Positions 1 to 64,000 of a stretch of 64,000 bases of DNA are shown here, piece by piece. The notes under the pieces were generated by a model, which was given only the letters and a program-made list of their open reading frames with translations, did no database searches and had not been told where the DNA came from. The stretch is from Candidatus Bathyarchaeota archaeon (GTDB lineage Archaea > Thermoproteota > Bathyarchaeia > Bathyarchaeales > Bathycorpusculaceae), in the NCBI GenBank assembly GCA_963770935.1, contig CAVYRJ010000001.1:160001-224000 (forward strand), written 5' to 3'. Made by a program: the position numbers and the translations under genes. Positions within the stretch are counted from its first letter, which is position 1. Each line of letters opens with the position of its first letter.

Positions 1-425
1 ATTTCCATAGAAGCTTTTTTGAGGACTTCTTCAAGCTTTGTTAAAACTGCCTGTTGCCCCCGCAGAATCAGCATATCTGGTCGTTCAACGAGTTCCCGTT
101 TTTCGTAGAGAGGTTGGAGGTTTTCAGCAACGGTGTTTTCCCAATTGAGGTATTTGTCTTCTAGCTGCAGTTTAGTGAACCTTGTTGCTTCCAAGGGTGG
201 AACAGGGTAGTATTTGAAGGGTCGACTTTCAGTGTTTTTTATCCAGCCTTTCTCCTTGAGTGAGTTTAGGACTTCGTACATTTTGCTGTATGGCACCGTG
301 GCTTGTTGGCTTATCTCCATAGCGGTCATTTGCCCGCCTTCTAGCAGCACTATATAAGCGTCGATTTCATAGGCGTTTAAACCCATTTCACGTAGAGCAG
401 CCCGAGTGTCTTCATTTATTGACAT
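1..425 (-). CDS. TrmB-family transcriptional regulator (runs off window start)
   Basis: Manual minus-strand translation from ATG at 425: MSINEDTRAALREMGLNAYEIDAYIVLLEGGQMTAMEISQQATVPYSKMYEVLNSLKEKGWI...RPFKYYPVPP, a typical TrmB wHTH. Not in the ORF track because it is partial. Confidence 0.85.
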   Translation of the reverse strand, partial: MSINEDTRAALREMGLNAYEIDAYIVLLEGGQMTAMEISQQATVPYSKMYEVLNSLKEKGWIKNTESRPFKYYPVPPLEATRFTKLQLEDKYLNWENTVAENLQPLYEKRELVERPDMLILRGQQAVLTKLEEVLKKASME

Positions 426-530
426 ACTTTCCCCTCAATCACCTTAGGAAACGTTTGGAAACCTTATTATCATCACATCTGCACTTAAGCACTTCGAAAT
501 TAACGCTTACATGCAAGAAGGCAAAATTAT

Positions 531-2021
531 ATGAAAGATATCAAACCTACAAGAAGCATCTGTCCAGAATGCCTAAAGGCAATAGACGCAACCATCTACG
601 AAGACGATGGCAAAGTCTTCATCAAGAAAGCCTGCCCTGACCATGGAGCTTTCCAAGAACTCTACTGGTCAGACTACGATCAATATATGCGTGCAGAAAA
701 ATTCCGCTTTGACGGCGACGGCATAGAAAACCCAAGGACCGAGAAAAAGAAAGGTTGCCCATATGACTGCGGCATCTGTCCTGAACATAAATCCCACACG
801 GCCCTCGCCATCATAGACGTTACGAACCGCTGTAACTTGAAGTGCCCCGTCTGTTTTGCTAATGCATCGGCAGCTGGGTATGTGTATGAGCCAACAGCCG
901 AGCAAATCACCGGCATGCTGGAGAACCTACACAATAACAAGCCGGTAGCTGCGACTGCGCTACAGTTTTCCGGCGGCGAACCCACCATACGTAACGAACT
1001 GTTCGATTTTATTCGAAAAGCAAAAGAAATAGGCTTCAAACATGTGGAGGTTAATACGAACGGCGTTCGACTTGCCTCAGACCCAGAATATGCCAAGAAA
1101 TTAAAAGCTGCGGGCGTCAGCACGATTTATCTACAGTTTGATGGTTTAACGCCTGATGTTTACAAGTTCATTCGTGGCTTAGATCTTCTGGATACCAAAA
1201 TGAAAGCTATTGAAAACCTTCGTCAAGCAGGATATGACAGCGTCGTCTTGGTAGTCACATTGGTTAAGGGCGTTAATGACCAACAGCTAGGCGACATTAT
1301 TCACTTCGCGGCCAAAAACTTTGATGTCATCCGATGCGTCAATGTCCAGCCCGTTTCCCTCTGCGGCAGACTTCCTCAGCAAGAGCGAGAAAAAATGCGG
1401 ATCACAATCCCAGATTTCATGAGCTTGGTTGAAGATCAAACAAAAGGAGAAATCAAAGTCTCTGACTTCTATCCTGTCCCAGTTGTTGTTCCTGTCTCCA
1501 AAGCAGTTGGAGCATTAAAAGACAAACGATACGTCGAATTTACTGCGCATCCACATTGTGGCATGGCAACCTTCTTGATTGTTGAAAACGGTAAAATGAC
1601 ACCAGTCACTCGCTATGGCAACATTGACAAGTTCGCTGGCTCACTAAAGCAGGTTTACGCTGATGCAATAAAAGGGAACAAAAGTAAAGCAAAACTTCGA
1701 CTCGTCGGCTCGGCACGTCACATAAAGTTCTCTTTCCTACGCAAATACTTACTCAAGGTTCTCATGGAAGGCGATTACCATTCCCTGGGAGACTTTGCAA
1801 GGAATATGCTGATGGTTTCATCAATGCATTTCATGGACCCCTACAACTTTGATCTTGAACGAGTGCAGCGCTGTGTCATCCATTACGCTGTGCCAGACGG
1901 CCGCATAATACCGTTCTGCACTATGAACTCCATCCATCGAACGGAAGTAGAAAAGAAACTTGGCATTCCAATCAAAGAATGGAAAGAGAAACATAAAGTT
2001 GAAATAAGCCAGGCAATCTAG
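531..2021 (+). CDS. tes: Radical SAM tetraether lipid synthase (Tes/GDGT-MAS family)
   Basis: N-terminal CPEC...CPDHG, CPYDCGICPEH, radical SAM motif CNLKCPVC, FSGGEPT, C-terminal CVIHYAVPDGRIIPFC. Confidence 0.85.
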   Translation: MKDIKPTRSICPECLKAIDATIYEDDGKVFIKKACPDHGAFQELYWSDYDQYMRAEKFRFDGDGIENPRTEKKKGCPYDCGICPEHKSHTALAIIDVTNRCNLKCPVCFANASAAGYVYEPTAEQITGMLENLHNNKPVAATALQFSGGEPTIRNELFDFIRKAKEIGFKHVEVNTNGVRLASDPEYAKKLKAAGVSTIYLQFDGLTPDVYKFIRGLDLLDTKMKAIENLRQAGYDSVVLVVTLVKGVNDQQLGDIIHFAAKNFDVIRCVNVQPVSLCGRLPQQEREKMRITIPDFMSLVEDQTKGEIKVSDFYPVPVVVPVSKAVGALKDKRYVEFTAHPHCGMATFLIVENGKMTPVTRYGNIDKFAGSLKQVYADAIKGNKSKAKLRLVGSARHIKFSFLRKYLLKVLMEGDYHSLGDFARNMLMVSSMHFMDPYNFDLERVQRCVIHYAVPDGRIIPFCTMNSIHRTEVEKKLGIPIKEWKEKHKVEISQAI

Positions 2022-2055
2022 ATGTTGAGAATAAAAAGTTTCGGCAAGTGAAAAT

Positions 2056-2385
2056 ATGGGTGGAAAAAAGAAGCTCGGCATAAAGCAGATGGAAAAACAG
2101 CAAGTTAAAACTGACGACGATAAAGCGAAAGAAGCAAAGAAGAAAGAGAAGGCGGGACCTCCAAAAGAGCGAAAAACCATTGGCATAATGGTTCCAGACG
2201 CAAAAGACCAAAAGAACATCGCCGAAATTAAAAAAATGGGTGTCTTAACACCATACTCAGTTTCTACACGATACGGCATACGTATAAGTGCAGCCAAAGA
2301 TTACCTCGAACAACTCGAAGCAAACGGTTCAATACAACTAGTCTCTGGCAGCCATAACATCAAAATCTACAAACCTGCAGCATAA
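2056..2385 (+). CDS. rps25e: 30S ribosomal protein S25e
   Basis: Lys-rich N-terminus; LTPYSVSTRYGIRISAAKDYLEQLEANGSIQLV wHTH-like core. Confidence 0.85.
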   Translation: MGGKKKLGIKQMEKQQVKTDDDKAKEAKKKEKAGPPKERKTIGIMVPDAKDQKNIAEIKKMGVLTPYSVSTRYGIRISAAKDYLEQLEANGSIQLVSGSHNIKIYKPAA

Positions 2386-2431
2386 CTGCAAAAATTTACT
2401 TTATTTAAAATAATGTTCTTTATATTGGAGT

Positions 2432-2920
2432 TTGTTTTTCGTGAGTTTTCCAGACAGGGTTTATACGACAGAAGAAGTAAAAAATGCTAAAACATTAGTT
2501 GACCAAGGACATAAACACAATCTGATAGTTGAGGGCACACCTGAGTTTAGAAAGCAAGTCAACAACGCCCTTGAACTAATCAAAACCGCAGAATACTACG
2601 ACTTCTTACAATCCTACATACGGAAAATAATGGAAATCGACGGCATTACCCAACTTCGTGAAACAGAAGTCGCAATCTGGGCAAACAAGTTCGCCGTGGA
2701 AAACCCTGTAGACGCCGCAAGCTTATTCATCCAAAAAGCCTACCACATGAAAGAGTACCTAGAAGGCGAACTCTATTATGGCGGCAACGCAGAAAAACGT
2801 TCTGTGGCAAAACGCATCGAGTTCTTGCAAAATCTCAAAACTAAAACCGAAGATAAAGAAATAAAAGAAGAGTGTGAGAGGTTGCTTGAAATGTGGAAAG
2901 ACAGCTCTCTTGCTTTTTGA
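2432..2920 (+). CDS. Conserved hypothetical protein
   Basis: 162-aa ORF with protein-like composition, co-oriented with rps25e; start uncertain. Confidence 0.65.
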   Translation: MFFVSFPDRVYTTEEVKNAKTLVDQGHKHNLIVEGTPEFRKQVNNALELIKTAEYYDFLQSYIRKIMEIDGITQLRETEVAIWANKFAVENPVDAASLFIQKAYHMKEYLEGELYYGGNAEKRSVAKRIEFLQNLKTKTEDKEIKEECERLLEMWKDSSLAF

Positions 2921-2922
2921 GA

Positions 2923-3336
2923 TTAAGCCGTTAACAACTGGACTTTTATTGTTAATCCACTTTTAATCTGCTTAAAAAGTTCGAGGTTACTCGTTATTTT
3001 TCCTAGGATGCTCACTGGACTGTAGGGCTGAGATTTACCATAAAACACGCATATTGCGCTGCCCATAGGCCAGAAAGCAATTGTACCTTGCTCTACGGTT
3101 GGCTTGGCTTTTTCCTCACCCATTTTTAGGGGGACTTCAAAGTAGACCTCTTCCTTCCAAAGGGCGGCTCTGCCTTCCAGGGGAAGTTTACGAACGATAT
3201 AATCAATTGTTCTTGGTGCAAGGAACCTAACGAGTTCCCCCTCAGCTTCACCTAAGCCTTCGATGATAAACTTAATCTTTATGCGGGAAACCCCTTCTTC
3301 GTTGCTCAATTGTTTATCTCCTTGAATAAAACCCAA
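2923..3336 (-). CDS. Cyclophilin-like fold protein (DUF369/TM1367-like)
   Basis: LPLEGRAALWKEEVYFEVP...GTIAFWPMGSAICVFYG motif. Confidence 0.8.
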   Translation of the reverse strand: MGFIQGDKQLSNEEGVSRIKIKFIIEGLGEAEGELVRFLAPRTIDYIVRKLPLEGRAALWKEEVYFEVPLKMGEEKAKPTVEQGTIAFWPMGSAICVFYGKSQPYSPVSILGKITSNLELFKQIKSGLTIKVQLLTA

Positions 3337-3410
3337 TAATTACTGCGAATCAGAGGTTATAGTATGTGAAGTGTAATTTAACTCTTACACTCCATAGAAC
3401 GCAAAGGAGA

Positions 3411-4529
3411 CTAAAGGAGACTTTGGACGGTATCGCCTATGAACTGTACTTGTTCTTCAGTTACTCCTGGGTGAATGGGCAAGGAGAACACTTGCTTTGA
3501 AGCTTTTTCGGTTTCTGGGAGTTTGGGGGTTCCAAAGTTTTCTCGATAAAACGGCATCTGATGAACCGGGTTAACGTAATATGCTTCGGCGCCGATTCCT
3601 TTGTTTTTCAGTTCTTGCAGAAGAGAGTTGCGTTGGGTTTCTGTTGCATCTTTTAGTCTTGCAGTGTAGAGATACCAGCTGTGCAGCCTATCTTTGGATT
3701 CATAGGGTAAAATGAGTTTACGATTTTTTCCAAGTATTTTTGTGAGTTGCTGCGCATTTTGTCGTCGTTTAGCTAGGAAACCGGCTAACCTTTCAAGTTG
3801 CACGTTGCCTATAGCGGCTTGCATCTCAGACATGCGATAATTTGTTCCAAGAATCAGTGAGGCATATTTGGCTTTTTCGCCGTGCGTCCTTATCATCCGC
3901 AAGGTCTCAGCTATTTGGTCATTATTTGTTGTTATGACACCGCCTTCGCCAGTCATTATGTTCTTGGCAGCATACATGCTCCAGCAAGCAGCGTCTGCAA
4001 TGGCGCCCACAGATTTCCCTTCATAGGTTGTTCCGTGAGCTTGAGCGGCGTCCTCCACCAAAGCCAAACCATTTTTGTCCGCAATCTCTCTAAGCGGCTT
4101 CATGTCGGCAGAAAAACCATACAAATCCACAGGCAATATTGCTTTGGTTTTTTTGGTTAACGCTTTCTCCACCGCTGAAGGTGCCAAATTGTAGGTTTCG
4201 GGGTCGATGTCGGCAAAAACTGGATTTGCGCCCGCCAACGCGACGGCTTCGGCGGTTGCTACAAAAGTGAAACTGGGCAAAATAACCTCATCACCATGCT
4301 TTACGCCAATAGCCATTACAGCTGCATGTAAAGCGGCGGTGCCCGTGTTAACGGCAACCGCGTGTTTGGCACAAGCCATTTTAGCGAAGCCTTTCTCGAA
4401 CTCTGTCACAGCAGGACCCATACCGAGTCCACTGGTTAACATGCCGCTTCTCATAACTTTAATGACTGCTTCGATTTCTTCTTCGCCGATTTTTGGAAGG
4501 TTAATGTATATCAAGGTAAATACCCTCAT
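3411..4529 (-). CDS. DegT/DnrJ/EryC1/StrS PLP-dependent aminotransferase
   Basis: AVNTGTAALH, VEDAAQAHG, SMYAAKNIMTGEGG, NYRMSEMQAAIG. Confidence 0.93.
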   Translation of the reverse strand: MRVFTLIYINLPKIGEEEIEAVIKVMRSGMLTSGLGMGPAVTEFEKGFAKMACAKHAVAVNTGTAALHAAVMAIGVKHGDEVILPSFTFVATAEAVALAGANPVFADIDPETYNLAPSAVEKALTKKTKAILPVDLYGFSADMKPLREIADKNGLALVEDAAQAHGTTYEGKSVGAIADAACWSMYAAKNIMTGEGGVITTNNDQIAETLRMIRTHGEKAKYASLILGTNYRMSEMQAAIGNVQLERLAGFLAKRRQNAQQLTKILGKNRKLILPYESKDRLHSWYLYTARLKDATETQRNSLLQELKNKGIGAEAYYVNPVHQMPFYRENFGTPKLPETEKASKQVFSLPIHPGVTEEQVQFIGDTVQSLL

Positions 4530-4657
4530 TCTTTAGCATACGCACTTTTGCATATTTTAACGTTAATCAGAAAAAAATGCCGTTTACAGTGACTTCACCA
4601 TAAAAGTCACATAGACTAATTAGGACTCGCTAGTTTAGACTTTTAGAGGAAAAATAA

Positions 4658-5046
4658 ATGATTGGTGAATTAATCGGCGAATTCAAGGGTAAAAACATAG
4701 GGTGGCGAGTGCTCCCTGATGGAAAGATGGAAGTAACGACGCAGGGAACCGAGAAGCTGATGGGAATAGACGCTTTCTTACTTTCTACCAGTGTAGGAAC
4801 TATGGCAAACCGGCGTTTTCATGGGAGAAGGAAATGGGGTAATTACGACGATGGAGGGCGACAATGTTTTGATGAAGGGTATTGCAGTCGGTTGGCCTTC
4901 TGGAAACGGAGGAGCCACAAGAACAGCAACAATCCATACTACCCAGTCACAGAAGCTTACGGCGCTAAACAAAATTGTTGGCATGCATGAGTACGAAACT
5001 GATATGCAAGATAACTGGATTGGCAAAATCCGGGAATTGGAAATAG
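4658..5046 (+). CDS. Hypothetical protein, interrupted by two +1 insertions (~4810, ~5037)
   Basis: ORFs 4658-4990 and 4821-5081 join into MIGELIGEFKGK...ANGVFMGEGNGVITT...; removing an extra T near the end gives ...EWK* ending at 5046. Confidence 0.6.
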
Positions 5047-5047
5047 C

Positions 5048-6199
5048 TTACTCGATTTTCATTTCCAGCGAAGTCTTGTAGTCATTAGTAACCATAATCC
5101 CACGAGTGCGAAAATCACTGATCTAATTCAGGATCACCAGTATCCACCCTCAAACTCTGCAACCTATCCAGTTTGCTCTTAGTTGCAATAACAACTATTT
5201 TGTCTAAGCCAACTTTGCGTATTACTTTTTGGCTTATCTGTTGGTTGCCTCTGCCGAAAATGAAGCCCTGCCCTCCAATAGGCGTAACAATAATTTGAGC
5301 ATTTTTTCCGCTAATAGCTTCAAGGATTTGTTTTTCGTTTACATCGCGTCCAATTATTTTCTTATTCATGAAAAGGTCGACCCCGAGTAGCGTTTTTTTC
5401 TGGTCCAAGCAGGTCTGCGATGGTTCTTGTGGTTGTTCCAGGACCTACAATGTAGAGTACGTTTGGCTTCATTTCTTCGATTACAAAGATAGCTATGGCT
5501 GCTTGGTTTTCCACCTCGTTCTCTGTCATGGGGCTTGCCATCTTGTTGCCCTGAATCAGATGCGGCTCAAAGGGGCTTAACAGGATACCCGTAAAGCTTC
5601 GCGGACAGATGCCCCATCCGAAACTCTTTCTCATCTACATCCATAACTTCTGCTTCCCTAAGCGGCAACCCACCCCACAAAAAACCAACAGCTACTCTGG
5701 CAGCCGCTTGAGCGCTAATGGCAAATATGGCGCTGTGCATTTTAACGCCTGTGGGAACACCAAGCACTGGAACCTTCATGTCGATAGCTTTTAGAATATC
5801 CCTTGTGGTTCCGTCTCCACCGCAAAAAACAAGCAAATCAACTCCCACATCAACTATGCACTTAGCGATGAATTGGGTATCCTCGGGGGTAGTTTCCGTT
5901 TTTTTCTCGCCCACTACTTTGAAAGTAAAGCCACATTTTTCTACTTGGTTTTGTCCCATGTTGCCTGCACCGACAATTAATTTTATGTTGTCTTTGGCTG
6001 GGCTTAGCTGGGTCAGGAAGGTTTCTGCTCTTTTGGTGGCTATGGGTTGGGCGCCTAGAGCTATGGCTTCTTTAAGAATTTCTTTGCCGTCTGTACCTTT
6101 TAATCCGACTGCACCGCCCATACCTGCCACAGGATTAACGATAAATCCGACAGTCTTCGTCGGACCAGCCTTTTCTTTAGCATTCAAGGGAATACCCAA
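5048..6199 (-). CDS. ATP-NAD kinase family protein, read in four pieces because of +1 insertions (pseudogene or sequencing error)
   Basis: GFIVNPVAGMGGAVGLKGTDG, GGDGTTRD, PTGVKMHS, then VGPGTTTRTIA, TLLGVD, TPIGGQGFIFGRGNQQIS, VDTGD across ORFs 5567-6199, 5362-5634, 5115-5408 and a short tail to 5048. Confidence 0.85.
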
Positions 6200-6262
6200 A
6201 TTAGTAATAATTGATTCATAAATAAAAAGAAAAATAAAATTAATTGTGGGAAGCTGCGGTTT

Positions 6263-7675
6263 TTAGTATGTTTCGCAGCCGATATACTTCTTGTTGACGT
6301 CGTGTAGCCACGGATAAAGTTTGTGCAGTTTATCCATGGATTCTGCGACTTTTTCGGTTGGGTACTCGTATGGCAAGAGTTTGCCGCTGAAGTACTCATC
6401 GTATGCTGCCATGTCAAAGAAGCCGTGACCGCAGAGAACAAACAGGATAGTTTTTGCTTCACCGGTTTGTTTGCATCTGAGTGCTTCGTCGATGGCGCCT
6501 TTGATTGCGTGTGAGGGTTCGGGTGCTGGAATTATACCCTCAGTTTGTAGGAAAAGCTTTGCGGCGTCAAATACTTCTATTTGGCTGTAGGCTTCTGTCG
6601 TCATCTTCTTCTCCTGTACCAGTACGCTGATGGTTGGAGCAATGCCGTGGTAGCGAAGTCCTCCTGCATGGATTGGAGCCGGTATGAAGTCGTGCCCTAG
6701 TGTGTGCATTGGGACGAGCGGGGTAATTTTTGCAGTATCGCCATGGTCATACTGATATATCCCTTTTGTAACTTTGGGGCACGCGGTGGCTTCTGTTGCA
6801 ACGAACTTTGTTTCTTTAGGAGCTTTCTTGGAGACTTGGTCGTAGTAGAAAGGCCACATGATTCCTGAATAACTGCTGCCTCCGCCGATGCAGCCATAAA
6901 CAACGTCGGGGTACTCATCCACCATTTCGAGTTGTTTCTTAGCTTCTAAGCCTTCAACGGTCTGATGTAGACACACGTGGTTGAAGACGCTACCGATCGC
7001 ATAGTTGGTTTCAGCTTCGTTGACTAATGCATCTTCTACAGCTTCGCTTATGGCTATGCCAAGGCTACCCTTGTTGTCTGGGTCTTCAGCGAGAATTTTT
7101 TTTCCTGCCTCAGTCCTGTTGCTTGGGCTGGCGATGCATTCTGCGCCGAAAGCGTTCATCATCATTCGGCGGTACGGTTTTTGGTCGTAGCTTGCCCGAA
7201 CCATGTAAACGGTAGCTTTTAGACCGAACATGCCTGCTGCAAACGATAGAGCGGAGCCCCATTGCCCTGCGCCAGTTTCTGTTGAGAGGCGTTTGGTACC
7301 TTCTTTCATGTTGTAGAATGCTTGGGGCACGGCGGTGTTGGGTTTGTGGCTTCCCGCTGGGCTTGTGCCTTCGTATTTGTAGTAGATTTTGGCTGGTGTT
7401 TTGAGGGCTTTTTCTAAACCGAGTGCTCGGAAGAGCGGGGTTGGTCTCCAGATTTTGTAGACTTCTCGGACTTCATCGGGGATATTTATCCAGCGTTCTT
7501 GGCTGATTTCTTGACCGATGATTTCTTTGGGGAATATTCTAGGAACGATGCCGACACCTGGCTGTTTTGTTTCCACATCTATGAATGGCGGAAGGGGATG
7601 TGGCAGGTCGGGCACGATGTTGTACCATTGTTTGGGTATATCGTTTTCTTTTAATAGGATTTTTCTGTCTGGCAT
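6263..7675 (-). CDS. trpB2: TrpB-like PLP enzyme (tryptophan synthase beta chain 2)
   Basis: [45 protein letters not shown]. Confidence 0.93.
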
Positions 7676-7802
7676 TTTTTCGCCTTCTTGAGTTATAAAG
7701 CGTACTTTAAAGTTTTATTTAAGGCTTTTGCGTACAGTTATGTGCATATACAAACAACACATTTATACCCAAATGAGCAGAAATAAACACAAGCGACCCA
7801 AA

Positions 7803-8306
7803 ATGTGGAACCAAATCAAAACCCAACTGCAAGAATATCCTGAACGCCTCAAAGTAGCGCGAGTATTAATAGAAAACGGCTTAAGCGCCAAAAACAACAA
7901 AATATACCTAAACCAAATCGAAATCCCACCAGTCCGCATAGCACGAGTGGCAGGAGTCGACAGACGAACAGTCAATGAAACTCTCAACACCATCAAAGAA
8001 AACCCTGAGCTAAGAATGATTTTTGAAGAAATCCGCCCAGCAGGACACTCCTTAAAAGAAATCGCAAAACACCTTAACTTAGGAGTTTTAGAGATTACAC
8101 CGATAAACGCAAAGTCGCCAGGAATCCTCTCCAACGCCGCCATGCTACTCAATAGGGCAGGCTTAAGCATACGACAAGCAATCGTCGATGACCCTGAACT
8201 CTCACCAGAACCAAAATTATCCCTGATTGTTGAAAAGAAAATTCCCGGAGAATTAATCCCTGAATTGCTAAAGATTTCAGGCGTAGCTAAAGTTTCAGTA
8301 TACTAA
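7803..8306 (+). CDS. HTH + ACT domain regulator of amino-acid metabolism
   Basis: IARVAGVDRRTV HTH; PGILSNAAMLLNRAGLSIRQAIVDDPEL ACT; divergent from trpB2. Likely start MWNQ at 7803. Confidence 0.85.
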   Translation: MWNQIKTQLQEYPERLKVARVLIENGLSAKNNKIYLNQIEIPPVRIARVAGVDRRTVNETLNTIKENPELRMIFEEIRPAGHSLKEIAKHLNLGVLEITPINAKSPGILSNAAMLLNRAGLSIRQAIVDDPELSPEPKLSLIVEKKIPGELIPELLKISGVAKVSVY

Positions 8307-8415
8307 CTTGCGGAAATGAAATCTCAACATACTTCAAAATTAGCTAATGATGCAAAAACTGCTCACCTAGGCTTTGTTCGACATGTCTTGACTAGAAAAA
8401 CTTATATGGTTAGTA

Positions 8416-10110
8416 ATGTCTTGTTGTTGTTCGCATTATTGGAGGTTACTTGATTTGTCATCATCACAAACTGGGGTACCTGTTCTGGTTATGAAAGAAG
8501 GGTCAAAGAGGTCCCGTGGAAGAGAAGCCCAACACAGCAACATAATGGCTGCAAAAGTTGTAGCTGAAAGCGTCCGAAGTGCACTTGGTCCAAGAGGCAT
8601 GGATAAGATGCTTGTTGACAGCTTCGGCGACGTTACCATAACAAGTGACGGACGAACGATTCTTGATGAGATGGATGTTCAGCATCCAGCAGCAAAAATG
8701 CTCGTTGAAGTCGCTAAAACACAAGACAAAGAAGCTGGCGATGGAACAACTTCTGCAGTCATTATTGCAGGCGAGCTGTTGAACAGAGCAGAGGAATTAA
8801 TCGATAAAGACATCCACCCTACGGTTATAATTGACGGTTATAGGAAAGCCGCTGATAAAGCCCTGGAAACTCTTGAAAAAATCGCCGTTCCAATTGACCT
8901 AAAATCTCACGACTACCTCAAGAAGGCTGCAGCAACAGCTATGGGCAGCAAACTCGTAGCTGAATACAAAGATTACCTTGCTGACTTAGCCGTCAAAGCA
9001 ATGTTGGCAGTCGCCGAAAAACAAAGCGACGGCACCTACAGAGCAGATGTTGACGATGTGAAAGTTGAGAAGAAAACAGGCGAATCTTTGGCAGCTACAA
9101 GCCTAATCAACGGCGTAGTTTTGGACAAAGAAATCGTTCACTCAGGTATGCCCAAACGATTGGAAAAAGCAAAGATAGCCTTGCTTGAAAGTTCACTGGA
9201 GAATGAAAAACCAGAGATGGATGCGAAAATTAGCATTGAAACTCCAGAACAAATAGAGGCGTTCTTAAATCAAGAAGAAACCATGCTAAAAGACATGGTT
9301 GAGAAAGTCGTGGCTTCAGGCGCCAACATGGTCGTTTGCCAGAAAGGAATCGACGATATGGCTCAACATTTTCTTTCCCGAAAAGGCGTCATCGCCATTA
9401 GAAGAGCCAAGAAATCCGACATGGAAAAACTCGCCAGAGCCACAGGTGGCAAAATCATCAGCAACTTGGATGCACTTACATCTTCAGACCTAGGTTGTGC
9501 CGCTTTAGTTGAGGAACGCCGAACGGGTGATGACAAGATGACCTATGTTGAAGGCTGCAAGAACCCAAAGTCAGTAACGCTTCTAATTAGGGGTGGAACT
9601 CAACGGATGACTGCAGAAGCCGAACGCTCCATACATGATGCCCTCTGCGTTGTCAGGGACTTAATTGAGGAGCCAAAAATCGTCGCTGGAGGAAGCGCTC
9701 CAGAAATGGAAATGGCAAGCGTTCTTAAAAAATATGCTCAAACCGTTCAGGGAAGGGAGCAACTGGCAATCACAATATTCGCAGAATCCCTCGAAGCAAT
9801 AGCAAATACGCTTGCGGAAAACGCTGGCTTAGATCCAGTTGACATACTATCAGAATTACGAATTAGACATGAAAAAGGCGAAACGTGGGCAGGCATCGAT
9901 GTTCTCGCAGGCAAAGTCGAAGACATGACAAAAATAAACGTCTACGAACCTCTTGCAGTCAAGAAACAAATCATTAAGTCAGCAACTGAAGCCGCAACAA
10001 TGATTCTTAAAATCGACGACGTCATATCCTCAGGAAAAATGAAGACACCTCCTATGCCACCAGGAGGAGGAATGGGCGGTATGGGTGGAATGCCAGGCGG
10101 AATGATGTAA
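8416..10110 (+). CDS. Thermosome subunit (group II chaperonin)
   Basis: [21 protein letters not shown]-repeat C-terminal tail; true start probably TTG ~8455. Confidence 0.97.
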
Positions 10111-10111
10111 A

Positions 10112-10354
10112 ATGTCAGAGCAAAAAATTATTGTAGGACCCCCAAAAATTACTCGCTTCGAGAAAGCAAGAATAGTTGGCGCACGTGCGCTTCAAATCTC
10201 GATGGGAGCACCAATCTTGGTAGATGCAGCTGAAAACACAAACCCAATTGACATAGCATTAAGCGAGCTTGACGCGGGAATCTTGCCAATCACAATCAGA
10301 AGAACCCTGCCAGATGGGACTTTTCAAGATATTCCATTAAAATGGCTATCTTGA
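10112..10354 (+). CDS. rpoK: DNA-directed RNA polymerase subunit K (Rpo6)
   Basis: [22 protein letters not shown]...[12 protein letters not shown]. Confidence 0.96.
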
Positions 10355-10622
10355 GCCTAAATTTTTCTTAATTTTTTTTGTTTTAGATAGCTATGCTTTT
10401 TTGTTGATGTTGCTAGTTGACTCTGTTCTTAGAGGTTACAACTGATACCCCTCTGATGACGCCTCAAAAGCCATGCAAAGCACATTCAAAAACCCAACTC
10501 AAATCAACGACTTTGAAGAGAAGTTGTTGCTGTTGTTGTTGCTGCAACCCATTCCCACCAGTCAGTTGCAACAATCAAACCTTACAAAATAGCCCTAAAA
10601 CAGAACAGAAAAAAACGCGGAC

Positions 10623-11099
10623 CTAAAGGCAAAGCCTTAGTTGTCTTGCTTGTGTTAGCGTGTTGTTGATTTGTTTCCAGTGGGCTCCCTTCCAATAGAT
10701 TTGTCTGCAGTTTGGGCATTTCCAGAATTTATCGTAGTAAGTGAAGGTGTTTTTCTCCAGTTCGCCTTGAAGCTTCTCTTTGGGGGTTGCTGTAAGTTTA
10801 GTGTTGCATATTGGGCAATGCGACTTATCCATATCAATCGTTAGTAGCAGGCTATATCGTTTGGCGACTTCTGCAAGATGCTCCGACTCCGACTTGCCTT
10901 CAACATAATAAGCATCTAGGCCTCTGATAATGGCGCGTTTATAGAGCTCAAAATCCTTAGTCAATAAAACCCGCTCTTCCTTTTTTGCTAACTCTAAAAG
11001 CTCAGAATCGTTAAATTTAACCGAATAAATGACATCTTGCCCTAACATACGCAACCAGCGTGCCAATTTTCCCATCATACCATCTGCAAGAAACTTCAC
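10623..11099 (-). CDS. Mut7-C RNase domain protein
   Basis: KFLADGMMGKLARWLRMLG, RVLLTKD, CPICN...CPNCRQIYWKGAHW. Confidence 0.93.
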   Translation of the reverse strand: MKFLADGMMGKLARWLRMLGQDVIYSVKFNDSELLELAKKEERVLLTKDFELYKRAIIRGLDAYYVEGKSESEHLAEVAKRYSLLLTIDMDKSHCPICNTKLTATPKEKLQGELEKNTFTYYDKFWKCPNCRQIYWKGAHWKQINNTLTQARQLRLCL

Positions 11100-12442
11100 A
11101 CGCTGCTTCTCCGAATAATCAAGCCGCTTCCACCTTTCGCAACAATTTCGCCTTCATCAAAGATCAAGATCCCGTTCACAATGGTTTTTACCACTTTACC
11201 TTGAACATCCCAGCTATCATAGGGTGAAAACTTAGCTTTGGACTTAAATTTAGAAGCTTGAATTTTGAATTTGCTGTTAAAGTCCACAACTGTTATGTCA
11301 GCATTTTTGCCTTTTTCAAGTCGCCCGCGGTCATTTAAGCCGTAGATTTCTGCAGGTTTCTCAGCAAGCAACCAAATCGCTTGGGAAAAGGTTAACCTAT
11401 TCTTCTTTACAAGCGTCAACAAAAGGGGCAGAGAGGTCTCCAATCCTGGCACGCCCACTTTTACGTCCCAAACGTTGCTGGCTGACTTCTCACTTTGCGC
11501 ATGCGGCGCATGGTCTGAACCTATCGCATCAACCCAACCATCTTCTATGCCCTTCCATAGGGCGTCAACATGAGATTTGCTGCGAAGCGGAGGGGCCATA
11601 ATAACCATCGGTCCATAAGCTTTCAAGTCTTCACTTGACAACAAGAGGTGGTTTGGGGTCACTTCACACGTTACTTTTCTGCCAGATTTTTTAGCCTCAA
11701 CAATCGCGCTTAAACCTTCTTGTGTTGAAACATGGCAGAAATGCAATTGCACATCGGTTTGCACACTTAGTTTTAGGAGCCGATGGATAGCTTCTATCTC
11801 AACCGTTTCTGTGTGTGCCCTCAGAAAGTCGTCAACACCGCTTTTCTTGGCGTCTTTAAGTTTTTTCTCGTTAGCTGTGAGTATTGCCTTATCCTCGGCG
11901 TGCACAGCTATAGGCACACCTAACTTTGCAACCACTTTGAACCCATCCAGCAAAGCTTGGTCGTCGTCTACGTTCAATCCACCTATTTGGCAGCCCATAA
12001 AAAGCTTGAAACCTACCGCCCCTTGAGCAACAATGTCAGTTACTTCAGGAAGTTTTGTTGGGAATTCGGAGTAGAAACCGACGTTTACAAGGAGTTTTTT
12101 TTTGGCAACTTTCATGCGGTTTTGCAGGCTTTGGGCACTCATCGTAACTGGTTCGTTGTTTGGCATGTCTAAGACGGTGGTGAATCCTCCTGCAGCTGCG
12201 GCAGCGGTTCCCGAAGCGAAATCTTCCTTGTATGCTTTACCTTCATCCCGCAAATGAACGTGTTCATCAATCAAGCCAGGCAACACCAGCAGGTTGTGGA
12301 GGTCGGTTTTTTGATCGGCAATGGGCATTTGGGTTTCTTTGCCGATTTTGTGTATTTTACCTTCTTCGATGGCGATGCTGCAGTCGACGATTTGCCCGTT
12401 GAGATAGGCTTTGGCGTTTGTGAGTATAGAGTCAACAATCAA
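11096..12442 (-). CDS. pyrC: Dihydroorotase (amidohydrolase family)
   Basis: PGLIDEHVHLRD, GGFTTVLDMPN, CEVTPNHL, IGSDHAPH. Confidence 0.85.
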   Translation of the reverse strand: MIVDSILTNAKAYLNGQIVDCSIAIEEGKIHKIGKETQMPIADQKTDLHNLLVLPGLIDEHVHLRDEGKAYKEDFASGTAAAAAGGFTTVLDMPNNEPVTMSAQSLQNRMKVAKKKLLVNVGFYSEFPTKLPEVTDIVAQGAVGFKLFMGCQIGGLNVDDDQALLDGFKVVAKLGVPIAVHAEDKAILTANEKKLKDAKKSGVDDFLRAHTETVEIEAIHRLLKLSVQTDVQLHFCHVSTQEGLSAIVEAKKSGRKVTCEVTPNHLLLSSEDLKAYGPMVIMAPPLRSKSHVDALWKGIEDGWVDAIGSDHAPHAQSEKSASNVWDVKVGVPGLETSLPLLLTLVKKNRLTFSQAIWLLAEKPAEIYGLNDRGRLEKGKNADITVVDFNSKFKIQASKFKSKAKFSPYDSWDVQGKVVKTIVNGILIFDEGEIVAKGGSGLIIRRSSV

Positions 12443-12540
12443 CTGTAGTCACGGTCTATTGAATAGCGCGTGATTTGGTTAATTAAAGTTTATTTTATGG
12501 TACAACAAAGTTATTGTGAGGATTTTAGGAGTGGTTCTTA

Positions 12541-14502
12541 TTGCCCAGAAATGTTTTAGTTAGCAATGGCAGATTCGCAGTAGCTCTCGATGATAAAGCT
12601 CGCATAAGAGATGTATATTTTCCCTATGTTGGGCTTGAAAACCATGCAGTTGGTCACCAGTTCAGGTTCGGAGTCTGGGTTAACAGCAAATTCGAGTGGC
12701 TAGAAGAAGACTGGGACATAGTGATGACTTATTTGCCTGAAACCCTCACGAGCCGCTACAAAATAAGAAAGCAATCGTACGGTATTGAGTTGGAAGTCAA
12801 TGATTCTATCCACAACTCCAAAGACGTTTTTCTACGCAAAATAAAAGTCTCAAACAACCTTAATCGCGATCAAGAAGTGCGCCTGTTCTTCACACAGGAT
12901 TTTCATATATACGGTTACGAGGCTGGAGACACCGCATTCTTTGAACCAAACACTAACGGAATCGTCCATTACAAGGGTAAACGCTACTTCCTGGTCGGCG
13001 GAGCCACAAGCGGCAAAGGCTTCTACCAGTACGCGGTTGGACACAAGGAGGGTGAAGGCAAAGAAGGCACTTGGCGGGATTGCGAGGATGGGCAATTAAG
13101 CAGCAACCCCGTTGCTCAAGGCTCAGTTGACTCAGCCGTCTCTTTCCAATTGGAGATTCCCCCTCATGGATACGGAATTGTTCACTATTGGATTACTTGC
13201 GGAACCCATCTTAACGAAGTCACAGCCTTAGATGCACAGGTCAAAGAAACAGGAGTTGAGCAAATGCTTTTGGAGGTAGAAAATTACTGGAGCGCCTGGC
13301 TAAACCGATTAAAACTGGACCTAAACACTCTGCCCCGAGAAGTCGCTCGTCTCTTTAAACGGTCACTACTCATAATGCGCACCCACGTTGACAATCACGG
13401 CGGCTTTTTGGCATCATTGGATTCTGACATAATGGAGATTCACAAAGATACCTACGCTTATGTTTGGCCAAGAGACGGTTCGATGGCGGCTTTAGCTTTT
13501 ACAAGCGCTGGCTTCACGGACGTGGCAGCCATGTTTTTTGGATTTTGCAACAAAGTAATTGGCGAAGACGGCTTTTTCCGCCACAAATACCTGCCAGATG
13601 GTTCAATTGGAAGCACTTGGCATGCGCTTATAGATTCGACGGGCCACTTGCAGTTGCCTATTCAGGAGGATGAAACCGCAAGCGTACTTTATGCACTTTG
13701 GAAGTATTATGAAAAGAACGGGAATTTAGAGTTCATCACCAAAGTTTACGACCGTCTTGTGGTGAAAGCGGCAGATTTCATGATGAACTACCGCGACCCA
13801 GACACTCTGCTGCCTAAACCGACGTTTGATGAATGGGAAGAAAAAGTCGGCGTATTCACCTCAACGGTGGCATCGGTCTGTGCTGCATTGGATGCAGCTG
13901 CCAAATTCGCCAAAGTGTTCTATGATAGCAACAGGCAAGAAATCCTCTCAGAAGCGTCTGCCCAAACTAAAGTAGCGATGATTAAGCACTTGTACAGCCC
14001 GCAGTTGAAACGGTTCATAAAGGGTATCTACCCAAACGGCGAAAAAGACACAACACTTGACAGTAGCGTTTCAACGATTTTTTCCTATGAAGTCCTTGAT
14101 GCCAAAGACATCAAAGTCAAGAACACAATGGAGGCTTTATCAAGCAATCTGCGAGTTAACATTGGCGTCGGCGGCTTGGCAAGGTACCAAAACGACCGTT
14201 ATCGAAGAGTGTCGCCCGAAATTCCCGGAAATCCCTGGTTTATTTCCACACTCAGGCTCGCAAGGTGGCATATTGCCACAGCCTCATCCGTAGAAGATTT
14301 AGCAAATGCAATGGATCTTCTGAAATGGGCAACAAAAAACGCATTGTCCACAGGAGCATTAGCCGAGCAACTTAACCCATATTCGGGCAAACCAATATCT
14401 GCGACGCCTCTGCTCTGGAGTCACGCCGAATTCGTCCTTGCAGTCACCGAGTACATAAGCAAACATGAAGAAATAACTGCATTAAATCGACCACAAGGTT
14501 AG
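12541..14502 (+). CDS. Glycoside hydrolase family 15 (glucoamylase-like)
   Basis: YAYVWPRDG, IQEDETA, DEWEE, GGLARYQND, LAEQ, PLLWSHAEFV. Confidence 0.92.
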   Translation: MPRNVLVSNGRFAVALDDKARIRDVYFPYVGLENHAVGHQFRFGVWVNSKFEWLEEDWDIVMTYLPETLTSRYKIRKQSYGIELEVNDSIHNSKDVFLRKIKVSNNLNRDQEVRLFFTQDFHIYGYEAGDTAFFEPNTNGIVHYKGKRYFLVGGATSGKGFYQYAVGHKEGEGKEGTWRDCEDGQLSSNPVAQGSVDSAVSFQLEIPPHGYGIVHYWITCGTHLNEVTALDAQVKETGVEQMLLEVENYWSAWLNRLKLDLNTLPREVARLFKRSLLIMRTHVDNHGGFLASLDSDIMEIHKDTYAYVWPRDGSMAALAFTSAGFTDVAAMFFGFCNKVIGEDGFFRHKYLPDGSIGSTWHALIDSTGHLQLPIQEDETASVLYALWKYYEKNGNLEFITKVYDRLVVKAADFMMNYRDPDTLLPKPTFDEWEEKVGVFTSTVASVCAALDAAAKFAKVFYDSNRQEILSEASAQTKVAMIKHLYSPQLKRFIKGIYPNGEKDTTLDSSVSTIFSYEVLDAKDIKVKNTMEALSSNLRVNIGVGGLARYQNDRYRRVSPEIPGNPWFISTLRLARWHIATASSVEDLANAMDLLKWATKNALSTGALAEQLNPYSGKPISATPLLWSHAEFVLAVTEYISKHEEITALNRPQG

Positions 14503-14515
14503 GGAGGGTGATTGT

Positions 14516-14818
14516 TTGTTTGTTAAATTATGCGACAAGAGCGTTCTTCCCCTTGGAGAATTGAAGGCTTTCAAAATTAAAGGGCACGAAGTCTTAGCTG
14601 CGAATGTTGACGGCAAAATCTTTTGTCTAGATGCAAGATGCACACATGCTGGAGCGCCGCTTGCTGAAGGCTCATTAAACGGTGAGGTGCTCACTTGCCC
14701 ATGGCACTACTCCCAATTCAACATAACAAACGGCACCGTGCTTGGTGGACCTGCGTATAAACCGCTTAGAAATTACCTTGTTGAGGAAAGAGAAGATTCT
14801 GTGTTTATCGATTTGTAA
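14516..14818 (+). CDS. Rieske-type 2Fe-2S ferredoxin
   Basis: CTHAGAPL...CPWHYSQFNITNG. Confidence 0.93.
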   Translation: MFVKLCDKSVLPLGELKAFKIKGHEVLAANVDGKIFCLDARCTHAGAPLAEGSLNGEVLTCPWHYSQFNITNGTVLGGPAYKPLRNYLVEEREDSVFIDL

Positions 14819-14830
14819 AGCGAAAGAGGA

Positions 14831-15409
14831 TTATTTTTCTTGTTCGAGTTCTACGCGGCATTCATCGCAGATGTTCTGCCCGTTGCTTTCTTTTAGGCTT
14901 TCCGAGTAAATGTTGCAGCGGTCGCAGTATCCTGAAAGTGGAACCTCATCAGGTTCTTCTGTTATAGCAGCGCCCTCGATGCGTGAACGCTCCTGCATAA
15001 TTTCTATTAACTCTGGCATGACACCTAAGATATCTTTGCTTGAGATTATTCCAAGCAGGTTGCCCTTGTAAATTACCCCGAGCCGTCTAATATCAAGTCG
15101 CGTCATTCTTCTAGCCGCATCGCTTATCGTGGCTTCAGGCTCAATGGTAACAAGTGGAGTTGTCATAATTTCCTTAGCTTTGACAGTGTCTGGTTTGAGG
15201 TTCTTTGCCAAAACCCTGATGACAAGGTCGCGTTCGGTTATGATGCCGATTGATTTTCCAGCTTTGTTGGTGACGATTACGGCGCCTACATCATTCATAT
15301 CCATTTTGGCGGCAGCCTTGTTCGAAGCTTCATCCTCATCCATAGTTATGACGGGGTTACTCATTACGTCTCTTACTAACATCTTTGTTCTTAAACCAAT
15401 TTCAGACAT
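14831..15409 (-). CDS. CBS-pair protein with C-terminal CxxC...CxxC zinc ribbon
   Basis: VRDVMSNPV, GIITERDL, KEIMTTPL; CDRC...CDEC. Confidence 0.9.
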   Translation of the reverse strand: MSEIGLRTKMLVRDVMSNPVITMDEDEASNKAAAKMDMNDVGAVIVTNKAGKSIGIITERDLVIRVLAKNLKPDTVKAKEIMTTPLVTIEPEATISDAARRMTRLDIRRLGVIYKGNLLGIISSKDILGVMPELIEIMQERSRIEGAAITEEPDEVPLSGYCDRCNIYSESLKESNGQNICDECRVELEQEK

Positions 15410-15562
15410 GTTTTTTCACTTCCAACAATTTAGATAAGCTTAGCTTCTACTTCAACAATAAAGAGACGAATAATTTAAGAGTTGCTTAACCCCGAGACAG
15501 CACTTCTGTGAAGTTTTTATTAGACTCAACGCAATAGACCACAATGCCCCAAGGAACAATTT

Positions 15563-16010
15563 ATGCTTAAAACAAACGCTGAAAAACTAATAAAAATCTC
15601 AGTTATGGGCGAAATTGCCAGCCCAACCATCCGCTCGGTATACAATGTTTCAGCCACAGGAAAACCACTAGTATTGCGGGAGTTGGTGGCATAACTCATA
15701 ACCTGCGTGTGGGTGACCCAGCGTGCGGTTGGGAAGCAGACCATGTAGAACCCTGTGTGAGTGTGGAAAATAAGGAAAACGATGGGCGCTCAGGACAAGC
15801 TGCAAACACTGCTTTCAACGTACTATCATGCATTGGAAACCAGCGTCAAGGCGCTGTATCAGTGGCGTGGTTGTTCACACAAACTGCGTAACTGCTGGTC
15901 ATGGACCCGGTGTCACAACTTTAATGACTTCGTCCGAAGGAAAAATTTTTCCCAAAATAAGTGAGACAGCAAACATTGCTTCCCTTCTTAGATTACGGTC
16001 AGATATATAA
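15563..16010 (+). pseudogene. DUF4438-like gene remnant with frameshifts and a large internal deletion
   Basis: Three frames give MLKTNAEKLIKISVMGEIASP / GVGGITHNLRVGDPACGWEADHVEP...NVLSCIGN / GVVVHTNCVTAGHGPGVTTLMTS; the central part is missing. Confidence 0.7.
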
Positions 16011-16059
16011 GATAGTTAAGTCAATAAATGGAACAATAGAAGAGAAAGAGGACAAAATA

Positions 16060-16353
16060 ATGCCCGTTAAACGAAAAAGCCGAGGAAGATCAAAAGGAAA
16101 CAAAGGAAGCAGTACTCTTGTTCAATGCGCAAATTGCGGGGCTTCGGTGCCACGTGACAAAGCAAAACGCTCCACCCGTCGAGTATCCTTTGTTGAGCCG
16201 CAACTTGCTAAAGAGCTTAGGCAAAGCGGCACGTACTTAGCCTCGTGGGTTGACACAAAATTCTACTGTATCTCTTGCGCAGTTCACCGCGGCATCGTTA
16301 AAGTCCGCGCTGAAAATGAACGTCATTCAAAAGCCTATAGACGAAGATACTAA
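16060..16353 (+). CDS. rps26e: 30S ribosomal protein S26e
   Basis: MPVKRKSRGRSKG...VQCANCGASVPRDKA...YCISCAVHRGIVKVR; start ATG at 16060. Confidence 0.95.
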   Translation: MPVKRKSRGRSKGNKGSSTLVQCANCGASVPRDKAKRSTRRVSFVEPQLAKELRQSGTYLASWVDTKFYCISCAVHRGIVKVRAENERHSKAYRRRY

Positions 16354-16357
16354 TCAG

Positions 16358-17002
16358 CTATACTGCTGCTTTTTTCTTTAATGTTTTGTAAACGTGTAGT
16401 GTTCTTTGTAAAACTGTCAGGTTTGAGAGCACCGCCAGCAAGGCTATACCGTAACTTAAAGCAGGCAACCAGAAGAACCCAACTATAGACACGGCAGCTA
16501 AAATGAGCATACGCTCTGCACGTTCAGCAAGTCCTACTGACTCCATTTTTATCCCTGCTGCTTCTGCTCTTGCACGGGTATAACTTACCATCATGGAACC
16601 TGTTAGAGCCGCCAAGCCCCAAGCTGAACCCCAAATGGGTCCCCAGACTGGGTTGACTAATCCAGCAACGATTATAGCGGCGTAGACCGCAGCGTCAGCG
16701 TATCGGTCAAGGACTGAATCAAAGAAACCGCCAAAAACGGTTTCTTGCTGAAATGTTCGAGCCACTATTCCGTCGAGGGTGTCGCAGAATCCTGAAGCTA
16801 AAAGGAAAACAACAGCCAAAACAAGTAGCCAAAGGGTCTGGGGTGTGATTATGACGTAAGAGACTGCCGAGGCTAATACAAGTATGAAGCCGATTAGGCT
16901 GATTTGGTTAGGGGTTAAACCTATTTTATGTGCTGCGTTTGCTTGTGAAGTGAGCATTTGCTGGATTTGTTTTTTCAGTTTGGTTAGCAAGTTAACTCTC
17001 AA
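16358..17002 (-). CDS. pgsA: CDP-alcohol phosphatidyltransferase (archaetidylinositol-phosphate synthase-like)
   Basis: DTLDGIVAR...GGFFDSVLDRYAD signature; SYTRARAEA; GLAERAER. Confidence 0.88.
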   Translation of the reverse strand: MRVNLLTKLKKQIQQMLTSQANAAHKIGLTPNQISLIGFILVLASAVSYVIITPQTLWLLVLAVVFLLASGFCDTLDGIVARTFQQETVFGGFFDSVLDRYADAAVYAAIIVAGLVNPVWGPIWGSAWGLAALTGSMMVSYTRARAEAAGIKMESVGLAERAERMLILAAVSIVGFFWLPALSYGIALLAVLSNLTVLQRTLHVYKTLKKKAAV

Positions 17003-17127
17003 CTAGGCAAGTGTTATTCCACATTACTGGGCAGCTGTAGAAAAGCCTTTCTTAAGTAAATTGTTGAACAATTTTTATGAAAAGGTGTTTTTCAATGGAC
17101 TTATAAGGAGTAATCAATAGTTTGGAA

Positions 17128-17169
17128 GTGACGTTCTGACGCGCAACAGTGCGCATAACAGAACGTTAC
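17128..17169 (+). promoter_or_regulatory. Stem-loop in the leader of the Alba remnant
   Basis: GTGACGTTCTG (17128-38) pairs with CAGAACGTTAC (17159-69); inner stem GCGCA/TGCGC; TATA-like CTTATAAG at 17100-17107. Confidence 0.5.
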
Positions 17170-17200
17170 ACAAAGCAACATCAAAAGGAGTAAAAAAGAA

Positions 17201-17329
17201 ATGAGCCAAAATGCGCATGTTATCTTCGTCGGAAACAAACCTCCAATGAGCTATGTTCTGGCAATCATCACAAGCGTCTCAGCTGGGAACCTGAATGAAT
17301 TAGCATTGAAAAAACTGCAATTTTGTTAG
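17201..17329 (+). pseudogene. Truncated Alba (chromatin protein) N-terminal fragment
   Basis: MSQNAHVIFVGNKPPMSYVLAIITSVSAGNLNELALKKLQFC* resembles the Alba N-terminus and ends just before the expected ARG motif; preceded by an AAGGAG RBS-like site. Confidence 0.75.
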
Positions 17330-17393
17330 AGCGTCTTACATCACAAGGTTAAATAACTGATTTTGTTAGTAGAGATTTATTCCGTGTGAGAAC

Positions 17394-18683
17394 ATGTTAG
17401 ATATCAAGCTTATCCGTGAGAATCCTGAATTTGTGAAGGCTAATCTGGCTAAGCGTGGCAACCCCGAAGTTCTACAGATGCTTGAAGAACTATTGACCCT
17501 TGACAGAGGTTGGCGGCTAAATCTCACCAAACTTAACGAGTTGCGCCACGACCGAAAACTAGTCACTATAGAAATTGCTAAACTCAAAAAAGCAGGTAAA
17601 GAGGCCACAGACGAATTCATAAGGGCTCAGGACATTGATCAGAAAATAAAGCTAATTGAGAAAAATGTAACTGAACAAGAACAGAAAATACGCGATTACC
17701 TTTTGCGATTGCCAAACCTGCTGGAAGATTCGGTTCCGCAAGGAGAAGACTCAAACGATAACGTGCAGGTGAAAACTTGGGGAACAATCCCGCAGTTTTC
17801 TTTTCCGATAAAAAATCACATTGACCTTGCTCTCAACCTTGATTTAATCGACATGGAAAGAGCAGGAAAGGTTTCAGGTTCAAGGTTCTTTTATCTTAAA
17901 AATGAAATTGCTTTGTTAGACATGGCGCTGATGAGTTTTGCAATCGAAGAGCTCTCTAAAAAAGGCTACACAGCAGTTGTTCCGCCATTGTTGATGAAGC
18001 GTGAAGCCTACGAAGGAGTAACAGCCCTTGGCGACTTTGAAGAAGTCCTCTACAAAGTCGAAAACGAGGACCTTTACTTAATTGCCACTTCCGAGCACCC
18101 CATGGCAGCAATGCTCATGAACGAAACCCTAAAAGAACAAGATATGCCCATAAAACTTGCAGGCATGAGCACTTGTTTCCGCAAAGAAGCCGGGGCACAC
18201 GGAAAGGACACACGCGGCATCTTCCGCACCCACCAATTCAACAAGATAGAACAATTTATTTTCTGCAAACCTGAAGATTCAGCAAAACTTCATGAAGAAC
18301 TCCTGCAGAACGCCGAGGATATATTACAAAAAATCGGTTTAGCCTACAGAGTTGTAAACGTTTGCACAGGTGACATAGGCACGGTAGCAGCTAAAAAATA
18401 TGATATTGAGGCTTGGATGCCAGCGCAGAACGGTTACCGTGAAGTGGTTTCTTGCAGCAACTGCACCGATTATCAAGGCAGACGTTTAGGAATTAAGTAC
18501 CGTGAAAAAGAAGGCGCACCACCAAAAGGCATAGTGCACACATTGAACTCGACAGCCATCGCTACAGGCAGAACCATCGTCGCAATACTTGAAAACAATC
18601 AGCAATCAGATGGAACGATAATCATACCAGAAGCATTAAGAAAATATATGGGTGACAGAGAAAAAATAGACAGAAAACGCTAA
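17394..18683 (+). CDS. serS: Serine--tRNA ligase
   Basis: MLDIKLIRENPE, LIATSEHP, FRKEAG, GIFRTHQFNKIEQF, EVVSCSNCTDYQ, HTLNSTA. Confidence 0.98.
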   Translation: MLDIKLIRENPEFVKANLAKRGNPEVLQMLEELLTLDRGWRLNLTKLNELRHDRKLVTIEIAKLKKAGKEATDEFIRAQDIDQKIKLIEKNVTEQEQKIRDYLLRLPNLLEDSVPQGEDSNDNVQVKTWGTIPQFSFPIKNHIDLALNLDLIDMERAGKVSGSRFFYLKNEIALLDMALMSFAIEELSKKGYTAVVPPLLMKREAYEGVTALGDFEEVLYKVENEDLYLIATSEHPMAAMLMNETLKEQDMPIKLAGMSTCFRKEAGAHGKDTRGIFRTHQFNKIEQFIFCKPEDSAKLHEELLQNAEDILQKIGLAYRVVNVCTGDIGTVAAKKYDIEAWMPAQNGYREVVSCSNCTDYQGRRLGIKYREKEGAPPKGIVHTLNSTAIATGRTIVAILENNQQSDGTIIIPEALRKYMGDREKIDRKR

Positions 18684-18709
18684 ACCTTTTAATATTCCCT
18701 TGAGAATGT

Positions 18710-19360
18710 TTGCGCACGTTTGGAGAAATAAATTTGTCTTCCAAAACAAAACACGTACGCGATAAGTGGCGAGGCAAATCCTGGTATATGGTAGTTGCGC
18801 CACCGTTCTTTGGTAACATAGAGTTAGGTTCGATACCTGCACAAGAAGAAAAACAAATGATCGGCAGAGTTGTCGAAGCAACCTTATATGACATTACAGG
18901 TGACTTTTCTCATCATTACCTCAAAATGTTCTTCCAGATAAACCAGATTGACGGAAAATCTGCCAAAACTCTCTTCAAGGGACATGAATACTCAAGAGAT
19001 TACCTTCGCAGCTTGGTCAGGAGAAGAACCACTAAAGTTGACGGATTATTCAACTTAACCACAAAAGACGGCTACAAGCTCCGAATCTCAGTCTCTGCTC
19101 TGACGCTTTCAAGAATAAAGACTTCACAGGAAAAAATCATCCGCGTCATGATGACAAAGACAATCAAGGAAAAAGCCGCTGCTTTAACACTTGATCAGTT
19201 TGTTCAAGAAATGGTCCTTGGAAAAATCGCTTCAGACATCTACAACCAAGCCAAACTCGTTGCGCCACTAAGACACGTTGGCATAAGAAAATCCAAGCTT
19301 ATTTCGGCACCAGCCAATCTGCCGGAAGCACCAGTAGAAGAAGCGCTAGCCACGGCATAA
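18710..19360 (+). CDS. rps3ae: 30S ribosomal protein S3Ae (eS1)
   Basis: RDKWRGKSWYMVVAP, DYLRSLVRRRTTKVD; true start probably slightly downstream. Confidence 0.95.
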   Translation: MRTFGEINLSSKTKHVRDKWRGKSWYMVVAPPFFGNIELGSIPAQEEKQMIGRVVEATLYDITGDFSHHYLKMFFQINQIDGKSAKTLFKGHEYSRDYLRSLVRRRTTKVDGLFNLTTKDGYKLRISVSALTLSRIKTSQEKIIRVMMTKTIKEKAAALTLDQFVQEMVLGKIASDIYNQAKLVAPLRHVGIRKSKLISAPANLPEAPVEEALATA

Positions 19361-19447
19361 ACACAATTTCTTTATATTTTTGTTTCATTTTACCGTAAAC
19401 AGTTTTAGATACGACTCTCAGTATTTTTTTATCAGGAGAATGTAATT

Positions 19448-19915
19448 TTGACCAATTCGGGGGTACATGAAAAAGGAACCTTCAACGCACAGGATGCCAT
19501 AGATAACATTAAGAAAGATCCAAACTATTCAAAAGCAGGTGCTATCGGGCTTTTCATTGGTGTGGTACGCGGGGAAACGCTGGAGTTGGAAAAAGAAACC
19601 GTTGAAGGGCTCACAATTGAAGCTTATGAGGAAAAAGCTGACCAAGTACTCACAAAAATTAGCGAGGAATTGTCCCAGAAGTCTGGAATAGTTAATGTTC
19701 AAATCCACCATCTCCTTGGTGAATTCAAAGTCGGCGACGACTTGGTCTACGTTGCAGTCGCAGGAGCACACCGAACAGACATTTTTCCCGTTTTGCGGGA
19801 AGCTGTTGAAAGGTACAAAAGTGAAGTGCCCGTTTTTAAAAAAGAACAAATAATCACAAAAAAAGGCAAAATATCCGAATACTGGGTTTCAGAAAAAAAG
19901 AGCCATAATCCCTAG
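19448..19915 (+). CDS. moaE: Molybdopterin synthase catalytic subunit
   Basis: GAIGLFIGVVRG, VAVAGAHR, KSEVPVFKKE. Confidence 0.9.
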   Translation: MTNSGVHEKGTFNAQDAIDNIKKDPNYSKAGAIGLFIGVVRGETLELEKETVEGLTIEAYEEKADQVLTKISEELSQKSGIVNVQIHHLLGEFKVGDDLVYVAVAGAHRTDIFPVLREAVERYKSEVPVFKKEQIITKKGKISEYWVSEKKSHNP

Positions 19916-19930
19916 ATTGGATGTGAAAAA

Positions 19931-20848
19931 TTGATTACTGCTTTAGCAGGCGGGGTTGGTGCAGCCAGATTCCTAACAGGTTTAACTCGACTTGTCAAAG
20001 AAGAAGACTTGACAGTTATCGCAAACACAGGCGATGACATCGAGTTGTTCGGCTTGCACATTTCACCTGACATTGACATTGTTGCTTACACGTTAGCAGG
20101 CATTGTGGATGAGGAGAGGGGCTGGGGAATCAGGGGCGACACGTTTCAATGTCTTGAAACACTAAAGAAACGTGGCTTAGATACATGGTTTAGCTTAGGC
20201 GATAGGGACTTGGCAACGCATATTTACCGAACGAACCGCTTAAAGCAAGGCTTCACACTCGCACAAATTACTTCCGAAGTCTGCCAAAGTTTAGGACTCA
20301 AAATCAAGATTTTACCCATGACCAATGATAAATTTGAAACCAGAATAACAACTGGCATTGGCTCAATGCATTTTGAGGAATACTTTGTCAGAAGAAAATG
20401 CAAAGACGAAATCTTAAGCGTGGAATTTGTCGGTGCCGTTACGGCGAAGCCTTCACCAGGGGTTTTGGATGCGATTTTAGATGCGGAATTGATTGTTGTT
20501 TGTCCAAGCAATCCAATAGTTAGCATTGGCACTATTTTGGCGGTTGAAGGTGTTAGGGATGCGTTGAGGCGGACAATCGCGAGAGTTATTGGAGTTAGTC
20601 CTATTGTTGCGGGTTTTCCTATTAAAGGTCCGGCAGATAAGATTTTGCGGGGTTTGGGCTTGGAAGTTTCTGCTTTTGGTGTAGCGCAGCTTTACGCGGA
20701 TTTCCTTGACACCTTTGTTATAGACAGCAAAGATTCTGCTGCAAAAAGCAAGATTGAACAGCTTGGAGTCAACGTGAAAGTTACCAACACAATTATGAAG
20801 AGTTTAGATGATAAAGTCTCGTTGGCGAGAGTCGTTTTAGAGAACTAA
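19931..20848 (+). CDS. cofD: 2-phospho-L-lactate transferase (F420 biosynthesis)
   Basis: LAGGVGAARF, NTGDD, HISPDID, WFSLGDRDLATH, CPSNPIVSIG, KGPADK. Confidence 0.95.
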   Translation: MITALAGGVGAARFLTGLTRLVKEEDLTVIANTGDDIELFGLHISPDIDIVAYTLAGIVDEERGWGIRGDTFQCLETLKKRGLDTWFSLGDRDLATHIYRTNRLKQGFTLAQITSEVCQSLGLKIKILPMTNDKFETRITTGIGSMHFEEYFVRRKCKDEILSVEFVGAVTAKPSPGVLDAILDAELIVVCPSNPIVSIGTILAVEGVRDALRRTIARVIGVSPIVAGFPIKGPADKILRGLGLEVSAFGVAQLYADFLDTFVIDSKDSAAKSKIEQLGVNVKVTNTIMKSLDDKVSLARVVLEN

Positions 20849-21181
20849 GAATACAATATAGAATACGTTGTTCTCTATAGATTATTTGGGGATTCTAAAT
20901 AGGGCAGCTATAAGATATTCAATGCAGGGAAAGTCGTGCAAACAAAGAAGCAAAAAAAGCAGAAGGAAAAACCTGAGACTGCATGTTACTTCAATCACGT
21001 GTAGATGAGAGTCTATTGAGGGCAAAATAATGAAGGAAAAGATGAGGAATAAAAAGCAGGCATTAGCCAAGAGGGCTGATCTTATAGATTGGCTTTTGGC
21101 TATAGATGCTAATGTGCGGTGAAAACAAAATTAAGAGAAGGGTTATATTTGCAAACTAGAATTATTGTCTATTAAACGGAG

Positions 21182-21859
21182 ATGCTGTTGGTGGAGAAAA
21201 AAAGTTACGATTGGTTTGAGCAACGTCGCAAAACAAGAGGCTTAGAACTCGCTCACGAACAAATAACAAAGGCTTTTGATACAGTAACTTGGCTGAATAA
21301 AGCAACCAAAAGCTTTGCTGAGAAGAATTTTAAGGAATCCCAAAAGTACATTGACAACCTATACAAAGCTGAAGAAGAAGTTGACACTCTTCGAACAGAC
21401 GTTTTCATGGAGCTATCGAAGGGAGCAGCTCTTGTTGCTGATTACCGCGAAGACCTTCTGCACCTTGTAAAGAGGCTTGATACATTAGCAGATCACACTA
21501 AAGATGCAGCTAGATGCCTTGAAATGCTTGGTGAAGCTGAGATTCCACAGGAACTGTCTCAGAAGACGGTTTATATGACTACCAAGTTAGTGGAGACAGC
21601 TCAAACCTTAAGAGGCGCCATTGAGAAAATCTCATCCAACCCCAATGAAGCTATAAAAGAAGCAAAAGCCGTCGGAGATATCGAACACGCAATCGACGTT
21701 GAATATCTCAAAGCTAAAAGCCTATTCGTCAAGTACGGTGTAAACATAAACTGTGGAGCCATGGTAATCTTTGATGACTTAATTGAGTTCATTGAGCAAG
21801 CCGCAGACATGTGCGCTGACACTGCAGACTATATCATAGTGCTTTCAAGCAGAGAATAA
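21182..21859 (+). CDS. DUF47/PhoU-like phosphate transport regulator
   Basis: Helical repeat EEEVDTLR...REDLLHLVKRLDTLAD, EHAID...IEQAADMCADTAD. Confidence 0.85.
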   Translation: MLLVEKKSYDWFEQRRKTRGLELAHEQITKAFDTVTWLNKATKSFAEKNFKESQKYIDNLYKAEEEVDTLRTDVFMELSKGAALVADYREDLLHLVKRLDTLADHTKDAARCLEMLGEAEIPQELSQKTVYMTTKLVETAQTLRGAIEKISSNPNEAIKEAKAVGDIEHAIDVEYLKAKSLFVKYGVNINCGAMVIFDDLIEFIEQAADMCADTADYIIVLSSRE

Positions 21860-21972
21860 ATGTACCATTCTTTTCCATTTTATTATTTTTTTAAATATAG
21901 AGCAAAGAAAAAATTCTAGCTTACTTATTTAAGGAAAAGTTGATTTGAACGCTTACTCTTTGCAGATAGTGT

Positions 21973-22605
21973 ATGTTAGAATACTTGGTATTGGTTGCCG
22001 CCGTTGCGTCATTGCTTGCTGCCTTTATTTACATACGTTCCATGTTCAAGGGTCAAACCAAGCCAAACAGGGTTACCTGGTTTATGTGGTCGGTTGCTCC
22101 TTTCATAGCGACTTCCGCAGCGCTATCCAATGGTATAGGCTGGGCAGTCATACCCGTTTTCATGTCTGGGGTCTCCCCGTTTCTGATATTTACAGCTTCA
22201 TTTTTCAACAAGAGAGCATACTGGAAAACATCAGTAGTTGATTACCTCTGTGGAGTACTATCAGGTCTAGCCGTTGCCCTTTGGTTTGTAACCAATAATC
22301 CCAATTTAGCAATCACCTTTGCGATAGTGAGCGACGCACTCGCCGCAATACCAACTTTAACTAAGGTATGGCATAATCCAGAGACCGAATCTGCTTGGCC
22401 CTTCATTGTAGGTGTATTTAGTCCATTGACGAGTTTTTTGGTAGCCACAACTTGGGGCTTTTCCGAGTTGGCTTTTCCCATCTACCTGATAGTAATAAAT
22501 ACCGTGCTTGTTTTTTCAGTGTTAAAGAGAAATTTAGCGAACATTGAAGGAAACGGAAGATTAGCGGTCCGCGGGCATTCGACAACCCTGAGGCGATTTT
22601 TATGA
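21973..22605 (+). CDS. Multi-pass membrane protein
   Basis: About 6 hydrophobic segments; YIRSMFKGQTKPNRVTWFMW and DALAAIPTLTKVWHNPETES motifs. Confidence 0.8.
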   Translation: MLEYLVLVAAVASLLAAFIYIRSMFKGQTKPNRVTWFMWSVAPFIATSAALSNGIGWAVIPVFMSGVSPFLIFTASFFNKRAYWKTSVVDYLCGVLSGLAVALWFVTNNPNLAITFAIVSDALAAIPTLTKVWHNPETESAWPFIVGVFSPLTSFLVATTWGFSELAFPIYLIVINTVLVFSVLKRNLANIEGNGRLAVRGHSTTLRRFL

Positions 22606-22994
22606 AGCTCACTGGATTGGGCTTGGCGATTCCTGAAAAGTCTTCTGTGGAAAATGCAGCTAATAAAGTTACTGAACAGCCCACAACAACAACGCAGATG
22701 CCAAGGCTGAAAGATGCAGAAGTTGAAGATTTGCCGACCGGTAATGATGCGATTGGGTTCTTATGGGCTGCTCTTCGAATTCTCAAAGAGCCAGAAGTCT
22801 GCAAAGACGAAGCAAAGAAGTTGTGTTGAAAATTGCGCTTGGCAGACTAATAGGTACAGGATCCTTGCGCGAGAATTTTTTTCGATCTACAGTCACAGGT
22901 TTAGTCTAAGGTAATTTCATTATCAATAATTAGAAGAAAATTGAAAAGTTTAACAGTGCACTTGTGCTTTAACTGTTAAAAGGCATGAGTTATC

Positions 22995-23504
22995 TTGCAA
23001 TATGAAAATGTCATATTTCCTGATTCAGCAGGTTTTCAATGTAAGAACTGCGGTGTTTGTTGCAGAAACCAGCCGCCAGACATCAACTTGAAAGAACAAC
23101 ATAGGATAGAAGCCAAAGGATTCATGAATTTTTTGGAGGACTCCAATGATCCAAATAACAGAAACATCCGCAGAAACAAAGATGGAAGCTGCTTTTTCTT
23201 AACCGACGAAAACAAATGCAAGATTCACGCTGTCAAACCAGTAATATGCATTTTAGAACCATTCATTATAACAGACTTTGATTACAGGACAAATAGGATT
23301 TTTCTCAGCTTAAATCCGCTTGCAACAATAAATTGCAAAGGCATTTCTGGCGGAGACATTATCGCTCTGAAAGAAACAGTAAACGCGGCACAAACCATCG
23401 TTAAAGAGTTTTCAGAAATAATTGCAAAGAAAATAGGTCTTCCAGTTACTGACAAGAAAGTTGACTCTATAACAAAGAGACTATTTAGAGATTTCAATTT
23501 CTGA
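22995..23504 (+). CDS. YkgJ-family Cys-cluster protein
   Basis: FQCKNCGVCC...CFFL...CKIHAVKPVICILEPF. Confidence 0.88.
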   Translation: MQYENVIFPDSAGFQCKNCGVCCRNQPPDINLKEQHRIEAKGFMNFLEDSNDPNNRNIRRNKDGSCFFLTDENKCKIHAVKPVICILEPFIITDFDYRTNRIFLSLNPLATINCKGISGGDIIALKETVNAAQTIVKEFSEIIAKKIGLPVTDKKVDSITKRLFRDFNF

Positions 23505-24421
23505 CAAGGTAGCGGCAACAAAGTTTTTTAGAAAAAGAAGGCCGCTTTAGCTAAAAGGGGAAACCAAACCGATAGCTTTTCTGTTTAATAAAAGAATACA
23601 AAAATTTCATTTATCAATTCCAAGTTCTAGCATCTATATGAGTTTTGATGAACCATTTGAAATGCTGAGCAAACATCGCGAAAAAGTCAGTTTCAAAAAA
23701 TCATATGCCTCTTGATATGTCGGACTGCTCTTACATCAGATAGGTGGCGGGTGTCTAAGTCTAGGAACTTACTAATATGTTATTTTTTTTTATAAGTTTA
23801 TGCACAGGTTTGAAGCTTAGAAGGCAACACGGATAAGGAGCGCAGGATAGTCTAATAGTAAAGGAGGGCAATCAAAATAAAAACAAAAGCGAAAAACAAA
23901 CCGAAAGATCAGAAAAAAATAAATCAAACAAAAAACAAAGGAAAAAAGGAATGGAAACAGAGATAAAAAGCAGATAAAATCAAAAACAAGCTTTAACCAT
24001 TTGCTTATGAACATTTCTTGCTCTATTGTCTAGCAGATATTTCATTAAGAAATACTTAATGTCGTTAACGCGTTTATTTTTATTTTCGTTTTTTAGTTTT
24101 TTTCTTTGTGTGGGTGTGGCGTCCTAAAATTGCACACCACACTCGAGGCTTTAGAAACGTTTGCTTTCCCGGTTAGGTTGCTTCCATTTGTATTTTGAGT
24201 TTACAAAGAGGATTTGTTCAACACATTCAACATGGAATTTATGTTGAACAGTGTGAATGTGAGTGTGCAAGCATGTTAACAACTCCATTCCTATGTCTTA
24301 AATGGGAATTGTTCCTAAAAAATCCGAAAATATTAGTCCCAACTTATGGCAGTGTCATCCGCTGCAGGGTTAAAGCAAAAAGCACTAAATGAGCGAATCG
24401 GTGTTGCTGCTCTTAAAAGGT

Positions 24422-24500
24422 TGGCGGGCCCGCTGGGATTTGAACCCAGGACCTCCGGCTCCGCAGGCCGGTGTCATAATCCGTACTAGACGACGAGCCC
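24422..24500 (-). tRNA. tRNA-Arg(GCG), intronless, CCA encoded
   Basis: Reverse complement GGGCTCG...CCGGC-CT-GCG-GA-GCCGG...CTGGG-TTCAAAT-CCCAG-CGGGCCC-G-CCA folds as a cloverleaf. Confidence 0.96.
24480..24500 (+). repeat. att site, left copy (TCCGTACTAGACGACGAGCCC)
   Basis: Identical to 43376-43396; corresponds to nucleotides 1-21 of the tRNA-Arg. Confidence 0.93.
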
Positions 24501-25195
24501 CCAGCACTGGATTATGCTACAAATACGAAACAGAGATAATAAAAACGTTGCTTACGATGCGGAGCAACGGATTGAAAGAAGGCACACTTAGAGCAGTCAA
24601 CTATCAGCTAAAATACTTAGACAGAAATGCAGACCTAAAGAACCGTGATGAAGTGAAAGTGTTTATAGCATCGATGAAGCAAGCAAACAGCTACAAGCAA
24701 TGTGTGGTTAAAGCATACAATTATTTTGCAGACACAAATGGAATTAATCGCATAGAAACTCATTTCAAATACCAAAGAAAAATTCCATTGATACCTTCTA
24801 GCGAGAATGTAAATAAAATAATTTCAGCATCAAGCAAAAAATACGAAACCATATTTAGAATATTAGACGAAACCGGTTTAGAAGAACAAGAACTAAGAAA
24901 CGTCACACGAAACGACATAGACACCGAAAAAGGGATAATAAACGCTCAAGGATGCAAAAACCACAAATCACGCTCATTCAAACTAAAACCAGAAACTGCA
25001 GAAATGCTAAGACCTTACCTGTTCAAGTATTCAGATTTTCGACCATTTCCAGAAACGCACTACATGAGCGAAATATGGGCGAGAACAAGAAACAAGTTAG
25101 CAGATAAACTGCAACAACCAGAACTCAAGAAAATACCGCTGAGAAATCTTAGACACAAATTCGCAACACTTACCTACGATAAAACTAAAGATTAG
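24480..25195 (+). pseudogene. Tyrosine recombinase/integrase, C-terminal part of a split gene, truncated
   Basis: IFRILDETGLEEQEL (box I-like, Arg position altered), GCKNH, IPLRNLRHKFAT (box II-like); stops at TKD* before the expected LGH...Y nucleophile. The track's N-terminus (24389-24479) is antisense tRNA. Confidence 0.85.
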
Positions 25196-25199
25196 CCTA

Positions 25200-26328
25200 C
25201 AGTATCAAACCAGGAGAAGAAGGACGTATAGTATGGATTCAAAATCGAACATCTATGTTTGACGTAGCACAGGGACCACAAATATACAAAGACGGAATCT
25301 ATTGGAAAGGCGACCAAGCAACATTAAAATGGTCATACTACGATGCTACAACAGGCAATTACTTGGGTGATACTGAACCAATCGATAATGGCTTAGCCAT
25401 CTATTCAATGTCAGGACGATCCGTTCTAGCCTACAACAACCTCTACAGCACAGGCTACGACGGGTATGTACGTGCGTGGAATCAAACAGGAGACAACATA
25501 TGGCAATGGTACGCTGGAAGCGCTGGATACGATACACCATATGGTTCATGGCCACTGCAGGGATCATACACTGGCCCAAAGGCAGCTGATGGAAAGATTT
25601 TCGTTGCAAACGGCGAACACACCCCAATGAACGAGTTATGACGAGGCGGCAGACTTTACGCAATAAATGCAACAACAGGAGAAGAAGTCTGGAGCATATC
25701 AGGAACACAGGCTGAAGCTTCTCCAATGGGAGTAGCTTGGGGCACTCTAGTTTACCTCAACGGATACGATGGAAAAGTGTATTGTTTTGGAAAAGGACAA
25801 AGCAGCACTACAGTTTCAGCGCCTCAAACAGCCGTAACACTCGGGCAGCAAATAGTGATAACTGGAACAGTTATGGATCAATCGCCAAATCAAGAAAACA
25901 CTCCAGCCATATCAGATGAGAGCATGAGTGCTTGGATGGAATACCTACACATTTAACAACCGATTCCCACTAATGCCACAGGAGTTGAAGTAACACTAGA
26001 TGTGATCGATTCCAACGGAAACTTCAGAAACATTGGAAAAGTTACATCCGACATTACAGGTTCTTATGGCTATACATGGCAGCCTGATATTGCGGGGCAG
26101 TATCAGCTCATCGCTACGTTCGCTGGATCAGAATCTTACGGTAGTTCGCGTGCACAGACCTATTTCTCTGCAGTCGATGTCCCGCAGGCGACACCTACTT
26201 CTCAGCCAGTGCAAGTTGATATGGCTACTCAAGCTGACCTAATGCTCTATGTCGGCGCTTCTACAATCGCTATAGTTTTAGCAATAGCTGTGACCGGAAT
26301 GCTAATGATCAGAAAAAGAACTAATTAG
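25200..26328 (+). pseudogene. C-terminal remnant of a PQQ-like beta-propeller surface protein
   Basis: Fragments GYDTPYGSWP...ADGKIFVANGEHTP / YDGKVYCFGKG...PAISDESMSAWMEYL / IDSNGNFRNIG...FAGSESY + TM + RKR tail; in-frame stops at ~25639 and ~25954; 5' half replaced by the integrase. Confidence 0.88.
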
Positions 26329-26613
26329 CAATTAACCGTTCCCTCCTTTTTTTATTTAAACTTACAACATATTCGATAGGCGTTGACATTTCCATTATCG
26401 CCAAATCGGGTATTTTGCTCAAGCACTTATTCACGAAAGTCCGATCAAAAGTAATCAATCGAATTTTCCTCCACACATGGGGCATTGTTTCTTTATTGTG
26501 TTTGAAGGTGTTGGAAGTTGGAAATTAATAATCCTGCTAAGTAAGAAGCGCCTAATTAGTGAATTAGAATAGGGCTTTTATAATCATTAAATAAATTATA
26601 TTGAGAACTGAAT

Positions 26614-26757
26614 TTGCCAATTTACTACACTTGCAGAAAATGCAGAAAAGACTATTCAAAAGAAGAATATTCGCATGACAAATTCTGCAAGGAATGCGGT
26701 TCATTCCTTCTGTTGTACATTCAAGAAAGAGCAGAAGCAAGCAGCAGTTCAAACTAA
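26614..26757 (+). CDS. Zinc-ribbon peptide, probably the frameshifted N-terminus of the downstream exonuclease
   Basis: TTG start: MPIYYTCRKCRKDYSKEEYSHDKFCKECGSFLLL...; overlaps ORF 26694 in another frame. Confidence 0.55.
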   Translation: MPIYYTCRKCRKDYSKEEYSHDKFCKECGSFLLLYIQERAEASSSSN

Positions 26758-27848
26758 CTCAAACTGCTCCTCCTGAAAGGTTTGCGCTACAAAGAGCGGC
26801 TGAAAGCCTTCGAAGTAGGGTAGGGCGCTCAAGAGATTATGAGGTAGTGCCTGATGCAGAAAAGGAGCAGTCAAAGGGACCTTCGTTTGAGAGTTGGATG
26901 TGGAACTCCGAATTTGATGAAGCATTAAAACTCAAAAGGGTTGTCATGAAAAAATACAAGGGCAAAGACTTGGAAGATGTCATTCCGGGTAAAGTGGTTT
27001 CAAACGAGCAGGGGGAATGCTATGCTGTTTCTGCTTCCTGCACTTCAAACTTCAAGAAAGCCACCTATGAAGATAGTAGACGGATAATAATTTCTGACCT
27101 CAAAGTTCTTTCTGGAATAGGACCTGTTCGAGAGTTGGCACTTCGGGAGCAGGGTTATAACACGATTGAAGACCTTTTGAATCATCCGATTTGGCAAGAT
27201 GAAGCTCGCAAATTCATGAAAATCGTGGACAAGAAAGATGTTGATTTAACCCAGAGGTGGCTTTGGCAACGACTGCCTAAATCCCATCCTTTTCTTCACT
27301 ATTTGGCTGGGTTTTGTCAGGATCAAGATTTTGCGATAATAGACATTGAGACTTTGGGGCTTTCTGAAAGACCCATAATTCTGTTGGGTATTGCTAAAAT
27401 AGATGGAGATAGAATCTGCACAAGCCAGTTTCTTCTCAGGGATATTCCCGATGAGCCTGGAGCTATCTGGGCGCTCGTCTCACAACTTGAACCTAAATCG
27501 TCACTGATAAGTTACAATGGTAGAAGCTTCGATATTCCATACATAAAACAGAGGCTTGCATACTACGGTTTAGATTCAGCTCTGGACAATACCCATTTTG
27601 ACCTCCTTCATTTCGCCAGAAGAGCACTGCGACCCAAGCTTTCGGATTGCAGGCTTGACACGGTTGAAAAATACATCGGCATAAGAAGAGACATCAACAT
27701 TCCAGGCGCGTTAGTTCCCCAATTCTACGAAACCTACCTAAAAACCAAAAACGTCGGACCACTGGTTCCCATAGTTGAACACAACAAACAAGACTTGCTA
27801 ACACTCGGTAGCTTATTCTCCAAACTCTATGAGGAATGGAACCTTTGA
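26694..27848 (+). CDS. YprB/MrfB-like RNase H-fold (DEDD) exonuclease with HhH motif
   Basis: LSGIGPVRE (HhH), IIDIETLGL, SYNGRSFDIPYI, HFDLLH, HNKQDL. Confidence 0.88.
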   Translation: MRFIPSVVHSRKSRSKQQFKLTQTAPPERFALQRAAESLRSRVGRSRDYEVVPDAEKEQSKGPSFESWMWNSEFDEALKLKRVVMKKYKGKDLEDVIPGKVVSNEQGECYAVSASCTSNFKKATYEDSRRIIISDLKVLSGIGPVRELALREQGYNTIEDLLNHPIWQDEARKFMKIVDKKDVDLTQRWLWQRLPKSHPFLHYLAGFCQDQDFAIIDIETLGLSERPIILLGIAKIDGDRICTSQFLLRDIPDEPGAIWALVSQLEPKSSLISYNGRSFDIPYIKQRLAYYGLDSALDNTHFDLLHFARRALRPKLSDCRLDTVEKYIGIRRDINIPGALVPQFYETYLKTKNVGPLVPIVEHNKQDLLTLGSLFSKLYEEWNL

Positions 27849-30097
27849 TCGACGACTTCATCAAGAACATTAAGCAGATGCAGTCCTACAAGAAACAAAT
27901 CGTCCATGTCCAAAAAATTGCTGCTCAAAAAGCAAGCTTTGGCGAATTGGAAAAACCGCTCCCAGAAAACATCCATAACTGCCTACTTAATCGCGAAATC
28001 TCTTTCTACTCGCATCAAGCTGAGGCAATAAACAAAGCACGGCAAGGCAAGAACGTAGTCATAGTTACACCAACTGCATCAGGGAAAACCTTAGCCTTCA
28101 ACATCCCAGTCCTTGAAGCTCTAACAGAAGACCCGAAAGCAACTGCACTATACCTCTACCCCACAAAAGCGCTAACAAACGACCAGCTAAAAGTGCTAAA
28201 AGAATTGGAGAAAGAAATAGGAATCAAAGTATCCCCAAACATCTACGACGGGGACACTCCGCAAAGTCAAAGAGCAAGCATCCGCGAAAACTCAAAAATC
28301 ATTCTAACCAATCCTTATGGTCTGCATCAGTATTTGCCTTGGCATTATAAATGGCGGACTTTTCTGCAAAACCTAAAATTCATAGTAATAGATGAAGCAC
28401 ACGTTTACCGAGGAGTCTTCGGCTCCAACGTAGCCATGCTCCTCAGACGGCTAATGAGAATATGCAGCTATTACCATGCAGAACCCCAAATCATACTCTC
28501 ATCAGCAACTATTGCCAATCCAGAGGAACATGCCAAGAAATTAACTGGAAAAGACTTTGAAATTATCTCCAAAGACGGTGCACCGAAAGGAAAAAAGACA
28601 TTCATGTTTTGGAACCCACCATTCATCGATGACAACAATACAATTCGCCGATCCACCCACCAAGAAACCAAAGACCTCTTAACTCTTAGCATTCTGAAAA
28701 ACCTTCAAACTCTATGCTTCACCACATCAAGGCAAATGGCTGAACTCATAACAAGATGGACCAAAGAAGAACTTAGAAAGAGGTCACCAAAACTTCAAAA
28801 CGCAATTACTGCATATAGGGCAGGCTATCTCCCACAAGAGAGAAGACAAATTGAAAACCGACTAAAATACAAAGAATTAATCGGAGTTGTCTCAACCAAT
28901 GCTCTTGAACTTGGAATCGACATAGGCTCCTTGGATTCAGTGATAATCTCTGGCTATCCAGGAACAGTCATATCCACTTGGCAACAAGCTGGACGTGCAG
29001 GCAGAACCGAAGCAGATTCACTGGTTACTCTTGTTGCTTTTCAAAACCCACTTGACCAATACTTCATGAAACATCCAGAAGACTTCTTCGGACGACCGCA
29101 TGAACAAGCTATAATCGATCTGCATAACCAGTACATCTCTCTTGGGCACATAATGTGCGCTGCCAGCGAACTCCCAATAACTGAAGATGACAAAAGATTC
29201 TTCCCAGAACTCTTTTCAGAAAGCATCCAAGCATTGGAAGAGCAGCATCTTGTCAGAAAAACACCCAGAGGATATGTCTACTCAGGAACCGCAAGACCCG
29301 TTGAAGTTGTCAGCCTTGAGAGCATATCCGACAAAACTGTAACTGTCCTTGCCAATGGTAGCGTACTTGAAACGTTAACGCTAAACAAGGCCTATGAAGA
29401 AGTGCATGCGGGCGCAGTTTTGCTGCATCAGGGAGAAACCTTCATTTCCGAAGAACTCAACCTCGAAGATTTAACAGCAAAGGTCAGGCAGGAAGACGTT
29501 AACTACTACACAGAAGCACTGAAAACAGTCGATGTAGCCATAAAGAAGACCTTCGAAGAAAAACAAGACAAGGTCAAGATCGGTCTGGGAGAATTAACCA
29601 TAACCGAAAACTACCACCAATATATCACAAAAACCTACGATGAAATAATCAAGCGACAACCACTCGATTTGCCCCCGTTAACGTTCACAACGGTCGGCAT
29701 GTGGTTCTTGATTCCAGACAAACTCAGAGAAGAACTCGACGCCCAAAACCTCGATTTCGACGGCGGACTTCATGCGGTTGAACATGCGATGATAGCTATG
29801 TCGCCGATATTTGCCATGTGCGACAGATGGGACATAGGCGGATTATCAACGCCCCTTCACCCAGACACCGGAGAACCAACAATCTTTATCTATGATGGGT
29901 TTGAAGGAGGAATCGGAATATCAGAGAACCTCTACTCAAACATTAAACCACTCTGGGAAAAGACTTTGAAATTGATTGAAAATTGCGAATGCAAAGACGG
30001 ATGCCCCTCATGCATTTACTCACCAAAATGCGGCAACGAAAACGAACCACTAGATAAAAAAGCTGCAACTATCATCCTAAGACACTTAACAAGCTGA
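27836..30097 (+). CDS. YprA/MrfA/Hrq1-like DEAH helicase with DUF1998 zinc domain
   Basis: TPTASGKT, DEAH, SATIANP, STNALELGIDIG, QQAGRAGR, IYDGFEGGIG, CECKDGCPSCIYSPKCGN; overlaps the exonuclease stop. Confidence 0.95.
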   Translation: MEPLIDDFIKNIKQMQSYKKQIVHVQKIAAQKASFGELEKPLPENIHNCLLNREISFYSHQAEAINKARQGKNVVIVTPTASGKTLAFNIPVLEALTEDPKATALYLYPTKALTNDQLKVLKELEKEIGIKVSPNIYDGDTPQSQRASIRENSKIILTNPYGLHQYLPWHYKWRTFLQNLKFIVIDEAHVYRGVFGSNVAMLLRRLMRICSYYHAEPQIILSSATIANPEEHAKKLTGKDFEIISKDGAPKGKKTFMFWNPPFIDDNNTIRRSTHQETKDLLTLSILKNLQTLCFTTSRQMAELITRWTKEELRKRSPKLQNAITAYRAGYLPQERRQIENRLKYKELIGVVSTNALELGIDIGSLDSVIISGYPGTVISTWQQAGRAGRTEADSLVTLVAFQNPLDQYFMKHPEDFFGRPHEQAIIDLHNQYISLGHIMCAASELPITEDDKRFFPELFSESIQALEEQHLVRKTPRGYVYSGTARPVEVVSLESISDKTVTVLANGSVLETLTLNKAYEEVHAGAVLLHQGETFISEELNLEDLTAKVRQEDVNYYTEALKTVDVAIKKTFEEKQDKVKIGLGELTITENYHQYITKTYDEIIKRQPLDLPPLTFTTVGMWFLIPDKLREELDAQNLDFDGGLHAVEHAMIAMSPIFAMCDRWDIGGLSTPLHPDTGEPTIFIYDGFEGGIGISENLYSNIKPLWEKTLKLIENCECKDGCPSCIYSPKCGNENEPLDKKAATIILRHLTS

Positions 30098-30139
30098 CTT
30101 TCATTTACGCTAAAGCAACAAAAAAGAGGGCTATCTCAA

Positions 30140-30328
30140 CCTGAAACGATTTTTCCACTTAGCATAAGAGGTGTCAAAGAGGTTTTTCCAGGGTTTGCGT
30201 TGAGTGATTTTGCAGTTCTGCAGGGTTCGTCTGTTTTGCCTTTGGCATCGTTGTTGTGTGTGAAAGCGCAGCTTCCTCCTCAACTCGGCGGATTGCAGAG
30301 CAGTATTATTTTTATCGATTGGGGATAA
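30140..30328 (+). pseudogene. RadA/Rad51-like fragment with degenerate Walker A
   Basis: VFPGFALSDFAVLQGSS...SLLCVKAQLPPQLGGLQSSIIFID resembles the Rad51/RadA LCV..QLP...GG...IFID segment. Confidence 0.6.
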
Positions 30329-30478
30329 AATAAAATCTCGAATTTAAAGTCGCTTTTGGGCGAGCCTTCCAGAAGCATTATTGCTTCACTTTTAACGCTC
30401 TTCTACTGTAATTCAAAATCTCTGACTAGTTCATTAGTTCGTCTTACTTAATACAATCCCCGAAGCGGAAGAACAGAT

Positions 30479-30802
30479 ATGAGCACAGCTGACACTGAGA
30501 AAGACTCTGGGAAAGAGGTTTGTTGTGAATATGCTACAGCTGTGACTGGTTTAGGCGAATTTGAATTATGTATTCGCGAGTGCGGCAATCAAACTTGTCC
30601 TCAATCTATTTTTTCTAATCCGGCAATCTACGAAAGATGCCCACAGCGGTTGAAGTACAAAAAAGACGGCTTGATTTTGAATCAAAGTGAACCGAAAAAG
30701 GTTTTTGTTCACGTTCACTCAAAACAAGAGTCTGTACCGAAATTCACCGGTATGAACTGCAACGGCTGCCAATACAAGGCTGGTTCTTATTGTTGGGGCT
30801 AA
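30479..30802 (+). CDS. Cys-rich hypothetical protein
   Basis: 107 aa with CC, CxxxCxxxxC and CNGC motifs. Confidence 0.55.
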   Translation: MSTADTEKDSGKEVCCEYATAVTGLGEFELCIRECGNQTCPQSIFSNPAIYERCPQRLKYKKDGLILNQSEPKKVFVHVHSKQESVPKFTGMNCNGCQYKAGSYCWG

Positions 30803-30847
30803 TGCACAATGAACATTTGGAAAAGAAAACCTGATTGGTGAGGGTTA

Positions 30848-31070
30848 ATGAGTAAGGAAAAAAGCGTATCTTTGCAGTGGATGATGTGAATATTTTGAGA
30901 ATTTTTAGGAGTATTTTGAAAAAGAAGGATACGTAATTGATACGGTTGAGACCGGTAAAGATGCCCTTAAGAAAATCGAAAGGAGAAGTTCAACGTGTGC
31001 TTAGTTGACGTTAGGCTCCCTGACATGGAAGGAACTGAGCTTCTCCTCGATATGGCAGAGTTCTTTTACT
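30848..31070 (+). pseudogene. Response-regulator receiver (REC) domain remnant
   Basis: Across frames: KRIFAVDD..ILRIFRSIL / KEGYVIDTVETGKDALKKI / FNVCLVDVRLPDMEGTELL. Confidence 0.75.
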
Positions 31071-31969
31071 TCGGCAATCCAACAAGTATGCGGCACAAAG
31101 CCTAAAGACGAATCAACCATAAAACTCACATGGCTATTTCTCTAATGACTTTAAGAAGCAAGGCGTTGAAACGACTAACACCCGTAATTGAGAGATAGTT
31201 AAAAGTGGAAGGCTGAGGAGCTGACGTTTCTTAGAAATACGTGTTAGCTAACAAGATGACTAATCTAAAAGAAAGCACCATAACGAACAATTTGAGTTAT
31301 TGCTCAAATCCTACATGCCTCAATGGGAACAAAGCAAACAAGAACTCAACAACGGCATTCTTAGTTATTCTGAATGGGCAGAGTAGACTTAGACTCTTGC
31401 TCCACAATGGGGACACTTATCTGCCGTCTCTTTGTAAATATTCTTGCAGTAGGCTCAGCTATTTTTAGTTAAATATTGGCAGTTATTAAATAAAGCAAAA
31501 CTCAAAATTACACGTTTCGGGCACTCAATGTAAGACAAATTAAGAACCAAGTGCTATATTATTTAGGTGAATATTTTTGCGTAAACAACACAGACCAGAA
31601 GGATCGACAACCTCCTCTCCAAACAGGAGCAGTATAGCAAGAAAAGCAAATGCCGCCAATAGTTCGAGACAGAAGCAAGCCAACGATAATCGTTCGAGAC
31701 AGACTCAAGCCGATAATTCAAAGAAGTAAAACAGTATTTTATACTTCTAAATTAAATTTTAATGCGTGGATTGAATATACTGTAATGAAACGGTTATGCG
31801 TTTTCGGCTTAGGCTGTCTACGGTTACTTCAATTCATTTTTTGTGATAGGAAGACTTAAAAAAGCAAGTCAACATAAAACTAAAGGAGAGAAAGTTTTTG
31901 GAAAAAACAGCGACGATTTATTCACTCTTGACTTTTTCGGCGTAGCTTTTTTGATTTTGGTGAAAACAT

Positions 31970-32146
31970 ATGAAAGATTTTAAGTGCCCAATATGTAGTG
32001 GGTCAACTGAAAAGATTTGGGAAAATGCAACCAGAACAAGATACGGAATGAGATGTACGAAAGGCCACAATAAAACAGGTGGCAAATCAGAGGGTTCAAA
32101 AGAGTACCCCACATTTCTTGTTCCAAGTGAAGAACTTGGTAAGTAA
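31970..32146 (+). CDS. 58-aa zinc-finger microprotein
   Basis: MKDFKCPICSG...MRCTKGH...; GGTGA RBS-like site upstream; below the track's length cut-off. Confidence 0.6.
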   Translation: MKDFKCPICSGSTEKIWENATRTRYGMRCTKGHNKTGGKSEGSKEYPTFLVPSEELGK

Positions 32147-32253
32147 AGAAACTTAGATTCTTTCTTTTTTGTTATGGGTACTAAAATTTAATTTGAACCA
32201 CACCTAAAACTTTTTGAAGGCTAAAGTTGTTTATTTGACAAGGATAAATCTTG

Positions 32254-32418
32254 ATGGATAAAGCTAAAATTAAAGATGAAATGTGCACGTGTGGGCATCT
32301 GAAAAGTGAGCATTCGTATTTTTTAGATAGAGTATGTACTAAACCTAAATGTGAATGTTACAAGTTCGTTTTGAAGGACGAAGAACAAAAGCCTAATTTT
32401 TTAGATTCTGTGTGCTAA
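32254..32418 (+). CDS. 54-aa Cys/His microprotein
   Basis: MDKAKIKDEMCTCGHLKSEH...CTKPKCECYKF (CxCGHxxxxH...CxxxxCxC). Confidence 0.65.
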   Translation: MDKAKIKDEMCTCGHLKSEHSYFLDRVCTKPKCECYKFVLKDEEQKPNFLDSVC

Positions 32419-32477
32419 AGCATGAAGATAGATAAACTAATAATCGCTTTGAATGATACTGCTAAGAGGTTCAATAA

Positions 32478-32834
32478 ATGGTAAAAATCAATCTGTTGAC
32501 CTATTTGACTTTCAATTTGAACATGCTCGTTGACAAAGGAAAAGGTATGACGATAAAAGAGACCAGGCAGTTATGCGAAAAAAGAACAATACTTCGAGAG
32601 TTGCAAGAGCGATTTCCTTTTGCAGAAACACACCTTGACTTATCATTACTGAAACTGCAGCCAGATGCTGAAGAAGAAATTGAGAATATTTTTTACGATA
32701 TGGCTACTTCATTAAAAGACAGCGAAATGCTTGTGGGAAACAACGGTTTATGTCTGTTGATTGCATACGCTCAAGAACAGATTCAAAGAGAAGCAAGAAA
32801 ACTTGAAGAGAAAAGAGACGACGAAAAAGTCTGA
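32478..32834 (+). CDS. Hypothetical protein (N-terminus possibly at 32422 via a frameshift)
   Basis: 118-aa ORF with protein-like composition. Confidence 0.55.
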   Translation: MVKINLLTYLTFNLNMLVDKGKGMTIKETRQLCEKRTILRELQERFPFAETHLDLSLLKLQPDAEEEIENIFYDMATSLKDSEMLVGNNGLCLLIAYAQEQIQREARKLEEKRDDEKV

Positions 32835-32883
32835 TAGCCTAAATCTTTTTCTTCTATAAATCCTATCTTTGGACGATACTAAA

Positions 32884-33018
32884 ATGAACCAAAAATGCCC
32901 CCGATGCGGAACCACAACAACACAAGGCTTGATTTATGATAAGGTACACAAGAACTTACTATGCCAAAAATGCGTGAAAAAACAAAACCCAAATTTTAAG
33001 GTGCCCCCTCGCAGGTAA
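32884..33018 (+). CDS. 44-aa zinc-finger microprotein
   Basis: MNQKCPRCG...LLCQKCVKK. Confidence 0.55.
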   Translation: MNQKCPRCGTTTTQGLIYDKVHKNLLCQKCVKKQNPNFKVPPRR

Positions 33019-33109
33019 CGTTTGCCGGGTGTTTGTCTGGAGTCAAGAGAGAACTTATTAGCTCACTCACAGAGATAGTGGTTACAACCTCAATTGAAAG
33101 AGGCTTGTC

Positions 33110-33236
33110 TATGGCTAAACAAATGGGTTTGAACATGAAAGAAACAAAGAACGGCAACGGTGCTAATCTTGGTTTTGAGGCGAAACTCTGGACAGCAGCC
33201 GATAAAATGCGCAATAATATGGATGCTCCAGAATGA
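33110..33236 (+). pseudogene. Type I R-M methyltransferase (HsdM) N-terminal stub
   Basis: GANLGFEAKLWTAADKMRNNMDAPE* is the canonical HsdM start; the rest is absent. Confidence 0.8.
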
Positions 33237-33682
33237 TGCCTTGAGTGCAAGCAACGTTTTGGAAAAGTAAAAGTCGGCGAAAAAGTATTCTGTCCGGATG
33301 GGACAGCTCATTTAGTCGATATTTAAGATCGTTTTATCTAATCTTAAATGGTTTCAGATTTTCATTTCATTTTTTTTACTCCCAAAACATTTGCCCTTGC
33401 CTTCTATTTGGTCTACGGTGCATTCGCTTGGTTCTTTATCGAAAATAGCGGCTTATTAGTTAAATGAACTCATTTTCTTTAAAAAACTTGGCACTTACTT
33501 GCTTTAAGATGAATGCGAGCAGTGGCGTCGAATCTAATTGTCTAAACCGCAAAATTATGTATAATAGGTACACCTTTCTTATAGTTAGAGTGCGAGGATC
33601 GCATTATCACTTTTCTAAGCCGCTAAAGCGGGATTTAATGATTCAGTGACGATTCTGGGCAAGTAAATTTTGAGGTGGAAAA

Positions 33683-34663
33683 ATGAGTATAACCCAAGTG
33701 AGTAGAACAAAAGAAGCCCCAAAAACGCATCATCACTTAGCTGATAAGTGCCCAGAATGCGCAAGCAATAATCTTGTTCACGATTACGACACGGGCGAAA
33801 CCATCTGCGGTGACTGCGGTCTTGTTTTGTATGAGCAGATGTTAGATAAGGGACCTGAATGGCGCGCTTTTACTCAGGAAGAGAAAGCATCAAGAAGCCG
33901 CGTTGGAGTTCCCACTTCATATTCAGTTCATGACAAAGGCTTATCTACAACCATCAGCCAAGTGGACCGCGATGCATTCGGAAGAAAACTTCCCCTGTCC
34001 ACTAGATTGCAAATGTGGCGTCTTAGGAAATGGCAAATACGCAGCCGAGTCCACTCATCCAGCGACCGAAACCTTGCACAAGCAATGGCTGAACTTGACC
34101 GTTTATCAGGCAAAGTTTCCATCTCACCACCAATCAAAGAAAAAGCCGCTGTTATTTACCGCAAAGCATTAGACAAACACTTAGTCCGAGGAAGATCAAT
34201 CAACTCCATCGCTGCTGCCGCGCTGTATGCTGCTTGTCGTAAGAGCGGAGCACCAAGAACCCTTCGCGAAATCGCTAAAGCCAGTCTAGTGGATAAGAAA
34301 GATGTTGCACGCTGCTATAGGCTGCTGCTGCAAGAGCTCGATTTTCACATGCCAACTACTGACCCGTTGACGTACATTTCAAAAATTGCAGAAGAAAATG
34401 GAGTATCTGGCAAAACACAGGGGGCTGCCATAGCTATACTTGGGGAGGCTAGACGAAAACGAGTTGTAGCGGGAAAAGATCCTATGGGCATGGCTGCAGC
34501 TGCACTCTACATAGCTTGTGTCCAGAATAACGAAAAAATAACACAAAAAGAAATCGCAGAAGCCTCTGGAGTCACTGAAGTTACGGTTAGAAACAGATAC
34601 AAGGCACTAAAGAGGCAGCTAAACCTCGAAATACCCGATCAAAGAGAGATGACAGCAAGATGA
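33683..34663 (+). CDS. tfb: Transcription initiation factor IIB paralog (element-borne)
   Basis: CPEC...CGDCGLV zinc ribbon, GPEWRAF, two cyclin folds, GVTEVTVRNRYK. Confidence 0.96.
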   Translation: MSITQVSRTKEAPKTHHHLADKCPECASNNLVHDYDTGETICGDCGLVLYEQMLDKGPEWRAFTQEEKASRSRVGVPTSYSVHDKGLSTTISQVDRDAFGRKLPLSTRLQMWRLRKWQIRSRVHSSSDRNLAQAMAELDRLSGKVSISPPIKEKAAVIYRKALDKHLVRGRSINSIAAAALYAACRKSGAPRTLREIAKASLVDKKDVARCYRLLLQELDFHMPTTDPLTYISKIAEENGVSGKTQGAAIAILGEARRKRVVAGKDPMGMAAAALYIACVQNNEKITQKEIAEASGVTEVTVRNRYKALKRQLNLEIPDQREMTAR

Positions 34664-34931
34664 GTAAGAAAGGAGAAACAGGTGAGCAGGATCGGGGAAA
34701 GCCTCAGCCTCGAAAAAAGAAGGACAGGGAAGATGCTCGCAAGAAGAAGAAACTCGACAGAGTTGAAAGACAAAAATCAAGATTGGCTTAAATAAATTTA
34801 GAGTTAGACATGGAGATTTATTATTGTCTGACGCTGCTCTGTCATTTCTTCGGTTGATTGACTGTTTGTGTGTGGCTAATACTTTTCGGGGTGTGATGAT
34901 TAAACTAAAAACATATGATATATTTAGAAAC

Positions 34932-35414
34932 CTATGTAGGTTCAATCCACGATATATCATGTCCACCTTGCAAGTAATTATGTCTCCAAACAATTTCTGC
35001 AATAGTAAAACTCCAGGTACAATGTCCCTCGGCATCCAAATGATGTATTAGTTGTATAGAAGTTTCATCGATTTTTACAACAGGCATTATGTGCCAACCC
35101 TGACCATTACCCAGAGCTAACGAAATCAGGCAAGGTTTTTGCTCTTCTAAGAGAGATTTGATACGGTTCACTTTGTCTATTCCCTTGGTAAAACTCTGTA
35201 CTTTAATATTGATTTTAGGATACACACTTCTAATCTTCTCTGAAACAGAGTCAAAACCATTATCTTGCCCCAAGTCAAAATCCTCTTGAAAGGTCTCAAG
35301 ATGCACTCCTTGAATCTTCAAATATCGAATTAGCCACTCATAGCCTGTTGGAATACAGCCAGATTCATGACGTTGAGGAACCACAGTTTTGGACCAGTTT
35401 GATAATTGTGCCAT
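34932..35414 (-). CDS. Papain-like (C39-like) peptidase domain protein
   Basis: PQRHESGCIP (Q...C), KPCLISL, GWHIMPVV (catalytic His context). Confidence 0.6.
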   Translation of the reverse strand: MAQLSNWSKTVVPQRHESGCIPTGYEWLIRYLKIQGVHLETFQEDFDLGQDNGFDSVSEKIRSVYPKINIKVQSFTKGIDKVNRIKSLLEEQKPCLISLALGNGQGWHIMPVVKIDETSIQLIHHLDAEGHCTWSFTIAEIVWRHNYLQGGHDISWIEPT

Positions 35415-35557
35415 TTGTTATCAGAACGGTATAGGAAGTAATAGCAACTTAAGACTTTTTACTATCGTTCTGAATCAGATTTTTCCATTTGTTTTTTCCT
35501 TCTATCGTTATTTCACATGAGTCACGAGGGGTTTTCCATCCTGAGATTGAAGTTAAA

Positions 35558-36646
35558 TTATTGAAAGTTATGAATCCGAGGTCTTGGAACGAACTGCATG
35601 GAAACGGTTATTCGTTTTCTGCTGAGGCTGCCCCTAGGTCATTATTTATTCTTGTGTTGCCCTTTCCTTTGCTGGCATGTCCAAATCGTGTTATTTTCCA
35701 GTTATTCATGTTTCCGCGTATAATCTGAGGGTTGCTGGTTAAGATGTAGAAGGGAACTTTGGTTTGGGAAGTGTAGAGTTCAGCTATGAAGTTGAGGAGT
35801 CGTTTGCCTACGCCGATTCCTTGATAATCAGGTAGCACGACTAATCGGCTGACTCGATAGTATTTTGCTTTCATTCTCACGCAGGCAACAGCTATGAATG
35901 CCACAGGTTTCTCTTGATAGACTGCAGTATAGCATCTGACTCCTGCACCGAGGGAGCCGTTTAGATAGTGATATTGCCGAAACATCTTCCAAAGGTTAGC
36001 GCCGCACCGATAGACTTTGGAGTTCAACGGGCGGCCGACTTCTTTTTTTCGGTCTAAACTCCATTGTGTCTGTGCAGAAGACCCAGTCTGGATCCAGCCA
36101 ATCCACAACATCATAGTGGCAGGTTACAGCAATGAATTTCTTGGAGACTTCTACGAACTGCTTTGCTGATGGCAAAGGCGCTGACTTTGGCAATCTCCCT
36201 ATCCACGACAGAGGTAAACTCATCGAAAACCACTAAAGGCTTATCTAAGCATAGCGCACGGGCGATGTCAACCCGCATCTTCTCTCCTTGGCTCAAACAA
36301 TCATACGCTTTCAGCCAGTCCGGCGGAGAAGCGAAGCCGACACTACAGAGCATTTTTGTAATCGCATTCGTTTCAAGTTCTTGGGGAAAGTCATCTAAGA
36401 CGCATTTGCTTTTGTATTCAAAACCACGTATGTAAGCTTCTGGAAAAAGTTGTTTGGCTATGCTTGTTTTGCCTGAGCCGCTTCGCCCAACTATTACGCC
36501 TATTTGCCAATCAAAATCCTCCAGAGGCAAAGAGCCTTTAAAACGCTTCTCCAATTTGACATCTGAAAGGGTATAGCTGCCGACCACGCTCTGTGATCTA
36601 AAACTATCAGATTCTTCCCATCGCTTTACAATGTCAAAATCCGTAG
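35558..36646 (-). CDS. ABC-type ATPase fused to Mom-like GNAT acetyltransferase (three +1 breaks)
   Basis: GRSGSGKTS, LSQGEKMR, VFDEFTSVVDR / FIAVTCHYDVVDWLDPDW / WKMFRQYHYL...RVSRLVVLPDYQGIGVG / RKRITVSMQF; ORFs 36111-36587, 35996-36223, 35608-36114. Confidence 0.82.
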
Positions 36647-37183
36647 CTTATATCCCCCTCCAATCTTAGCTTCTCATACTTGGCTTTCTGATCGGCTTCG
36701 TCTCTGCACTCTACAATTATCTCGTAGGTTCCAGGAATCGAAAAAGAGATGTCACGGTCATCCACCTCGATCGGGAGCCTTCTCACCTACGGATTCGAGG
36801 AGCGCCTTCAAATCTTCCTTTTCGCCTAGCTCAACTATGCGCAAGTATTCGGCACTGTCCAGCTCTTTGTTGTGTTTTCCTCTTAGCTTGTTTAGCACCT
36901 GCCTTAGCAATCGGCGGTCAACGTCTTTAATGGGCAAGCGGATGACGCTGCACTCGGTCATGCCAAGCTCTTTCATAGCGGTAACACGCTGCTGTCCATC
37001 TGCCACCAAAAGCTCACTGTTAGTGACGACGGGAACGATGTCTCCCCATCTTCTAATTGAAGCTTTCAATCGGTCAAGTTGCGCAAGGCTCATTCTGTTG
37101 GGATTGTCTTGGTCAAACTTGAGGTCGCTGATTTTCACGCGTTCCGACATAGGAATCGGAATTTCTTTTTCAAGATCACTCAT
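36626..37183 (-). CDS. ParB/Srx N-terminal domain protein (phage type; two +1 breaks)
   Basis: ISDLKFDQDNPNRMS...LKASIRRWGDIVPVV...VADGQQRVTA...LNKLRG; tail YEIIVECRDEADQ...EGYKLRILTL* after correction; GGAGG upstream of ATG 37183. Confidence 0.82.
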
Positions 37184-38176
37184 TCCGCTTTTTCTCCTCC
37201 ATTTTCTTGTTTTAAACCCATTAATGAGCGCCTCCCGCTCCTCCGGATGCGCTTCATAGTACTCCTTAATTTTACGTGAAATAAACTCGTCATGGAACCC
37301 TTCAAAAATCTCAAAACTCTTCTCAGTAAATACTCCTTCAGGATAGATTGCTTTTATTTTGGCGTCTACTGCGTCCCACCAGGCATAATCATCAAACGCG
37401 GGGTCATCCTCGTTTCGGTTATTGTTGTATTCATAATCTTCTATCAGGCAATCGTGGTTGAATTTCTGCATCTCATGGAAGAACCACAGAACCCTGAGCA
37501 TAACTCGTGGGTCTTCGCCTTTGGGGTATGCGGCAGCGAACCATTTATAGACTATTCGTTCTAAGCGGTAGCTTAAAAATTCGTGTGATTGTTCAAGAAT
37601 GGCGTTTTCCTGGTCTGTTAGTTGGCTTAGAAGCTGTTTGGCTGCCTCGTTTTGCTGTTCCGGACTTGTTGCCGCTGTTTATTATGGCTTGTGCGTCGTC
37701 TTTGAAAGTTGCTCTTATTTTTTGTGCGTGGTCATGCAGGAGTTGTTCGTCTAAGTCGCCTATATGGAGCATTATGTCGTCGTCTTCTGGGGGAAAGTCT
37801 AAAATGTTGTCCTCTAATTGGTGGAGTTTACGGCTTAACACATTCATCAGAAACCCTCTCCTATCCCTTTCCGTTTTTGTTTTTTCGCCATCAGGTTGCG
37901 GTTTGGGAATCAGTATGCTGTTTTTTAGCTTCTCCTCTAAGGCTATCACTCTGAACTCTAACTCCTCGTCTTTGAGTAGGCTGCCGTAGGTTGAGACGGC
38001 TGAAACCATAACCCTTGCCCAGCCTTGTTTTGCTTTGTCGCTGTTTCCAGCGCATGAATTTTTTTGTGGGAGAGGCTTAAAACGCCGTCTAAAACGCGAA
38101 ACAACGTATTTCTGCGGTCTTTAGCTGAACGGTTTGATGACGGTTTCTTATCGGTTTTAGCTTCAACTTCACCCAA
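37180..38176 (-). CDS. Two hypothetical phage-like genes fused or broken by frameshifts
   Basis: ORFs 37958-38176, 37593-38009 and the first part of 36758-37501 are co-oriented and abut the ParB gene. Confidence 0.45.
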
Positions 38177-38357
38177 GCTTTATTTGCCTTCCTAAGTTTG
38201 GCTCCAACACCAATGGAGAAAAGACACCGCAAAGCGAGTTAGCTCTCAAGACAACACAAAACAAGACAACGATTTCCATATTGTTAATTTGAAGATAAAA
38301 GACTTGCGTTTAAGATCCAAGAGATAATTTTATAGAGTAAGATCAGCTAAAGAGGTA

Positions 38358-39143
38358 TTGGACTGCAGTGTGGAAGATAGAACCTTATCTTTATTATGCA
38401 ACTCGTGTGGTACTTTGATTCAAAAAGATTATTGGGAGTGCCCTCATTGCAAAGCTCACTATTGCTATGGTTGCGGAAAGGACTTTCAGGTTCTCCTAAG
38501 AAATCTCATCCCCTGCTGTCCTGCATGTAACTTAGAATTATTTCACCAAACAACCGCTGAACCCTACAAAATAGCAGAATCCCCATCTTCTATGCCACTG
38601 TTAAAAAACAAAAGTTCTACGGTATCAATTGCAGAGACCAAGGTCGAAACAGTACTGCAACTGGGTATTAGAAAAGAATCAAAAAAGCATGCCGAGGCTG
38701 AGATAGAAGTTCAGTTCTACCGTCCAATCCCTGATACTCAAAAAGTTCTTAATTACCTTAAAACGGCTAAGATAAGAAATATCAGGAATAAACAACATCT
38801 ATTTCAAACGCTATCAAATATCTTTAAAAAAGACCCAGAGCGCATAGAAGAACTGTGGTATGAACTAGAAAGAACTAATCCGATTTTAATCCGCCTAATT
38901 ATCTCAAAATTTAAGGATGAAGTTCTAAAGCAGCAATATAAAAGAGCTAACTATGAGGCTCTTCATCCTAAGCATAGGAATGCCTTGAATGATTCTGAAG
39001 TCATCTCTCCGCCGCACAGAGAAGAAGTCAACTTGGATTTAAAGAATGTAAAACCGATAGATGGCGTCGAAATTGAATGGAAACAAGGGAAGATGTCAGC
39101 TGTCGATCAAAAGAACTACAGAAGCAAATTTGATGAACAATAA
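38358..39143 (+). CDS. Hypothetical protein with N-terminal RING-like 8-Cys domain
   Basis: CNSC-x10-CPHC-x4-CYGC-x14-CPAC. Confidence 0.65.
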   Translation: MDCSVEDRTLSLLCNSCGTLIQKDYWECPHCKAHYCYGCGKDFQVLLRNLIPCCPACNLELFHQTTAEPYKIAESPSSMPLLKNKSSTVSIAETKVETVLQLGIRKESKKHAEAEIEVQFYRPIPDTQKVLNYLKTAKIRNIRNKQHLFQTLSNIFKKDPERIEELWYELERTNPILIRLIISKFKDEVLKQQYKRANYEALHPKHRNALNDSEVISPPHREEVNLDLKNVKPIDGVEIEWKQGKMSAVDQKNYRSKFDEQ

Positions 39144-39414
39144 AACTCTTATGTGTTTTTCGTCTGTAAGTTCTATATGCCTTTTACACTCAATGCAGTT
39201 GATTAGTTTCAACAATATCTCTTGAATTAGATGAACCCTCAACGAAATCCATTAAGCACGAAAAGTTTAATCTATTTAGCAACAAACTGTCGCGCGATTC
39301 TTTTTCTTGGACACAATTTGGTATCAGGGCGTTCTTCTTTTGCCAATACACTATAATCTTCTCGATTGGAGCAAAAAAGGGGAAGTGAAGTGCTATGAGG
39401 TTTTTGTTAATGGA

Positions 39415-42031
39415 TTATGGTCGTTTTCGGAGCATCAGAATTATTACTATTCCGATTACTAAGATTGCGATTATCGCTGCTGCGCCCAAGCCTAAAACGT
39501 ATGAGTCGGTCATTGATTCCGGTGCTGATGTTGGTGCGGGAGTGGACGAAGGAGCTTCTTCTACGTATATGGCGGTTTCCGCATTGGAAGACCAGTAAGA
39601 CTTAGAACCAGCAAAAGTAGCAATGATAGTGTATTTGCCTGGAACCTCCGGAGTAAAGGCATAGCTGTATGTGCCACTTGCGTCACTAGTAGTGTTGCCA
39701 ACCTCGTAGTAATTGTTGTTCGGGTCAAGCACACTTAAAACAACCTCAACTCCTTTCACGTCAGTGGGTTTCGACTGTTGCATGTAAACATACTCCATCC
39801 ACGCACTCATATCTACGTCAGATACAGCAGGAACTCCATTTGGAAAACGTAGGTCTTGTTCAAGTTGCGTCGTGCCAGGAGAAATATCAGTTACTCTGCC
39901 TTCAATCAGTACTTTGTTGCCATGCGTTGACACCTTGGGAGATGCTGTTACGATAGTGGCGCTTGGTCCCTTGCCGAATGAATATATCTGCGCGTCAAAG
40001 AAGTTGAGTCCTAAGATGAAGCCGTCTGCGATAACTGCGGTAGTCGATGTGAGATGCCCTCCGCCAACTCCGGCTCCGTAGAATAATGTTTTAAATATTT
40101 CCTTTCCTGTTTCCGCGTCTATGCAACGAAGGTTTTGACCGCGAAATAGAGGTTGCGTTGGTGAGTGTTCACCAGTAACTGTGTATATTTTTCCGTCTGC
40201 AACGCAGAATGCGTAGATTGGATAGTCGCCGTAAGGAGATTCATAGCCAACGCCTGTTGCGGTGTAATTCCACAAGACTTCTCCGGTCTTTATATCGTAG
40301 GCAAACATTACTCCGGAGTAGCCAAAGGTTAAGATTTTGCCTTGGTAGACATAGTTATAGATGCCATAGTATTGAAAATCGGGTTCAGGGTTAGTTGGAC
40401 CCCACAGTCTATTACCCGTTTCTAAGTCGAAGCCCCAGAGTTCCTTCGTCAGTGAATTTGTATAGTAGAAAACACCATCTTCTGGTGCTACAAATGGCCC
40501 AAAAACCGCTCCTCTATACATCGATACGTAGGTTTCTATTGGTGCTACATCAAATGGTGGCGTAAAGGTATAGTTCCAAATCAATTGTCCCTCTTGCCCT
40601 GGTTTCAGGCTTAATTTCCACATGTTGCCTAAAACAAGCGGCTGACCTTCTTTGTTTACTCCTGAAGTTCCACCGATTATATACTCGTCCTCAAGAACCG
40701 CGCGGATGCTGCCCTGTACTGCCTTTGTTATCGTCACGTTCAATGAGAATGCCGTGTCCCCGTTATGAACAGGTAGCCTTTCGGGTCTCCATTGCCATAA
40801 ATCAGTTCCTCCTGTTCCTAATAGCATAGTAGGTATTGCAGATGAGTTCCAAACTTGTAAATATTGTATCCCACCTGATGTGACTAGGTTGTATCGCAAT
40901 ATGCTTCCGTCTTTACCATAGACAGCTGTACCGCCAGCAGATACGTTAGCTATTAAGGTTACCGTGTTTCCTGTGAATCCGTCAAGCATTTCCCAAGTTT
41001 GAGTACCTGACCTGACTTGTATAACCAGATGGTAAGGTGACGCCGGAGGTTCTCCATAGGTATGAGAAGCCTCCGTGCTGGTTTGGTGACTCATAGTTGT
41101 ATATCGAACCAAATGCCGGCATGGTTTTGTTGTCTAAAGATAGCGTTTCGCCTGTGTAGAGATCAACGGCATAGTAGCCCTGTATTGTTTGTGCTGTGTT
41201 ACGTGCTTCGTAGTAAAGTTTTCCTTGGATAATTATAGGGGTGAAACTAAGACCTGCGTAGTGCCCTGTCATGTAGCCTGTATCATTAAAACGAGCGTCC
41301 ATGATTCCTCCGGCAAAATATGGTTTTGTCCAAATTATGTGAGCGCTTTCTGGAGCTTGACCGAAGCTGAAACGAGTAGTTTGACCAGCCAGTGGAATAG
41401 CTCCAGTCCAAGTTTGAGCGGAGCCCCCCAGCCAGTTTCCTGTAATTTGCCACCAAGCTCTGTTGGCACTGTTTATTGGGCGAGTCCAGTATTCGGTTGG
41501 AAGAGGTGTCTCTTTCCATCCTTCTATGGGGTCAGTTTGTACAGTAATTGTTGTTGGATCGCTTGTGCTGCCAACATAAGTATCGTTGATGTATGCAACG
41601 CCAGGTTGGGTCACTATATAGGGGTTTAGAGGAAGACCTGTTATTGTGTCATTAACCATTCTTGCCACGAAAGTGTATGTGCCGACTTGATCAGGTACGT
41701 ACGTGGTGTACCCAGCGCCCACTGGATCAGATGTGATAGGTCCGAGTGTTTGTGTTGTTTCGTCAGGTTTTGTAACATCTACATAGAAGGTGAACCTGTC
41801 ACCGTAAGCGCCCCCAGCTGTGGGGGGAACGGTGTTACTAAACATGACAACCAATAGCTGCTGGCCGATGCCTACAGTGTGTGGACTAACAGCAATGTAA
41901 GTCCAGGTAGGAATCACCCACGGAGGACTATGAGCTGAAACTACCGGCAAATTAAGAAGTGGAAAAGCAATAGTCATAATCAGAAACAACGTAGTCATGA
42001 AGGCAATTGTTTTTTTCTTTGAAAATTTCAT
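39415..42031 (-). CDS. Secreted, C-terminally anchored PQQ-like beta-propeller protein, one +1 frameshift at ~41010
   Basis: Signal peptide, PLPTEYWTRPIN, APESAHIIWTKP, ESPYGDYP, ADGKIY, PAVSDVDMSAWMEY, TM + RKR. ORFs 40982-42031 and 39415-41112 join at AGTCAG(G)TCAGGT. Confidence 0.9.
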
Positions 42032-42057
42032 GTTTTTCTTTTCCTATAATTATAATT

Positions 42058-42130
42058 GACAAAAGCAAGCTTTTGAGAGGTTGCCTTGCCAACAGAAACA
42101 GATATTTTTGCTAGATGTATATTAAATTAA
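42058..42130 (-). promoter_or_regulatory. Conserved TATA + hairpin leader (copy A) of beta-propeller gene
   Basis: Aligns without gaps to 50191-50263. Confidence 0.7.
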
Positions 42131-42514
42131 CCATTCTTGAAAAGACGCCATGGGAAAATATGTAATTTTGATATTTAAATGGTTGTCATAGTGTGGAATA
42201 TCGTGTAATGCTTAGGGTTTTGAGTTTTTTCTTTCGGTTGCCGTTAAATAAAATAAAAAAATAGAAAGGCGGGAGATTTTGCCACTTTAATCTTATAGAA
42301 GCCAAATAAGACTAATATGCGAGAAGACCAGGGCCTACTTTGTTCACATAAGAAGGCGGGTGTTGCTCACCAAAATTAACAATTTTTCATAGCAGTGTTC
42401 TAAAGGTAAGACTAAACGACCTTCAAAGGTTGAGACCCGCGGTGATAAACTTCATTAACCAAACCTGTTATTGATCCTGTGATCTGTCCTAGACAATAAA
42501 TCCGACGGGTAAAT

Positions 42515-43153
42515 TCAGTTAAACCGATAGTTTTCTAAAATCTTGGCAATCACATCTTCAATTCCTTTAGGAAAAGGGACTCCGTGTACTTTTTCATCAC
42601 CCAAATAAACTAGGGAATGTTTCGGATTACCAGGAATCCACTCTTCGTATTTTGCTAACCATAAACTGAGATGGAGATCAAGTTTTTCTAGATACATTTC
42701 CAGATCATCTTTTTCTTTTTGGTTCGTTTTTAATAAATTAACGTCGATTTTTTGAGCAAGTTTTTGAATCTTCTTGTTCAAAGGGAGAAGAGCTCCTTTT
42801 GTTTGGCTGCGAATTATCAAGTGTGTTTCTTTATGTCTCGGTTTCATTTTGTCATAAAGACTTTCAAATGTTTCTTCAAACCCGACAAATTTTCGGATTT
42901 CTTCAGGAAATTGATCTTTTAAATTCTTGGCAAGTTCGTCCCTATGCTCACATTGAAGATCGAAAACACGTTTTTGAACAGTAATAAGTCTGTGCAGAGA
43001 TTTCAAATTTGAAATATTATCTGCGACAATCGCCTGGTTTACTTTTCTGCGCTCAATTAACTCTCTAACAAAATAAGCGACTGTTGCAAAAACAGCACCA
43101 ATTATTGCTGCACCCAGCCAATCTGGAAATTCTGTAAACAAAGACATTTCCAT
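42515..43153 (-). CDS. Hypothetical protein with N-terminal TM helix
   Basis: WLGAAIIGAVFATVAYFV, followed by a helical domain ending HGVPFPKGIE. Confidence 0.75.
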   Translation of the reverse strand: MEMSLFTEFPDWLGAAIIGAVFATVAYFVRELIERRKVNQAIVADNISNLKSLHRLITVQKRVFDLQCEHRDELAKNLKDQFPEEIRKFVGFEETFESLYDKMKPRHKETHLIIRSQTKGALLPLNKKIQKLAQKIDVNLLKTNQKEKDDLEMYLEKLDLHLSLWLAKYEEWIPGNPKHSLVYLGDEKVHGVPFPKGIEDVIAKILENYRFN

Positions 43154-43354
43154 AATCCATCCTGTCTCGATAATGAGACGAGAACTATCTCTTAGTATTC
43201 TACTGGGAATGAGATCTATTTAGAATTATTGATCCATTCACAGCTAAATGTAATTTTATAAAACATTTCGGGTGTGGAAAGAAGTTGAATGCGATTCGTT
43301 TATTTGACTATTTAAGGAAGCCTATAAGAAAAATAAAAAGGGAGGTTGCGGGTG

Positions 43355-43396
43355 ATGTCTCCAGAAAATGATAGGTCCGTACTAGACGACGAGCCC
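43355..43396 (+). pseudogene. Putative integrase N-terminal stub (intN) running into the att site
   Basis: GGAGG...GGTG-ATG then MSPENDRSVLDDEP, reading through the 21-bp repeat. Confidence 0.45.
43376..43396 (+). repeat. att site, right copy (tRNA-Arg 5' fragment)
   Basis: Identical to 24480-24500. Confidence 0.93.
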
Positions 43397-43415
43397 AACG
43401 CTTGTTTATGCCCAG

Positions 43416-43424
43416 AAATTTAAA
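43416..43424 (-). promoter_or_regulatory. Probable original tRNA-Arg TATA box
   Basis: TTTAAA on the minus strand 23-28 nt upstream of the tRNA 5' fragment. Confidence 0.55.
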
Positions 43425-43588
43425 GGGCAGAATAGTAAATACTTTGCTTAAACTTAAAAATAGTGGTCTTGAAAGCAACTGTTATTTAGGAAAAAGTCGA
43501 TTTGAACTGGGTTCTTTAGGTGTTTAGCTCTCAAACATTATCGCAGCGCAATGCTCTATCATAAATGGGTGAAGAAAAATGCGCACTG

Positions 43589-45190
43589 TTAACTTTTACT
43601 CAATACTCTTTGCAACGCAGCGATGACGTTTTGTTTTCCCATAGCAAGTACGTATGGGCCAAGACGTGGACCCTGTGGTGCACCCATCAAAACCTGATAG
43701 AGCACTTTGAAGAATGCGCCTGGTTTTATGTCGTTATCTTTGGCAGTGTTGAAGATGGCGTTTTGGATTTTGTCTGGTTCGTCCTCGATCTGCAGTTTGG
43801 TGACAAGTTCGGTGAGGGCTTTCTTTTCTTCGACCGTTAGTTCTACGGCGGTTTCTTTGATTTCCTCAAAGTCGCGTGTCCAGTTAAAAGCGTATTCTAT
43901 TCGCTGCTTTAATCCATCGTCTAAAGTCTGGTTTTTTTGCAGGTAACCGTAGCTTTGCAGTTTCTCAGTGACATAGTCAAATAGGCATTCTTTGGGAGCC
44001 ATTTTTACTAGGAACGCCATGAGGTTGTAGGGTACGTGAATGCTGGATTTGGTCGGGGGTTTCATGACATAGCAGTACAGGTATAAACCCCTGAGTTTGG
44101 CGGCTTCTTTTTCGCCGACCTGCTTTTTGCCAAAATACACATCCTCTAAAGAGTCAAGTTCGTTCATGTACGTTGGAATATCGGAGACATCCAAGGCGCG
44201 TGTGCCTACGAAACGTTTCAGCATAAGCAAAAGCAGCGATTGGGATGAACCATATTTGAACCATACTTGAGGTGTAAACACATTGCCTGCTGACTTTGAA
44301 ATTTTTTTTCCGCCCTTGTCAAGGAACATTTCGTATTTTGCATGTGATGGAGGCTCGAAACAGAGAACTTCGCGGCAAATACGGTCGTTAATTCGTACTG
44401 AGTCAGCGATATCTTTGCCGTAAGCTTCAAACCTAATGTCAAGAGCCTTCCAGCGAGCAGCGAACTCGCTTTTCCAAGTCAGTTTACCTTCGCCGCTTTT
44501 TATATCTACCTCGCCTTCATGGCCGCAGCCGGCAATCAGTTTGCCTCGGATTTCGAGCCCTTCACATTTGTAGGAGACCTTATCGGTCTTGGGGTCATAC
44601 TTGTAGGCTCTCGTCGTGTAGAGATGCCCACATTTCTCGCAAACAGCAAAATAAGGCAAAAACTCGGTGTAGGTTTCTTGGCCAACTTCTTCTTTAACGA
44701 TTTCTCCGATTTTTTTGGCGTTGGTGAGTATGGTTCGAATCTCGTTTAGAAGCAGGCCTTTCTCGTAAACTTGCTTAGCAGAAAAATACGTGTATTCTAT
44801 GCCGCATTTATCTAAGGCATCCAGAAGCAGTGAACTCATGTGTTTGCCGTAGCTTTCGTGGCACCCATACGGGTCAGGTATACTGGAGACAGAATACCCA
44901 AGATACTTTTCCATCTCCTTTGGGAGCCCTGCGGGAACCTTGCGCAAACCATCTTTATCGTCGCAGAAGGCAACAAGTTCAGAATTATATTTCATGTTCT
45001 TGAGTGCCAATGTAACTGCATAGCTGCGTGATGCATCGCCTAAGCTACCGATGTGGGGAAAACCTGAAGCGCCCAATCCCATTTCGGTGCGGATTCGGCT
45101 CATGTCTCGGTTTAGAGTTTGCTCTCGTTCGATGACTTTCTTTGCCATCATGTCGTACCATGTGCCATGACCAATAGTCTCTTCACTCAT
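43589..45190 (-). CDS. lysS: Class I lysine--tRNA ligase
   Basis: GASGFPHIGS (HIGH-like), EAYGKD, KISKSAGN (KMSKS-like), GPRLG. Confidence 0.97.
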   Translation of the reverse strand: MSEETIGHGTWYDMMAKKVIEREQTLNRDMSRIRTEMGLGASGFPHIGSLGDASRSYAVTLALKNMKYNSELVAFCDDKDGLRKVPAGLPKEMEKYLGYSVSSIPDPYGCHESYGKHMSSLLLDALDKCGIEYTYFSAKQVYEKGLLLNEIRTILTNAKKIGEIVKEEVGQETYTEFLPYFAVCEKCGHLYTTRAYKYDPKTDKVSYKCEGLEIRGKLIAGCGHEGEVDIKSGEGKLTWKSEFAARWKALDIRFEAYGKDIADSVRINDRICREVLCFEPPSHAKYEMFLDKGGKKISKSAGNVFTPQVWFKYGSSQSLLLLMLKRFVGTRALDVSDIPTYMNELDSLEDVYFGKKQVGEKEAAKLRGLYLYCYVMKPPTKSSIHVPYNLMAFLVKMAPKECLFDYVTEKLQSYGYLQKNQTLDDGLKQRIEYAFNWTRDFEEIKETAVELTVEEKKALTELVTKLQIEDEPDKIQNAIFNTAKDNDIKPGAFFKVLYQVLMGAPQGPRLGPYVLAMGKQNVIAALQRVLSKS

Positions 45191-45264
45191 ACTGCCGCCT
45201 TCTGCATCATGACTGTAAGACGGAATAGAAAAATGTTTAGAGCCAAAAAAAGGCTCAGGCGATA

Positions 45265-45603
45265 TTATTTGCGTTTTAGTGCAGCTACGATTGAGAGAGC
45301 TGCCATAGCCAGCAGGATTACAATTAGCGAGTATAGCCAGTTAAACCCGAATAGATACCACGCAGCTCCGATGACTATTAGACCTAATCCTGCAGCCATT
45401 GTGCTGAAGCTTCCGCGTTCATATTTCTGCAGTTTGTCTGCACGCAAGCTACCTAACGCAATTGCCCATAAACCGCAAAGCACCAGTACCACTGGAACAA
45501 ACAAACCCCAGCCGATGACTCCTGCAACCGCCAGCAGTATTCCTACCACAATGATAATTAGGAATACTCCAAAGCTTAGCAGTTGACGGTCGCTATTGCT
45601 CAC
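45265..45603 (-). CDS. Small 4-TM membrane protein
   Basis: Four hydrophobic helices; last gene of the SPFH operon. Confidence 0.8.
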   Translation of the reverse strand: MSNSDRQLLSFGVFLIIIVVGILLAVAGVIGWGLFVPVVLVLCGLWAIALGSLRADKLQKYERGSFSTMAAGLGLIVIGAAWYLFGFNWLYSLIVILLAMAALSIVAALKRK

Positions 45604-45613
45604 AGGGTTTCTC

Positions 45614-46591
45614 CTAACCGATTTTAAATCCGCATTCAGGGCAGAACTTGCTGTTGGCTGGGATTGATTTGCCGCAGTTTGGGCATGCCATAGCTTGTTG
45701 GGTTGGTGGTGTTAGGTTGGTTCCACAGTTGGGGCAGAATTTGCTGGTCGCCGGGACTTTTTCTCCGCATTTAGGGCAGATAACTAAAGCTGCAGCGGGG
45801 GCTGCTTGTGGTGCTCCTTGCTGATTCATGATTTGTGGGATAAGTACCATTCCTGCTCCAAGTGCTCCTGCTCCTCCTCCTTGACCAAGACTTGCTGCTG
45901 CGCTCTTGACGGTTTCCATTCGCAGCACGTCTCCTGGCGCTGTTTGTCCAGTTTTAAGCCAGAAGAGGCGTTCGCGGTATTCGGGTGTGGTATCGATACC
46001 TTCGAAGCGAAGGTCAGTTAATTCGATGCCGACGCGTTTGAAGTAGTCGATGAGTGTGTTTTTGACGATAACTGAGGTTTCATCGAGGCGTGTGAAGACT
46101 GTGATGAGGTCGTAGTGGCTGAGTTCATCGATTATTTTTTCGTTCAGAAAGCCTCGTAGGAAGCTGTTGACTTCGTCAGTTGTATAGGCGTTTTGTCCCC
46201 CGATGACTTCGTTGACAAACAACGATGCGTCTGCGACTTTAAACCAGAATTGTCCGTAGGTTTGAAGTGGTGCGAGTTCGGTTGTTTGTGCTTTTGTACC
46301 CCATTTGCCAGCGAAAACTTTGGTGCTTATGAATAGGACTGTCGCTTTGAAGGGCTTGTTGCCGCCAAAGCCTACAAGACGAGTTAGCAGACTTGTCAGA
46401 ATGGGCAGATTAAGAGTAGTTAGGGTGTGTCTACCGGCACCAAACACGTCGTAGGCTTTGCCATCACGGAAAAACACTGCCATCTCGTATTCATGTACGA
46501 TTAACTGGGCACCCCAGGTTATGTCTTCGTTTGGGTAACGCCATACGATAGCGTCTGGACCAGCGTTTGTCCACTCTATTATTTGCGGCAT
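45614..46591 (-). CDS. SPFH/band-7 domain protein with double zinc ribbon (YdjI-like)
   Basis: IVWRYP..I.WGAQLIVHEYEMAVFFRDGK...GRHTLTTLNLP; C-terminal CPKC/CPNC/CPNC/CPEC. Confidence 0.9.
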   Translation of the reverse strand: MPQIIEWTNAGPDAIVWRYPNEDITWGAQLIVHEYEMAVFFRDGKAYDVFGAGRHTLTTLNLPILTSLLTRLVGFGGNKPFKATVLFISTKVFAGKWGTKAQTTELAPLQTYGQFWFKVADASLFVNEVIGGQNAYTTDEVNSFLRGFLNEKIIDELSHYDLITVFTRLDETSVIVKNTLIDYFKRVGIELTDLRFEGIDTTPEYRERLFWLKTGQTAPGDVLRMETVKSAAASLGQGGGAGALGAGMVLIPQIMNQQGAPQAAPAAALVICPKCGEKVPATSKFCPNCGTNLTPPTQQAMACPNCGKSIPANSKFCPECGFKIG

Positions 46592-47130
46592 TACTGTGTC
46601 ACTCCCATGATTACTTCTTCTCTTTTATCAAACGTGTCTTCGAGCAACTCAAACTTGTCAGTTATGGCTTGTATTTTGTCTTTGAGATTTGAGAAGTTAT
46701 TGCTCAACAACTGCAGCTTTAACTCTTCAATACTGGTTGTTAACGCGTTTACTTCGTCGAGAAGTTGGTTGTCGAAGTTTATCATCTTGTCAAGGTTGTC
46801 TTCCTTGATTTTCACTATGTCATAGAAGCCTGAGTAACCGTATGAGGCATGGTTTACTTTTTCGGTTATGCGATCCATTTTAGCGGTCAACCTATCGATG
46901 TCGGGCAAAACGTCTAGGTAACGTTTATCGGCTATTTTTTGAGCAATGCTTCTGACGTTATCTTTTCCTTTGGAGAGTTTGAGGGTTAGATTGTTCCTAA
47001 TCAGTTTGTCTGATTCGCGGCGGAGTTCCTTCTCTTTGTATCCGCGGAACCCTGGAAGCGCCGCAGCTATGCGTTCTGAAAGCCTCATTTGGCTTTTTGC
47101 TTGGGCATATACATCTTTATTTTCGGTCAT
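46591..47130 (-). CDS. Conserved all-helical hypothetical protein
   Basis: LPGFRGYKEKELRRESDKLIR...ASYGYSGFYD; translationally coupled to the SPFH gene. Confidence 0.8.
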   Translation of the reverse strand: MTENKDVYAQAKSQMRLSERIAAALPGFRGYKEKELRRESDKLIRNNLTLKLSKGKDNVRSIAQKIADKRYLDVLPDIDRLTAKMDRITEKVNHASYGYSGFYDIVKIKEDNLDKMINFDNQLLDEVNALTTSIEELKLQLLSNNFSNLKDKIQAITDKFELLEDTFDKREEVIMGVTQ

Positions 47131-47199
47131 TTCCTAAATCCTCCAATATTTGTATTCCGTTATAAAAAAGAGCTTGCTTTTAAAGTTTATTAAAACAAA

Positions 47200-47943
47200 T
47201 TAGAACTTGGAAGAGGGGATATCGCCCTTTAAAACTGTACCCGTTGCACCATCAACTATCATCTGGTAAACGTTGCCCTTGTATTCGTACTTTATGAACC
47301 AAATAGGCGCATGTAAGTAAACCATCTGTTCCAAATCAATGGTAGTGGTGGCTTCTACGATTTTATCGATGTCCTGCTGAAGCAGAAACCGATGCAGCGC
47401 TTCAATTTGCTGCTTAGCAATCTCTAAGGCTTCATCGCGGGTCATTTCACTGTTTAGCAATTTGGCGAAGCCTTCGATTTTCCTGAAATCGTACGGGATT
47501 TTTCCTGTTAAGGGAACATTGTATTCTCGGGTGGGGAAGCCAGAAGCTTCTCGAGCTAAAACCAGCCAGTTGTATTCTTTCTGGATTTGTCCTTCTTTCA
47601 CAATCGCGGGGGATATTCGCTCGAAAATTCCTTTGTACTTGGTTGCAGCTTGGGCGGAAACAATCCAAAAGGGCAAATAAACCAGTTTTTTTTCGGTTAA
47701 TTTAGCTTTTTTTGCTAAATCTCCAGGTTTCATGAAACCCGAGCGCATCCAATCGCGCACTACTCCCTCCACTTGCTCTTCCGAATAGCTGTTTAGCATT
47801 AAGGAATGCTCAAAAGTAAAGGCTTGCCCAGTCTCAATTACTGTTGTGAAGCCGCAGTATTTGCAGGTAGCCACCAGCTCACCTGGCTTAAACTCGACTG
47901 GGGCACCGCAATGTGAACACTTTATGTTCTGAGCTATTGCCAT
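47200..47943 (-). CDS. Zinc-ribbon protein (YdjG-like)
   Basis: CSHCGAP...CKYCG; VYLPFW; PIWFIKYEYKG...VDGATG. Confidence 0.75.
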   Translation of the reverse strand: MAIAQNIKCSHCGAPVEFKPGELVATCKYCGFTTVIETGQAFTFEHSLMLNSYSEEQVEGVVRDWMRSGFMKPGDLAKKAKLTEKKLVYLPFWIVSAQAATKYKGIFERISPAIVKEGQIQKEYNWLVLAREASGFPTREYNVPLTGKIPYDFRKIEGFAKLLNSEMTRDEALEIAKQQIEALHRFLLQQDIDKIVEATTTIDLEQMVYLHAPIWFIKYEYKGNVYQMIVDGATGTVLKGDIPSSKF

Positions 47944-47948
47944 GCTGA

Positions 47949-49334
47949 TTAAGCCTTCAGTAGTTTTTCTCGTTTAAGGATTTCTCTTGCAACGATAACT
48001 CCTGAAGCTGATGCCTGGATTAGCCCTCGTGTGACTCCTGCGCCATCGCCGATAGTGAACATGTTCTTGATTTTTGATTCTAAAGCGTTGTTTAGTTGCA
48101 GGTGTGAGGAGTAGAATTTGACTTCGACGCCATAGAGTAGTGTTTCAGGTGAAGCAACGCCTGGCGCGATTTTGTCTAATGCTTGAAGCATTTCCCGTAT
48201 GTCAGTGAGGTAGCGGTAAGGTAGCACGAAGCTTAAGTCGCCTGGAGTGGCGTTTTTGAGGGTCGGCGTAACCACGCTATGGGATAATCGTTCAGGTGTG
48301 GAACGACGACCATGATTCAAATCGCCAAGCCGCTGAACCATTACACCACCGCTTAGTAGGTTGGAGAGTCTTGCCACGTATTTGCCGTAGGCGATTGGTT
48401 CTTTGAAAGGTTCAGTAAAAGAGGTACTCACGAGGATAGCGAAGTTGGTGTTGTTTGTTCTTGTTTCCGCATGGCTACCCCCGTTGACCGTTAAGACACC
48501 ATCGTAGGATTCTGTGGTAACCTCTCCGTAGGGTGAAACACAGAAAGTGCGCACCATATCATCAAAATCCCGTGAATAATAAACCAGTTTTGGCTCGTAG
48601 AGTGCTTTAGTTAGTTTCTCCATAACAGAAGCCAAAAGCTCAACCCGCACACCGATGTCCACTGGGTTATTTACTGTTTTTAACCCGCGGATTTGAGCTT
48701 CAGTCTGAAGCCATTCTGCTCCGCTTCTTCCAGGAGCAATTATCACGTATTTGCCGTAGAATTTCTCGCCGTTTACGGTTTCGACACCTTGAATAGTATG
48801 ATTTTCTGCGATTAACCCTTTCACGTCGGTTTTTGGTTGGAAAGTGATTTTGCCGTTGAGTGCTCTGCGCATTCGTTGCAGGGTTTCGAGACATTTGTCG
48901 GTGCCCATATGGCGGACTTCTTGCTTGATAAGTTTTAATCCCGCAAGTGACGCTTGGCGTTCGATTTCATCTATTTCCGAGTTTTCTCCGCCAAAAACTT
49001 GTTCACTGGCGCCGAATTTGATGTAGATGCTGTCACAGTACTTTACAAGTTCAGCTAATTCTTTAGTTGAAACATACTGGTTTAGCCATCCGCCAACCTC
49101 TGTTGATAAGGTAAGTTTGCCGTCACTGTAGGCACCTGCGCCTCCCCATCCCGAGAGAACGGAGCAAGGTTCACAATGGACACATTCGAAGCCTCGGCTT
49201 GAGGGGCACTTACGTTTATCAATGTCGAGTCCTCGGTCAAGTATTAAGACGTTGAGGTTTGTTTTCTCTGTTAGTTCTAGCGCTGAGAAGATGCCTGCTG
49301 GACCTGCGCCCACGATTATTACATCATATTTCAA
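47949..49334 (-). CDS. FAD-dependent oxidoreductase (uncharacterised family)
   Basis: IVGAGPAG, GWGGAGAYSDGKL, VDIGVRVE, VRTFC, TNFAILV, YGVEVKFYS, IGDGAGVTRG. Confidence 0.9.
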   Translation of the reverse strand: MKYDVIIVGAGPAGIFSALELTEKTNLNVLILDRGLDIDKRKCPSSRGFECVHCEPCSVLSGWGGAGAYSDGKLTLSTEVGGWLNQYVSTKELAELVKYCDSIYIKFGASEQVFGGENSEIDEIERQASLAGLKLIKQEVRHMGTDKCLETLQRMRRALNGKITFQPKTDVKGLIAENHTIQGVETVNGEKFYGKYVIIAPGRSGAEWLQTEAQIRGLKTVNNPVDIGVRVELLASVMEKLTKALYEPKLVYYSRDFDDMVRTFCVSPYGEVTTESYDGVLTVNGGSHAETRTNNTNFAILVSTSFTEPFKEPIAYGKYVARLSNLLSGGVMVQRLGDLNHGRRSTPERLSHSVVTPTLKNATPGDLSFVLPYRYLTDIREMLQALDKIAPGVASPETLLYGVEVKFYSSHLQLNNALESKIKNMFTIGDGAGVTRGLIQASASGVIVAREILKREKLLKA

Positions 49335-49636
49335 GGACCTTTACCCCCTTGGAACCCAAAGTTAGATGCAACAACTAGCATATATTTTTAGCTGCAGCGC
49401 TTCAAACAGCAAGCAAGTTATTCTTCGGCGTGATGTGTTAAGCACAAGGACTTTAGTTTTTTTTGCAAGTGTTTTTGAATTGATGGTGCAGCATTCGGCT
49501 TTTTCTGTTTGACCGTTTTTTGATTGAATATTTTCACTGTGTCCATATTCTTCTCTAAAGTAATCATGTGTATTTTTAAGATATATCTAATAAACATTTA
49601 ATACAGAATACTTCCCATAAACTAAAGCGAACACCA

Positions 49637-50107
49637 ATGCCCAAAGAACCCCAATCCGAAAACATTGATGATTTAATCAGCGACTTCTCACGTTTCTACA
49701 TACTCATAATACTCTACGAAAAACCAGTCCACGGCTACAGCATAATCAGCCAATTCAAAAAACGGATCAAAAAAGAAATCAGTCCAAGCCTAGTCTACCC
49801 CTTCCTACAACTACTCGAAGAAAAAGGCTTAGTCACGCACACCAAAAAGTCCATTGGCAAGAAAGAAAGAAAAATCTTCCAACTCACAGAAGAAGGCAGA
49901 GAGTTATGTAAAGGGCTCTTCAAGCGTTTCGCTGAGTTGGTAGCAATTGCCATTGAACCAAGTCTCTATGTCTGCGCCCATTGCGGCTGTAAAGTCTACG
50001 AGGGCGGCTACCGAGAAGTCATCGAGAGCAAAGAAATGGCGTTTTGCTGCATGCACTGCGCCCGCTCGTATAAAGAAGTTAAGAAGTTAGTTAGACAATC
50101 GAAGTAA
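49637..50107 (+). CDS. PadR-family regulator with C-terminal TRASH-like metal-binding domain
   Basis: HGYSII...SPSLVYPFLQLLEEKGLV...RKIFQLTEEG; CAHCGC...FCCMHCA. Confidence 0.88.
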   Translation: MPKEPQSENIDDLISDFSRFYILIILYEKPVHGYSIISQFKKRIKKEISPSLVYPFLQLLEEKGLVTHTKKSIGKKERKIFQLTEEGRELCKGLFKRFAELVAIAIEPSLYVCAHCGCKVYEGGYREVIESKEMAFCCMHCARSYKEVKKLVRQSK

Positions 50108-50190
50108 GTCGGTAAAGTGCAGTAAAATCACTATCAACCCTTTTCGCCAATCAAAATTTATTTACAATTTTCAGCCAATTTATCTACGCA

Positions 50191-50263
50191 ATAATTTAAT
50201 ATACTTCTAGCGAAGATACCGCTTTGGTCAGGCAGGGCAATCACTCAATAGTTATGCCTTGCC
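50191..50263 (+). promoter_or_regulatory. Conserved TATA + hairpin leader (copy B) of beta-propeller gene
   Basis: TTTAATATA box; GGCAGGGCA...TGCCTTGCC stem; matches 42058-42130 on the minus strand. Confidence 0.7.
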
Positions 50264-50286
50264 TAAAGAATCAGGAGAAAGGAAAA

Positions 50287-52881
50287 ATGCAAAATGTAAA
50301 AAAATTTTTGACTTCTTTGATTGCTTTAATACTGATGTTATCAATGACGATTCCGCTCGTTGAACTACCGGCTGCTACTGCACATGACCCTCCATGGGTT
50401 TATCCCACATGGTGTTATTGCGTTGTAGTAAATAATGTCATAGGCGTAGGACAAACCGAGAAGATAATTCTTTGGGTTAACAGTATCCCACCTACAGCTA
50501 ACGGTCAATACGGTGACAGATGGAAATTTACAATCGATATAATGAAACCAGATGGAACAAACGATACCATAGGACCTATCGAATCGGATCCAGTAGGAAG
50601 TGTATACACTATGTATGTACCTGCTGAACCAGGCAATTACTCAGTTGTAGTAAAGTTTCCTACAACTACATTAACTGGCCTGCCTAAGAAACCCGGTGTA
50701 CCCGATACTCAACAATCTGGTTACGCAAATATCAACGACACATATCTGGCAAGCAAAAGCGACCCCGTTTCTTTCTATGTACAGGAAGAACCCATAACAC
50801 TTTGGCCGGAAACCCCTCTTCCGACAGAGTATTGGGCACGTCCTATCAATACTGCAAACATATACTGGTACACGCTCGCAGGTAACTGGTTAGGAGGAGC
50901 AGCTCAAAACGTTGGACCAACAACCAATTTCGGTTACGGCAATGCGCCAGAAAGTCCACACGTAATGTGGACTACACCTGCATTTACAGGTGGTCTAATG
51001 GACGCCCGGTTCGGAGACTATACTTACGTAACATCCCACTATGAAGGTCTTGGTTTCTCGCCATACATACTAGACGGAAAGATTTTCTTCAACTCACCTA
51101 ACCCTCAGATGAGGGAAGGATGGTACTGCCTTGATTTATACACTGGCAATCAACTATATTTCCATAATAACACTGGTCCCGTTTCAGGCTCAGGCGGCGG
51201 ATTCGATGCACATGGAAGTATTAGTCAAGGATCGCTGGCGTTTGCACAAATATATGACCCCGAGTTAGCAAACCAAATGGGAGGCTACCCGTACCTATGG
51301 AGTACCACTGCACCAACCTCAAACACTTGGCTAATGTATGATGCTTATACTGGCAACTACATCTGCAGCATAGCTAATGTATCAGCGAGTGGCACCGCGG
51401 TTTATGCAAAAGATGGAAGTATTTTGCGCTATAACATTGCAGGCACAGGTGCCAATACACGTTTAACGGTGTGGAATACAACACAAGCAATCTGGTGGAA
51501 AGGAACACAACAAATGTACCAAAACGGCGATTACTCTGGCTTCTCAGGCAACAATTATGCAAGTTGGCGACCTTACCTCAACTACACTTTTGATGGGAGC
51601 CATGGATTTTCATTAAACGTAAGCATACCTGCTATACAAGGTTCAATTCGCGCGGTACGGGAAGATCAATTCGTAATCGGTGGAACAACAGGAAGTAACA
51701 ATGAAAACGGCATAACAAAGGGGCACTTATGGGCACTGAATTTGGATCCAACAAAAGGCGCAATGGGTTCATTACTTTGGAACGTATCTTTCACCCCGCC
51801 CTCTTCGGCTGGCAACAAAACCATAAGCATGGGAACCGTTGACCCAGAAGATAACGTGTTCCTGTTTGCGTGTACACAGACTAGAACAAGGTGGGGCTTC
51901 AGCCTAGAAACTGGAGAACAACTATGGGAAAGTGAGCCAGAAGAACAAATGAAGTACTACGGCATGGGCAACACCAACATTTACCAAGGCAAACTAATTT
52001 CAGGCACGTATCTCAATGGTGGAATATTGATTTGCTATGACATAAAAACTGGCGAAATCCTCTGGAAATACGAACCAGTCAACATAGGAACAGAGTCTCC
52101 TTTCGGAGATTATCCTGCACAGTTGGCATGCATTGCAGACGGCAAAATTTTCATCTATTCAAGTCCTCTTTGGCGCACTCAGCCGTTATGGCGTGGCTCA
52201 TATCTACGTTGCATCAACGCATCAAATGGTGCAGAGCTTTGGAAAGTTTTGCATTATGGGTCTGTCGTCATAGCCGATGGTTTACTTGTAGGCCTCAATT
52301 TTTATGACAACCGAATATACTGCTACGGCAAAGGTCCAAGCGCATTAACTGTCACAGCACCAGATGTTGGAATAGAACTAGGAAAATCATTGGTAATTCG
52401 CGGCACAGTTAAGGATGTTTCAGTGGGCACCAAGCAACATGAGCAGATCTCTCGATTCCCCAACGGCGTTCCAGCGGTTTCAGACGAAAGCCAACAACCA
52501 TGGATGGAGTACATATATGAACAGCAATCCCGACCCGCAAACGCGACAGGCGTTCCAGTAACGGTAGACGTTATAGATTCCAACGGAAACTACAGAAACA
52601 TAGGACAAACAAACAGCGATGCAAATGGAATGTTTACTCTAACATGGACGCCGGACATAGAAGGCTCATACACCGTCTATGCAACTTTCGCTGGCTCAAA
52701 ATCCTATTGGCCATCATCTGCCGAAACCAGTTTCTCAGTCGACACTGCACCACCAACGCCATCTCCTTACCCCGTAACTACATTGCCCCCAACTGAAACG
52801 TACATCTTAGGCATAGGAATTGCAATAATCTTAGCCATAGCCATAGCTACCCTAGTAATTATCAGAAGTGTAAAAAAGTAG
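50287..52881 (+). CDS. Secreted, C-terminally anchored PQQ-like beta-propeller protein (intact paralog)
   Basis: Signal peptide from MQNVKK, PLPTEYWARPIN, APESPHVMWT, ADGKIF, PAVSDESQQPWMEY, Pro/Thr linker, TM + KK. Confidence 0.92.
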   Translation: MQNVKKFLTSLIALILMLSMTIPLVELPAATAHDPPWVYPTWCYCVVVNNVIGVGQTEKIILWVNSIPPTANGQYGDRWKFTIDIMKPDGTNDTIGPIESDPVGSVYTMYVPAEPGNYSVVVKFPTTTLTGLPKKPGVPDTQQSGYANINDTYLASKSDPVSFYVQEEPITLWPETPLPTEYWARPINTANIYWYTLAGNWLGGAAQNVGPTTNFGYGNAPESPHVMWTTPAFTGGLMDARFGDYTYVTSHYEGLGFSPYILDGKIFFNSPNPQMREGWYCLDLYTGNQLYFHNNTGPVSGSGGGFDAHGSISQGSLAFAQIYDPELANQMGGYPYLWSTTAPTSNTWLMYDAYTGNYICSIANVSASGTAVYAKDGSILRYNIAGTGANTRLTVWNTTQAIWWKGTQQMYQNGDYSGFSGNNYASWRPYLNYTFDGSHGFSLNVSIPAIQGSIRAVREDQFVIGGTTGSNNENGITKGHLWALNLDPTKGAMGSLLWNVSFTPPSSAGNKTISMGTVDPEDNVFLFACTQTRTRWGFSLETGEQLWESEPEEQMKYYGMGNTNIYQGKLISGTYLNGGILICYDIKTGEILWKYEPVNIGTESPFGDYPAQLACIADGKIFIYSSPLWRTQPLWRGSYLRCINASNGAELWKVLHYGSVVIADGLLVGLNFYDNRIYCYGKGPSALTVTAPDVGIELGKSLVIRGTVKDVSVGTKQHEQISRFPNGVPAVSDESQQPWMEYIYEQQSRPANATGVPVTVDVIDSNGNYRNIGQTNSDANGMFTLTWTPDIEGSYTVYATFAGSKSYWPSSAETSFSVDTAPPTPSPYPVTTLPPTETYILGIGIAIILAIAIATLVIIRSVKK

Positions 52882-53212
52882 TAGCCAAAAAACTACAATC
52901 AACATTCCCTTTTTTTAAGGTCCCACAATCAACAGATGAGCACTAAGCGGTTTTGGGGGTTCAATTCTTTGCTAAAAGAAGTGGTTTTTTCATCCGCATT
53001 CTAGTTTTTGATTGCTACTGTATAGTTAAATGGCAAATCGCCGTAAATCTTTTTAATTCACGCTATGTTACCTGATAATATTCATTTCACCGAAAAATCA
53101 AATGGTTAATAAAACAGCTTCTCTTTTTTAAATCCAGAATCAAGAATTATAAGAGACCCTTTTAAAAGCATCCGAAAACTCAATTAAAAAAGTAGTCTTA
53201 AAACACTCTAAA

Positions 53213-53491
53213 TTAGTCTTTTATGGCTTCGATGAAGCTCATTACGTTCCATAGTTTAACCCTTGTGTAGGGCGGCATGTTTGGGTCTTGCAAAATCTCA
53301 TCTAGCATTGACACGGCGTTTGAAGCTCTAACTGCAGGAGTATATTCGGCGCTTTGCAGGGCGCTCATTGCGTCTTTTGCGGAACGGCGAATGTTTCGTG
53401 GAGTCGTACTATCTTCTGAGACCTCGCCAAGAACAACTAATGCTTGCTTAATCTTTGCTTCATACTCTTCAGTTTTTTTCTTGCGCACCAT
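53213..53491 (-). CDS. UPF0147 family protein
   Basis: DSTTPRNIRRSA...LDEILQDPNMPPYTRVKLW. Confidence 0.92.
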   Translation of the reverse strand: MVRKKKTEEYEAKIKQALVVLGEVSEDSTTPRNIRRSAKDAMSALQSAEYTPAVRASNAVSMLDEILQDPNMPPYTRVKLWNVMSFIEAIKD

Positions 53492-53556
53492 AAATAGTTC
53501 CCCTTTAATGCACCTTGGCAGTGACCAAGTTATATAAGCATTGAGACGTATTTACT

Positions 53557-53934
53557 TTGGGGTTCTACATGCAACCAAGACCAGATAACACACTTGTTAA
53601 GCGAGGGGCAAACCTGCTGCTGCAAGGCGCCGCTTTAACTGACCTCGCATGTCCAGTCTGCTCATCCCCGCTGTTTAGGCTAAAAGATGGCACCCTCTGG
53701 TGCGCGAAGGATGAAAAGAAAGTAATTGTCGTTAGAGAAGGGCAAGAACCACCCAAACAAACCACGACACCAAACACAGCCTACGACAAACTAGAAGCAA
53801 CGTTGATGGCGAAGATACAGGACATTCAAGGAAAGATTGAAAAAACCCAAGACATGGATGAATTACAAAAACTCACCCAATCGCTCGACCAATTGCTAAA
53901 TAGCGTTGAAAAGATTAAAAAAATGAAAGCTTGA
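53557..53934 (+). CDS. UPF0148 / Sjogren's autoantigen p27-like zinc-ribbon protein
   Basis: ANLLLQGAALTDLACPVCSSPLFRLKDGTLWC. Confidence 0.85.
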   Translation: MGFYMQPRPDNTLVKRGANLLLQGAALTDLACPVCSSPLFRLKDGTLWCAKDEKKVIVVREGQEPPKQTTTPNTAYDKLEATLMAKIQDIQGKIEKTQDMDELQKLTQSLDQLLNSVEKIKKMKA

Positions 53935-53946
53935 GCACGAGCAAAT

Positions 53947-54462
53947 TTGACTTTGGGTTTTTACGAAAATTTCCCCACAACTGTTCACAGGATCGACAGT
54001 TTCAATTCTACAATTTCAAGCAAGCAACTTCAGCTGAAGTTGATTCAAGTTTTTTTTGAGTCAAACCGAAAGGAATTCAGTTTTGAAGAAGTCACTAACC
54101 CAACCGTTCCGCATGGTAAGGTGATTTTTGAGTTTGGACTGGCCGAATCTGAATGCTTCAACTATATCGATGAAGAGGAACTCAAAAAAACACTAAAGTT
54201 TCTAGCAAAAGAACGGTTGCAGTCGATGGATTTTTTCTGTTCAATACGCTATTACAAGGGTATTGGTGAAAAGAAAACGTCGTTAAAGTTCGACTATTAT
54301 GTGTTAAGAACCATCTTTAGCAGGGATAATTTTGAAGTTCATGTGTTTCATGAACGTGGACCCAGATACATTTCGCCAGAAGAGGTAACCGAGTTTATTT
54401 TTAACGAAATCAATGAATCATCGAATAAACGTAAAAAAATTCTCAAGAAAACAGACATTTAA
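53947..54462 (+). CDS. Conserved hypothetical protein
   Basis: 171-aa ORF in an operon with UPF0148. Confidence 0.75.
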   Translation: MTLGFYENFPTTVHRIDSFNSTISSKQLQLKLIQVFFESNRKEFSFEEVTNPTVPHGKVIFEFGLAESECFNYIDEEELKKTLKFLAKERLQSMDFFCSIRYYKGIGEKKTSLKFDYYVLRTIFSRDNFEVHVFHERGPRYISPEEVTEFIFNEINESSNKRKKILKKTDI

Positions 54463-54571
54463 CATCCGTACAATTGAAAAGTTTTTACCGAATTTCAGCC
54501 GAAAATTATATTTCAATCAGCATATAGTTAAAAAAAGCAGTATTTGCAAGAGCAAAATAGGAGCAAATCAA

Positions 54572-55528
54572 ATGCCATCGATTGAAGTTACATCCCTAAA
54601 AAAACACTACGGAGAACTAAAAGCCGTCGACGATATCTCCTTCACAGTTAAAGAAGGTGAAGTCTTCGGTCTACTCGGTCCAAACGGCGCAGGTAAAACC
54701 ACCACTATTGAAATCATGGAAGGTCTGCGTGAGAGAGATGGAGGCGACGTGAAAGTTTTGGGTCTTGACCCGTGGAAAAACGGATACGATCTCCATAAGA
54801 AAATTGGGGTAATCCCCCAGGAATTCACGTTCTTTGAAAAAACAACTCCGCGAGAAGCCATCATATATTACTCTGACCTCTTCAACATAAAAGTCGACCC
54901 AGACGAGATTCTAAGAGAAGTTCTGCTAGAAGAATCTGCCAAAGTCAATTTCGACAGTCTTTCAGGCGGGCAGAAGCAGAAGACAGGCCTTGCCCTTTCA
55001 CTGGTTAACTCGCCAGAATTACTCTTCTTAGACGAACCAACAACTGGTTTGGATCCTAACGCAAGGCGGGCAATTTGGGAAGTTATTCGTGGATTAAAAT
55101 TCAAAGGAAAAACTATCATCTTAACAACCCATTACCTAGACGAGGCACAGCAACTCGCTGACAGAGTTGCTATTATGGATCATGGAAAAATCGTTGCCAT
55201 GGGAACCACTGAAGAAATAATTCAACAACATGGCTCAGGTGAAAAGTTGGAGATTCATGGAAGCGAAAAACTCGCCGAATACATCAAAGCCAACACTGAA
55301 TTGAAAGTTGACTACGATAAAGTCAAAGGCGAAATTATTATACCATTGAAAAAGAAAATCGATGCCCTCGCAGCGCTTGCTGCGGCTGAGCAGTCAGGAA
55401 TGGATTGGGGCGAGATTCAGACACGCCAAGATAGTTTGGATGACGTGTTTGTTAAACTCGTCAACGAACCATTTACCATGCAAGCAGAAGTCTCAGAGGG
55501 AAAAACCGATAAAAAGCGGAGGCGCTAA
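54572..55528 (+). CDS. ABC-2 type exporter ATP-binding subunit
   Basis: GPNGAGKTT, LSGGQKQ, LFLDEPTTGLDP, LTTHY; start MPSIEV at 54572. Confidence 0.95.
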   Translation: MPSIEVTSLKKHYGELKAVDDISFTVKEGEVFGLLGPNGAGKTTTIEIMEGLRERDGGDVKVLGLDPWKNGYDLHKKIGVIPQEFTFFEKTTPREAIIYYSDLFNIKVDPDEILREVLLEESAKVNFDSLSGGQKQKTGLALSLVNSPELLFLDEPTTGLDPNARRAIWEVIRGLKFKGKTIILTTHYLDEAQQLADRVAIMDHGKIVAMGTTEEIIQQHGSGEKLEIHGSEKLAEYIKANTELKVDYDKVKGEIIIPLKKKIDALAALAAAEQSGMDWGEIQTRQDSLDDVFVKLVNEPFTMQAEVSEGKTDKKRRR

Positions 55529-55530
55529 GT

Positions 55531-56643
55531 TTGGTGAGTGTTAAACGTATCTACTCAGACTTCAAAGTTTTCAGCCGCGGATACCTCAGAAACAAGTTCG
55601 GATTATTCTTCGGCTTAATTTTCCCAGTAATCTTGATCCTGATTTTTGGCGCAATCTTCTCAGGAGGAAACACCGGAAAAGTAAACGTCTACGCTCAAAA
55701 CCTAGACTCAGGACCGTTCCCCACAGGACAAAACCTCGGTGCAGGCTTCCTTGAAGCATTAAACGAATCCAGCACAATTACAGTAATAACGGTGGATTCT
55801 TCAGAGGACTTTCCAAAGTATCTGGCAGATCATTCTGCGTCAGAGGGTATATTGATTCCTCAAAACTTCACCTTAGACTATGCCATGAGTCAGCAAGTTA
55901 ACGTAACTGTTTATGGTAACCCTACCTCAAGCACAAGTGGAATAGTAAGTGGCACCGTTAGTGGATATGCCAATTACTTTAACCTACAACGCTTCAATGG
56001 TACGATGGTTATTGGAATATCTTCTGCAACTGTGAATGCTCAACAATCAAAGTACATTGACTTCTTGATTCCAGGCTTAATCGGCTTCTCAATACTTACC
56101 AGCCCAATGTTCTCGCTAGTCAACATTTCCTCAGAATACAAGAAGACAAAGCTGTTCAAACAACTTTCACTTACACCGCTGACAAAGATGGAGTGGCTAA
56201 TGTCTAAAATGATTTGGTACATTGTCTTGACTTTCGCTGGCTTTTTACTAATGGTTGGTGTGGGGATCTTCGCTTTCGGTGCACATGTTATGTTAACGCC
56301 TTGGCTAATACCCTTCCTAGTTTTGGGTCCGATGCTGTTTGCAGCCCTCGGTATGCTGGTTGGCACAGTAACAAAGAACCCTGAAACCGCAGGCGTCATA
56401 GGCAACATCGTGACGTTCCCCATGATGTTCCTCGCAGGCACCTTCTTCCCCATCAGCAGCATGCCAACCTACCTGCAAACCTTCGCTCATGTACTACCAT
56501 TATTCTACGTTATAGAAGGTTTAAACAACGCCATGGTCTACGGAAACATAGACGGCGCAATAATCGACATTGCTGTCCTCGGGATAATAACAGTGGTTAT
56601 CTTTGCCTTGGCAGTAAAATTATTCAAGTGGAGAGAAGACTAA
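55531..56643 (+). CDS. ABC-2 type exporter permease
   Basis: YIDFLIPGLIG, PMMFLAGTFFPI; about 6 TM plus an extracellular loop. Confidence 0.93.
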   Translation: MVSVKRIYSDFKVFSRGYLRNKFGLFFGLIFPVILILIFGAIFSGGNTGKVNVYAQNLDSGPFPTGQNLGAGFLEALNESSTITVITVDSSEDFPKYLADHSASEGILIPQNFTLDYAMSQQVNVTVYGNPTSSTSGIVSGTVSGYANYFNLQRFNGTMVIGISSATVNAQQSKYIDFLIPGLIGFSILTSPMFSLVNISSEYKKTKLFKQLSLTPLTKMEWLMSKMIWYIVLTFAGFLLMVGVGIFAFGAHVMLTPWLIPFLVLGPMLFAALGMLVGTVTKNPETAGVIGNIVTFPMMFLAGTFFPISSMPTYLQTFAHVLPLFYVIEGLNNAMVYGNIDGAIIDIAVLGIITVVIFALAVKLFKWRED

Positions 56644-56834
56644 ACTTTGTTTTCTTCTTATTTTTTCTTCAGTAATGTTACCTAAGAACTTCATTTTGTA
56701 CACAAGAGCCTTATTTTGCCTTTTACAGATGTGCTATGACTTTCTATGATGCAACCTGCAACCATAGCAAACTCAGAATTAAAAAAAGAACCGAAAATAG
56801 GTTAATAATTTTCTGAAAAAGCACTTGTTTTCAA

Positions 56835-57443
56835 TCAGTTAACTACTTTGCAAGTTTTAAGCAAACCCAAAACAACAGCATACAGCTCATCACCTACTGC
56901 TTTTTTGGGCTTGTCACCGTCGACCCTAATCAATTCGCCCTTTTCAACAAACTTGAGGTAGACTTCGCGGACTTTCCTTTGTGTTTCCAGAGTTTCCATC
57001 ACAGATTTTTTCCTTTGCAAACGCTCCAGAACGCGTTCAGGATCCACATCTATGAATATGCTAAAATCTGGCTGCAACGCGCGGGCATTGATTGTTTCTA
57101 TCCAATCTAAACTAAGTCTAGCGCTACCCTGATAGGCAAGTGAAGAGTAGATATAGCGGTCGCAAATGACCAGTTTTCCTTCATCCAACGCTGGTTTTAC
57201 CTCTTTTTGCATATGTTCGATGCGGTCTGCGGCGAAGAGGAGAGCTTCGGCTTCAGTTGGGAGTCGTTTTTCTTCGTAGAGGCATCCTTGGCGGATAAAC
57301 GTGCCGATTTTACCTCGGCTTGGCTCAGCTGTAAGCAAAACGTTGTATTTTTGGGAGAGCTTTTTTGCTAAAAGGCCCGCTTGGGTGGTTTTTCCACTTC
57401 CATCTAAACCTTCGATAACTATAAAGATGCCTTTTTTACCCAT
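56835..57443 (-). CDS. tmk: Thymidylate kinase
   Basis: IEGLDGSGKTTQ, LLFAADR, ICDRYIYSSLAYQG. Confidence 0.97.
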   Translation of the reverse strand: MGKKGIFIVIEGLDGSGKTTQAGLLAKKLSQKYNVLLTAEPSRGKIGTFIRQGCLYEEKRLPTEAEALLFAADRIEHMQKEVKPALDEGKLVICDRYIYSSLAYQGSARLSLDWIETINARALQPDFSIFIDVDPERVLERLQRKKSVMETLETQRKVREVYLKFVEKGELIRVDGDKPKKAVGDELYAVVLGLLKTCKVVN

Positions 57444-57521
57444 ACGTATCAGCTCTGCGATTTAGCGTTACACATTAATGGAAGTTACCTAAATATAGCT
57501 TACAACTGTGAGGTTGCGCTT

Positions 57522-58802
57522 GTGCCTAAGGCTTACTGGGGAGAAATCAAGGATCCTGTACACGGGTACGTGTACATTACGGAACCAGAAAAAAACGTAA
57601 TCGACTCCTATCCCATGCAGCGGCTGCGCAGATTGCGGCAGTTGGCAGGTTCAGAATACGTTTACCCAGGCGCCAACCATACCCGCTTTGAACATTGTCT
57701 AGGCGTTATGTACCTTGCAGGAAAAGTCTTGGAGAACCCAAACATTTCTCGGGGCGTAAGCGACGAGGAAGTGGATGTCACCCGAATATCCGCGTTGCTT
57801 CATGACGCTGGGCACGGTCCATTCTCTCATGTCTTTGAGCATTTACTAATCAACGACCTTGAGAAAACGCACGAGGACATCACCTCTTGGATTATCGAGA
57901 AAAGCGAAGTCGGCGATAAACTATCCAAGATGGGCTTCAACCCAAAAGAAGTTGGGGCGCTTGCAGTTGGGAAGCTTCACAAGAAAGACCACGCTTTCCT
58001 TGACCAAATCATAAGCAGCGCTGTAGACGTTGACAAACAAGACTTCATCGTCCGAGACACATACCACACAGGCGCAGAGTACGGTTTTATCGACATCTTC
58101 CGTCTTATTCATGCACTCGACGTTTTAGGAGAAAACTTGGCAGTTGAACTTGGCGCACTATCGGCGTTAGAGGCGTTCATGATTGCCCGAATTGAATCGT
58201 TCAAAAGCATCTATTTCCACCGCGTCGGTAGAGCTGCTCAGATTATGTTAGCGACCGCTATGGAAAAAGCAAACAGCGAGTTGGGGTTAACCGCATTTAA
58301 AACGCCTGAAGAGTATTTGGCGCTGGATGATTATACGGTTTGGTCGGCGCTCAAAAAATGTCAAGCCTCAAAAGGCATAATCGCTGATTTGGAGCATCGA
58401 CGCATGCTTAAATGCGCTTACGAGCGGACCTTCTACGAGAAAGATACGATGATTTCAAACTTGTTTGGCAGAGAATCCTACCGTAGCCAGGTGCAGAATG
58501 AGATTGCCAGGGAAGCTGGAGTTAGCTTAGAATCTGTAATTATCGACGTACCTACAGTGCCGTCTGTCCCTTACCATCACGCCGTACTCATGGAGTCTAT
58601 GGAAATTCCAGCCTTCACCCGAAACCCAGCAGGGAACAAAATACCACAGCGGCTAAGCGAGATTTCACGGATATTTGAAACACTTAAAGGCTTCATGAAC
58701 ATCCTTCGCGTATACACTGACGAAGCCGACCGTGCCAAAGTGGAAAGGGCAACCGCTAAGATTTTGGGCAAAATTCCTTCAGCCGCAAAGATCTCTTTCT
58801 AA
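57522..58802 (+). CDS. HD-domain phosphohydrolase (SAMHD1/dNTPase-like)
   Basis: DPVHG, QRLRRLRQL, HTRFEHCLG, LLHDAGHGPFSH, DVDKQDFIVRD, IYFH. Confidence 0.92.
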   Translation: MPKAYWGEIKDPVHGYVYITEPEKNVIDSYPMQRLRRLRQLAGSEYVYPGANHTRFEHCLGVMYLAGKVLENPNISRGVSDEEVDVTRISALLHDAGHGPFSHVFEHLLINDLEKTHEDITSWIIEKSEVGDKLSKMGFNPKEVGALAVGKLHKKDHAFLDQIISSAVDVDKQDFIVRDTYHTGAEYGFIDIFRLIHALDVLGENLAVELGALSALEAFMIARIESFKSIYFHRVGRAAQIMLATAMEKANSELGLTAFKTPEEYLALDDYTVWSALKKCQASKGIIADLEHRRMLKCAYERTFYEKDTMISNLFGRESYRSQVQNEIAREAGVSLESVIIDVPTVPSVPYHHAVLMESMEIPAFTRNPAGNKIPQRLSEISRIFETLKGFMNILRVYTDEADRAKVERATAKILGKIPSAAKISF

Positions 58803-58885
58803 TGGAGAAACACTTTTTCTTAAATACTAGGTTATGCTTAACAAAATGATCATAGAAACGCTAGACCGCGTATGAAGGGAACCAC

Positions 58886-59401
58886 ATGTCAAATAATGCT
58901 GAGGATAAGAAAATTATCAGTGTTAGAATTAAAAGAAAACCTGATCCAAAACCAGAGCCTTCTTTGCTTTACTCGGAAAAAGACATTCGCCGCTTCGTTT
59001 CGGAGTTTGTTTCTTCATGGATAAGAGGAGACATAATCATTCGTTTCCCAACAGCCGCTGAGCTGGCTAAGAAGACGCCGCTTAGTATAGCGTTCCCGAC
59101 TGACCCCTCCGTTAACGCTGAACTAAAAATAAAAGAGCATTATGTTGACCTCCTATCTGTAATCGCTGGCACAAAACCCTCATCCGCTGAGGAACAGAAG
59201 AAGGCAATTGATGAAGTGTTCAAGATGCTGCTCATGTTCCGCTCAGCGAATCGCATTGAAGGAAAAATCATCTCAAACGATCTAGAAAAAAGGATTCAAG
59301 AACTGGAAAAAAATGCAATAAACCAAGCCAAACTTGTAGAGCAAATAACTGGCTTTTTGTTTACCCCAAAAAAACCTAAACCCATTAAGCCTGTTAGCTA
59401 A
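58886..59401 (+). CDS. Hypothetical protein
   Basis: 171-aa ORF with a C-terminal coiled-coil-like segment. Confidence 0.6.
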   Translation: MSNNAEDKKIISVRIKRKPDPKPEPSLLYSEKDIRRFVSEFVSSWIRGDIIIRFPTAAELAKKTPLSIAFPTDPSVNAELKIKEHYVDLLSVIAGTKPSSAEEQKKAIDEVFKMLLMFRSANRIEGKIISNDLEKRIQELEKNAINQAKLVEQITGFLFTPKKPKPIKPVS

Positions 59402-59471
59402 TATAGGGTTCCGGAAGGGTAAGGTTTATTCGAAGGAAACTGTATTTTGCTTGATGCTTCTAGCAAAAAGC

Positions 59472-59549
59472 GCTCCGGTAGTATAGTCCGGTCAAGTATA
59501 CTGGCCTTTCGAGTCGGCGACCCGGGTCCAAATCCCGGCCGGAGCACCA
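59472..59549 (+). tRNA. tRNA-Glu(TTC), intronless, CCA encoded
   Basis: GCTCCGG...CTGGC-CT-TTC-GA-GTCGG...CCGGG-TCCAAAT-CCCGG-CCGGAGC-A-CCA. Confidence 0.93.
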
Positions 59550-59806
59550 ACCATCCCTTTAAAACCATTCTTTGCAGGCACCTTATTCAGTTATTGAATG
59601 AGTACCAACTGAGGTTCTTGTAGAGTCAAAGCTACTCATGTCAATCTTATGCTCCTTAATAGAGCGAATTTACTAGGGGAAGATAAAAGACTCTGGTGTA
59701 AGCCAGGATGCCAGCTTGAGTGCTTCTGGGAGGTTATTTTAACATCCATTTCACGGCAAAACCAAGGAGTGTCTCTCCAACAAACAGTAAATAAAGCCCT
59801 AAACCA

Positions 59807-61363
59807 ATGAAAACCCTAGGTAGTATCATCTTGACCAACAACATAGATATTGCTTACAAGAAACTTTTATCGAAAACTAAAGATGCAATGGTGCTTTCGA
59901 CGACTGAAAGCATAATCCATTGGGATATGGAAATCTACATGCCTCCTAAGGCTGTGGAGCAACGCAGCCAACAACTGGCACTTTTAAGTCGCATTCACCA
60001 TAAACTCGGAACAGACCCCGAAATAGGAAAACTACTAAAGACTATCCAAACAAGCTCAGAGTACCAAGCGCTGGGGCAAGTGGAAAAACGCAACCTCTAT
60101 CTTATCAACAAAACCTATCAAGAACAAACCGCGTTGCCCGAAAAAATCGTTGCAGACCTCGCAATGCAAGAAGCAATAACAGTCAACATGTGGAAGAAAG
60201 CAAAAGCACAGAAAAACTTTGGCATCTATAAAGCGGATCTACAAAAACTTTTAAACCTCAGCAAACAAGCAGCGGAAATTCTCATGAAAGTCAAGCAGAC
60301 CAAGACGTCCTATGAAGCGTTACTCGATAATTTTGAGCCGAAAATGCCTGCAGAGACCATAACAAGAACCTTCAATCACTTATTGGCAGGTTTAAAGCCT
60401 TTAATTGCGAAGATTGAAACTTGTAAAACCAAACCATCCATCCAAAGCCTCAATCAGCCAGTTCCAGTGGAGAATCAGCGCAAAATTACCCATCTCATAA
60501 CGGGATTTCTCGGTTTCGATACTGCCTCTTCGGAAGCAGGGGGAAGAGTGGATGAGACGGAACACCCATTTACCTCAGGATATTATGATGATGTTCGCAT
60601 AACTACTCATTATTACCCTAATAATTTTGCAAGTTCAATCTTCTCGGTGCTCCACGAAAGCGGGCATGCACTCTACGAGCAAAACCTCAACCCAAAGTGG
60701 CAATACCAACCGGTGGGCTCTACCTGCTCTTTTGGTATACATGAATCCCAGTCGCGTTTGTTCGAAAACATAATCGGACGTTCTGAAGAGTTCTGGACAG
60801 TTTTTTTGCCTAAAATTAAAAAAGCAGCACCAAACCTCAGTATCCTTAAACTAGATCCCTTCATCCACGCTATAAACAGGGTTGAACGCTCAAAAATCCG
60901 AGTCGAAGCTGACGAAGTCACCTACAACCTCCACATCATAATCCGCTTTGAAATTGAAAGTGCCCTTTTCGCTGACAAAATCTCAGTTGATGAGCTTCCA
61001 GAAATATGGAACCAAAAATACAAGGATTATCTTGGCGTAAAAATCGGGAATGACTCAGAGGGGGTGATGCAAGATACCCATTGGGCAAGTGGACTATTCG
61101 GTTACTTCCCAAGCTATGCTTTAGGAAACATCTACAGTGGACAACTAACCGCTGCTTTCACTAAAGTCCTGCCCGAGTGGCGCAGCCTACTTGCACAAGG
61201 AAGCATAGAAGTTGTTAACGGTTGGTTGAAGACTAACATTTACGGCAAAGGCAATCTCTATGACTCCGAAGACCTAATCACACGAGCAACGGGAACAATC
61301 ATAGATTCAGAACCATACCTTAAGTACCTAAACCAAAAATACAGTACCCTCTACGAGTTTTAA
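59807..61363 (+). CDS. Carboxypeptidase, family M32
   Basis: HPF, DVRITT, HESGH (HExxH), HESQS, IRVEADE, QDTHW, GYFPSYALG. Confidence 0.96.
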   Translation: MKTLGSIILTNNIDIAYKKLLSKTKDAMVLSTTESIIHWDMEIYMPPKAVEQRSQQLALLSRIHHKLGTDPEIGKLLKTIQTSSEYQALGQVEKRNLYLINKTYQEQTALPEKIVADLAMQEAITVNMWKKAKAQKNFGIYKADLQKLLNLSKQAAEILMKVKQTKTSYEALLDNFEPKMPAETITRTFNHLLAGLKPLIAKIETCKTKPSIQSLNQPVPVENQRKITHLITGFLGFDTASSEAGGRVDETEHPFTSGYYDDVRITTHYYPNNFASSIFSVLHESGHALYEQNLNPKWQYQPVGSTCSFGIHESQSRLFENIIGRSEEFWTVFLPKIKKAAPNLSILKLDPFIHAINRVERSKIRVEADEVTYNLHIIIRFEIESALFADKISVDELPEIWNQKYKDYLGVKIGNDSEGVMQDTHWASGLFGYFPSYALGNIYSGQLTAAFTKVLPEWRSLLAQGSIEVVNGWLKTNIYGKGNLYDSEDLITRATGTIIDSEPYLKYLNQKYSTLYEF

Positions 61364-61542
61364 CACGGCTTTTTCTTCGTTAATTCCTTGTAGATGTAAA
61401 CGATTAGGTATGCCGCGACTGAACCAATGAACAGGTAAACGCCGCTGTAACCGACAACTGAATTATAATTGTTAGCGCCATATAGAAACAGCAAAAAACC
61501 AAGTATGAATAAACCAAGTAATGTCCAGTCAGTCCAAGACAT
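61360..61542 (-). CDS. Small 2-TM membrane protein
   Basis: 60 aa, two hydrophobic helices, basic tail. Confidence 0.6.
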   Translation of the reverse strand: MSWTDWTLLGLFILGFLLFLYGANNYNSVVGYSGVYLFIGSVAAYLIVYIYKELTKKKPC

Positions 61543-61746
61543 CGAATTTCTCCGCTAAATTAGGCATTCAATATCCAGCTTCAGATATAAAGATTTAGCG
61601 AAGGACAGAAACACTTTCGCCACATTAAAACCTTTTTCAAACAGCAACTTGCAGTTAAAACTAACTCAGCCAGACTTAATCTTTTCCAGTTCTTCCGACG
61701 TTTTTATATATAAGGTAGACCTCAAAGAGCGACCGAGGTAAATTAA

Positions 61747-63186
61747 ATGTCGGGAGTAGACATTAAAAAGCCAGAAACACGCGAAATATTCATAAAAATG
61801 CTAAGTGATGCCGCAAAAAAAGAGGTTGGTTCTAAGGGAAAGCCGACAAAACCGACAGTTGTCGGAACAGCAAAAGAAATGGACATCCACAGAGACACAC
61901 TTTATTCATGGTTAAAGGAGTTCAATGTCGATTTCAAGGAGATTGTTGATCGAATGCCGACAATAGTTGACGATGTTATGGAAGATTCAGGACCTACATA
62001 CTTAATCGGTGAATCGCTATTAGGAGAAGGAAACGAAGTTGCACACATTGACCTTTTGATAGGCGACAAAAACGGACCTATCGGACAAGCATTCGCAAAT
62101 GGCATGTCGCAATTATCAGCCGGACACACACCAGTCCTAGCAGTAATCAGACCTAACTTGCCGCCAAAACCACACACACTAATCGTACCAAAAGTCACTA
62201 TCAAAAACATGGAAGACACAGGAAAAATTTTCGGCCCCGCACAAGCAGCAGTTGCAAAAGCCATCGCTGACTCAGCTGAAGAAGGAATCATTCCTGCAAG
62301 CAAACTAGACGAATGGGTTATCATCTGTAGCGTTTTCATTCATCCAAAAGCAACTGATTACCGCAAGATATACCAGTACAACTATGGCGCAACAAAAATG
62401 GCGCTAAAACGCGCACTAAAGAAGTATCCAACACTTGAAAAGATAATCTATGACAAAGACCGCGCAAAGCACCCAATCATGGGCTTCCGCGTACCACGCC
62501 TATGGAGACCACCATACCTCCAAATTGCGCTTGATGCACCTTCACTCGAAGGGGCAAAGAAAGTCATCGAAGCGCTTCCAGGCAGCGACAGAATCATCCT
62601 TGAAGTCGGCACACCACTCATCAAACGGTATGGCACAAGAGGCATTAACGAACTACGACAAATAGCCAAAGACAAATTCATTATAGCAGACCTAAAAACG
62701 CTTGACGTTGGCAAAGTTGAAGTAGACATCGCATACGAAGACACCGCAGATGCAGTTGTTGCAGCAGGCCTAGCACCACCAGAAACATTAGATGCAACGG
62801 TACAGGAAGCCAAACGCCTAGGAATCTACGCAATCATCGACATGCTTAACGTAGAAAACGTCCTTGGCAAACTCAAATCACTCAAAGATTTCCCAGACAT
62901 AGTCATCTTACACCGAGGCATCGACCAAGAAAGCGGCAGAAGCTGCGGGCTTGAACGCATAAAACTCCTTCGCCAAGCATTCCCCAACAAGAAATTCCTA
63001 ATCGCAGTGGCAGGCGGAATCGTCCCAGAAACAGCCAAAGAAGCATTAGATCAAGGCGCAGATATACTCATCGTCGGCAGATACGTTACCCAATCCAAAG
63101 ACATTGAAAGGTCAGTACGAGACTTCCTTGAATTGACACCAAGCATGCGCGAAGACGTAGACTTATACAGAGTTCACACAGAATAA
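61747..63186 (+). CDS. fae-hps: Bifunctional formaldehyde-activating enzyme / 3-hexulose-6-phosphate synthase with N-terminal HTH extension
   Basis: [20 protein letters not shown]...[11 protein letters not shown] (Fae); LQIALD...EVGTPLIK...ADLKTLDVG...VAGGI (HPS); extra ~80-aa N-terminus. Confidence 0.93.
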
Positions 63187-63230
63187 ACCAAAACCCGAGC
63201 GAAAACTCGCTCACACCTATCTTTTTTATT

Positions 63231-64000
63231 TTAACCTTTAATGGCAAAAATTTTCAGTATTAAGTATGCACAGAAGAATCCAACACCTGCAATTATGAAA
63301 GTCGGAAGATAATTTAGGTATTCAGCTAGGAAAGGTCCAAGGAAAGAGCCTATTGCCGCGCCCAAGCCTACTAGACCGTCAAAAAAGCCTGATTTGCCCT
63401 CAGGGATAAGTTCCATGGAAAGAGAAATCATCATAATGTAGTACATGGCGTAAGCGAAGCCTAAGAAAACAAGAAAGATACCAGTCATGATTGTTGGTGA
63501 AAAAGCGAGTTGGATAACTCCAACAAATAGAAAGATTAGAAGGCTGCGGGCGAGAACGAAACGGGGCACTTGTTTTCTAATATTCATCGTTCTTGCTCGG
63601 TTACGAATTAAGAAGTAGCCTACTGTTGCTCCAACAGAATTAAGTATGTAAGCAACATAAACCATGCTTGCTTGTCCCTGAAAAATTTCTTTTAGATATA
63701 TTGGCAGAGGTGTAAAAAACAGGCTTGTTGCAAGAGAGAATATTATTATGGCAAAGGCAAACCCGGGGAAACTTTCTTTCTTAAGTGACCCCTTCCACCG
63801 TAAACCATACGATTCTATACCGCGATTAGCGAAGTCCAGCGTTCTCTCCATCCCCACCAACCGGCGCTCAAAAATCAGCATTGGGTCAGCAATCAAAAAT
63901 ATTGAAAGAATGAACGCAACCAAGCTTAAGACACTACACAGGAACAGAGTGTAAGTAGCCAAAACAGTTGCGCTAAGAGCAGTGGTAAATGCAAACGCCC
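63231..64000 (-). CDS. MFS transporter, C-terminal half (runs off window end)
   Basis: Multiple TM helices; GLGAAIGSFLGPFLA MFS-like motif. Confidence 0.8.
   Translation of the reverse strand, partial: AFAFTTALSATVLATYTLFLCSVLSLVAFILSIFLIADPMLIFERRLVGMERTLDFANRGIESYGLRWKGSLKKESFPGFAFAIIIFSLATSLFFTPLPIYLKEIFQGQASMVYVAYILNSVGATVGYFLIRNRARTMNIRKQVPRFVLARSLLIFLFVGVIQLAFSPTIMTGIFLVFLGFAYAMYYIMMISLSMELIPEGKSGFFDGLVGLGAAIGSFLGPFLAEYLNYLPTFIIAGVGFFCAYLILKIFAIKG

Follow-up and report, generated by a model that had tools for sequence, protein, structure and literature searches.

A family described as ‘GNAT coupled with an ABC ATPase’ is already known, and section 3.4.7 of PMC7824862 predicts that its members acylate DNA bases, crediting the prediction to Iyer, Zhang, Burroughs and Aravind (2013). 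Our literature search found no experimental characterisation of any member of this family (PHROG family 11143, phrog_11143) from any host, and the terms ParB, GNAT, ABC and frameshift are all absent from the text of a paper on Bathyarchaeia viruses (PMC10848311). Other described systems resemble it in part. The Mom protein of phage Mu has a GNAT fold and is encoded by a late phage gene, as in the family discussed here, and DNA is its proven target (a predicted one in our case); Mom acts alone and, according to the available part of PMC13219725, takes glycine from Gly-tRNA. TmcA/NAT10 share with the family the fusion of an ATPase to an acetyl-CoA GNAT and the acylation of an exocyclic amine (predicted here), but their ATPase is a RecD-like helicase. 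Finally, the ParB-dependent T-dioxygenases of phages, in the accessible portion of PMC13229309, combine a DNA-modifying enzyme with a ParB-like partner, as we predict for the ATPase-GNAT; they are, however, of the Fe/2-oxoglutarate dioxygenase class, unlike the ATPase-GNAT, whose own dependence on ParB is putative.

In the window, the 64,000-nucleotide stretch of a Candidatus Bathyarchaeota genome analysed here, positions 35558-38176 of the minus strand hold a ParB-like gene, an ABC-ATPase/GNAT gene of PHROG family 11143 and two variable small genes. The first-pass annotation had placed a module of ParB and ABC-ATPase/GNAT at this site and on this strand. The minus-strand ORF pieces are indeed collinear at its coordinates, and the outer ends fit, with 38176 at the TTG of the first small gene and 35558 at the stop of the GNAT tail, given a 1-nt deletion at 35639. 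Both of the genes that it named are present, but the unit comprises four genes (g1, g2, ParB and ABC/GNAT), not two. Three ABC/GNAT pieces match the phrog_11143 profile collinearly, over 31-161 (3e-41), 160-209 (1.1e-12) and 199-330 (8.8e-27), and both motif sets of the family can be read: those of the ABC ATPase (Walker A, signature, Walker B and H motif) and the acyl-CoA motif of the GNAT. We read the region, with a probability of about 0.6, as a single copy of a cassette of late genes from tailed viruses, one that encodes a ParB/Srx-like DNA-binding protein and a soluble ABC ATPase, to which a GNAT would be joined by a −1 slip, with base acylation as the predicted activity. Judged by its sequence, the window copy is an archaeal member of the known family. 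It has the domain order, motifs, collinear profile match and overlapping upstream ParB-like gene of the phage modules, which are late-gene or terminase-side. It differs from them in its archaeal host (Bathyarchaeia), the absence of adjacent virion genes, its two extra variable small genes, its 11 indels and an ACG at the start position of the ATPase.

The ABC-ATPase part of the fourth gene (g4) spans 36050-36644 on the minus strand, and one extra nucleotide at 36147 interrupts it. Its piece at 36111-36587 matches PF00005 (9.4e-10) and carries Walker A (GRSGSGKT, 36465-36488), LSQGE (36282-36296) and Walker B (36216-36230); VVFDEF and the CH motif (TCH) can also be read directly. The position homologous to the g4 start codon is an ACG (36642-36644) inside the 3' end of the ParB gene, as it is in 41/80 Bathyarchaeia loci, this one included, and the first canonical start is a GTG at 36587. 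The GNAT part (35558-36042, minus strand) is disrupted twice, by one extra nucleotide at 36015 and by the deletion at 35639. Its conserved C-terminal RITVS motif runs on in a different frame as far as the stop at 35558-35560. The GNAT piece at 35608-36114 matches PF13508 (1.5e-08) and contains the acetyl-CoA motif QGIGVG (35806-35823). Its Pfam matches are limited to PF13508, PF00583 and PF13673, and in the window pieces PF00005, PF13508 and PF00583 all lie above their cut-offs. By its motif and profile matches, this is an ordinary acetyl-CoA-type GNAT.

The first-pass annotation had called the GNAT ‘Mom-like’, and we accordingly considered whether it could belong to the Mom family, with adenine as its target, as in phage Mu. 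The GNAT fold and late-gene character are common to both, and the Mu-like phage phiE255 carries its ATPase-GNAT gene past the tail-fibre genes, as mom lies in Mu. However, Mu Mom matches its Pfam family PF25680 at 2.4e-75, whereas the window GNAT does not match this profile at E ≤ 0.01, and BLASTP between the two proteins finds no detectable relationship (E = 74). Mom also works without an ATPase and with a Gly-tRNA donor, whereas the window GNAT keeps the acyl-CoA motif and comes with an ABC ATPase and a ParB partner. The ‘Mom-like’ label therefore falls, and a Mom-type adenine modification seems to us very improbable. Should DNA prove to be acylated by the ATPase-GNAT, this would represent a second, ATP-driven route besides Mom for placing acyl groups on DNA.

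The nearest folds of the GNAT are generic only (IAA acetyltransferase, Naa50, RimI, Ard1), which leaves proteins, RNAs and small molecules all as candidate substrates. The weak fold matches include TmcA itself (2zpa, rank 43, E 8.2e-05), and a combination of ATPase and GNAT recalls TmcA/NAT10; the cassette might thus encode an ATP-driven RNA writer that forms N4-acetylcytidine on tRNA or other RNA during infection. An ASCH gene also follows the cassette in Streptococcus phages, and ASCH proteins are reported as ac4C erasers in the available part of a preprint (bioRxiv 10.64898/2026.02.27.708502). Against this, the ATPase is of the ABC type rather than the RecD-like helicase of TmcA, we saw no tRNA-binding domain, its presumably obligate partner is the DNA-binding ParB-like protein, and ASCH lies beside the cassette in two Streptococcus phage records only (315.4 and MismyG), not in the other five phage records examined. 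We regard an RNA target as improbable.

The ParB-like gene (g3; 36626-37183, minus strand, ATG at 37183, stop at 36626-36628) encodes a ParB/Srx-like N-terminal domain, with the motif DGQQR at 36986-37000, and a small C-terminal domain. It is interrupted twice, by one extra nucleotide at 36782 and two at 36654; its unbroken counterpart on another contig of the genome (C3) has 184 aa. The piece at 36758-37501 matches phrog_498 (8e-20) and phrog_620 (8.8e-16), the closest matches being phage DNA methyltransferases in their N-terminal part (phrog_498) and the ParB-domain nuclease 5k5d. With the profiles of partition ParB proteins, g3 scores below the curated cut-offs (Pfam ParB_N PF02195, 14.4 bits vs. 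26.3; TIGR00180, 18 vs. 58.45). Profile searches against the Mom/GNAT and ParB families, which the first-pass annotation had proposed, thus matched GNAT families but neither Mom nor, at its cut-off, ParB_N. The g3 stop lies past the ABC start position, so that the two genes overlap, as they also do in phages 315.4 and P335, and a ParB gene lies directly upstream in 111/160 loci. Complex prediction for ParB and ABC gave a score of 0.00, which carries no weight either way.

The module is very widespread. By tblastn, the ABC part was found in 79 phage records and the GNAT part in 61; a scan of IMG/VR gave at least 554 confirmed contigs with the module, and prokaryote genomes contained 173 such stretches. 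The order ParB, ABC/GNAT, terminase occurs in Streptococcus 315.4, Lactococcus P335 and Streptococcus MismyG, and again, with TerL (PF03237/PF17289) and portal, in 20-21 of the 80 Bathyarchaeia loci. Genes for a formyltransferase, aspartate decarboxylase and ASCH are among the phage neighbours. This place directly before terminase and portal, kept from bacteria to archaea, suits a role in which no base is modified: the ATPase-GNAT would acetylate a protein of the virus or its host (terminase, portal, RNA polymerase or a nucleoid protein); alternatively, packaging would rely on the ParB-like protein to recognise DNA. The protein N-terminal acetyltransferases among the nearest folds (Naa50, RimI, Ard1) point the same way, but structural likeness of a GNAT tells little of its substrate. 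Moreover, Mu-like and Porphyromonas phages carry the ATPase-GNAT gene after the tail genes, beside a formyltransferase and away from terminase, Lactococcus P335 has a small terminase subunit of its own, and the ParB domain is nearest to the N-terminal part of phage DNA methyltransferases. We consider a protein or packaging role unlikely.

For base acylation, which agrees with the first-pass annotation's description of a predicted DNA-modification module and with the prediction in section 3.4.7 of PMC7824862, we envisage the following course. The ParB-like protein would load onto double-stranded DNA, and the ABC ATPase would spend ATP to clamp or open it. The GNAT would then move an acyl group from acyl-CoA to the exocyclic amine of a base, presumably late in infection and ahead of packaging, and the acyl mark would shield the DNA of the element from nucleases. 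The anti-restriction role suggested earlier is conjectural. The earlier remark that no archaeal example is characterised is correct but weak, since our literature search found none from any other host either.

Between the ATPase and the GNAT lies an A7 run (36043-36049, minus strand), which corresponds to the conserved slip site of the family (A_AAA_AAA_G). The GNAT is in the −1 frame behind the run in 76/80 Bathyarchaeia relatives. The run is A7 in 73/80, A8 in three and A9 in four, none has the synonym AAG, and all runs end in the same register before the G. A 0-frame stop follows 27 codons past the run in 78/80 loci, and the −1 frame opens no more than 3 nt before it in 67/80. No start codon is conserved for the −1 frame; the first usually comes 54-65 nt downstream, and two loci have none. 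The −1 frame aligns with the fused phiE255 protein, and the wobble signal changes frame across the ABC/GNAT junction. Among 80 IMG/VR loci, 54 are fused, 23 have the GNAT in the −1 frame and one has it in +1. The run is therefore likely to be a programmed −1 slip site, from which the gene would give a short ATPase and a long ATPase-GNAT. A 6-bp stem (CCGCCC/GG-UGCGG) 8 nt past the run is invariant, with 0/6 pairs covarying in 77 of 79 distinct sequences (L036 and L080 excluded for indels), so that the slip may be either ribosomal or transcriptional.

Our literature search found no description of a slip site in this ATPase-GNAT family. Known −1 slippage on A-rich heptamers (dnaX tau/gamma; the tail-chaperone G/GT of phages and haloarchaeal viruses; Mg-chelatase with A_AAA_AAR; PMC5009743, available part) likewise uses an X_XXY_YYZ-type run in phase, and it gives a short 0-frame and a longer trans-frame product, as predicted here, conserved across many relatives. 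The cassette differs in its gene family, in that its stimulatory structure is putative, and in that the window site is overridden by an insertion: an additional base at 36053 alters the register past the A7 run and brings the downstream frame into line, so that this copy no longer requires a slip. The first-pass annotation had read the ATPase as fused to the GNAT. Since the change of frame from ABC to GNAT is a conserved −1 feature of the family and not damage, one fused ORF is not the native state, and automatic ‘repair’ into a single ORF would yield the wrong protein. The apparent frameshifts of this copy are of two kinds: one junction is a native recoding site, whereas the rest probably reflect noise in the assembly or lesions of fresh date. 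Archaeal and bacterial tailed viruses have the cassette, its position before terminase and the slip site in common, which offers a concise example of recoding that is shared between domains.

The cassette lies in an integrated element of 18.9 kb (24480-43396) bounded by an att repeat, an exact direct repeat of 21 nt (24480-24500, inside a tRNA-Arg, and 43376-43396). The element also carries an integrase (24389-25195), an RNase H-like gene (26694-27848), a DEAD/MZB helicase (27836-30097) and a TFB paralogue (33683-34663). The repeat, the tRNA-Arg and the integrase bear out the earlier proposal of an archaeal integrative element. Around the 2.7-kb unit itself, terminal repeats were weak matches at chance level, giving no sign of a transposon. 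The genome holds four copies of the cassette, among them an intact sister copy on C3. Neither TerL nor portal lies beside any of the four, and the sole PF03237 match in the genome (C1:51128-51727) is distant from all of them. As part of the same joint explanation, and with the same confidence, the cassette of this genome has probably been parted from the virion genes and now resides in an integrase-bounded element.

A further reading would make the cassette, in one branch of Bathyarchaeia, a virion-free 2.7-kb unit of ParB and ABC(−1)GNAT, selected, multicopy, with swappable small partners, an ACG start and a −1 slip, and no terminase. It would serve integrated elements as a stand-alone system that marks DNA for epigenetic, defence or selfish ends, with the window copy functional and its breaks assembly errors. 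We find this reading doubtful, and prefer a virus-derived cassette that has lost its virion neighbours. The small genes are variable. The first (g1; 37848-38176, minus strand) consists of the ORF piece 37958-38176 and the start of 37593-38009. It has lost one nucleotide at about 38053 and gained one at 37853, and the gain joins it in frame to the second. The second (g2; 37184-37847, minus strand, about 220 aa, ATG at 37847) is broken by a 1-nt insertion at 37670, and insertions at 37217 and 37197 join its 3' end in frame to ParB. Neither gene matches Pfam or PHROG; g2 has no usable match in the Atlas, and it does not resemble the small ORF that proviruses carry between GNAT and TerL (E = 5). 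Homologues of g1 occur in 28/80 Bathyarchaeia loci, and the g2 type of the window in only 8/80.

Relative to the intact C3 paralogue, the window copy has nine small insertions and two deletions, 11 indels in all. The earlier statement that all breaks are +1 does not hold, since they comprise six 1-nt insertions (37853, 37670, 36782, 36147, 36053, 36015), three 2-nt insertions (37217, 37197, 36654) and two 1-nt deletions (38053, 35639). These indels, two further copies in the genome that are clearly decayed, with stops and truncation, and the lack of an adjacent terminase or portal would fit a genuine pseudogene cluster of a decayed provirus, inert in the organism; 11/80 relatives are broken as well, so that real inactivation of the window copy is plausible. 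However, once the indels are removed, ParB, ABC and GNAT have zero in-frame stops, and the branch of the window copy is as biased towards synonymous changes as that of the intact copy (N:S 35:75 vs. 57:116; Fisher p = 0.90). The two decayed copies, in contrast, have N:S near 1:1 (40:42 and 16:18; Fisher p = 0.0028) and balanced indels (insertions:deletions 5:4 and 5:7), unlike the skew of 9:2 in the window. Because the substitutions of the window copy look selected, unlike those of the decayed copies, the 11 indels more probably stem from errors of assembly or from very recent lesions than from old decay. An inert relic is possible but falls short of even odds, and the substitution pattern lends support to the earlier suggestion that the module may be intact in vivo.

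We found no public sequencing run that holds the window stretch (the best share of words was 0.08), and no RNA run is listed. Contigs from four wetland, soil and peat runs, at 80% likeness and hence relatives rather than source reads, are without the extra bases of the window at 36015-36019, 36053, 36147, 36653 and 37669.

Overlapping ORF pieces with shifting frames form a chain along the minus strand of the window from 38176 to 35558; ORFs elsewhere in the window are long and intact. A ParB/Srx-like piece (36758–37501, minus) matches phrog_498 (DNA-methyltransferase N-terminal part; 8e-20) and phrog_620 (8.8e-16). In the profile search Pfam ParB_N fell under its cut-off for this piece, and TIGR00180 scored 18 (cut-off 58.45). 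Three further minus-strand pieces are collinear on a single profile, phrog_11143 (36111–36587 on profile positions 31–161, 35996–36223 on 160–209 and 35608–36114 on 199–330), and hold Walker A, LSQGE, Walker B and the GNAT acyl-CoA motif. The ParB and ABC-ATPase/GNAT module recognized in the first-pass annotation is real, and the window cassette is a damaged member of a known virus cassette whose function is a prediction in print.

The window genome (1.98 Mb, 18 contigs, 91% complete) carries four related copies of the cassette, and the likeness of the others to the window copy begins and ends at the cassette borders (window 35595–38270). The copy on contig C3 (32058–34722; 85.9% identity to the window copy on C1 over 2679 nt) is undamaged, an operon of four genes joined by ATGA overlaps: g1 (up to 146 aa), g2 (220 aa), g3 (184 aa, ParB with a small domain) and g4 (an ABC ATPase with GNAT following in the −1 frame). 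The copies on C17 (82.5% identity to the window copy) and C13 (83%) are partial and truncated. When one genome was scanned for each species, 173 related stretches were recovered. The best 80 of these, a choice biased towards loci whose ABC part is complete, come nearly all from Bathyarchaeia MAGs, with several loci per genome; g1 is present at 28 of them and the window type of g2 at only 8. The conserved core is therefore ParB with ABC/GNAT. The orphan, multi-copy form of the cassette, apparently maintained by selection, is what the present analysis adds.

Aligned with the C3 copy (86.0% identity), the coding part of the window copy shows 11 small indels (nine insertion events and two one-base deletions). 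They break g2 at 37670, ParB at 36782 and 36654, the ATPase at 36147 and GNAT at 36015 and 35639; some create in-frame fusions of g1 with g2 and of g2 with ParB, and an extra base at 36053, directly before an A-run, hard-wires the fusion of ATPase to GNAT. With locus L027 as outgroup and the first 30, dual-coding GNAT codons left out, the N:S substitution counts on the window branch (35:75, no in-frame stops in ParB, ABC or GNAT) resembled those on the branch of the intact C3 copy (57:116; Fisher p = 0.90). The truncated copies gave 40:42 (C17; insertions:deletions 5:4, one in-frame stop) and 16:18 (C13; 5:7, no in-frame stop), and the window ABC and GNAT parts (18:54) differed from C17 (p = 0.0028). 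Being like C3 and unlike C17, the window copy has evolved as a working gene, and its indels arose either in the assembly or very recently. In four metagenomes, contigs from relatives do without the extra bases at five of the insertion sites; a search of public sequencing runs found none that contains this stretch. Assembly errors are plausible because the cassette repeat is abundant in the community (72–201 contigs per metagenome run). Genuine breakage is not rare among the relatives, of which 11 of 80 are broken and 67 complete. The suggestion that the module may be intact in vivo is favored by the substitution counts.

The ATPase and GNAT had been described as fused; the native arrangement is different, and in 76/80 loci the GNAT frame is −1 to that of the ATPase. 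The junction reads xxA AAA AAA G, with seven A residues in 73 loci, eight in three and nine in four; the register of the end of the run is constant in all 80, and the synonym AAG occurs in none. The ATPase (0) frame stops exactly 27 codons past the run in 78 loci, the −1 frame opens no more than 3 nt upstream of it in 67, and no start codon for the −1 GNAT frame is conserved among the 80. In the 73 A7 copies, the only ones used for column entropy, the wobble signal follows the 0 frame upstream of the run and has shifted to the −1 frame by about 90 nt beyond it, and the −1 frame continues the homology to naturally fused phage proteins. Together, these features suggest that native expression of g4 uses a −1 slip. 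A predicted GC stem 8 nt downstream of the run is invariant and shows no covariation, so both ribosomal frameshifting and transcriptional slippage are possible. Our literature search, which took in passages of PMC5009743, found no paper describing such a slip.

The same layout, here on a T-run, is found in Streptococcus phage 315.4 and Lactococcus phage P335. In both (L001 5489–5600 and L002 5474–5590, respectively) the ATPase and a truncated downstream ORF are annotated apart, and a GGTTTTTC run within the ATPase gene marks the point where GNAT homology begins in the −1 frame; these records therefore probably miss a recoded fusion. Of 80 IMG/VR loci, 54 carry a fused gene, 23 have GNAT at −1, one has it at +1 and two stop at a contig edge, and every junction inspected (17 loci) carries A7–A11. 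A change in run length may switch the gene among the fused, −1 and +1 states. Across L123, L150 and L141, fused versions retain an A10 run where the two domains meet, and one A11 copy has GNAT at +1.

The start of the ATPase is also unusual. In 41 of the 80 Bathyarchaeia loci, the window (36642–36644, minus) and C3 copies among them, ACG occupies the position homologous to the start codon. This position is 22 nt within the ParB gene and overlaps the ParB C-terminus (..GYKLRILTL*), and the ATPase frame has a stop two codons before it; in provirus-type copies ATG, TTG or GTG is found there. This suggests initiation at a non-AUG codon or some other form of coupling.

Downstream of the cassette, 20–21 of the 80 loci have a small ORF and then genes for a large terminase (PF03237/PF17289) and a portal. 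Streptococcus and Lactococcus phages show the matching cassette-terminase order, with the cassette after a late regulator, and in Streptococcus phages an ASCH gene follows. A fused version is found in the Mu-like phage phiE255 and Porphyromonas phages, downstream of tail genes and with a formyltransferase, and in phage Jace the cassette occurs with an aspartate decarboxylase. The window subgroup has the cassette without virion genes. In the window genome no terminase lies next to any copy, and the sole PF03237 match (C1:51128–51727) is far from all of them. This terminase-like match falls in a 290-aa open frame about 109 kb upstream of the window. Related genomes also encode a fused ABC and GNAT protein of about 530 aa, which may be a cellular form, as at L022 1072–2664 (530 aa, from the same order).

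The GNAT had been called Mom-like, an identity ruled out by profile search and by sequence comparison with Mu Mom, which uses Gly-tRNA according to an excerpt of PMC13219725. The GNAT model (pLDDT 85.3) and profiles match generic GNATs only, TmcA ranking 43 among the matches. The ATPase is similar to nucleotide-binding domains of the transporter and ABC-F types, and the ParB domain to a ParB-domain nuclease and to N-terminal parts of phage methyltransferases. For a 'GNAT coupled with an ABC ATPase', a passage of PMC7824862 predicts an uncharacterised acyl modification of a DNA base. In the mechanism proposed for the cassette, the ParB-like protein would load onto double-stranded DNA, the ATPase would clamp or open it at the cost of ATP, and GNAT would pass an acyl group from acyl-CoA to an exocyclic amine of a base, late in infection and ahead of packaging, which would protect the DNA of the element from nucleases. 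All of these steps are predictions from domain content, obligate pairing and companion enzymes.

A TFB gene and the named relatives identify the host as a Bathyarchaeia archaeon. The element enclosing the window cassette is about 18.9 kb long and has an exact 21-nt att repeat at its borders (24480–24500, inside tRNA-Arg, and 43376–43396). It also carries an integrase, an RNase H-like gene and a DEAD/MZB helicase. At its 5′ end, the integrase ORF (24389–25195) overlaps the opposite-strand tRNA-Arg(GCG) (24422–24500). The element also contains a paralogue of transcription factor B (33683–34663), with three more copies at about 79–80% nucleotide identity on C16 and C4. Finally, two neighboring genes at 39415–42031 belong to a large paralogous PQQ/beta-propeller family of surface proteins, anchored in the membrane at the C-terminus; genes of this family also flank the cassette copies on C17, C13 and C3 and those at many related loci.

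Follow-up and report, generated by a model that had tools for sequence, protein, structure and literature searches.

Genomic context of the two paralogs

The window, that is, the whole 64,000-nt stretch of DNA analysed here, comes from the genome of an uncultured sediment archaeon of the Bathyarchaeia, an abundant lineage of sediments that lacks cultured members. This genome carries a family of ~33 loci for secreted PQQ-like beta-propeller/Ig proteins, which are 35-56% identical to one another, and two of these loci lie in the window. Paralog A (39415..42031, minus strand; ATG at 42031-42029) encodes PQQ_2 and Ig-like domains in a frame that is split into ORFs of 349 aa (42031-40982) and 565 aa (41112-39415); split reading frames are found at ~10 of the 33 family loci. 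Paralog B (50287..52881, plus strand; ATG at 50287-50289) encodes a protein of 864 aa whose N-terminus resembles a signal peptide and which contains a PQQ_2 propeller as well as Ig-like domains. In metatranscriptomes, available as assembled contigs from three runs of two studies in which uncovered parts are uninformative, contigs span positions 50258-52818 of paralog B, whereas the region 42388-44323, including part of a lysyl-tRNA synthetase gene, is not covered. The protein family itself is already known: expanded families of secreted PQQ-domain (pfam13360) proteins have been published for Bathy-6 Bathyarchaeia (PMC11697101), and the proteins described in the main text of that paper likewise combine a Sec signal peptide with PQQ-like propeller and Ig-like domains and occur in tens of copies per genome. 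That main text contains none of the terms promoter, UTR, hairpin or upstream, so the cis element reported below is not described there and, relative to that text, is the new part.

The two genes share their upstream regions. The gapless alignment proposed by the initial annotation, from 42130 to 42058 on the minus strand (copy A) and from 50191 to 50263 on the plus strand (copy B), was recomputed and contains 50 identical positions out of 73, including the shared blocks TAATTTAATATAC, TCTAGC.AA.ATA and GGCA.GGCAA as originally given. In copy A, inspection of upstream sequences revealed a conserved block (CCATGGCGTCTTTTCAAGAATGG; 42131..42153, minus strand), a candidate upstream promoter element which is common to the C17 and C13 copies and partly to two copies of another species (G002). 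It is followed on the same strand by a BRE/TATA region (TTAATTTAATATA; 42118..42130) with the TATA-like 8-mer TTAATATA at 42125-42118, which we take to be the archaeal TATA box, a conserved box (TCTAGCAAAAATAT; 42102..42115) between the TATA box and the predicted start site, a leader hairpin (GTTGGCAAGGCAA ... TTGCTTTTGTCAAT; 42055..42093) delineated by folding and covariation, 24 nt after the TATA 8-mer, and an unpaired A-rich linker (42032..42054) with the purine tract TAGGAAAAGAAAAA, presumably the ribosome binding region. Copy B, on the plus strand, has the same arrangement, with a BRE/TATA region (ATAATTTAATATA; 50191..50203), a conserved box (TCTAGCGAAGATAC; 50206..50219), a leader hairpin identified by folding and included in alignments A4-A7 (AGGCAGGGCA ... 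TGCCTTGCCT; 50230..50264) and an unpaired linker with the purine tract CAGGAGAAAGGAAAA (50265..50286).

Both copies fold as a hairpin in which each 5' arm pairs with its own 3' arm, with three G-U pairs in copy A, and the stems end 23-26 nt upstream of the start codons, in line with the ~25 nt noted originally. The fold of copy A (-12.4 kcal/mol, z -2.65) is more stable than that of its antisense strand (-8.4 kcal/mol, z -0.72); for copy B (-17.4 kcal/mol, z -3.73), the antisense strand is about equal (-17.6 kcal/mol). An AGGA-type purine tract precedes the start codon in all 27 family genes with a script-assigned start, and the tract 3' of the hairpin is unpaired in the minimum-energy folds of copies A and B and of most of 30 leaders.

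Distribution of the leader hairpin

A blastn search of the genome with copy A recovered four more copies (74-83% identity; E values from 6.5e-7 to 3.2e-20) as well as copy B (E = 5e-5), nhmmer yielded six matches with E <= 5.5e-23, and a covariance model matched 17 sites, every one of them directly upstream of a family gene. The resemblance of the two upstream regions hence exceeds chance, and the remark about just two visible copies applies within the window but not to the genome. Across 120 genomes of the genus, the model found 55 copies in 18 genomes, whereas no copies were found in 24 genomes of other families; among the matches checked in relatives, 35 of 36 are followed by a family ORF. 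The leader hairpin is therefore specific to the PQQ-like beta-propeller/Ig gene family. It is not fully family-wide, as had been suggested: a homologous hairpin precedes 17 of the 31 family 5' ends in this genome, but the other 14 leaders are unrelated to it in sequence; these, too, are more folded than controls. Overall, the set is larger than originally perceived, and the recurrence of the same fold upstream of dozens of sister genes in related species suggests that it is probably an element controlling expression.

Covariation and strand bias of the stem

In an alignment of 47 copies, 46 of them distinct, drawn from 18 genomes, the stem positions are paired in 95.0% of the cells and 11 of the 12 pairs have changed on both sides, although the model-fitted alignments behind these counts lean towards the structure. 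The covariation score is 0.478, compared to 0.237 in shuffles, none of 500 shuffles being as high, and at most 0.159 in slid controls; given that the copies share kinship, these shuffle figures, as well as the binomial ones, overstate significance. Smaller sets of copies gave the same picture. RNAalifold predicted no pairs on a plain MAFFT alignment of 46 copies, which we attribute to indels misplaced in the arms, and only eight outer pairs, with weak energy, for 10 copies. Subsequently, a stated helix of the five outer pairs was counted on the same, structure-blind MAFFT alignment: 94.7% of cells are paired, all five pairs have changed on both sides and none of 500 shuffles is as high. When folded singly, all 45 distinct copies form one hairpin, with a mean z of -3.5 and 41 of the 45 below -2.

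The stems contain 61 G-U but only 13 A-C combinations, and the sense strand is the more stable one in 35 of 45 copies (-14.2 versus -11.1 kcal/mol); over the whole leader (-100 to -15), the difference between the strands is weak (19 of 30, p = 0.08). The excess of G-U over A-C, together with the better folding of the sense strand, identifies an RNA hairpin rather than a DNA operator. Selection maintains the base pairing of the hairpin on the sense strand, i.e., in RNA. The structured 5' leader common to the paralogs that the initial annotation had recognized is thus borne out by both covariation and G-U pairing.

This evidence bears directly on an alternative in which the inverted repeat serves as a duplex-DNA operator at the transcription start and is recognized by a dimeric repressor, for instance the neighbouring PadR protein or a TrmB-type regulator. 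Binding sites of archaeal repressors are often located immediately 3' of the TATA box, where the hairpin lies, one arm (TTGGCA.GGCAA) is fairly conserved, and regulators do adjoin some paralogs, with a PadR-TRASH gene at copy B and divergent TrmB-family genes flanking 4 of 31 paralogs. However, a single genome harbours differing stems (TTGGCAGGGCAA, GAGTGAGGATTG, TTATCATGGTAA) whose pairing is preserved by two-sided changes, so that one protein could not read all of them, and a strand bias of the kind seen here is not a property of duplex DNA. Nor is the proposed link to PadR supported: the PadR orthologue is a conserved gene, found in 101 of the 120 genomes of the genus, yet only 5 of the 30 loci checked have it within 1.5 kb of a family member. 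We accordingly rejected a palindromic operator of a dimeric archaeal regulator as an explanation of the stem, considering the two-sided change of 11 of the 12 pairs and the strand bias, and regard an operator of any such kind as improbable.

Promoter modules and evolution of the upstream regions

The fixed spacing from the TATA box noticed in the window extends to the family, where 28 of 29 copies have 21-26 nt between the TATA 8-mer and the start of the stem despite differing promoter sequences. The promoters themselves are not uniform, at least three types occurring among the paralogs. The box TCTAGCAAAGATAC, a putative operator located between the TATA box and the start site, is conserved in five copies of this genome and kept in copies of two other species (G002 and G010); allowing up to two mismatches, the box has 15 matches in the genome, but a TATA box precedes it at this distance only in the five family copies. 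An exact scan for TATA plus box across 185,579 species genomes returned 37 loci (raw count), only one in Bathyarchaeota and most in bacteria, indicating that, at exact-pattern stringency, this promoter type is not class-wide. The carriers of this type lie dispersed across the protein tree, where 11 rows need 11 changes, a pattern that we count among the signs of selection.

A second motif linked to the family, CTCAC-N5-GTGAG, lies immediately 5' of the TATA box in other paralogs, which account for three of its four occurrences in the genome. The glycolytic motif of Thermococcales and other TrmB-type operators have the form TATCAC-N5-GTGATA, and the second motif is likewise a sequence-conserved DNA palindrome upstream of a TATA box. 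The leader hairpin is of a different kind than TrmB operators, being located downstream of the TATA box, covarying and strand-biased. Considering that the paralogs differ in their promoter modules, each copy is probably under its own transcriptional control, with the leader as the shared post-transcriptional part.

Likeness of the upstream regions could, in principle, be a remnant of gene duplication, or of gene conversion between paralog 5' ends, with the hairpin having no function of its own. The genes are indeed paralogs, the signal-peptide codons beside the leader are also rather similar, and conversion might have produced the scattered distribution of the promoter type. Nevertheless, the leaders are 74-83% identical between copies, whereas four-fold synonymous sites are saturated, with 27-53% identity in a codon-based comparison (a cheap-gap identity was discarded, given that unrelated segments also score ~0.72). 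Conservation thus clearly exceeds that of synonymous sites, which the initial annotation had singled out as the yardstick. Moreover, the changes in the stem are compensatory, the module is retained across 18 species-level genomes, and the near-identical tracts expected from recent conversion are not seen, all of which makes such an origin very improbable as a full account.

In the mycoplasma vsa/vsp systems, site-specific recombination moves promoters between silent and expressed paralogs, and an inverted repeat in a 5' UTR might serve as the recombination site. The placement of the repeat after the promoter and before the coding region, in a large family of surface proteins, the two arms of ~12-15 nt around a short centre and the split reading frames mentioned above would be compatible with such a system. 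Yet every copy examined is equipped with a TATA box of its own at a suitable distance, the arm sequences vary from copy to copy in a compensatory and strand-biased manner, and the metatranscriptome contigs contain no inversion joints at leaders, although the latter observation is weak evidence. Of all the explanations considered, this one strikes us as the least credible, with hardly any probability left to it.

Function of the leader

The explanation that we consider best, albeit with slightly less than even confidence, is that the shared sequence comprises a promoter and a transcribed 5' leader whose 5'-terminal stem-loop shields the mRNA while leaving the ribosome site open. The predicted order of parts is a promoter with TATA/BRE elements, supplemented in some copies by the additional conserved box, then a stem-loop of ~35-40 nt, and finally an unpaired, A-rich stretch of ~22 nt that contains an AGGA purine tract and leads to the start codon. 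From the TATA geometry, the stem is predicted to begin at transcript position +1 to +3. The TATA-to-ATG distance, calibrated on all crude gene starts genome-wide, gave no clear peak, and one metatranscriptome contig begins at 50258, within the 3' arm of copy B, assembled contigs being unable to show a transcript start. By analogy, the stem-loop would protect the transcript from 5'-end-dependent decay and the accessible purine-rich ribosome site would support stable, high expression of the exported proteins.

The Escherichia coli ompA and Bacillus subtilis aprE leaders reportedly are 5'-terminal stabilizing stem-loops of mRNAs for envelope or secreted proteins. In Lactobacillus, a stem-loop in the slpA 5' UTR is described as stabilizing the transcript and exposing the ribosome binding site (PMC10221546). 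Common to these leaders and the one described here is a stem-loop at or near the mRNA 5' end (in our case, predicted) of a gene for an exported protein, followed by an accessible ribosome site. In the present case, however, the host is an archaeon with a TATA promoter and with beta-CASP nucleases in place of RNase E/J1, one homologous hairpin with a conserved loop is found across many paralogs and species, and both the 5'-end position and the stabilization are predictions. The available accounts of Thermoproteota-type archaea describe 5'-end-dependent 5'-to-3' decay by aCPSF2 and 5'-end protection by aIF2-gamma (PMC3936769, PMC3792030), and this decay pathway is the proposed target of the leader hairpin; in the aIF2-gamma system so described, a protein on the triphosphate end confers protection, whereas here the candidate is an RNA structure acting in cis. 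The genome encodes two beta-CASP proteins, one of which (418 aa) lacks the N-terminal part of aCPSF1 and, judging from its sequence, would be a ribonuclease of the aCPSF2 type.

Against a stabilizing function stand the confinement of the leader to 18 of the 120 genomes of one genus and the loop CTCAAAAG, which is more conserved than a pure stabilizer would need and is kept even where the whole stem has been replaced, as in copy C9:29487. The same loop conservation favours a regulatory RNA, in which a dedicated RNA-binding protein, or pairing of the loop with the purine tract, would switch translation of the family together. In the latter version, the pyrimidine-rich, anti-Shine-Dalgarno-like loop (CCUCUC or CCUCCU) would pair with the purine tract before the start codon. 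In comparison with shuffled loops, duplexes between loop and tail are somewhat better (mean z of -0.74, with 8 of 44 below -1.64; Wilcoxon p = 1e-4), and a few are strong, at -8 to -10 kcal/mol. Most, however, reach just -2.4 to -3.1 kcal/mol, or ~3 pairs, covarying loop-tail pairs were not demonstrated, no candidate binding protein was identified and the tandem G-A signature of kink-turns is absent upon inspection of alignment A6. We thus consider a regulatory RNA of this type unlikely, though a serious competitor of the stabilizer. A more elaborate version, to which we assign a still smaller probability, treats the hairpin as the address label of a family-specific post-transcriptional regulon: the loop CUCAAAAG would be read by a dedicated factor or by pairing with the purine tract, so that at least a dozen paralogous surface enzymes would be switched together at the level of translation or stability, while individual promoters, with the TrmB-type palindrome or the TCTAGCAAAGATAC box, would select the paralog to be transcribed. 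If true, an archaeon would thereby control its variable surface repertoire at two levels.

Several more specific candidates were rejected. An L7Ae-binding kink-turn leader does not fit an internal bulge of 0-2 nt without conserved tandem G-A pairs (alignment A6, by inspection). The riboswitch-like character suspected in the initial annotation did not survive either, given that all 45 copies form one simple hairpin whose stem letters vary freely, and the proposed Rfam comparison matched no family: at the gathering score, Rfam 15 recognized two tRNAs only in the window, and for six leader loci, at E <= 1, a single noise match (E = 0.83). Comparison of the loop-tail duplexes, which is weak evidence in this respect, revealed no conserved alternative pairing that would sequester the ribosome site. 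A search of the assembly for a conserved motif near the 16S rRNA 3' end, relevant to the anti-Shine-Dalgarno, found none, and downstream of the stop codon, there was no structured trailer RNA but only an A/C-rich stretch and a TTCCC-T run.

To our knowledge, few cis-acting RNA structures of archaea have covariation support, and none has been described for Bathyarchaeia. Although the leader is probably a new but conventional expression-control element and changes no general principle, it marks the transcripts of PQQ-like surface proteins, whose proposed substrates are lignin or humic matter. As such, it offers a testable idea of how surface-protein mRNAs are kept abundant in these cells, a compact element that might be tried out for expression in genetic systems of archaea, and a handle for locating true gene starts. 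As a case in point, public gene calls place the start of one copy inside the hairpin.

The hairpin leader and its gene family

The gapless match claimed by the initial annotation between the minus-strand stretch 42130 to 42058 (copy A) and the plus-strand stretch 50191 to 50263 (copy B) was confirmed, with 50 of 73 positions identical. Both copies sit 5' of long genes (paralog A, minus strand, start ATG 42031; paralog B, plus strand, start ATG 50287, 864 aa) encoding proteins with PQQ_2 beta-propeller and Ig-like domains and a signal-peptide-like N-terminus. In single-sequence folding, the copy A hairpin reaches -12.4 kcal/mol with three G-U pairs (z -2.65; antisense strand -8.4 kcal/mol, z -0.72) and that of copy B -17.4 kcal/mol (z -3.73), its antisense being as stable (-17.6). 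The best relatives of protein B bear the name Candidatus Bathyarchaeota. The longest ORF of paralog B begins at TTG 50224 (window 50224-50289), a start that would fall within the leader hairpin, and a public protein 99% identical to it has 885 aa; the probable true start is ATG 50287 (864 aa), as indicated by both the purine tract and the alignment of the family.

The window belongs to a 1.98-Mb assembly in 18 contigs, where a full-length protein profile matched 47 ORF pieces, merged by eye into approximately 33 family loci. The family corresponds to the secreted 'PQQ-dehydrogenase-like' proteins published for Bathy-6 Bathyarchaeia (PMC11697101), in the main text of which the words promoter, UTR, hairpin and upstream do not occur. 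Paralog A (39415-42031, minus strand) is split into ORFs of 349 and 565 aa overlapping at 40982-41112, and reading frames are split in the same way in about 10 of the approximately 33 loci; such splits represent genuine pseudogenes or else errors in the assembly. On contig C8, stop codons closely follow the start codon of the family copy in both relevant frames, so that a single indel would not restore the reading frame. Another locus (C14:21130-21667) has a complete leader and signal-peptide start followed by only the C-terminal ~107 residues of the family protein, and looks like an internally deleted copy.

A covariance model built on 10 copies gave 17 matches at E <= 1 in the own genome, all at 5' ends of family genes, and was matched in 6 of 36 further congeneric genomes and in none of 24 genomes from other families of the order. 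Among 120 genomes of the genus, a second model located the leader in 18, with 55 copies in total. At 35 of 36 loci from relatives, an ORF begins 61-98 nt past the match start, and all 35 ORFs match the family profile (E <= 1.4e-20).

Selection on the leader and its structure

The leader is a real, selected, family-specific RNA element that is absent from Rfam. The structured leader, proposed from two copies, shows covariation well beyond them: in a model-fitted alignment of 47 copies, 95.0% of cells are paired, 11 of the 12 pairs are altered on both sides, and the covariation score of 0.478 (0.237 in shuffles) is reached by 0 of 500 shuffles; shifting the partner by one column lowers pairing to 53-59%. 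Because model-fitted alignments lean towards the model, a plain MAFFT alignment served as a second test. RNAalifold predicted no structure on the latter; the five outer pairs, taken at specified columns, were 94.7% paired, with 5/5 altered on both sides and none of 500 shuffles scoring as high. Folded individually, all 45 distinct copies form one hairpin (mean z -3.5), and within the own genome the stems TTGGCAGGGCAA, GAGTGAGGATTG and TTATCATGGTAA occupy one and the same place.

Two lines of evidence favour base pairing in the transcript over a DNA palindrome read by a protein. G-U pairs outnumber A-C mismatches (61 versus 13; 39 versus 10 on a 36-row alignment), and in 35 of 45 copies the hairpin is stabler as sense than as antisense strand (-14.2 versus -11.1 kcal/mol), a contrast that is weak over the whole leader; because the copies are related, the p-values of both the strand and the pairing tests overstate significance.

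A blastn search of the own genome with leader A recovered, apart from copy A itself, four more copies (74-83% identical) and copy B (75%); nhmmer gave six matches with E-values of 5.5e-23 or below, plus three weaker ones to the leader only. Identity among copies A, B, C17, C13, C3 and C11 amounts to 35-56% for the proteins, 47-60% for aligned codons and 27-53% for four-fold synonymous sites. The leaders, at 74-83%, are thus more conserved than synonymous sites, so that the refuting outcome named by the initial annotation, conservation no higher than at such sites, was not observed.

Position in the transcript and possible function

In 28 of 29 copies, the distance from the end of a top-scoring TATA-like 8-mer to the G preceding the stem is 21-26 nt (mostly 24-25), a spacing kept even though the intervening sequences fall into at least three unrelated types. 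Given the usual distance between the archaeal TATA box and the start site, we infer that the stem would begin at mRNA positions +1 to +3. In 27/27 family genes with a script-assigned start, the start codon is preceded by an AGGA-type purine tract such as AAAGGAAAGAAAAAAAATG; genome-wide, AGGAAA precedes just 54 of 1622 crudely called gene starts. Compared with 150 control upstream regions, the 30 family leaders show stronger folding (mean z -1.79 versus -0.34; Mann-Whitney p = 1e-7), as do the 14 leaders unmatched by the model (-1.22 versus -0.18; p = 0.0016). The best-supported reading is that the leader would form a stem-loop at the 5' terminus, with an open ribosome site downstream of it. 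The motif is new, though of a familiar kind, with a function that we infer; the nearest analogues are the slpA leader as described in PMC10221546 and the ompA and aprE leaders, papers on which are cited in PMC3997798. The own genome encodes two beta-CASP ribonucleases, of which a 418-aa protein aligns to the catalytic part of aCPSF1 only, as expected for the aCPSF2 group, described as 5'-to-3' exonucleases (PMC3792030), to which it may belong. Since the loop is conserved and modestly complementary to the purine tract, a regulatory role of the leader may still be considered.

Contigs from two sediment metatranscriptomes of one study (a third run is probably DNA) span nearly the whole of paralog B (50258-52818, ~98% identity), which hints at good expression of the gene in a close relative; such contigs cannot show the start. 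No contig covers positions 42388-44323, which lie upstream of paralog A and include part of a lysyl-tRNA synthetase gene. At their 3' ends, nearly all paralogs share a short trailer, presumably a terminator, in which TAA or TAG is followed by ~20-30 A/C-rich nt, TTCCC and 5-8 T (e.g. window 52882-52920); a longer, structured trailer RNA was not observed.

Promoters and neighbouring regulators

Of the family-wide regulon envisaged by the initial annotation, the leader is the shared part; transcriptional control looks copy-specific, judging from a box of limited occurrence, unconserved PadR adjacency, TrmB neighbours and a palindrome at other paralogs. The box TCTAGCAAAGATAC, a candidate element, follows the TATA box at only five family copies of the own genome and recurs in copies from two other species. 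The PadR regulator adjoining copy B (49637-50107, plus strand; C-terminal TRASH-like cysteine domain) had been suggested as a binder; of 120 genomes from the genus, 101 encode an orthologue, mostly in single copy and usually not beside a family gene; just 5 of 30 loci have such a gene within 1.5 kb. Four paralogs adjoin a divergent TrmB-family regulator (C3:31034-31879, C7:122929-123753, C9:28573-29388 and C9:135944-136801). The perfect palindrome CTCAC-N5-GTGAG, which resembles the TrmB-type motif TCAC-N5-GTGA, immediately precedes the TATA box of other paralogs in three of its four genome occurrences (C9:69555, C16:8661, C17:22057 and C4:149787; in relatives, loci L058, L050, L040 and L047), and four relatives' copies combine it with the hairpin leader.

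A tree of 54 N-terminal protein segments (N-terminal ORFs below 300 aa omitted) requires 11 changes to account for the 11 rows with a TATA-plus-box promoter, at least 9 of them forced by strongly supported branches alone, with loci L066-L083 counted as 'other promoter' without inspection of the box. The module is therefore not simply a young duplicate, being either old and strongly conserved or moved between paralogs. Two nearly identical TFB (TFIIB-like) genes (C4:143332-144273 and 145297-146238) lie between two paralogs.
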